DNA of 14,386 nucleotides from Candidatus Micrarchaeia archaeon (lineage in GTDB: Archaea > Micrarchaeota > Micrarchaeia > CABMEP01): contig JAVZXS010000012.1 of assembly GCA_038886535.1 (NCBI GenBank), forward strand, positions 1 to 14,386, written 5' to 3'. The position numbers were made by a program, and so were the translations under genes. The notes below the pieces were generated by a model. The model saw nothing but the letters and a program-made list of their open reading frames with translations, was not told the origin of the DNA and searched no databases. Below, piece by piece: positions 1-14,386 of the stretch (positions within the stretch are counted from its first letter, which is position 1; the number at the start of each line of letters is the position of its first letter).

Positions 1-150
1 TGTATATCCTTTATTAGAAGCCCAATGTAGTAGTGTCATACCATACTCATCTACTACATTTGGATCTGCCCCTAAATTTATTAGTTCTATTACTTTATCT
101 AAATCTCCATTTTTAACAACTTCTAAAAGTCTCTTATCAATATTTCTCAT
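1..150 (-). CDS. Ankyrin-repeat array gene 13, 5' part only (runs off left edge)
   Basis: Not in the ORF track. Manual translation from ATG at 150 gives MRNIDKRLLEVVKNGDLDKVIELINLGADPNVVDEYGMTLLHWASNKGYT, the same N-cap as the other genes. It follows the conserved junction with GGAGG; an in-frame ATG also lies at 162. Confidence 0.93.
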   Translation of the reverse strand, partial: MRNIDKRLLEVVKNGDLDKVIELINLGADPNVVDEYGMTLLHWASNKGYT

Positions 151-172
151 AAATCCCTCCATTATGTTTATA

Positions 173-1675
173 CTAAAATATATATTTTTCCTTTGATTGT
201 TTTTTATCTTTATATTTCTTGTATATCTCTAGATTTTCAGGGCTTAGCATTTTAGTTTCTAGTCTTATTGATATTGAGGTAAAAAAAGTTTGAATTGTTT
301 TTGGTTTATTATCAACTTTTGCTTCGTGTAGTGGCTTTTTCCCTCTATTATTTTTTACATTTATAATATCTGGTGCTACTGTAAGAAGCAAAGAGATTGT
401 TTTTGTGCGACTATTGAAAGAAGCTAGATGCAGTGGTGTTATACTCATAAAATCCTTTACTTTAGCAGTGTCAGGTGCTACTTTAAGAAGCAGTGAGACT
501 ACATTTATGTACCCATTCCAAGAAGCCCAATGTAATGGTATCTTATCACCTGCATCCTTTTCTTTAGCAGTATTAGGAGCTACTTTAAGAAGCAGTAAAA
601 CTGTTTTTGTATGTCCTTTTTCAGAAGCTAAGTGTAGTGGTGTTTTACCATGGTTATCCTTTTCTTCAATAGTGTCAGGGGCTACTTTAAGAAGATGAGA
701 AACGATCTTTGTATGTCCATTCCAAGAAGCCCAGTGTATTGGTATCCAACCATTATTATCCTTTACTTTAGCAGTTTCAGGAGCTACTTCAAGAAGCAGT
801 AAAACTATTTTTATATGCCTATTTTCAGAAGCTAAGTGTAGTGGTGTTTTACCATCGTTATCCTTTTCTTTGGCGGTGTCAGGGGCTACTTTGAGAAACT
901 GTGAAACTATCTCTGTATGTCCTTTTATAGAAGCCAAGTGTAATGGTGTCCAACCATATCTATCTTTTATTTTAGCAGTATCAGGAGCTACTTGAAGAAG
1001 CAGTGAAACTATCTCTGTATGCCCATTTTCAGAAGCCAAGTGTAGTGGTATCCGACCATAGTTAGCCTTTTCTTTAGCAGTGTCAGGAGCTACTTTAAGA
1101 AGCAGTGAAACTATCTCTGTATGTCCCCCCGAAGAAGCATAATGTAGTGGTGTCCAATCATTATTATCCTTTTCTTTAGCAGTGTTAGAAGCTACTTTGA
1201 GAAGCAGTGAGACTACCTCTGTATGTCCTTCCGAAGAAGCCCAGTGTAATGGTGTCCGACCATCTTTATCTTTTTCTTTAGCAGTGTCGGAAGCTACTTG
1301 AAGAAGCAATAATACTACCTCTGGATGTCCCCACGCAGAAGCCAAGTGTAGGGGTGTCCGACCATTATTATCCTTTTCTTTAGCAGTGTTAGAAGCTACT
1401 TTGAGAAGCAGTGAGACTACCTCTGGATGCCCGTTCCGAGAAGCATAGTGTAATGGGGTTTCACCATCGTTATCCTTTTTTTTAGCAGTATCAGGAGCTA
1501 CTCTAAGAAGTAGTGAAACTATTTCTGTATATCCCCCTCTAGAAGCCCAGTGTAGTGGGGTCATACCTTCCTTATCTATTACATTTGGGTCCGCCCCTAA
1601 ATTTATTAGTTCTATTACTTTATCTAAATCTCCATTCTTAACAACTTCTAAAAGTTTCTCATCAATATCTCTCAT
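173..1675 (-). CDS. Ankyrin-repeat array gene 12 (500 aa; 12 internal 34-aa repeats; long tail ending KYIF)
   Basis: ORF 173..1687; start moved to the SD-preceded ATG at 1675. TPLHxASxxGHxxIVSLLL repeats. Length adds up as 38+12x34+54=500. Confidence 0.95.
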   Translation of the reverse strand: MRDIDEKLLEVVKNGDLDKVIELINLGADPNVIDKEGMTPLHWASRGGYTEIVSLLLRVAPDTAKKKDNDGETPLHYASRNGHPEVVSLLLKVASNTAKEKDNNGRTPLHLASAWGHPEVVLLLLQVASDTAKEKDKDGRTPLHWASSEGHTEVVSLLLKVASNTAKEKDNNDWTPLHYASSGGHTEIVSLLLKVAPDTAKEKANYGRIPLHLASENGHTEIVSLLLQVAPDTAKIKDRYGWTPLHLASIKGHTEIVSQFLKVAPDTAKEKDNDGKTPLHLASENRHIKIVLLLLEVAPETAKVKDNNGWIPIHWASWNGHTKIVSHLLKVAPDTIEEKDNHGKTPLHLASEKGHTKTVLLLLKVAPNTAKEKDAGDKIPLHWASWNGYINVVSLLLKVAPDTAKVKDFMSITPLHLASFNSRTKTISLLLTVAPDIINVKNNRGKKPLHEAKVDNKPKTIQTFFTSISIRLETKMLSPENLEIYKKYKDKKQSKEKYIF

Positions 1676-1697
1676 AAATTTCTCCATTATGTTTATA

Positions 1698-2354
1698 TTA
1701 GAATAAATACTTTTTCTTTATGTATTTTTTGTTAATTTTAAACATTTCAGTTTCTAGTTTTATTGATATTGAGGTAAAAAGTGTCTGAATTCTTTTTTTC
1801 TTATTATCTTCTTTTACTTTATATAATGCTGTTTCTTTATTATCATTTTTTACATTTACTGTATCTGGTGCTACTATAAGAAAAAAAGGAATTGTTTTTG
1901 TGCTACCCCACGAACAAGCATAGTGCAGTGGCATCTCATCCGTATTGCTCTTTATTTGAGCAGTATCAGGAGCTACTTTAAGAAGCAGTGAAATTACCTT
2001 TGTATGTCTATTCCAAGCAGCTTCGTGTAGTGGTGTCCAATTATATTCATTCTTTTCTTTAGCAATGTTAGGGGCCATTTTAAGAAGCAGTAAAACTACC
2101 TTCGTATGCCCCTTCCGAGAAGCATAATGTAGTGGTGTCATACCATCGTCATCCTTTTTTTTAACTGTGTTAGGGGCTACTTTAAGAAGATAAGAAACTA
2201 TCTCTGTATACCCCTTTTTGGAAGCCCAGTGTAGTGGAGTCATACCATAGTCATCTACTACATTTGGATTTGCTCCTAAATTTATTAGTTCTATTACTTC
2301 ATCTAAATCACCATTCTTAGTAACTTTTAAAAGTCTCTTATCAATTCTTTTCAT
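1698..2354 (-). CDS. Ankyrin-repeat array gene 11 (218 aa; 4 internal repeats; ends KYLF)
   Basis: ORF track; 38+4x34+44=218. Confidence 0.95.
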   Translation of the reverse strand: MKRIDKRLLKVTKNGDLDEVIELINLGANPNVVDDYGMTPLHWASKKGYTEIVSYLLKVAPNTVKKKDDDGMTPLHYASRKGHTKVVLLLLKMAPNIAKEKNEYNWTPLHEAAWNRHTKVISLLLKVAPDTAQIKSNTDEMPLHYACSWGSTKTIPFFLIVAPDTVNVKNDNKETALYKVKEDNKKKRIQTLFTSISIKLETEMFKINKKYIKKKYLF

Positions 2355-2376
2355 AAATTACTCCATTATGTTTATA

Positions 2377-2931
2377 TTAGAATATATATTTTTTCTCAAT
2401 GTATTTTTCTCTAATTTTTAGTTTTTTAGTTTTTAATTTTATTGATATTGAGGCAAAAAATGTTTGAATTGTTTTTGATTTATTATCTTCTGCTGCTTTG
2501 TGTAGTGGTGTTTTTTTGTCGTTGTTTTTTACATTTACAATATCTGGTGCTACTGTAAGAAGCAAGAAAACTATTTTTGTACGCCCAAAATATGAAACTG
2601 CATGTAGTGGCACCCAACCATATTTATCTTTTTCTTTGACAGTTTCAGTAGCTACTTTAAGTAGTAAAGAAACTATCTCTTTGCGATTATGTAAAGAAGC
2701 CAAGTATAGTGGTGTCCAACCATATTTGTCCTTTACTTTAATAGTTTCAGGAACTACTTTGAGAAGGTAAGAAACTACTTTTATATGCCCATATTCAGAA
2801 GCTAAGTGTAATGGAGTTCTGCCCTCCTTATCTACTACATTCCCATTGGCTCCTAAATTTATTAGTTCTATCACTTTATCTAAATTTCCTTCTTTAGCTA
2901 CTTGTAAAAGTTCGTGATCAATATTTTTCAT
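2377..2931 (-). CDS. Ankyrin-repeat array gene 10 (184 aa; 3 internal repeats; ends KYIF)
   Basis: ORF track; 38+3x34+44=184; SD AGAGG upstream. Confidence 0.95.
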   Translation of the reverse strand: MKNIDHELLQVAKEGNLDKVIELINLGANGNVVDKEGRTPLHLASEYGHIKVVSYLLKVVPETIKVKDKYGWTPLYLASLHNRKEIVSLLLKVATETVKEKDKYGWVPLHAVSYFGRTKIVFLLLTVAPDIVNVKNNDKKTPLHKAAEDNKSKTIQTFFASISIKLKTKKLKIREKYIEKKYIF

Positions 2932-2952
2932 AAATCCTCTGTTATGTTTATA

Positions 2953-3726
2953 TTAGAATATATATTTTTTCCTTATGTATTTTTTGTTAATTTCCTGCAT
3001 TTCAGTTTCTAGTTTTATTGATACTGAGCTAAAAAGAGTTTGAATTCTTTTTTGCAATTTCCAATCTTTTTCTGTTGCATTGTATAATGGTGTTTCTTTA
3101 TACTTATTTTTTGCATTTACTGTGTCTGGTGCTACTGTAAGAAAAAAAGGAATTGTTTCTGCATATCCCAGTCCAGAAGCAAGATGTAGTGGTGTATTAT
3201 TAGAACTATTTTCTTTTTTAGCAGTTTCAGGTGTTATTTTAAGTAATAAGGAAACTATCGCTATAGTACCATATTTAGAAGCATAGTGTATTGCTGTCCA
3301 ACCAGTATAATCTTTTATTTTAACAGTTTCAGGAACTGCTTTGATGAGTAGAAAAACTATTTTTTCATACCTACTCATAAAAGGATTAAAAGCATAATGT
3401 AGTGGTATCATGCCATAAACATCTTTTTTTTTGGCAGTTTCGGGGGCTATTTCAAGAAGCAGTGAAACTATTTTTGTATGCCCATTTTCAGAAGCTAAGT
3501 GTAGCGGTGTCTGACCCTCGTCATCCTCTACTTTAGCAGTATTAGGAACTACTTTAAGAAGCCGTGAAACTATTTTTGTATACCCATTTTCAGAAGCATA
3601 ATGTAGCGGTGTTCTACCCTTCTCATCTACTACATTCGCATTTGCCCCTAAATCTATTAGTTCTATTACTTTATCTAAATCCCCCTCCTCAGCAGCTCGT
3701 AAAAGTTCCTTATCAATATCTCTCAT
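2953..3726 (-). CDS. Ankyrin-repeat array gene 9 (257 aa; 5 internal repeats, one with a 3-aa insertion; ends KYIF)
   Basis: ORF track; ankyrin consensus; insertion in AFNPFMSRY. Confidence 0.95.
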   Translation of the reverse strand: MRDIDKELLRAAEEGDLDKVIELIDLGANANVVDEKGRTPLHYASENGYTKIVSRLLKVVPNTAKVEDDEGQTPLHLASENGHTKIVSLLLEIAPETAKKKDVYGMIPLHYAFNPFMSRYEKIVFLLIKAVPETVKIKDYTGWTAIHYASKYGTIAIVSLLLKITPETAKKENSSNNTPLHLASGLGYAETIPFFLTVAPDTVNAKNKYKETPLYNATEKDWKLQKRIQTLFSSVSIKLETEMQEINKKYIRKKYIF

Positions 3727-3747
3727 AATCCCTCCATTACGTTTATA

Positions 3748-4518
3748 TTAAAATATATATTTTTTTATAATGCGTTTTTCCTTAATTTTTGTTTTTTTGG
3801 TTGCTAATTTTATGGATATTGAGGTAAAAAGTGTTTGAATTTTTTTTATATTTTTAAAATCTGTTACTATGTATAGTGGTGTTTCTTTATAATTATTTTT
3901 TATATTTACTGTGTCTGGTGCTATCGTAAGAAAAAAAGGAATTATATTTATGCCACCACGCCAAGAAGCCCAGTGTAGTGGCACCCAACCATTTTTATCT
4001 TTTCCTTTAACAATTTCAGGAGCTACTTTAAGAAGTAAAGAAATTATTTTTGTATGACCATTTGCAGTAGCACAATGCAACGGCCTCAAACCATCTTTAT
4101 CTTTTTCTTTAGCGGTCTCAGGTGCTACTTTAAGAAATAAAAAAACTATTGCTATATGACCATTCCAAGAAGCCAAGTTTAATGGCGTTTTACCATATTT
4201 ATCCTTTTCTTTAGCAGTTTCAGGTGCTATTTCAAGAAGTAAGGAAACTATCTCAGTATGACCATGTATAGAAGCCCAGTGTAGTGGTGTTCTATCATCT
4301 ACATCCTTTTTTTTAGCCATTTTTTTTACTGTTTCAGGAAGTAATTCCAAAAGATAAGAAACTATTTTTGTATAACCATTTTTAGAAACTAAATGTAATA
4401 GTGTTAATCCCTTATTATCTACTACATTTACATCTGCACCTAAATTTATTAGTTCTATTACTTTATCTAAATCCCCGTTTTCAGTAGCCTTTAAAAGTTC
4501 TTCATCAATATCTCTCAT
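3748..4518 (-). CDS. Ankyrin-repeat array gene 8 (256 aa; 5 internal repeats, one with a 4-aa insertion; ends KYIF)
   Basis: ORF 3748..4530; start moved to ATG 4518 after GGAGG; 38+5x34+4+44=256. Confidence 0.95.
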   Translation of the reverse strand: MRDIDEELLKATENGDLDKVIELINLGADVNVVDNKGLTLLHLVSKNGYTKIVSYLLELLPETVKKMAKKKDVDDRTPLHWASIHGHTEIVSLLLEIAPETAKEKDKYGKTPLNLASWNGHIAIVFLFLKVAPETAKEKDKDGLRPLHCATANGHTKIISLLLKVAPEIVKGKDKNGWVPLHWASWRGGINIIPFFLTIAPDTVNIKNNYKETPLYIVTDFKNIKKIQTLFTSISIKLATKKTKIKEKRIIKKYIF

Positions 4519-4540
4519 AAATTCCTCCATTATGTTTATA

Positions 4541-5401
4541 TTAGAATAAATGCTTTTTCTTTATGTATTTTTTGCTAATTTCCTGTATTTTAGTATTTAG
4601 TTTTATTGATATTGAGGTAAAAAGCATTTGATTTTTTTCTTTTCTATTATTTTTTCTTACTTTATATAATGCTGTTTTTTTATTTTTGTTTTTTACATTT
4701 ACTGTATCTGGTGCTACTGTAAGAAGCATAAGAACCATTTCTGTATGTCCCCCTATAGAAGCCCAGTGTAGTGGTGTCATACCATAGTAAGTCTTTACTT
4801 TAGCAGTGTCAGGAGCTACTTTAAGGAGCAGTGAAACTATCTTTGCATGCCCCCTCCAAGAAGCTTCGTGCAGTGCTGTCCAACCATCGTTATTCTTTTC
4901 TTTAGCAGTTTCAGGGGCTACTTTAAGAAGTTGTGAAACTACCTTTGTATGTCCATCCCAAGAAGCCCAGTGTAGTGGTGTCATACCATCGTTATTCTTT
5001 TCTTTAGCAGTTTCTGGTGCTACTTCAAGAAGCAGTGAAACTATTTCTGTATGCCCTTCGGAAGAAGCATAGTGTAGTGATGTTGAACCAGATTTGCTCT
5101 TTTCTTTAGCAGTTTCAGGAGCTACTTCAAGAAGCAGTGAAACTATCTCTGTATATCCTTCCCAAGAAGCATGATGTAGTAGTGTCCAACCATCATTATC
5201 CTTTACTTTAGCAGTATTAGGTTCTACTTCAAGAAGATAAGAAACTATTCTTGTATGTCCCTTTTTAGAAGCCCAATGTAGTGGTGTTCTACCAAACTCA
5301 TCTATTACATTTGGGTCTGCCCCTAAATTTATTAGTTCTATTACTTTATTTAAATGCCCCTTTTTAGAAGCTTCAAAAAGTTTCTTATCAATGTTTCTCA
5401 T
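4541..5401 (-). CDS. Ankyrin-repeat array gene 7 (286 aa; 6 internal repeats; ends KHLF)
   Basis: ORF track; 38+6x34+44=286. Confidence 0.95.
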   Translation of the reverse strand: MRNIDKKLFEASKKGHLNKVIELINLGADPNVIDEFGRTPLHWASKKGHTRIVSYLLEVEPNTAKVKDNDGWTLLHHASWEGYTEIVSLLLEVAPETAKEKSKSGSTSLHYASSEGHTEIVSLLLEVAPETAKEKNNDGMTPLHWASWDGHTKVVSQLLKVAPETAKEKNNDGWTALHEASWRGHAKIVSLLLKVAPDTAKVKTYYGMTPLHWASIGGHTEMVLMLLTVAPDTVNVKNKNKKTALYKVRKNNRKEKNQMLFTSISIKLNTKIQEISKKYIKKKHLF

Positions 5402-5423
5402 AAATTCCTCTATTATGTTTATA

Positions 5424-6590
5424 TTAGAATATATACTTTTTTACAATGCGTTTTTCCTTAGTTTTTGTTTTTGGAGCTTCTAGTTTTATTGATATTGAGG
5501 TAAAAAGAGTTTGTATTGTTTTTGGTTCTTTATTAACTATTGCTTTGTGTAGTGGCTTTTCTCCTCTATTATTTTTTACATTTACAATATCTGGTGCTAC
5601 TGTAAGAAACAAAGAGATTGTTTTTGTATGATTACTGTAAGAAGCCCAGTATAGTGATGTCTTACCATTTTTATTCTTTACTTTAGCAGTGTCAGATGCT
5701 ACTTTGAGAAGCAGTGAAACTATATCAGTGTGTCCCTTCCAAGAAGCCAAGTGTAATGGGGTATTACCATCTTTATCTTTTTCTTTAGCAGTTTCAGGGA
5801 CTACTTTAAGAAGCAATGAAACTATCTCTATTTTTCCATCCGAAGAAGCCCAGTGTAATGGGGTATAACCATCATTATCCTTTTCTTTAGCAGTTTCAGG
5901 GGCTACTTTGAGAAGCAGTAAGACTATCTCTGTATGTCCCCTCCCAGAAGCCAAGTGTAGTGGCGTTAGACCATAGTAAGACTTTACTTTAGCAGTGTCA
6001 GAGGCTACTTTAAGAAGCAGTGAAACTATATCTGTATACCCCCCCGAAGAAGCATAGTGTAGTGGTGTCCAACCCCTATTATCCTTTTCTTTAGCAGTTT
6101 CAGGGGCTACTTTAAGAAGCAATGAAACTATCTCTATTTTTCCAGCCGAAGAAGCCCAGTGTAATGGGGTATGACCATCTCTATCCTTTTCTTTAGCAGT
6201 TTCAGGGGCTACTTTAATAAGCAGCGAGACTATCTCTGTATATCCCCCCCAAGAAGCCAAGTGTAGTGGTATCCAACCCTCATTATCCTTTTCTTTAGAA
6301 GTTTCAGGGGCTACTTCAAGAAGCAGTGAGACTACCTCAGTATGTCCCCTCCAAGAAGCCAAGTGTAGTGGTGTCCGACCATTCTTATCCTTTCTTTTAG
6401 CAGTGTCAGATGCTACTTTAAGAAGATAAGAAACTATTTTTGTATAGCCATAAACAGTAGCCAAATGTAGTGGGGTCATACCATCTTCATCTACTACATT
6501 CGCATCTGCCCCCAAATTTATTAGTTTTATTACTTTATCTAAATTACCGTTCTCTGCAGCTTTTAAAAGTTCCTCATCAATATCTCTCAT
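5424..6590 (-). CDS. Ankyrin-repeat array gene 6 (388 aa; 9 internal repeats; ends KYIF)
   Basis: ORF 5424..6602; start moved to ATG 6590; 38+9x34+44=388. Confidence 0.95.
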   Translation of the reverse strand: MRDIDEELLKAAENGNLDKVIKLINLGADANVVDEDGMTPLHLATVYGYTKIVSYLLKVASDTAKRKDKNGRTPLHLASWRGHTEVVSLLLEVAPETSKEKDNEGWIPLHLASWGGYTEIVSLLIKVAPETAKEKDRDGHTPLHWASSAGKIEIVSLLLKVAPETAKEKDNRGWTPLHYASSGGYTDIVSLLLKVASDTAKVKSYYGLTPLHLASGRGHTEIVLLLLKVAPETAKEKDNDGYTPLHWASSDGKIEIVSLLLKVVPETAKEKDKDGNTPLHLASWKGHTDIVSLLLKVASDTAKVKNKNGKTSLYWASYSNHTKTISLFLTVAPDIVNVKNNRGEKPLHKAIVNKEPKTIQTLFTSISIKLEAPKTKTKEKRIVKKYIF

Positions 6591-6612
6591 AAATCCCTCC
6601 ATTATGTTTATG

Positions 6613-7794
6613 TTAGAATATATATTTTTTCTCTGGTTGTTTTTTGTTAATTTTCCGCATTTCAGTTTCTAGTTTTATGGATATTGAGGTAAAAAGTGTT
6701 TGAATTCTTTTTTTTCTATTTCTTTCTGTTGCATCACTTTCTATTGCTTTGTATAGTGGTGTTTTATTATAATTATCTTTTACATTTACTGTATCTGGTG
6801 CTACTGTAAGAAGTAAAGAAATTACCTTTGTATTTCCCCCCCAAGAAGCCAAGTGTAGTGGTATCATACCATCGTTATCTTTTATTTGAGCAGTTTTAGG
6901 GGCTACTTTAAGAAGCAGTAAAACTATATTTATGTGTTCTCCCGAAGAAGCATAATGTAGTGGTGTCATACCATAGTTATCTTTTATTTGAGTAATTTCA
7001 GGGGTTATTTTGAGAAGCAGTGAAACTATCTCAGTGTACCCCCCCCAAGAAGCCCAGTGTAGTGGTGTCATACCTTTGTTATCTTTTTCTTTAGCAATGT
7101 CAGGGGCTACTTCAAGAAGTAGTGAAACTACTTTTCTACGTCCATTCCAAGAAGCCAAGTGTAGTGGTGTCCAACCCCTATTATCCTTTTCTTTAGCAGT
7201 TTCAGGGGCTACTTTAAGAAGCATGAAAACTATTTTTGTATATCCTTCTCTAGAAGCAATGTGTAGTGGTGTATGACCATCGTTATCCTTTTCTTTAGCA
7301 GTGTTAGAAGCTACTTTAAGAAGTTGTGAGACTATTTCTGTATGTCCCATCAAAGAAGCCCAGTGCAATGGTGTCATACCTTTGTCATCCTTTTCTTTAG
7401 CAGTTTCAGGGGCTACTTCAAGAAGTTGTAAAACTATTTTTGTATGACCTTCTGCAGAAGCCCAGTGTAGTGGTGTCTTACCCTCGTTATCCTTTTCTTT
7501 AACTGTTTCAGGGGCTACTTCAAGAAGCATGGAAACTATCTCTGTATGTCCCTTCCAAGAAGCAAAATGTAGTGGTGTCATACCATCGTTATCCTTTACT
7601 TTAGCAGTATTAGGGTTTACTTTAAGAAAATAAGAAACTATTTTTGTATGCCCATTTTTAGAAGCCCAGTGTAGTGGAATTCTACCATACTCATCTACTA
7701 CATTTGGATCAGCCCCTAAATTTATTAGTTCTATTACTTTATCTAAATCACCATATACAGCAGCTTCTAAAAGTTTCGCATCAATATCTCTCAT
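6613..7794 (-). CDS. Ankyrin-repeat array gene 5 (393 aa; 9 internal repeats; ends KYIF)
   Basis: ORF track; 38+9x34+49=393. Confidence 0.95.
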   Translation of the reverse strand: MRDIDAKLLEAAVYGDLDKVIELINLGADPNVVDEYGRIPLHWASKNGHTKIVSYFLKVNPNTAKVKDNDGMTPLHFASWKGHTEIVSMLLEVAPETVKEKDNEGKTPLHWASAEGHTKIVLQLLEVAPETAKEKDDKGMTPLHWASLMGHTEIVSQLLKVASNTAKEKDNDGHTPLHIASREGYTKIVFMLLKVAPETAKEKDNRGWTPLHLASWNGRRKVVSLLLEVAPDIAKEKDNKGMTPLHWASWGGYTEIVSLLLKITPEITQIKDNYGMTPLHYASSGEHINIVLLLLKVAPKTAQIKDNDGMIPLHLASWGGNTKVISLLLTVAPDTVNVKDNYNKTPLYKAIESDATERNRKKRIQTLFTSISIKLETEMRKINKKQPEKKYIF

Positions 7795-7816
7795 AAATTA
7801 CTCCATTATATTTATG

Positions 7817-8677
7817 TTAGAATAAATACTTTTTCTTTATGTATTTTTTGCTAATTTCCTTCATTTTAGTTTCTAGTTTTATTGATATTGAGGTAAAAAG
7901 TGTTTGAATTGTTTCTGGGTTATTATAAAATGTTGCTTCACGTAGTGGCTTTTCTCCTCTATTATTTTTTACATTTACAATATCTGGTGTTACTGTAAGA
8001 AACAAAGAGATTGTTTTTGTATGATTACTGTAAGAAGCCCAGTGTAATGGGGTCTCACCATTATTATTTTTTTCTTTAGCAGTATTAGTGGCTACTTTAA
8101 GAAGCTGTAAGACTATTTTTGTATGTTCCCGCAAAGAAGCCAAGTATAGTGGTGTCCTACCCTTGTTATCCTTTACTTTAGCAGTGTCAGGAGCTACTCT
8201 AAGAAGATTGGAGACAATTTCTGTATATCCGTTCAAAGAAGCACGATGCAGTGGTGTCATACCCTCATTATCCTTTTCTTTAGCAGTTTCAGGAGCTACT
8301 TTAAGAAGTTGTGAGACTATCTCTGTATGTCCCTCCCAAGAAGCATGATGTAGTGGTGTCCAACCCCTGTTATTCTTTTCTTTAACAGTTTCAGGAGCTA
8401 CTTTAAGAAGCATGGAAACTATTTCTGTATGTCCTTTTTCAGAAGCTTCGTGTAGCGGTGTCCAACCATAGTTATCCTTTACTTTAGCAGTGTCAGGGGC
8501 TACTCTAAGAAGATAAGAAACTATTTCTGTATATCCCAACCTAGAAGCCCAGTGTAACGGTGTTTTACCCTCCTTATCTACTACATTCGCATCCGCTCCT
8601 GAATTTATTAGTTCTATTACTTTATCTAAATCACCGTATATAGTAGCTTCTAAAAGTTCCTCATCAATATATCTCAT
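7817..8677 (-). CDS. Ankyrin-repeat array gene 4 (286 aa; 6 internal repeats; ends KYLF)
   Basis: ORF 7817..8689; start moved to ATG 8677. Confidence 0.95.
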   Translation of the reverse strand: MRYIDEELLEATIYGDLDKVIELINSGADANVVDKEGKTPLHWASRLGYTEIVSYLLRVAPDTAKVKDNYGWTPLHEASEKGHTEIVSMLLKVAPETVKEKNNRGWTPLHHASWEGHTEIVSQLLKVAPETAKEKDNEGMTPLHRASLNGYTEIVSNLLRVAPDTAKVKDNKGRTPLYLASLREHTKIVLQLLKVATNTAKEKNNNGETPLHWASYSNHTKTISLFLTVTPDIVNVKNNRGEKPLREATFYNNPETIQTLFTSISIKLETKMKEISKKYIKKKYLF

Positions 8678-8699
8678 AAATTCCTCCATTATGTTTATA

Positions 8700-9605
8700 C
8701 TAAAATATATATTTTTCCTTTGATTGTTTTTTATCTTTATATTTCTTGTGTATCTCTAGATTTTCAGTGCTTAGTATTTCAGTTTCTAGTTTTATGGATA
8801 TTGAGGTAAAAAGAGTTTGAATTGTTTCTTTTTTATTACTTTCTCTTGCCTCACTTTCTATTGCTTTGTATAGTGGTGTTTTTTTATACTTACTTTTTAC
8901 ATTTACTGTATCTGGTGCTACTGTAAGAAGGAAAGAGATTGTTTTTGCATGACTATTATAAGAAGCCAAGTATAGTGATGTTATACCCTCGTTATCTTTT
9001 ACTTTAGCGGTTTCGGGGGCTACTTTGAAAAGCAGTAAAATTACCTCTGTATGCCCTGCAAAAGAAACCCAGTGTAGTGGTGCCCGACCACCTCTATCCT
9101 TTTCTTTAGCAGTATCAGATGCTACTTTAAGAAGCATGGAAACTATCTCTATGTGTCCTTCCGAAGAAGCCCAGTGTAGTGGTATCCAACCACTATAATC
9201 CTTTACTTTAGCAGTGTCAGGAACTACTTCAAGAAGTAGTGAGACTATTTCTGTATATCCCAACCGAGAAGCCCAGTGTAGTGGTGTCCAACCATGGATA
9301 TCCTTTTCTCTAGCAGTTTCAGGGGCTACTTCAAGAAGATAAGAAACTACTTTTGTATGTCCCTCTCTAGAAGCATAATGTAGTGGCGTCATACCATCTT
9401 TATCCTTTACTTTAGCAGTGTTAGGGGCTATCTTAAAAAGATAAGAAACTATCTCTGTATGACCTTTTTCAGAAGCTAAGTGTAGTGGTGTCATACCTTT
9501 ATAATTTACTACATTCACATCTGCCCCCAAATTTATTAGTTCTATTACTTCATCTAAATTCCCATCTTCAACAGCCATTAAAAGTTTCCAATCAATATCT
9601 CTCAT
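8700..9605 (-). CDS. Ankyrin-repeat array gene 3 (301 aa; 6 internal repeats; long tail ending KYIF)
   Basis: ORF 8700..9617; start moved to ATG 9605; 38+6x34+59=301. Confidence 0.95.
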   Translation of the reverse strand: MRDIDWKLLMAVEDGNLDEVIELINLGADVNVVNYKGMTPLHLASEKGHTEIVSYLFKIAPNTAKVKDKDGMTPLHYASREGHTKVVSYLLEVAPETAREKDIHGWTPLHWASRLGYTEIVSLLLEVVPDTAKVKDYSGWIPLHWASSEGHIEIVSMLLKVASDTAKEKDRGGRAPLHWVSFAGHTEVILLLFKVAPETAKVKDNEGITSLYLASYNSHAKTISFLLTVAPDTVNVKSKYKKTPLYKAIESEARESNKKETIQTLFTSISIKLETEILSTENLEIHKKYKDKKQSKEKYIF

Positions 9606-9627
9606 AAATCCCACCATTATGTTTATG

Positions 9628-10593
9628 TTAGAATATATATTTTTTCTTTATGTATTTTTTGCTAATTTCCTGTATTTCAGTTTCTAATTTTATTGATATT
9701 GAAGTAAAAAGTGTTTGAATTGTTTCTTTTTTATTACTTTCTCTTGCTTCATATAGTGGTGCTTTTTTATCATTATTTTTTACATTTACAATATCTGGTG
9801 CTACTTCAAGAAGTAAAGAAACTACTTCTGTATATCCATTCCAAAAAGCATAGAGTAGTGGTGTCTGACCATAGATATCCCTTTCTTTAGCAGTATCAGG
9901 AGCTACTTTAAGAAGCTGTGAGACTATTCCTATATATCCATAACTAGAAGCATAATGTAGTGGTGTCATACCATCATCGTTCTTTTCTTTAGCAGTTTCA
10001 GGGGCTACCTTAAGAAGCAGTGGAACTATCTTAGTGTACCCCCCCCAAGAAGCCAAATGTAGTGGGGTCTGACCATCGTTATTTTTTTCTTTAGCAGTTT
10101 TAGGGGCCACTTTAAGAAGCTGTGAAACTATTTTTGTATGCCCCTCCAAACAAGCACTGTGTAGTGGTGTCCAGCCAAAGTTATTTTTTATTTGAGCAGT
10201 TTCAGGGGCTACTTTGAGAAGATAAGAAACTATTTCTGTATAACCTTTCCAAGAAGCCCAGTGTAGTGGTGTCTTACCATCGTTATCCTTTTCTTTAGCA
10301 GTGTCAGGAACTACTTCAAGAAGTAGTGAGACTACCTCTGTATGTCCCATCCAAGAAGCACAATGTAGTGGCGTCATACCATCTTTATCCTTTACTTTAG
10401 CAGTGTTAGGGGCTACCTTAAAAAGATAAGAAACTATCTCTGTATGGCCTTTTTCAGAAGCCCAGTGTAGTGGCGTCATGCCATACTTATCATCTATTAC
10501 ATTCGCATCTGCCCCCAAATTTATTAGTTCTATTACTTTATCTAAATCCCCATTCTTAACAGCTTCTAAAAGTCTCTTATCAATATTTCTCAT
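9628..10593 (-). CDS. Ankyrin-repeat array gene 2 (321 aa; 7 internal repeats; ends KYIF)
   Basis: ORF 9628..10605; start moved to ATG 10593; 39+7x34+44=321. Confidence 0.95.
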   Translation of the reverse strand: MRNIDKRLLEAVKNGDLDKVIELINLGADANVIDDKYGMTPLHWASEKGHTEIVSYLFKVAPNTAKVKDKDGMTPLHCASWMGHTEVVSLLLEVVPDTAKEKDNDGKTPLHWASWKGYTEIVSYLLKVAPETAQIKNNFGWTPLHSACLEGHTKIVSQLLKVAPKTAKEKNNDGQTPLHLASWGGYTKIVPLLLKVAPETAKEKNDDGMTPLHYASSYGYIGIVSQLLKVAPDTAKERDIYGQTPLLYAFWNGYTEVVSLLLEVAPDIVNVKNNDKKAPLYEARESNKKETIQTLFTSISIKLETEIQEISKKYIKKKYIF

Positions 10594-10615
10594 AAATTCC
10601 TCCATTATGTTTATA

Positions 10616-11068
10616 TTAGAATAAATACTTTTTCTTTATGTATTTTTTGCTAATTTCCTGCATTTCAGTTTCTAATTTTATTGATATTGAGGTAAAAAGA
10701 GTTTGAATTGTTTTTGGTTTATTATCAACTATTGTTTTGTATAGTGGTTTTTCTCCTATATTATTTTTTATATTTACAATATTTGGTGCTACTGTAAGAA
10801 ACAAAGAGATTGTTTTTGTACAACTATTGAAAAAAGTATAGTGTAGTGGTATCCAACCGTAGTTATCCTTTACTTTAGCATTGTCAGGGGCTACTCTAAG
10901 AAGATAAGAAACTATTTCTGTATGTCCCCAAAAAGAAGCCCAGTGTAGTGGTGTTCTACCATCCTTATCTACTACATTCGCATCTGCCCCCAAATTTATT
11001 AGTTCTATTACTTTATCTAAATTCCCACTCTTAACAGCTTCTAAAAGTTCCTCATCAATATATCTCAT
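10616..11068 (-). CDS. Ankyrin-repeat array gene 1 (150 aa; 2 internal repeats; ends KYLF)
   Basis: ORF 10616..11080; start moved to ATG 11068; 38+2x34+44=150. Confidence 0.93.
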   Translation of the reverse strand: MRYIDEELLEAVKSGNLDKVIELINLGADANVVDKDGRTPLHWASFWGHTEIVSYLLRVAPDNAKVKDNYGWIPLHYTFFNSCTKTISLFLTVAPNIVNIKNNIGEKPLYKTIVDNKPKTIQTLFTSISIKLETEMQEISKKYIKKKYLF

Positions 11069-11090
11069 AAATTCCTCCATTATGTTTATA

Positions 11091-11268
11091 TTAGAATAAA
11101 TACTTTTTTGTATGTTTTTTAGTCATTTTAATTTTTAATTTTATGGATATTGAGATAGAAATTATTAAAATTGTTCTTTATTTTTTAGTATTGTTTAGTA
11201 TAGTAGTATTTTTTTAGCAATATTTTTGTATTTATGATATTGGGGGCCACTGTATAAAAAATTATTTC
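11091..11268 (-). pseudogene. Decayed 3'-end remnant of an array ankyrin gene
   Basis: Manual translation ending at TAA 11091-11093 gives ...TILIISISISIKLKIKMTKKHTKKYLF*, preceded by an in-frame stop. Another frame further upstream gives IIFYTVAPNIINTK, matching the array's ISLFLTVAPNIVNIK. No N-cap or start codon is present. Confidence 0.8.
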
Positions 11269-11406
11269 TCCCCCCGCCCCCATTAATCAAATCATAATAC
11301 CATAACCATCCCCCCACCTCTTTCAAAGATTACCTTCTCCTACACCTAATACATAATAAATAATAGAAATAACATAACCCCAACTTAAACATACAAAAAC
11401 TATACT

Positions 11407-11435
11407 AACTTATAACTAAAAACAATTTTAGTCAA
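11407..11435 (-). promoter_or_regulatory. Candidate sigma70-type promoter facing the ankyrin array (TTGACT-N17-TAAGTT)
   Basis: Minus-strand -35 TTGACT at 11435-11430, 17-nt spacer, -10 TAAGTT at 11412-11407 retaining TAnnnT. The AT-rich context lowers specificity. Confidence 0.45.
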
Positions 11436-11528
11436 CGCTCTCTCAGTTATTAAAATAAAAAACCTACTTTAAACGAAATGTAATACAGGCATAAATAAAA
11501 ATCATCTTCTAAAAAAAATATATAGAAA

Positions 11529-11552
11529 TATAAACAAAGAGGTGTGTTTATG
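11529..11552 (+). promoter_or_regulatory. RBS of the divergent ankyrin gene inside an inverted repeat (TATAAACA-AAGAGGTG-TGTTTATG)
   Basis: SD-like GAGGTG lies 5 nt before ATG 11550. The arms ATAAACA and TGTTTAT are perfectly complementary. Confidence 0.6.
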
Positions 11553-12110
11553 GGGAATAAAAAGCTAGATGAAGAGCTCATTAGTGCAGTAATGTGGTAT
11601 AGTATTGAAAAAACGGAAGAACTTATAAAATTGGGTGCTAATGTAAATGGAAGAGATGATAATGGCAATACTCCTCTACACTATGCTTGCTGGAAAGGAT
11701 ATATTGAAAAAATTCAGCTACTCTTTAAGAATAAAGCAAATATAAACGCTAGAAACATAGATGGTGATACTCCTCTTCATACAGCATGTCAGTGGGGAAA
11801 GAATAAAGTTGTTAAGTTTCTTATTAAAAATAATGTTAATGTAGATGTTATAAACAAGCAAGGGAATACGCCTCTTTATGAAGCTTGTGATATAGGAGCC
11901 ATTGATATAGTCCGAATACTTCTTGAAAGGAAACCTAATGTAAACGTTAAAAATAAAGAAAATGCTACTCCACTTTACAGAGTTAGTGGATACGTATACA
12001 CGGAACCATTAGTAAGAATTATATTTTCTTGTATAAATTTATTAATACCGACACAAATAAAGAATAAAATAAAAGGAATATCTTTCCACCGCCCAAAATA
12101 TATATTTTAA
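11550..12110 (+). CDS. Divergent ankyrin-repeat protein (186 aa; canonical 33-aa repeats; ends KYIF)
   Basis: ORF 11544..12110; ATG 11550 preferred because of the SD. TPLHYAC, TPLHTAC, TPLYEAC and TPLY occur at 33-aa spacing. The N-cap LDEELISAV...ELIKLGANVN is homologous to the array N-cap. Confidence 0.93.
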   Translation: MGNKKLDEELISAVMWYSIEKTEELIKLGANVNGRDDNGNTPLHYACWKGYIEKIQLLFKNKANINARNIDGDTPLHTACQWGKNKVVKFLIKNNVNVDVINKQGNTPLYEACDIGAIDIVRILLERKPNVNVKNKENATPLYRVSGYVYTEPLVRIIFSCINLLIPTQIKNKIKGISFHRPKYIF

Positions 12111-12134
12111 CCCTCTTGCCTGTAAAACAGATTT

Positions 12135-12273
12135 CTCTCTCTCAACGAATAAATAAATAATTTACAAACATTTTGCCCCCCCCAAGCCCCCTACAATAAA
12201 CCTCCCCCCTCACACCCATAAAATAAAACAACTCTCTCTCAACAAATAAATTCTCTCTCTCTCAATAAATAAA
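12135..12273 (+). repeat. Three dispersed copies of CTCTCTCTCAAYRAATAAA, with poly-C tracts between copies 1 and 2
   Basis: Copies at 12135-12153, 12232-12250 and 12255-12273. Shorter CTCTCTCA cores occur near 11438, 12454 and 12484. Confidence 0.7.
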
Positions 12274-12559
12274 CTAATAACTTTCAAAAAATTACCTTCC
12301 CCCATCTACCTAACAATCCTTTTGCTAATTATATTATACATTAATCTACGAAAAAATCGTTTTTTGGTAAATAATGAGTTTACAATATAGTTTCTACATT
12401 TTACAAAAAACAACAACTAACAACAAAAAAAAACATAATTACCTATTATCAAACTCTCTCTCAGCCCCCCTACCACACCCCATCTCTCTCACACCACCCC
12501 CCTTTACATACCTATGTATACTGCTTACCATACCAGTATTAGAAACTACAACAAACATC

Positions 12560-12605
12560 TTGCTTTTTATTCATTTTTATACTATATTATTATAAAGTAA
12601 GGAGG
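12560..12605 (+). promoter_or_regulatory. Candidate sigma70 promoter (TTGCTT-N17-TATATT) and SD (AAGGAGG) for the 12612 gene
   Basis: -35 at 12560-12565, -10 at 12583-12588, AAGGAGG at 12599-12605, 6 nt before ATG 12612. Confidence 0.6.
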
Positions 12606-12611
12606 AACTTT

Positions 12612-13469
12612 ATGAATTTTGAAGAATTACAACAAAAACTTAAAGATATATTACTACCAACAATATCTGACAATCTAAATAAAGGAATTTACAACTTTCT
12701 AAATTACAAAAAACAAAAAATTAAAGAATTCATTGAAAATCAATTAAAAGAAAAAGTTGAAGAAGTGTTTAGTGAGTATAAACTAGATGATAAAGATAAA
12801 AACGAAGTTTTTGAAATGATTTACGAATTTCTAAGTAGATATTTTAAAGAAGGCGAACTAATACCATTATACTATTCACCATCAAAAAACTATAATTACT
12901 ATATACCAAGCTATAATAAAGAAGATGTAAAACTTTTTTGGCTTAACCAAGAACAATATTATGTAAAAACATATCTGTATCTCAAAGATTATAGTTTTAA
13001 AGTAAAAGACTATAATATTTACTTTAATATCGTTGATTTTGAAAATACCGGCGATATCAACATAATAAAGAAAAACAATGTATTTATCCTAACCAACCTT
13101 GAAACACCTAAAAACTCAATAATAAAAAACGATAAAACACTTATAATTAACTTTAGTTATAGAAAACTGACTGAAGAAGAAGAAAAAAAATATAACTTAG
13201 AAAATAAAAAACCCAAAATAAAACAAGATAAAATAAATGAAATCATATACAAAACTATCTTAGATAACATTGACGATAAACAACTTTCAGAATTGCTTAA
13301 AAAACAAAAAGGCAATAAACCTTTACTTCTAGAACATATTTCAAAGTTTGTAAATAGAAACTTAAAAGATACAAGAGATTACTTTATACATAAAAATTGT
13401 AAACAATTCCTAATGGACCAATTTGACCTATTTGTAAAATCTAAAATTATAGAAAAAATCAATATATAA
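12612..13469 (+). CDS. Protein resembling the N-terminal region of a type III restriction-modification-like adenine DNA methyltransferase; catalytic domain absent
   Basis: Recognised from memory of family motifs: L.GIY.F.NYK, IYEFLSRYFKEGE, IPSYNKEDVKLFWLNQEQYYVKT..Y.KDYSF and TRDYFIHKN.KQFL...FDLFVK. No DPPY/NPPY or FxGxG motif occurs in the 285 aa. Strong SD. Not confirmed by search. Confidence 0.72.
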   Translation: MNFEELQQKLKDILLPTISDNLNKGIYNFLNYKKQKIKEFIENQLKEKVEEVFSEYKLDDKDKNEVFEMIYEFLSRYFKEGELIPLYYSPSKNYNYYIPSYNKEDVKLFWLNQEQYYVKTYLYLKDYSFKVKDYNIYFNIVDFENTGDINIIKKNNVFILTNLETPKNSIIKNDKTLIINFSYRKLTEEEEKKYNLENKKPKIKQDKINEIIYKTILDNIDDKQLSELLKKQKGNKPLLLEHISKFVNRNLKDTRDYFIHKNCKQFLMDQFDLFVKSKIIEKINI

Positions 13470-13527
13470 CAACATACTATACCTCTATTCTAACTAATAC
13501 TATAACTTAAAACATCAAACACCAATC

Positions 13528-14386
13528 ATAAAAACATAACAACAATAAACAAAAATAAAACAATAATAAATTAAAAAAAGTAAAATACATTGATAAGAAA
13601 CAAGAATTATCAAAATTAGTTAACAACAAAAACATAACAATAATAAACAAAAATTCTAAAAACAATAAATAAAGCAACAGTAAATTAAAAAAGTAAATAC
13701 ATTGATAAGAAACAAGAATTGTCAAAACTAGTTGACAATAAAAATACAACAACAACAAACAAAAATAAAAACAATAATAAATTAAAAAAAGTAAAATACA
13801 TTGATAAGAAACAAAAATTGTCAAAACTAGTTAACAATAAAAACATAACAACAACAAACAAAAATAAAACAATAATAAATTAAAAAAAGTAAAATACATT
13901 GATAAGAAACAAGAATTATTAAAACTAGTTAACAATAAAAACATAACAACAACAAACAAAAATAAAACAATAATAAATTAAAAAAAGTAAAATACATTGA
14001 TAAGAAACAAGAATTATTAAAACTAGTTAACAATAAAAATATAACAACAATAAACAAAAATTCTAAAAACAATAAGTAAAATAATAGTAAGTTTAAAAAA
14101 AAGTAAAATACATTGATAAGAAATAAGAATTGTCAAAACTAGTTAACAATAAAAATACAACAATAATAAACAAAAATTCTAAAAACAATAAGTAAAATAA
14201 TAGTAAGTTTAAAAAAAAGTAAAATACATTGATAAGAAATAAGAATTGTCAAAACTAGTTAACAATAAAAATACAACAATAATAAACAAAAATTCTAAAA
14301 ACAATAAGTAAAATAATAGTAAGTTTAAAAAAAAGTAAAATACATTGATAAGAAATAAGAATTGTCAAAACTAGTTAACAATAAAA
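13528..14386. repeat. Non-coding A-rich tandem repeat, at least 8 units of 98-116 bp, running off the right edge
   Basis: Marker CATTGATAAG starts at 13588, 13700, 13799, 13897, 13995, 14111, 14227 and 14343 (spacings 112, 99, 98, 98, 116, 116, 116). Confidence 0.95.

Follow-up and report, generated by a model that had tools for sequence, protein, structure and literature searches.

The window analysed here, an entire contig of 14.4 kb (C12), carries a tandem array of ankyrin genes for which the preferred reading, given about an even chance of being right, is that of a diversified panel of putative binders: a lineage-specific, polycistronic and cytosolic family whose members would be routed to a shared partner by one C-terminal peptide. 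Scaffold, caps and C-terminal extension are the same in every member; what varies is the number of repeats and, within each 34-residue repeat, six positions on the surface. Each array protein would grip a different ligand through its ankyrin face, and the common C-terminal peptide would hand all members to one partner. This partner would most likely be an export or translocation machine or, alternatively, a shared intracellular machine such as a protease or another ring complex; if exported, the panel would act as delivered effectors on another cell.

Within the window the array lies entirely on the minus strand and consists of 12 intact ankyrin genes together with a partial gene and a decayed remnant (Table 1). 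The complete ORFs (n=12) lie between positions 173 and 11080 and the partial thirteenth gene starts at about position 150 and is truncated by the contig start, which bears out the expectation of at least 13 co-oriented ankyrin genes. Their ankyrin nature was found in all six proteins scanned, four of which are array members (Ank_2 E-values of 4e-19 to 6e-153), and array members share 70-76% DNA identity with one another. The remnant retains the junction sequence ahead of the first intact gene. A second contig (C20) holds four more array members and two of three divergent ankyrin genes, the remaining one being in the window, where its tail region is 27% identical to that of the array. The array amounts to at least 17 genes over two contigs, together with three divergent relatives. 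The array probably continues from the window start onto C20: although the two contigs do not overlap, the partial gene at position 1 fits as an N-terminal part to the C-terminal part offered by the open gene at the end of C20.

Table 1. Features of the 14.4-kb window
Positions	Strand	Feature	Length	Internal repeats	Remarks
1..150	-	partial family gene, 5' part			N-cap and start of first repeat; runs off the contig
173..1675	-	g12	500 aa	11, plus C-cap repeat	long tail variant, end KEKYIF
1698..2354	-	g11	218 aa	3	
2377..2931	-	g10	184 aa	2	
2953..3726	-	g09	257 aa	4	one repeat of 37 aa
3748..4518	-	g08	256 aa	4	one repeat of 38 aa
4541..5401	-	g07	286 aa	5	sole member with HLF end, not Y[IL]F
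5424..6590	-	g06	388 aa	8	internal segment duplications (modules 2/6 and 4/7)
6613..7794	-	g05	393 aa	8	
7817..8677	-	g04	286 aa	5	
8700..9605	-	g03	301 aa	5	long tail variant
9628..10593	-	g02	321 aa	6	
10616..11068	-	g01	150 aa	1	first intact gene of the array
11081..11270	-	decayed 3' remnant of one more member			C-cap and tail; stops and frameshifts
11550..12110	+	divergent ankyrin gene	186-188 aa		33-aa repeats, end KYIF
12612..13469	+	flanking ORF, not of the family	285 aa		similar only to the N-terminal part of a type III-like DNA methyltransferase
13528..14386	.	flanking AT-rich tandem repeat			116-nt unit, 8.1 copies; runs off the contig

The true start of the family genes is the second ATG (M[RK]xID), which is preceded by GGAG(G) at 7-8 nt; the upstream ATG is lost in six of 16 family genes (five of them in the window), and an independent database record likewise begins at the second ATG. 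With this start, the stop-to-start gaps in the window measure 22 nt at 10 junctions and 21 nt at two, in agreement with the predicted spacing, and each array gene has its own GGAG(G) ribosome site. No complete gene contains a stop or a frameshift in this assembly, also as originally stated.

Dissection of 16 genes confirmed a constant-variable-constant build, in which an N-cap, 1-11 internal 34-residue repeats and a C-cap repeat are followed by a helical basic tail. Of the 82 internal repeats, 79 are exactly 34 aa (102 bp) long, and the count of 2-12 modules of 102 bp per gene in the original prediction is recovered when the C-cap repeat is added to the internal ones. Shannon entropy reaches 2.3-3.3 bits at repeat positions 5, 8, 9, 31, 32 and 34 and is at most 1.76 bits at the other 28. 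Tryptophan and tyrosine together make up 24% of the residues at the six variable positions, aromatic enrichment being typical of binding surfaces. In beta-turn-Asp numbering these positions correspond to ankyrin positions 10, 13, 14, 2, 3 and 5, and the six match the canonical ankyrin target-binding face; a published library design picked positions 2, 3, 5, 10 and 13 as variable binding-surface positions (PMC4308713).

Selection was assessed on 68 nearest-neighbour repeat pairs. At hypervariable codons, 382 differences are non-synonymous and 60 synonymous, compared with 446 and 298, respectively, at framework codons; this corresponds to an odds ratio of 4.25, for which the Fisher p-value is overstated because the repeat pairs are non-independent. 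Non-synonymous change at the hypervariable codons relative to silent change in the framework is 2.07 (bootstrap range 1.74-2.46), while dN/dS on the hypervariable codons alone is 0.96, thus not above 1, and that of the framework is fairly high (0.43-0.48). Positive selection is argued from the comparison with silent sites of the framework, where codon bias or gene conversion might have lowered the rate. The proposed recognition-type diversity is nonetheless in line with variable positions that lie on the binding surface and change faster than framework silent sites. The suggested likeness to VLR repertoires was not supported. Nothing points to somatic assembly of the VLR type; each unit is a gene in its own right, complete with ribosome site, start and stop, and neither contig carries recombinase or deaminase genes.

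The C-terminal extension consists of a degenerate final repeat, the second helix of which continues into a basic linker of variable length and a free Y-[I/L]-F end, with g07 as the one exception. The final F is found in 19 of 19 sequences and the Y in 18 of them, three of the 19 being ankyrin genes whose tails reach only 23-27% identity. Across the 2374 ORFs of the bin, YIF is the most frequent C-terminal tripeptide; of the 19 ORFs ending in Y[IL]F, 18 are these ankyrin genes and the other is an antisense artefact. The tail is the most constrained part of the protein, with a dN/dS of 0.25 in its core and 0.13 over the last five residues (dS 0.34-0.65), against 0.65 in the N-cap and 0.84 in the C-cap repeat; purifying selection on it is strong in every copy. 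The last 30 residues carry a net charge of +2 to +8, and the tails have a pI of 8.8-10.5 and contain 22-32% of KHPMWC residues. With their low hydrophobic moment (0.06-0.30), the last 18 residues do not point to a membrane-binding amphipathic helix, and no N-terminal hydrophobic stretch is visible in the array protein sequences. An AlphaFold2 model of g01 (mean pLDDT 83.7) predicts an ankyrin solenoid followed by a long C-terminal helix (118-145) of falling confidence and a disordered end of five residues, and the Atlas model for g02 has the tail's first half aligned to ankyrin repeats. Searches of 1.84 billion representative proteins and of genome, viral and metagenome collections found no relatives of the tail, and the proteins scanned gave no F-box or PRANC match.

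Such a constant and most constrained tail fits the claim of one shared partner; however, no partner, secretion-system or effector gene is physically linked to the array on either contig. Apart from ankyrin genes, the two contigs contain only a dGTPase, a DNA methyltransferase and the methyltransferase fragment, while the bin's T4SS genes sit on other contigs, which are of mixed origin. Towards the left flank, proposed for inspection in order to establish the size of the array and any linked effector, recombinase or secretion genes, the probable continuation on C20 adds the four further members and carries none of these linked genes.

Regarding the source, the contig was probably mis-binned and would lie outside the Micrarchaeota core, as suggested by its deviating composition, codon usage and type of ribosome site and by the lack of a counterpart in six close relatives. 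Its tetranucleotide correlation to the core is 0.85, compared to a median of 0.98 and a 5th percentile of 0.95 for 10-kb core pieces. By codon-use likelihood ratio, 18 of the 22 ORFs on the two contigs fit the non-core pool better, compared with only 10% of core ORFs. Core genes have GGTG-type ribosome sites (27-39%), whereas this contig and most non-core contigs have the GGAG type. In the same line, a 20-kb core piece has matches in all six genus mates at 71-94% DNA identity, whereas a tested 3.3-kb stretch of C20 has none in them beyond one 35-nt match. Several other organisms are demonstrably represented among the non-core contigs of the bin, which carry phage capsid genes, a Bacteroidota SecA and a foreign archaeal 16S. 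For the dGTPase on C20 there are 16 relatives at 49-56% identity, after which identity drops to 41% or less, and the five named close ones are all Brevinematia, Brevinematales or Spirochaetia MAGs. The most likely source would be a low-GC bacterium related to Brevinematia (Spirochaetota) rather than a Micrarchaeota archaeon, a call that depends on this one linked gene, possibly itself transferred. The stretch is present in hot-spring metagenomes of two studies, and the locus is probably accessory or mobile-like DNA of a hot-spring prokaryote. The array family was absent from all other genomes searched. The tail profile had no match in any of eight other genomes of the same taxonomic family and gave only weak, partial matches (E 8e-5 to 9e-3) in 13 of 400 other Micrarchaeota genomes sampled.

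It is possible, although doubtful, that the array belongs to an intracellular conflict system, either as defence sensors of varied phage or plasmid proteins or as mobile-element counter-defence blocking varied host proteins, the tail then leading to an intracellular machine and not to an exporter. The flanks do resemble a defence or mobile island, with a dGTPase that is recognised by PADLOC's model for this enzyme (5.9e-104), the truncated type III-like methyltransferase and a DNA methyltransferase nearby, and an iteron-like 116-nt tandem repeat at the contig end; the failure to find the family in any other genome searched and the arms-race-like variation on the binding face point the same way. 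Nevertheless, no effector domain (nuclease, NTPase, TIR etc.) is fused or adjacent, for the ankyrin genes PADLOC returns only generic ankyrin-model matches, and the dGTPase scores 266.5 bits, below the NCBIfam anti-phage cut-off of 400 bits, and passes only for the general dGTPase family. Moreover, neither contig carries phage or plasmid hallmark genes, and close relatives of the dGTPase or the methyltransferase were not found in viral contigs. If the binning were right, the panel could instead be a set of Micrarchaeota symbiosis factors acting on the archaeal host cell of an episymbiont, perhaps via a VirB2-like pilus system. The contig was binned with a Micrarchaeota core genome that has VirB2-like pilin genes (contig C2), and accessory islands are often compositionally odd and strain-specific. 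Such a role is decidedly improbable in view of the tetranucleotide, codon-use and ribosome-site signals that set both contigs apart from the core, the near absence of tail matches in the Micrarchaeota genomes sampled, the several other organisms demonstrably represented among the non-core contigs and the Brevinematia-like dGTPase.

The identical junctions at unit boundaries and the decayed member also recall a neutral accordion, in which unequal crossing-over amplified one ankyrin gene whose copies now drift, the hypervariable sites being simply the least constrained ones on the surface and no division of labour existing. The dN/dS of about 1 on the hypervariable codons and the rather high framework value would agree with drift, but this account is unlikely given that all 16 dissected genes are intact despite their divergence, that the six positions accumulate non-synonymous changes at twice the rate of silent ones in the framework, that all copies of the tail show strong purifying selection, and that aromatic residues are enriched at the variable sites. 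Finally, short-read assembly of similar repeats could have produced a chimeric gene order or number. The public short-read contigs of two runs are broken into 200-600 nt pieces within the array, so that gene order and copy number cannot be confirmed from them; a few skip or go-back joints occur, and the contig terminates inside a gene. However, the anchors of these joints (20-45 nt) are of a kind often produced by repeats, every gene has a clean ORF and canonical junctions, the DNA difference of about 25% between members is well above the collapse level, and zero-difference pieces from run X1 cover many parts of the array, which makes an artefact very improbable.

The preferred reading, a binder panel with a common tail, has several parallels. 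Poxvirus and giant-virus ankyrin multigene families are tandem, lineage-specific expansions with varied heads and a shared C-terminal adaptor domain, and are interpreted as host-range or arms-race factors; they are, however, monocistronic genes of eukaryotic viruses with a PRANC/F-box tail, whereas the array has a prokaryotic organisation (Shine-Dalgarno sites, 22-nt spacers) and an unrelated tail. Among effectors of intracellular bacteria, the Orientia tsutsugamushi Anks are likewise many paralogous proteins per genome, with a variable ankyrin head, a conserved C-terminal module and no N-terminal signal peptide; this module addresses one host machine (F-box to SCF), and one exporter serves all through a C-terminal type 1 signal (PMC4315096, PMC4148323, PMC5957444, PMC11895443). 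The array differs in its tail family, which has no relatives and no F-box/PRANC match and is basic and lysine-rich, not acidic, unlike type 1 secretion signals (PMC4315096), in its tight operon-like arrangement, the Orientia Ank genes being dispersed, and in its hot-spring source with no sign of an intracellular lifestyle. Fungal NLRs are reported to have highly conserved ANK, TPR or WD repeats with hypervariable positions, hence near-identical frameworks with variation on few surface positions as in the array, and their change in repeat number via unequal recombination is also comparable; there, however, the repeats serve as sensors within large NOD-like receptors that also have effector domains, whereas the array proteins stand alone and spread their diversity over many small genes (PMC4986451).

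A similar build is that of DARPins and the ANK-N5C library, many DARPins being among the PDB sequence matches to array proteins. These also have an N-cap, a stack of near-consensus internal repeats of variable number and a C-cap, with diversity limited to beta-turn and helix-1 positions, the library positions all falling within the six found here (PMC8683736, PMC4308713). The array is natural, not designed, has a 34- instead of a 33-residue repeat, and adds a conserved C-terminal helix, a basic linker, the Y-[I/L]-F end and a polycistronic gene arrangement. Overall, it looks like a natural binder library directed to a single shared partner.

The ankyrin array announced by the original prediction, with its twelve complete genes and one partial gene, is real, as witnessed by the open reading frames, the Pfam matches and the uniform junctions. 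The window is the complete contig C12 of a 1.14-Mb bin of 40 contigs, in which twelve complete reading frames are followed by a thirteenth that runs past the contig edge. Family membership was tested against Pfam Ank_2 (PF12796) and Ank (PF00023) at their curated cut-offs: all six proteins scanned, four of them array members, were recognized as ankyrin-repeat proteins (Ank_2 E-values from 4e-19 to 6e-153), these four out of the twelve complete members scoring 69-498 bits against a cut-off of 27.3. The junctions between array genes are near-identical, leading from the stop codon through TATAAACATAATGGAGGAATTT to an ATG. The first ATG of the junction has been lost in six of the 16 family genes; the second, preceded by GGAG(G) 7-8 nt on its 5' side, is present in every one and is also the start in an independent database record of g02, one of the intact genes of the window. 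Counted from this second ATG, the gaps in the window measure 22 nt ten times and 21 nt twice, in line with the predicted 21-22 nt.

Directly upstream of g01, the first intact gene, lies the decayed end of a further member; the promoter that now serves the array must be located within this remnant or farther upstream. A promoter and terminator scan 5' of the array returned 14 promoter-like sites where 10.5 were expected, and 0 terminators. At the other end, a second contig of the same bin, C20 (9.4 kb), carries four further array members on its minus strand. The last of these is cut by the contig end and has no N-terminus; in the partial gene at window position 1 it is the C-terminus that is missing. 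C12 and C20 show no overlap; the array thus counts at least 17 genes and probably bridges C20 and C12. Neither C12 nor C20 holds a recombinase, a secretion gene, a phage hallmark or a candidate partner. As for the VLR-like part of the prediction, such a system combines an incomplete germline gene, promoter-less partial cassettes and a linked deaminase or recombinase, whereas here each unit is a full gene with its own ribosome site, start and stop, and no recombinase or deaminase is found on C12 or C20. A VLR-like somatic mechanism is therefore not supported.

Features of the array, of its flanks and of other contigs of the bin
Feature	Location	Strand	Basis or remark
Twelve complete array genes	window 173-11080	minus	
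Thirteenth array gene, partial	window, start about 150	minus	runs past contig edge
Decayed 3' end of a further member	window 11081-11270	minus	C-cap, tail and junction recognizable; several stops and frameshifts
C-rich and CT dinucleotide runs	window 11240-11330, 12110-12520		C runs up to C8
Divergent ankyrin gene	window about 11550-12110	plus	beside array; 11544-12110 scores Ank_2 99.3 bits, cut-off 27.3
285-aa ORF	window 12612-13469		matches N-terminal part of type III-like methyltransferases only
AT-rich tandem repeat	window 13528-14386		unit 116 nt, 8.1 copies, 90% matches; runs off contig
Divergent ankyrin gene	C20 122-793	plus	beside array
Divergent ankyrin gene	C20 805-2514	plus	beside array
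dGTP triphosphohydrolase	C20 (L051) 2678-3988	plus	PADLOC dGTPase model 5.9e-104; below NCBIfam anti-phage cut-offs
N6 DNA methyltransferase with NPPY, 472 aa	C20 (L051) 4220-5638	plus	
VirB2/TrbC-like pilin genes	C2 54117-55248, 67501-67776		core contig
Fifth, stronger TrbC match	C8 18933-19199		foreign type IV secretion cluster
16S gene	C23 1127-2654 (L031)		only one in the bin
Two F-type type IV secretion clusters	C7, C8		Pfam scan
SecA, MnmE, Fur	C10		Pfam scan
Pel polysaccharide operon and LPS heptosyltransferase	C11		Pfam scan
Wzm/Wzt	C19		Pfam scan
SU10-like podophage capsid, adaptor and fibre genes	C6, C21		Pfam scan

Sixteen genes were dissected into a 38-residue N-cap, internal repeats, one C-cap repeat per gene (…LLTVAPDIVNVKNN…) and a tail of 44-59 residues. 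The internal repeats number 1 to 11 per gene and 82 in total, 79 being of exactly 34 residues and the rest of 35, 37 and 38. The tail begins with a degenerate ankyrin repeat that takes up its first half (xPLYxA…TIQTLF), and in the Atlas model of g02 residues 268-325 align to ankyrin repeats of other proteins. After the conserved IQTLFTSISIKL core comes a lysine-rich stretch of variable length, with a 10-residue insertion in three members, and then the end K-Y-[I/L]-F, replaced by HLF in g07 alone. The AlphaFold2 model of g01 (mean pLDDT 83.7, above 90 for residues 1-80) displays paired helices in each repeat and a solenoid followed by a single long helix at 118-145, with confidence dropping from 69 to 44 and the last five residues disordered. 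A two-copy complex prediction for g01 lent no support (score 0.02, mark 0.42) and does not decide on self-association. None of the sequences has a hydrophobic N-terminal segment. The ankyrin part of these proteins is generic, its best relatives among solved structures being ankyrin-1/2, NompC and many DARPins.

With repeat positions numbered from the T of TPLH, Shannon-type entropy over the 79 repeats of 34 residues reaches 2.3-3.3 bits at positions 5, 8, 9, 31, 32 and 34, and is at most 1.76 bits at the remaining 28, hereafter the framework. Renumbered from the beta-turn Asp as in the design literature, these six become positions 10, 13, 14, 2, 3 and 5. According to passages of PMC4308713, an ankyrin library was built on positions 2, 3, 5, 10 and 13, which vary most in nature and together make up an uninterrupted binding surface of beta-turn 1 and helix 1; all five are among the six variable positions here. 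Tryptophan makes up 15% and tyrosine 9% of the residues at the six positions. In the classic DARPin design, the randomized set is 2, 3, 5, 13, 14 and 33. The array resembles DARPins in the way it would work, not by descent: the array proteins have an N-cap, self-compatible near-consensus internal repeats and a C-cap, in keeping with the DARPin plan of N-cap, internal repeats, C-cap and randomized paratope outlined in PMC8683736, and their diversity is likewise confined to the beta-turn and helix-1 binding positions 2, 3, 5, 10, 13 and 14. The repeat counts 33 residues in DARPins, whereas it counts 34 in 79/82 internal repeats of the array.

Over all repeat pairs, the framework has a dS of 0.43 and a dN of 0.19, and the six positions have a dN of 0.93. 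In 68 nearest-neighbour pairs, the hypervariable codons show 382 non-synonymous and 60 synonymous differences, against 446 and 298 in the framework codons (odds ratio 4.25). The ratio of dN at the six positions to dS in the framework amounts to 2.07 (1.74-2.46 by bootstrap over pairs, which are non-independent). On the six codons alone dN/dS is 0.96, so that a claim of positive selection hinges on treating the silent sites of the framework as neutral. For 65 of the 79 repeats, the closest relative sits in another gene. The first internal repeat is position-specific, its best match being another first repeat in 12 of 16 cases; non-first repeats are not collinear between genes, and some genes contain internal segment duplications, such as modules 2/6 and 4/7 of g06 or 2/4 and 6/8 of g12.

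Seven hot-spring metagenome runs of four studies share words with the window stretch; of two runs, from two studies, that were compared with the window, one is nearly identical and the other 1-3% different. Of at least 67 between-run differences in the array, 33 were classified: 20 are non-synonymous and 13 synonymous, with three at hypervariable positions. Many exchange one common framework residue for another and may reflect mis-placed paralogues or gene conversion. Single-base deletions at window 2155 (g11) and 4307 (g08), each in one contig of the public run X4 at a depth of 5-8, may represent inactivated copies from another population, or else errors of the contigs. In about 3% of each of two metatranscriptome runs belonging to the same study as X4, 0 reads matched, which is no measure of expression.

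The tail is the most constrained part of the proteins. Pairwise dN/dS over the 16 genes (15 for the N-cap) is 0.65 for the N-cap, 0.84 for the C-cap repeat, 0.25 for the IQTLFTSISIKL core and 0.13 for the last five residues. The last two values were obtained at a dS of 0.34-0.65 and with synonymous codon variants present, and reflect protein-level selection rather than mere homogenization; besides, the ribosome site of the next gene lies at least 10 nt past the stop, so tail conservation is no by-product of it. The three divergent ankyrin genes beside the array, only 23-27% identical to it in the tail region, retain the layout and the YIF end, and in an alignment of 19 sequences the final F is found in all 19 and the Y in 18. 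YIF ranks first among the C-terminal tripeptides of the bin's 2374 ORFs with 60 or more residues. Nineteen of these ORFs end in Y[IL]F, 18 being the ankyrin genes and the nineteenth an antisense artefact over FEN1 and MBF1 genes.

In databases, the C-cap and tail stand alone. A profile of the two retrieved only the bin's own genes from 401 Micrarchaeota genomes, apart from short matches in 13 genomes (E 8e-5 to 9e-3), and 185,579 species genomes, IMG/VR and JGI metagenomes yielded no relative. Residues 255-325 of g02 matched nothing among 5.8 billion clusters searched by word index. An exhaustive HMM search of 1.84 billion representatives with the 19-sequence tail alignment returned 11 matches at E <=0.001, of which the end-to-end ones are the locus's own only: g01, the 186-aa divergent gene as derived from other runs with two substitutions, and a divergent gene of C20. 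Two of the eight others are low-complexity junk, and the remaining six are long proteins that match no more than 21 of the 45 profile positions (1-21 or 13-30). When g02 was compared by tblastn with records of phages and plasmids, only generic ankyrin similarity appeared, at up to 37% identity.

The array is probably not archaeal. The Micrarchaeota part of the bin, here called the core, consists of C1-C5 and C16 (755 kb; tetranucleotide correlation of at least 0.987), and the other 34 contigs total 382 kb, all but three falling under the 5th percentile of core 10-kb pieces (0.949); C12 and C20 correlate with the core at 0.85 and 0.91, respectively. A 20-kb core piece matches six of six genus mates at 71-94% DNA identity, whereas 20 kb of C7 and 3.3 kb of C20 have essentially no match in the same genomes. 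These genus-mate genomes, of 0.5-0.8 Mb, roughly equal the core in size or fall below it. Only 26 of 340 non-core ORFs have a core homologue. Ribosome sites of the core are GGTG-type in 27-39% and GGAG-type in 10-17% of ORFs; most non-core contigs display the reverse pattern, and all array genes have GGAG(G). A codon-use likelihood ratio, trained on the core versus clearly non-core contigs, favours non-core in 10% of the ORFs within the core and 93% of those outside it, and in 18 of the 22 ORFs of C12 and C20, including all three non-ankyrin genes.

The non-core contigs stem from several organisms. A Pfam scan of 211 of their ORFs brought out the genes so marked in the table, with phage capsid and tail genes on C6, C21 and C22 and other phage replication modules. 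The SecA of C10 is 58-77% identical to its relatives, every named one of which belongs to Bacteroidota. The 16S gene of C23 is archaeal but only 73-84% identical to the 16S of same-order genomes, core DNA being 71-94% identical in genus mates, and contig C1 of the core opens with the terminal 60 nt of a 16S of its own, so that C23 seems to come from another archaeon. The best plasmid matches of the C7 TraU, 40-47% identical, are from Ca. Manganitrophus, Pelobacter and Nitrosophilus, which is uninformative on C12 because the bin is mixed. The pilin genes of C2 are unaffected by the contamination since C2 is a core contig. About one third of the bin (382 of 1137 kb; C6-C40 except C16) is thus foreign DNA of several sources. 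With a stated contamination of 0.25%, standard scores miss this foreign DNA, which affects inferences from the bin's small contigs.

The dGTPase of C20 is the only marker physically linked to the array (TIGR01353, 256 bits versus a cut-off of 152). Identity is 49-56% to the 16 closest relatives and falls to 41% or less beyond them; all five named ones among the 16 are Brevinematia, Brevinematales or Spirochaetia MAGs, Brevinematia being a class of Spirochaetota. No close relative of it was found in species-genome or viral contig collections, nor any of the C20 methyltransferase in viral contigs. Together with the non-core signals, the dGTPase points to a Brevinematia-like bacterium of low GC content, or a mobile element of such a bacterium, as the likeliest owner, with somewhat better than even chances; ownership by another bacterium, an archaeon or a virus is clearly less probable, and ownership by the Micrarchaeon itself is improbable.

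The flanks have the look of accessory or mobile DNA. Facing the array on C20 is a convergent plus-strand block made of two divergent ankyrin genes, the dGTPase and the N6 DNA methyltransferase, the dGTPase model match lying about 1.9 kb from the array end; the tail-to-tail arrangement of the dGTPase and methyltransferase with the array end resembles a defence-island setting. In PADLOC-DB 2.0, the array proteins match the generic 'Ankyrin' and PDC-M72A repeat models only. In the window, on the 5' side of the array, the C-rich and CT runs are odd for a contig of about 30% GC. Relative to the window, the public runs have one more C at 12175, one fewer at 12204 and a change of -2 in the CT run at 12252, and such length shifts would match the behaviour of hypermutable simple repeats. 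The 285-aa ORF aligns with no more than positions 105-338 of the 1057 in a type III methyltransferase model and hence looks truncated; in the public run X1, one contig diverges from the window at 13459, which may mean that the window end exists in a second version. The 116-nt repeat, each unit of which has a partly palindromic core, could be an iteron-type replication origin or the cause of the assembly break. No tRNA or Rfam family was found on C12 or C20.

Several readings of the tail can be weighed against its composition. In adaptor proteins and protease activators, tethered C-terminal peptides dock on intracellular machines. The HbYX motif of proteasome activators was rejected, the tyrosine of the tail being antepenultimate and not penultimate, and beta-clamp and PIP-box motifs, as well as an elongin BC-box-like reading of TIQTLF, look unlikely in view of misfitting spacing or of absence of the motif from the divergent paralogues. 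A membrane-targeting amphipathic helix was dropped as the leading idea, with a hydrophobic moment of 0.06-0.30 over the last 18 residues. The ANK/F-box (PRANC) adaptors of poxviruses, Orientia and Wolbachia are defined by a C-terminal F-box-like or PRANC domain, and no such domain is among the Pfam matches at E up to 0.01 of the six proteins scanned. Substrates of VirB/D4-type systems typically have positively charged, disordered C-termini, as is seen here, where the net charge over the final 30 residues is +2 to +8 and the last residues are disordered in the model; type IV secretion genes with a TraD-like coupling protein do occur on C7 and C8, as F-type conjugative systems in a bin that is a mix of organisms. 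Type 1 systems, too, are served by C-terminal signals, and rickettsial Anks employ these, as stated in passages of PMC4315096. The last 60 residues of the array proteins consist of 40-57% LDAVTSIF, for which the same passages give 37-63% in Orientia Anks (PMC4315096). The type 1 substrates described there have a KHPMWC-poor C-terminus and an acidic pI (PMC4315096), whereas the array proteins have 22-32% KHPMWC and a pI of 8.8-10.5 over the last 60 residues (6.7-9.7 for the whole proteins), and such basic, lysine-rich tails misfit the published type 1 profile.

The scaffold is constant in the array, the binding face and repeat number are variable, and the C-terminal peptide is invariant. Each member would thus have its own ligand, and the free Y-[I/L]-F end, carried on a flexible basic linker, may be a short docking motif read by one partner, which could be either an exporter or coupling protein, or an intracellular machine. 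An export partner is favoured because large ankyrin expansions are mostly known from bacteria acting on eukaryotic cells, which is a prior and not a finding; a role in defence or counter-defence is nearly as good a reading because of the flanks. The complete proposal is a tentative and rather doubtful one: that Y-[I/L]-F on its basic linker is an undescribed sorting or docking signal, and that the array is a thermostable DARPin-like library of about 20 specificities through which a hot-spring bacterium or mobile element would, by way of one machine, target another cell or invading DNA.

Ankyrin expansions are well known. The present one forms a genuine multigene array of unusual regularity, whose diversity is design-like and whose strongly conserved C-terminal tail is an orphan, and it stands out by its tidiness: it is operon-like, follows the logic of engineered binders with fixed caps and a consensus framework, restricts its variation to the binding face and repeat number, and ends in an orphan peptide more conserved than the ankyrin fold itself. 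Its 34-residue hot-spring framework could interest protein engineers. Should the peptide turn out to act in sorting or docking, a new route and about 20 natural binders would be defined, and the targets of these binders could show what the organism fights or exploits.

Follow-up and report, generated by a model that had tools for sequence, protein, structure and literature searches.

Organization of the Ankyrin Gene Array

Why would a short stretch of DNA carry a row of ankyrin-repeat (ANK) genes that share one scaffold and differ most strongly at six recurring codons? The window analyzed here is the whole stretch of 14,386 nucleotides of contig JAVZXS010000012.1 (C12). It is quite probable that its co-oriented array is a repertoire of protein binders, in which a fixed ANK scaffold carries six surface sites driven apart by diversifying selection. 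The minus strand of positions 1–11080 contains 12 complete ANK genes, all within 173–11080, and the 5′ start of a 13th, which begins at position 150 and runs off the contig end. The features are as follows.

1..150, minus strand, 5′ part of the 13th family gene (N-cap and start of the first module), translation MRNIDKRLLEVVKNGDLDKVIELINLGADPNVVDEYGMTLLHWASNKGYT, ended by the contig end
173..1675, minus strand, ANK gene 0: N-cap, 12 modules, C-cap, long tail variant ending KEKYIF; Pfam Ank_2, E 6.4e-153
1676..1697, minus strand, example of an intergenic spacer, 22 nt (TAATATAAACATAATGGAG.AATTT), from stop codon to true start
1698..2354, minus strand, ANK gene 1: 4 modules
2377..2931, minus strand, ANK gene 2: 3 modules
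2953..3726, minus strand, ANK gene 3: 5 modules, one of 37 aa
3748..4518, minus strand, ANK gene 4: 5 modules, one of 38 aa
4541..5401, minus strand, ANK gene 5: 6 modules, tail end KKHLF
5424..6590, minus strand, ANK gene 6: 9 modules
6613..7794, minus strand, ANK gene 7: 9 modules; Pfam Ank_2, E 1.2e-80
7817..8677, minus strand, ANK gene 8: 6 modules; protein used for the AF2 model
8700..9605, minus strand, ANK gene 9: 6 modules, long tail variant
9628..10593, minus strand, ANK gene 10: 7 modules, one of 35 aa
10616..11068, minus strand, ANK gene 11, minimal member: N-cap, 2 modules, C-cap, tail; Pfam Ank_2, E 4.2e-19
11544..12110, plus strand, divergently oriented canonical 33-aa ANK gene; Pfam Ank, E 3.8e-30

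In each family gene, 2–12 modules of 34 residues stand between an N-cap and a C-cap, and a basic tail with a Y-[IL]-F end follows. The proteins are 150–500 aa long and are made of repeats and tail only. The last 45 nt of the gene 9 tail are identical to those of gene 0. A 150-aa protein identical to that of gene 11 (start MRYID) is present among 1.84 billion representatives as P0121. The 5′ part of the 13th gene was matched at C12:1-150 with an E value of 3.1e-16 in a search of the contigs of the genome. Contig C20 carries four further family paralogues and ends within a family gene whose N-terminus is missing; the 13th gene probably continues into this truncated gene at the right end of C20. 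Counting the 13 genes of the window (12 complete, one cut) and the four of C20, the array has 17 paralogues or more.

A conserved type of 22-nt spacer separates all 12 genes. The ribosome-binding motif GGAG/GAGG is found 6–8 nt upstream of the second ATG; GGAG or GAGG is present in 10 of 11 spacers and GGTGG in the remaining one. The upstream ATG of genes 1 and 7 runs into an in-frame TAA, and the MR/MK..ID start is therefore the real one. No terminator-like site was detected on the minus strand within the array. The co-oriented genes are probably co-transcribed and may form a single operon. Two studies of hot-spring metagenomes (runs X1 and X3) yielded DNA contigs that map to the array, which is therefore not an artifact of one assembly.

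Of the 1291 ORFs of the genome bin that are at least 80 aa long, 19 end in Y[IL]F, and 18 of these are ANK genes of C12 and C20, including three divergent canonical ones. The divergent gene at 11544..12110 has the C-cap helix motif and a C-terminal KYIF in common with the family, its C-terminus being ...FHRPKYIF. The tail is basic, with a net charge of +2 to +8 and three hydrophobic residues at its end. When a tail profile was compared with the 1.84 billion representatives, the only full match was to the window's own protein. The basic C-terminal helix most likely acts as a common handle for localization, export, or docking to one partner.

Module Consensus and Variable Positions

Cutting the 12 proteins yielded 74 modules, the number given in a preliminary description of this DNA. 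Exactly 34 aa (a period of 102 nt) are found in 71 of them, which were used for the column statistics; the three modules with 1–4 extra residues were left out. The consensus is NDGWTPLHWASWNGHTEIVSLLLKVAPDTAKEKD, which is that of the preliminary description shifted by two residues. Entropies of 2.50, 2.99, 2.92, 2.42, 3.19, and 3.35 bits were obtained for module positions 1, 2, 4, 9, 12, and 13, respectively. All other positions are at or below 1.97 bits, the highest being 21 (1.97), 32 (1.87), 24 (1.79), and 15 (1.76), so that the framework is less variable than the six sites (2.4–3.35 bits), as had been proposed. The six positions correspond to canonical ANK positions 2, 3, 5, 10, 13, and 14. 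The residues listed earlier after PLH (W/Y/L/E/H/C/F/I/R), the listed pairs (RG, RN, AW, and the rest), and the hairpins NDGM, KYGW, YYGL, and IHGW were all found in the module listing.

The N-cap had been said to vary at the equivalent sites. In the 12 N-cap sequences, positions 10, 13, and 14, equivalent to module positions 9, 12, and 13, do vary (1.90, 1.63, and 2.28 bits), but so do the nonequivalent positions 3, 6, 7, 12, and 30 (1.46–1.95 bits).

The six sites favor the interface residues W, Y, R, and M. Tryptophan accounts for 81 of the 564 residues at these sites in 94 modules (14.4%) versus 0.9% in the long ORFs of the bin, a 16-fold enrichment. The six-residue signature is unique in each of the 94 modules.

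Fold and Location of the Variable Face

The Pfam Ank_2 matches of genes 0, 7, and 11, which place them in the Pfam clan Ank (PF00023, PF12796), are far beyond the curated cut-off. The AF2 model of the gene 8 protein is an ANK solenoid with two helices per module (mean pLDDT 91.4, pTM 0.86). The best Foldseek matches of this model are DARPins and natural ANK domains, with a probability of 1.00 to DARPins, ankyrin-B, EHMT1, and others; the match to 6mol_A has a TMq of 0.86 and an rmsd of 1.2 Å. The modules depart from the canonical ANK repeat length of 33 residues. In the model, placed in the register of 6mol_A, the extra residue sits in the linker, where a short third helix is formed. The 34-aa module is a variant length and no ground for excluding these proteins from the ANK family.

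Module positions 1, 2, and 4 are placed by the model in the inter-repeat turn, the loop preceding helix 1, and positions 9, 12, and 13 are the fourth, seventh, and eighth residues of helix 1 (i, i+3, i+4). In the register against the DARPin 6mol_A, the six sites fall on positions that vary among its repeats. The predicted structure thus places the six sites, three in the turn and three on one face of helix 1, on the target-binding surface of ankyrin domains and DARPins, in line with the single binding face put forward previously. In PMC4308713, positions 2, 3, 5, 10, and 13 were randomized in the ANK-N5C library and together make up one unbroken surface for binding; the same source describes these positions as the most variable of natural ANK repeats in general. 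High entropy alone is therefore not special.

The proteins could instead be structural or self-assembling scaffolds, such as a coat or matrix, in which the variable residues tune packing and do not serve to recognize targets, whether foreign or cellular. Such a role would suit the large number of co-expressed paralogues and the tail common to them, for which a long helix is predicted at low confidence. Packing interfaces are normally conserved and not diversified, however, and the canonical ligand groove is what holds the variable residues here; we consider a structural role very unlikely.

Selection at the Six Sites

The dN/dS of the six sites was scaled to the silent change in the interleaved framework codons. 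Values of about 2–3 were obtained by three methods, versus about 0.3 for the framework. The all-pairs Nei-Gojobori (NG86) dN_X/dS_F is 2.02 with the 71 modules from the window; with all 94 modules it is 2.07 (bootstrap CI 1.84–2.34). Cross-validated, held-out nearest pairs gave a mean dN/dS of 2.6, with a range of 1.5–5.0 over 20 splits. With a fixed tree and a silent rate shared over codons 1–13, codon maximum likelihood (ML) gave an omega_X of 2.77 (p = 6e-20). GY94 ML with the sites' own silent rate gave an alpha of 1.48 and a beta of 2.86, a ratio of 1.94 (LRT p = 3.5e-5), and a framework omega of 0.30. The ML tree, built from 94 sequences of 102 nt, is poorly resolved, and a single tree is an approximation because the paralogues recombine. 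The silent rate is 0.88 in the interleaved framework codons and 0.91 in the rest of the module; this equality argues against a recombination artifact. With a shared dS, the per-site omegas for the six sites are 1.6, 2.0, 3.3, 5.0, 7.7, and 3.9, all with p ≤ 0.008.

These data must be weighed against relaxed constraint only, whereby the duplicates are old, their exposed, unconstrained ANK positions have drifted until saturated, and the rest has been kept alike by gene conversion, with no adaptive diversification. The high entropy of the same positions in natural ANK repeats (PMC4308713) fits this explanation. Per-site tests with a site-specific silent rate (FEL) reach p < 0.05 at only one of the six sites. 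The NG86 ratio inside the six codons alone is 0.58, a value that rests on very few silent sites because the codons for W and M have none. Amino-acid differences at the six sites are also near saturation (pN 0.43–0.53 at any framework distance), and for that reason the ratio to framework silent change is a lower bound and not a measured rate. Neutral sites, however, cannot outpace silent change, and the dN at the six sites is 2–3 times the silent rate of the interleaved codons. Gene conversion would homogenize these codons together with their neighbors. No two of the 94 modules have a signature in common. Nor is the composition that of drift: tryptophan, with the single codon TGG, makes up 14% of the residues in sequence of 32% G+C, versus 0.9% bin-wide. 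Relaxed constraint is, in our judgment, unlikely. Diversifying selection on the binding face, as first suggested, is supported by ratios above 1 against the interleaved silent rate (2.07, 2.6, 2.77, and 1.94); that it acts on target specificity is inferred.

Paralogue Mosaicism and Absence of a Mutator Signature

For most genes the nearest paralogue differs among the 5′ part, the last module, and the tail end. The nearest-neighbor module lies in the same gene for only 13 of the 94 modules, and no identical tract shared by two genes exceeds 66 nt, the longest observed.

A diversity-generating retroelement or a similar mutator could also write focused variation into a few codons of a fixed scaffold by targeted hypermutation, and an unseen reverse transcriptase is conceivable since the carrier genome is incompletely sampled. 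No RVT_1 (PF00078) match was found in the bin. The bias of substitutions to adenines raised as a possibility in the preliminary description did not appear: the deviation from the column consensus is 0.33 for A, 0.40 for T, 0.54 for G, and 0.64 for C. Codons ending in A or G (TGG, AAA, GAA, ATG, and others), which AAY-templated mutagenesis cannot make, account for 60% of the codons at the six sites. Silent framework sites differ between modules as well, and the 66-nt maximum for identical tracts leaves no template/variable pair. The array was accordingly rejected as a retroelement target (no PF00078 in the bin, no adenine bias, no near-identical template), and hypermutation of any such kind is extremely improbable.

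Comparison with Known Systems

As a probable natural repertoire of binders, the array belongs to a kind for which giant viruses and fungal immune receptors already provide examples. Binz et al. in 2003 reportedly randomized DARPin positions 2, 3, 5, 13, 14, and 33. Positions 2, 3, 5, 13, and 14 are hypervariable in the array; position 10 is hypervariable too, whereas K is fixed at position 33 (68 of 71 modules). DARPins and ANK-N5C (PMC4308713; PDB 4o60, 6mol) likewise consist of an N-cap, internal repeats of identical framework, and a C-cap, with diversity in the turn and helix-1 positions 2, 3, 5, 13, and 14 (10 as in ANK-N5C). Those proteins are designed and those of the array natural. The array linker VAPETAKEK has one extra residue and a short helical turn relative to the DARPin GADVNA, its variable sites are rich in W whereas DARPin libraries have even residue usage, and a basic tail is added that DARPins lack.

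Fungal NOD-like receptors (NLRs) contain repeats of high internal conservation (HIC) with hypervariable sites (Dyrka et al. 2014, PMC4986451; PMC13449251). Their ANK repeats have about five positions per repeat under positive selection on the concave face, vary in number, and are exchanged between paralogues, as in the array. Internal conservation is lower in the array, where identity to the module consensus is 0.68 overall and 0.72 for mid modules. The HIC thresholds are an identity to consensus of 0.85 (Dyrka 2014) and a Psim of 0.70 (PMC13449251); by our own identity-to-consensus measure, which is not T-REKS, 7 of 16 genes reach 0.70 and none of the 16 reaches 0.85. Fungal NLRs carry NACHT/NB-ARC and effector domains, whereas only ANK families were above the cut-off in genes 0, 7, and 11, with no NACHT/NB-ARC or effector domain; four weak non-ANK matches of gene 0 do not reach the respective curated cut-offs. 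In the array, variation is distributed among numerous separate small genes of prokaryotic structure; in the fungi, it lies in alleles of one receptor.

A parallel in layout is provided by the ankyrin "genomic accordions" of giant viruses and poxviruses, among them the 148 tandem ANK genes of Bodo saltans virus (PMC5871332). These are also directional tandem arrays of ANK paralogues, with 4–17 repeats, and are interpreted as products of an arms race. The poxvirus members resemble the array proteins in having N-terminal ANK repeats and a short conserved C-terminal docking motif. That motif is an F-box/PRANC domain, however, for which the array tail has no Pfam match (genes 0, 7, and 11). Unlike the accordions, which belong to NCLDV, the array has no NCLDV genes, has 22-nt Shine-Dalgarno spacers, and has bacterial conjugation and tailed-phage genes as compositional neighbors.

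Pan et al. in 2008 reportedly described ankyrin effectors of intracellular bacteria (Legionella, Coxiella, Rickettsiales). These effectors, like the array proteins, are stand-alone, lack an N-terminal signal peptide, and carry C-terminal information, and a type IV secretion gene set is present in the compositional cluster of the array. This set is an F-type conjugation system and not Dot/Icm. The effector families are not known to form tandem arrays of near-identical scaffolds.

Carrier and Proposed Function of the Array

The bin is compositionally chimeric. The window contig groups with contigs of bacterial-type conjugation and phage genes and not with the archaeal chromosome, and the linked dGTPase has its closest counterparts in Brevinematia (Spirochaetota). 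A hot-spring bacterium or bacterial mobile element is the most likely carrier, not the archaeon that names the bin. The ANK family was not found anywhere else. VirD4-like genes and an F-type tra gene set are located on compositionally similar contigs, which is an association only. A more specific proposal, which is speculative and rather improbable as a whole, is that a conjugative plasmid/ICE or large phage of a hot-spring bacterium carries the array as a heat-stable binder library that neutralizes varied host or recipient proteins, for example defense systems. The invariant basic ...K-Y-[IL]-F tail would then work as a tag common to the proteins, for export or docking, and its possible readers are the VirD4-like coupling proteins of the F-type system in the same compositional cluster.

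For the binder repertoire itself, the proposed mechanism is as follows. Each protein is a rigid solenoid of N-cap, 2–12 modules, and C-cap, and every module exposes six residues, from the inter-repeat turn and one face of the inner helix. The scaffold is kept by purifying selection and shuffled among paralogues by recombination or gene conversion, while the six surface positions diverge under diversifying selection, so that every module, and thus every protein, presents a different surface. The shared tail, found also in three adjoining divergent ANK genes, most likely provides all of these proteins with a common handle, and the different surfaces would bind different targets.

Layout of the Array and Gene Starts

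Twelve complete open reading frames for ankyrin-repeat (ANK) proteins, genes 0 to 11, occupy the minus strand of the window from 173 to 11080. Four further members of the family, one of them cut at the contig end, were found on a second contig of the same bin (C20). The cut gene is oriented as expected if C20 precedes the contig of the window (C12), at whose edge lies one more partial gene:

150-1, minus strand: first 50 codons of a 13th ANK gene, running off contig C12

A common 22-nt spacer stands between all 12 array genes. A GGAG/GAGG motif stands 6-8 nt 5' of the second ATG in 10 of 11 spacers, and the upstream ATG in genes 1 and 7 meets a TAA two codons on; the array proteins are therefore taken to start at M[RK]xID. 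The same start was called for P0121, which is identical to the gene 11 protein and is the sole family member in the public representative library. No terminator-like site was found on the minus strand of the array, and the layout of 22-nt, terminator-free spacers suggests that the genes are co-transcribed. Sigma-70-like promoter matches were fewer in the scan than in shuffled sequence. Two metatranscriptome runs from a related study yielded 0 reads, yet their sampling of only ~3% is too thin to test expression. The array is overlain by hot-spring metagenome DNA contigs from two studies.

Antisense open frames of 86-97 aa containing EAQCSGV are present on the plus strand at 405-698, 2498-2770, 4806-5072, 7010-7276 and 8088-8348. 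These frames recur with the ANK modules, whose repeat they mirror, and are not genes.

Protein Architecture and Fold

Every array protein is built in the same order: a 34-residue N-cap, a first module (signature IVSYLL), 0-10 mid modules, a last module (signature TKTISLFLTVAPDIVNVKN), a half-repeat C-cap and a tail of the form IQTLFTSISIKLETE...KKYIKKKY[IL]F. The count of 74 modules in the preliminary description was reproduced for the window, where 71 are exactly 34 residues long. Adding C20 brings the total to 98 modules, of which 94 have 34 residues. Modules with an indel (3 in the window, 4 with C20) were excluded from every column statistic.

The Pfam search placed ANK families far above the cut-off and returned nothing else substantial. 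Gene 8 was modeled using AlphaFold2 with an alignment of the 12 paralogues (mean pLDDT 91.4, pTM 0.86), and Foldseek matched the model to DARPins and natural ankyrin domains, including 6mol_A (TMq 0.86, rmsd 1.2 Å, 259 columns). Relative to the canonical 33-residue ANK repeat, the array module is longer by one residue, which lies in the linker, where KVAPETAKEKD aligns to the DARPin sequence KyGADV-NAqD. A short third helix appears in this linker in the gene 8 model.

Hypervariable Positions

Variation had been described as concentrated at binding-face positions randomized in designed DARPins, and this observation is confirmed, with module positions 1, 2, 4, 9, 12 and 13 (x positions) as the variable ones. 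The Shannon entropies of these positions over the 71 window modules are 2.50, 2.99, 2.92, 2.42, 3.19 and 3.35 bits, respectively, and none of the other 28 positions (the framework) exceeds 1.97 bits. All 94 modules compared carry a unique six-residue signature. The expected enrichment in binding-type residues is also present: tryptophan accounts for 81 of 564 x-site residues (14.4%), compared with 0.9% in the long ORFs of the bin, and Y, M, N and R are enriched about twofold. This composition argues against drift. Equivalent sites had likewise been said to vary in the N-cap; among the 12 N-cap sequences positions 10, 13 and 14 do vary, but so do 3, 6, 7, 12 and 30.

In the gene 8 model, positions 1, 2 and 4 are located in the loop before helix 1. 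Within that helix, positions 9, 12 and 13 are residues 4, 7 and 8, a spacing of i, i+3, i+4 that places them on one helical face. In canonical ANK numbering the x positions are 2, 3, 5, 10, 13 and 14, and in the alignment they coincide with those that differ among the repeats of DARPin M_R12 itself. The DARPin library of Binz et al. 2003 is reportedly randomized at positions 2, 3, 5, 13, 14 and 33. Position 33 is nearly invariant in the array, with K in 68 of 71 modules. PMC4308713 gives 2, 3, 5, 10 and 13 as the high-entropy positions of natural ANK repeats and the same five plus 33 as those randomized in the ANK-N5C library. Crystal structures described there have the randomized positions "form a continuous binding surface" of beta-turn and helix 1. 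From helix register and homology, the x positions of the array probably share one face.

Tests of Selection

The nonsynonymous rate of the six x codons was set against the synonymous rate of the 28 framework codons (dN_X/dS_F); the two sets share a genealogy because they are interleaved within 102 nt. The tree-free Nei-Gojobori method, applied to all pairs with Jukes-Cantor correction, provided dN_X/dS_F values of 2.02 for the 71 window modules and 2.07 for the 94 modules (CI of 1.84-2.34, bootstrap over modules). The framework dN/dS for the 94 modules is 0.46. A ratio of 3.1-4.8 from disjoint nearest pairs was discarded, since pairing by framework distance pushes dS down. Pairs were therefore chosen on half of the framework codons and dS was taken from the other half, which gave a mean of 2.6 (range 1.5-5.0) over 20 random splits.

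Codon maximum likelihood was carried out with GY94+F3X4 on an IQ-TREE tree, which is an approximation for short, recombining sequences, using our own pruning code that matches the IQ-TREE lnL of -5555. The x class has an alpha of 1.48 and a beta of 2.86, for a ratio of 1.94 (LRT of 17.1 against alpha = beta, p = 3.5e-5), and the framework has an alpha of 0.90 and a beta of 0.27. Fitting a single silent rate to codons 1-13 gives an omega_X of 2.77 (LRT 83.6, p = 6e-20). Framework codons lying between the x sites do not differ in silent rate (0.88) from codons 14-34 (0.91), so the excess is not due to a different genealogy of the N-terminal half of the module. A framework-only tree provided an omega_X of ~11-21, taken as an inflated upper bound.

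Under a shared silent rate, the omega values of the six x positions are 1.6, 2.0, 3.3, 5.0, 7.7 and 3.9, respectively (p between 0.008 and 9e-29). A borderline value is seen at position 21 (omega 1.67, p = 0.012), position 15 is approximately neutral, and the remaining positions fall below 0.7. When each site is given its own silent rate, p < 0.05 is obtained at position 13 only. The Nei-Gojobori ratio inside the x codons alone is 0.58, a value that rests on very few silent sites because W and M codons have none. Amino acid differences at x sites are near saturation even between the closest modules (pN 0.43-0.53). With these caveats on the rate tests, dN_X/dS_F values of 2.02-2.6 and maximum-likelihood rate ratios of 1.94-2.77 support the proposed diversifying selection on the canonical binding face. 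Between strains, x codons take 11 of the 29 listed in-module differences in the contigs of the second metagenome study (18% expected, binomial p = 0.008), a count that rests on 40 of 134 differences, may include cross-mapped paralogues from short contigs and is given no weight here.

How the Modules Diversified

The paralogues are mosaic: in most genes, the 5' part, last module and tail end do not have the same nearest paralogue. For gene 0 these relatives are genes 11, 6 and 9, respectively; genes 0 and 9 share their final 45 nt without a difference. The nearest-neighbor module belongs to the same gene for 13 of 94 modules and to the same positional class for 87 of 94. Gene duplication with module shuffling or gene conversion, combined with selection at the x positions, would be enough to produce this pattern.

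Targeted mutagenesis by a reverse transcriptase would focus substitutions on adenines, the bias raised in the preliminary description. Adenines are not favored among the bases that deviate from the consensus, 60% of x codons have A or G as their third base, and no RVT_1 (reverse transcriptase) match was found in the bin. The absence of RVT_1 alone is weak evidence, given a completeness of 88% for the archaeal part of the bin and incomplete sampling of the carrier. Taken together, these results leave targeted mutagenesis unsupported.

The C-Terminal Tail and Searches for Relatives

A Y-[IL]-F C-terminus is found in 19 of the 1291 bin ORFs of at least 80 aa, and 18 of the 19 are ANK genes located on C12 or C20. 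The terminus of gene 5 is HLF. Among the 18 are three divergent genes with canonical 33-aa repeats, two of them in L009, a stretch of C20:

Window 11544-12110, plus strand: divergent 33-aa ANK gene, ends [KRI]-Y-I-F
L009 143-793 and 814-2514, plus strand: two divergent 33-aa ANK genes, end [KRI]-Y-I-F

These genes are otherwise unlike the array family and share with it the C-cap helix motif L-[FL]-x-[ST]-x-I and the last residues. The tail is basic (net +2 to +8) and is modeled in gene 8 as a long helix with pLDDT falling from 76 to 44. Its conservation across divergent paralogues implies that it has a function, and the favored reading is a putative common handle for export, localization or docking.

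No relatives were recovered by C-terminal alignment pattern scans of genome, metagenome and viral contig collections, and a degenerate DNA pattern for the VAP[DE]TAKEKD linker had no match in the same three collections. The tail region had no relative among 5.8 billion protein clusters. Against 1.84 billion representatives, the tail profile provided a full-tail match only to the window's own 150-aa protein; there were 162 other matches at E <= 0.001, and the 149 of these that were listed align mainly to the half-repeat part. The ESM Atlas searched with the tail returned ANK look-alikes only. Any ANK match was present in 15 of 40 relatives of the bin, as generic genes without the tail, and the phage collection held generic ANK matches only, mostly from Wolbachia phage WO. 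Whole-protein searches were topped by generic 33-aa ANK proteins at no more than 45% identity. The collections searched may leave out the source genome's own records.

Bin Composition and the Likely Carrier

An archaeal 16S gene is present in the bin on contig C23, and a Micrarchaeota carrier was considered for the array. The bin is compositionally bimodal in tetranucleotide PC1. PC1 lies between +0.9 and +1.4 for the five largest contigs (C1-C5) and is +0.6 for C23, and it falls to -3 to -5 for a set of twelve contigs (191,965 bases) that includes the window. A 5-mer Markov classifier reproduces this split: the non-array parts of C12 score +15.4 and +13.7 and the dGTPase/methylase part of C20 scores +11.2, and 92 held-out 3 kb pieces of C1 average -26.8 with a maximum of at most -5.1. 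In the ten low-PC1 contigs that were scanned (those other than C12 and C20), the genes are of bacterial mobile-element type; C35 is without an ORF of at least 150 aa.

Table. Low-PC1 contigs of the bin and their genes
Contigs by tetranucleotide PC1: C6-C9, C12, C15, C20, C25, C28, C35, C37, C40
F-type transfer set: TraC/VirB4, TraB, TraE, TraU, TraW, TrbC, TraN, TraH
Secretion and coupling: secretins, VirD4-like coupling protein
Partition and recombination: ParA, ParM, tyrosine recombinase
Phage type: podovirus-type capsid, endolysin, two PLxRFG giant proteins
Transposon type: TnpB, IS607, IS4
Other: SbcCD, topoisomerase III, NrdD, dUTPase, HDOD, RecT

The TraC protein is only 27% identical to known F-type TraC of plasmids and is taxonomically uninformative. 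A second VirD4-like coupling protein is encoded on C31, which is of intermediate composition. The stretches L019 (C7:24000-38425) and L018 (C31) hold two VirD4/TraG-like genes, each followed by an HD-domain gene, and C7 also encodes a secretin, an Ig-repeat (ASH/HYDIN-like) protein, RecT and an HDOD protein. Giant ORFs of 2739 and 1952 aa with a PLxRFG "tail-700" domain are found in L021 (C6) at 3650-11866 and L024 (C9) at 7785-13640, respectively, and adjoin a podovirus-type capsid, an endolysin, a Cas4-like gene and an SNF2 helicase.

The neighbors of the array are defense-type genes, namely a dGTPase, an N6-methylase and a truncated type III methylase-like ORF:

L009 2771-3988 and 4229-5638, plus strand: dGTPase and N-6 DNA methylase, directly upstream of the C20 array part
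Window 12612-13469, plus strand: 285-aa ORF, no Pfam match, PADLOC type III methyltransferase models

The 285-aa ORF matches the N-terminal part of PADLOC models that span 816-1057 positions and looks like a truncated methylase stopping just before a tandem repeat. This AT-rich repeat (window 13528-14386, period ~116 bp, 8.1 copies, 90% matches) runs to the contig end and was found on no other contig of the bin.

The C20 dGTPase matches the PADLOC dGTPase model with an E value of 1.9e-103. Its best named homologues come from Brevinematia, Brevinematales and Spirochaetia MAGs, with 54-56% identity along the entire protein, and the next tier is at 41%. A search of the six genomes from the same genus as the bin's archaeon found no dGTPase. 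C12 and C20 are not linked by any contig to either compositional cluster. On the composition split and the bacterial dGTPase homologues, an archaeal carrier was rejected as the likely host. Because composition, mobile genes and dGTPase homologues agree, the carrier is most likely a Brevinematia-like bacterium or its mobile element, mis-binned with the archaeon. Micrarchaeota readings of every contig in this bin (G000, contigs C1-C40) need re-checking, as archaeal chromosome and bacterial mobile DNA are mixed in it.

Relation to Known Systems and Significance

The array pattern is not new in kind. According to PMC4986451 and PMC13449251, fungal NOD-like receptors have a few positively selected repeat positions (five in an ANK locus) on the concave face, with repeat-number polymorphism and repeat exchange between paralogues. 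PMC5871332 reads the directional tandem ANK arrays of giant viruses as arms-race "accordions" and counts 148 ANK copies with 4-17 repeats in Bodo saltans virus. According to PMC7414124, ANK genes are absent from Undinarchaeota and present in other symbionts, and nothing more specific was found in the literature on ankyrin, DPANN and Micrarchaeota. The array differs in its prokaryotic setting, probably a bacterium or mobile element, its 34-residue module, variation at position 10 instead of 33, a strong tryptophan bias, a private C-terminal tail and a formal rate excess over silent sites. It is an orphan family.

With one regular scaffold and at least 98 modules, the array would be a clean prokaryotic library of natural binders, and its proteins are probably thermostable, coming from a hot-spring community. 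The 34-residue module is a new framework variant for protein engineering, and the W-rich x sites provide a natural test of which surface residues evolution picks on an ANK scaffold. Biologically, the pattern suggests that a hot-spring bacterium, or its mobile elements, is engaged in an arms race.
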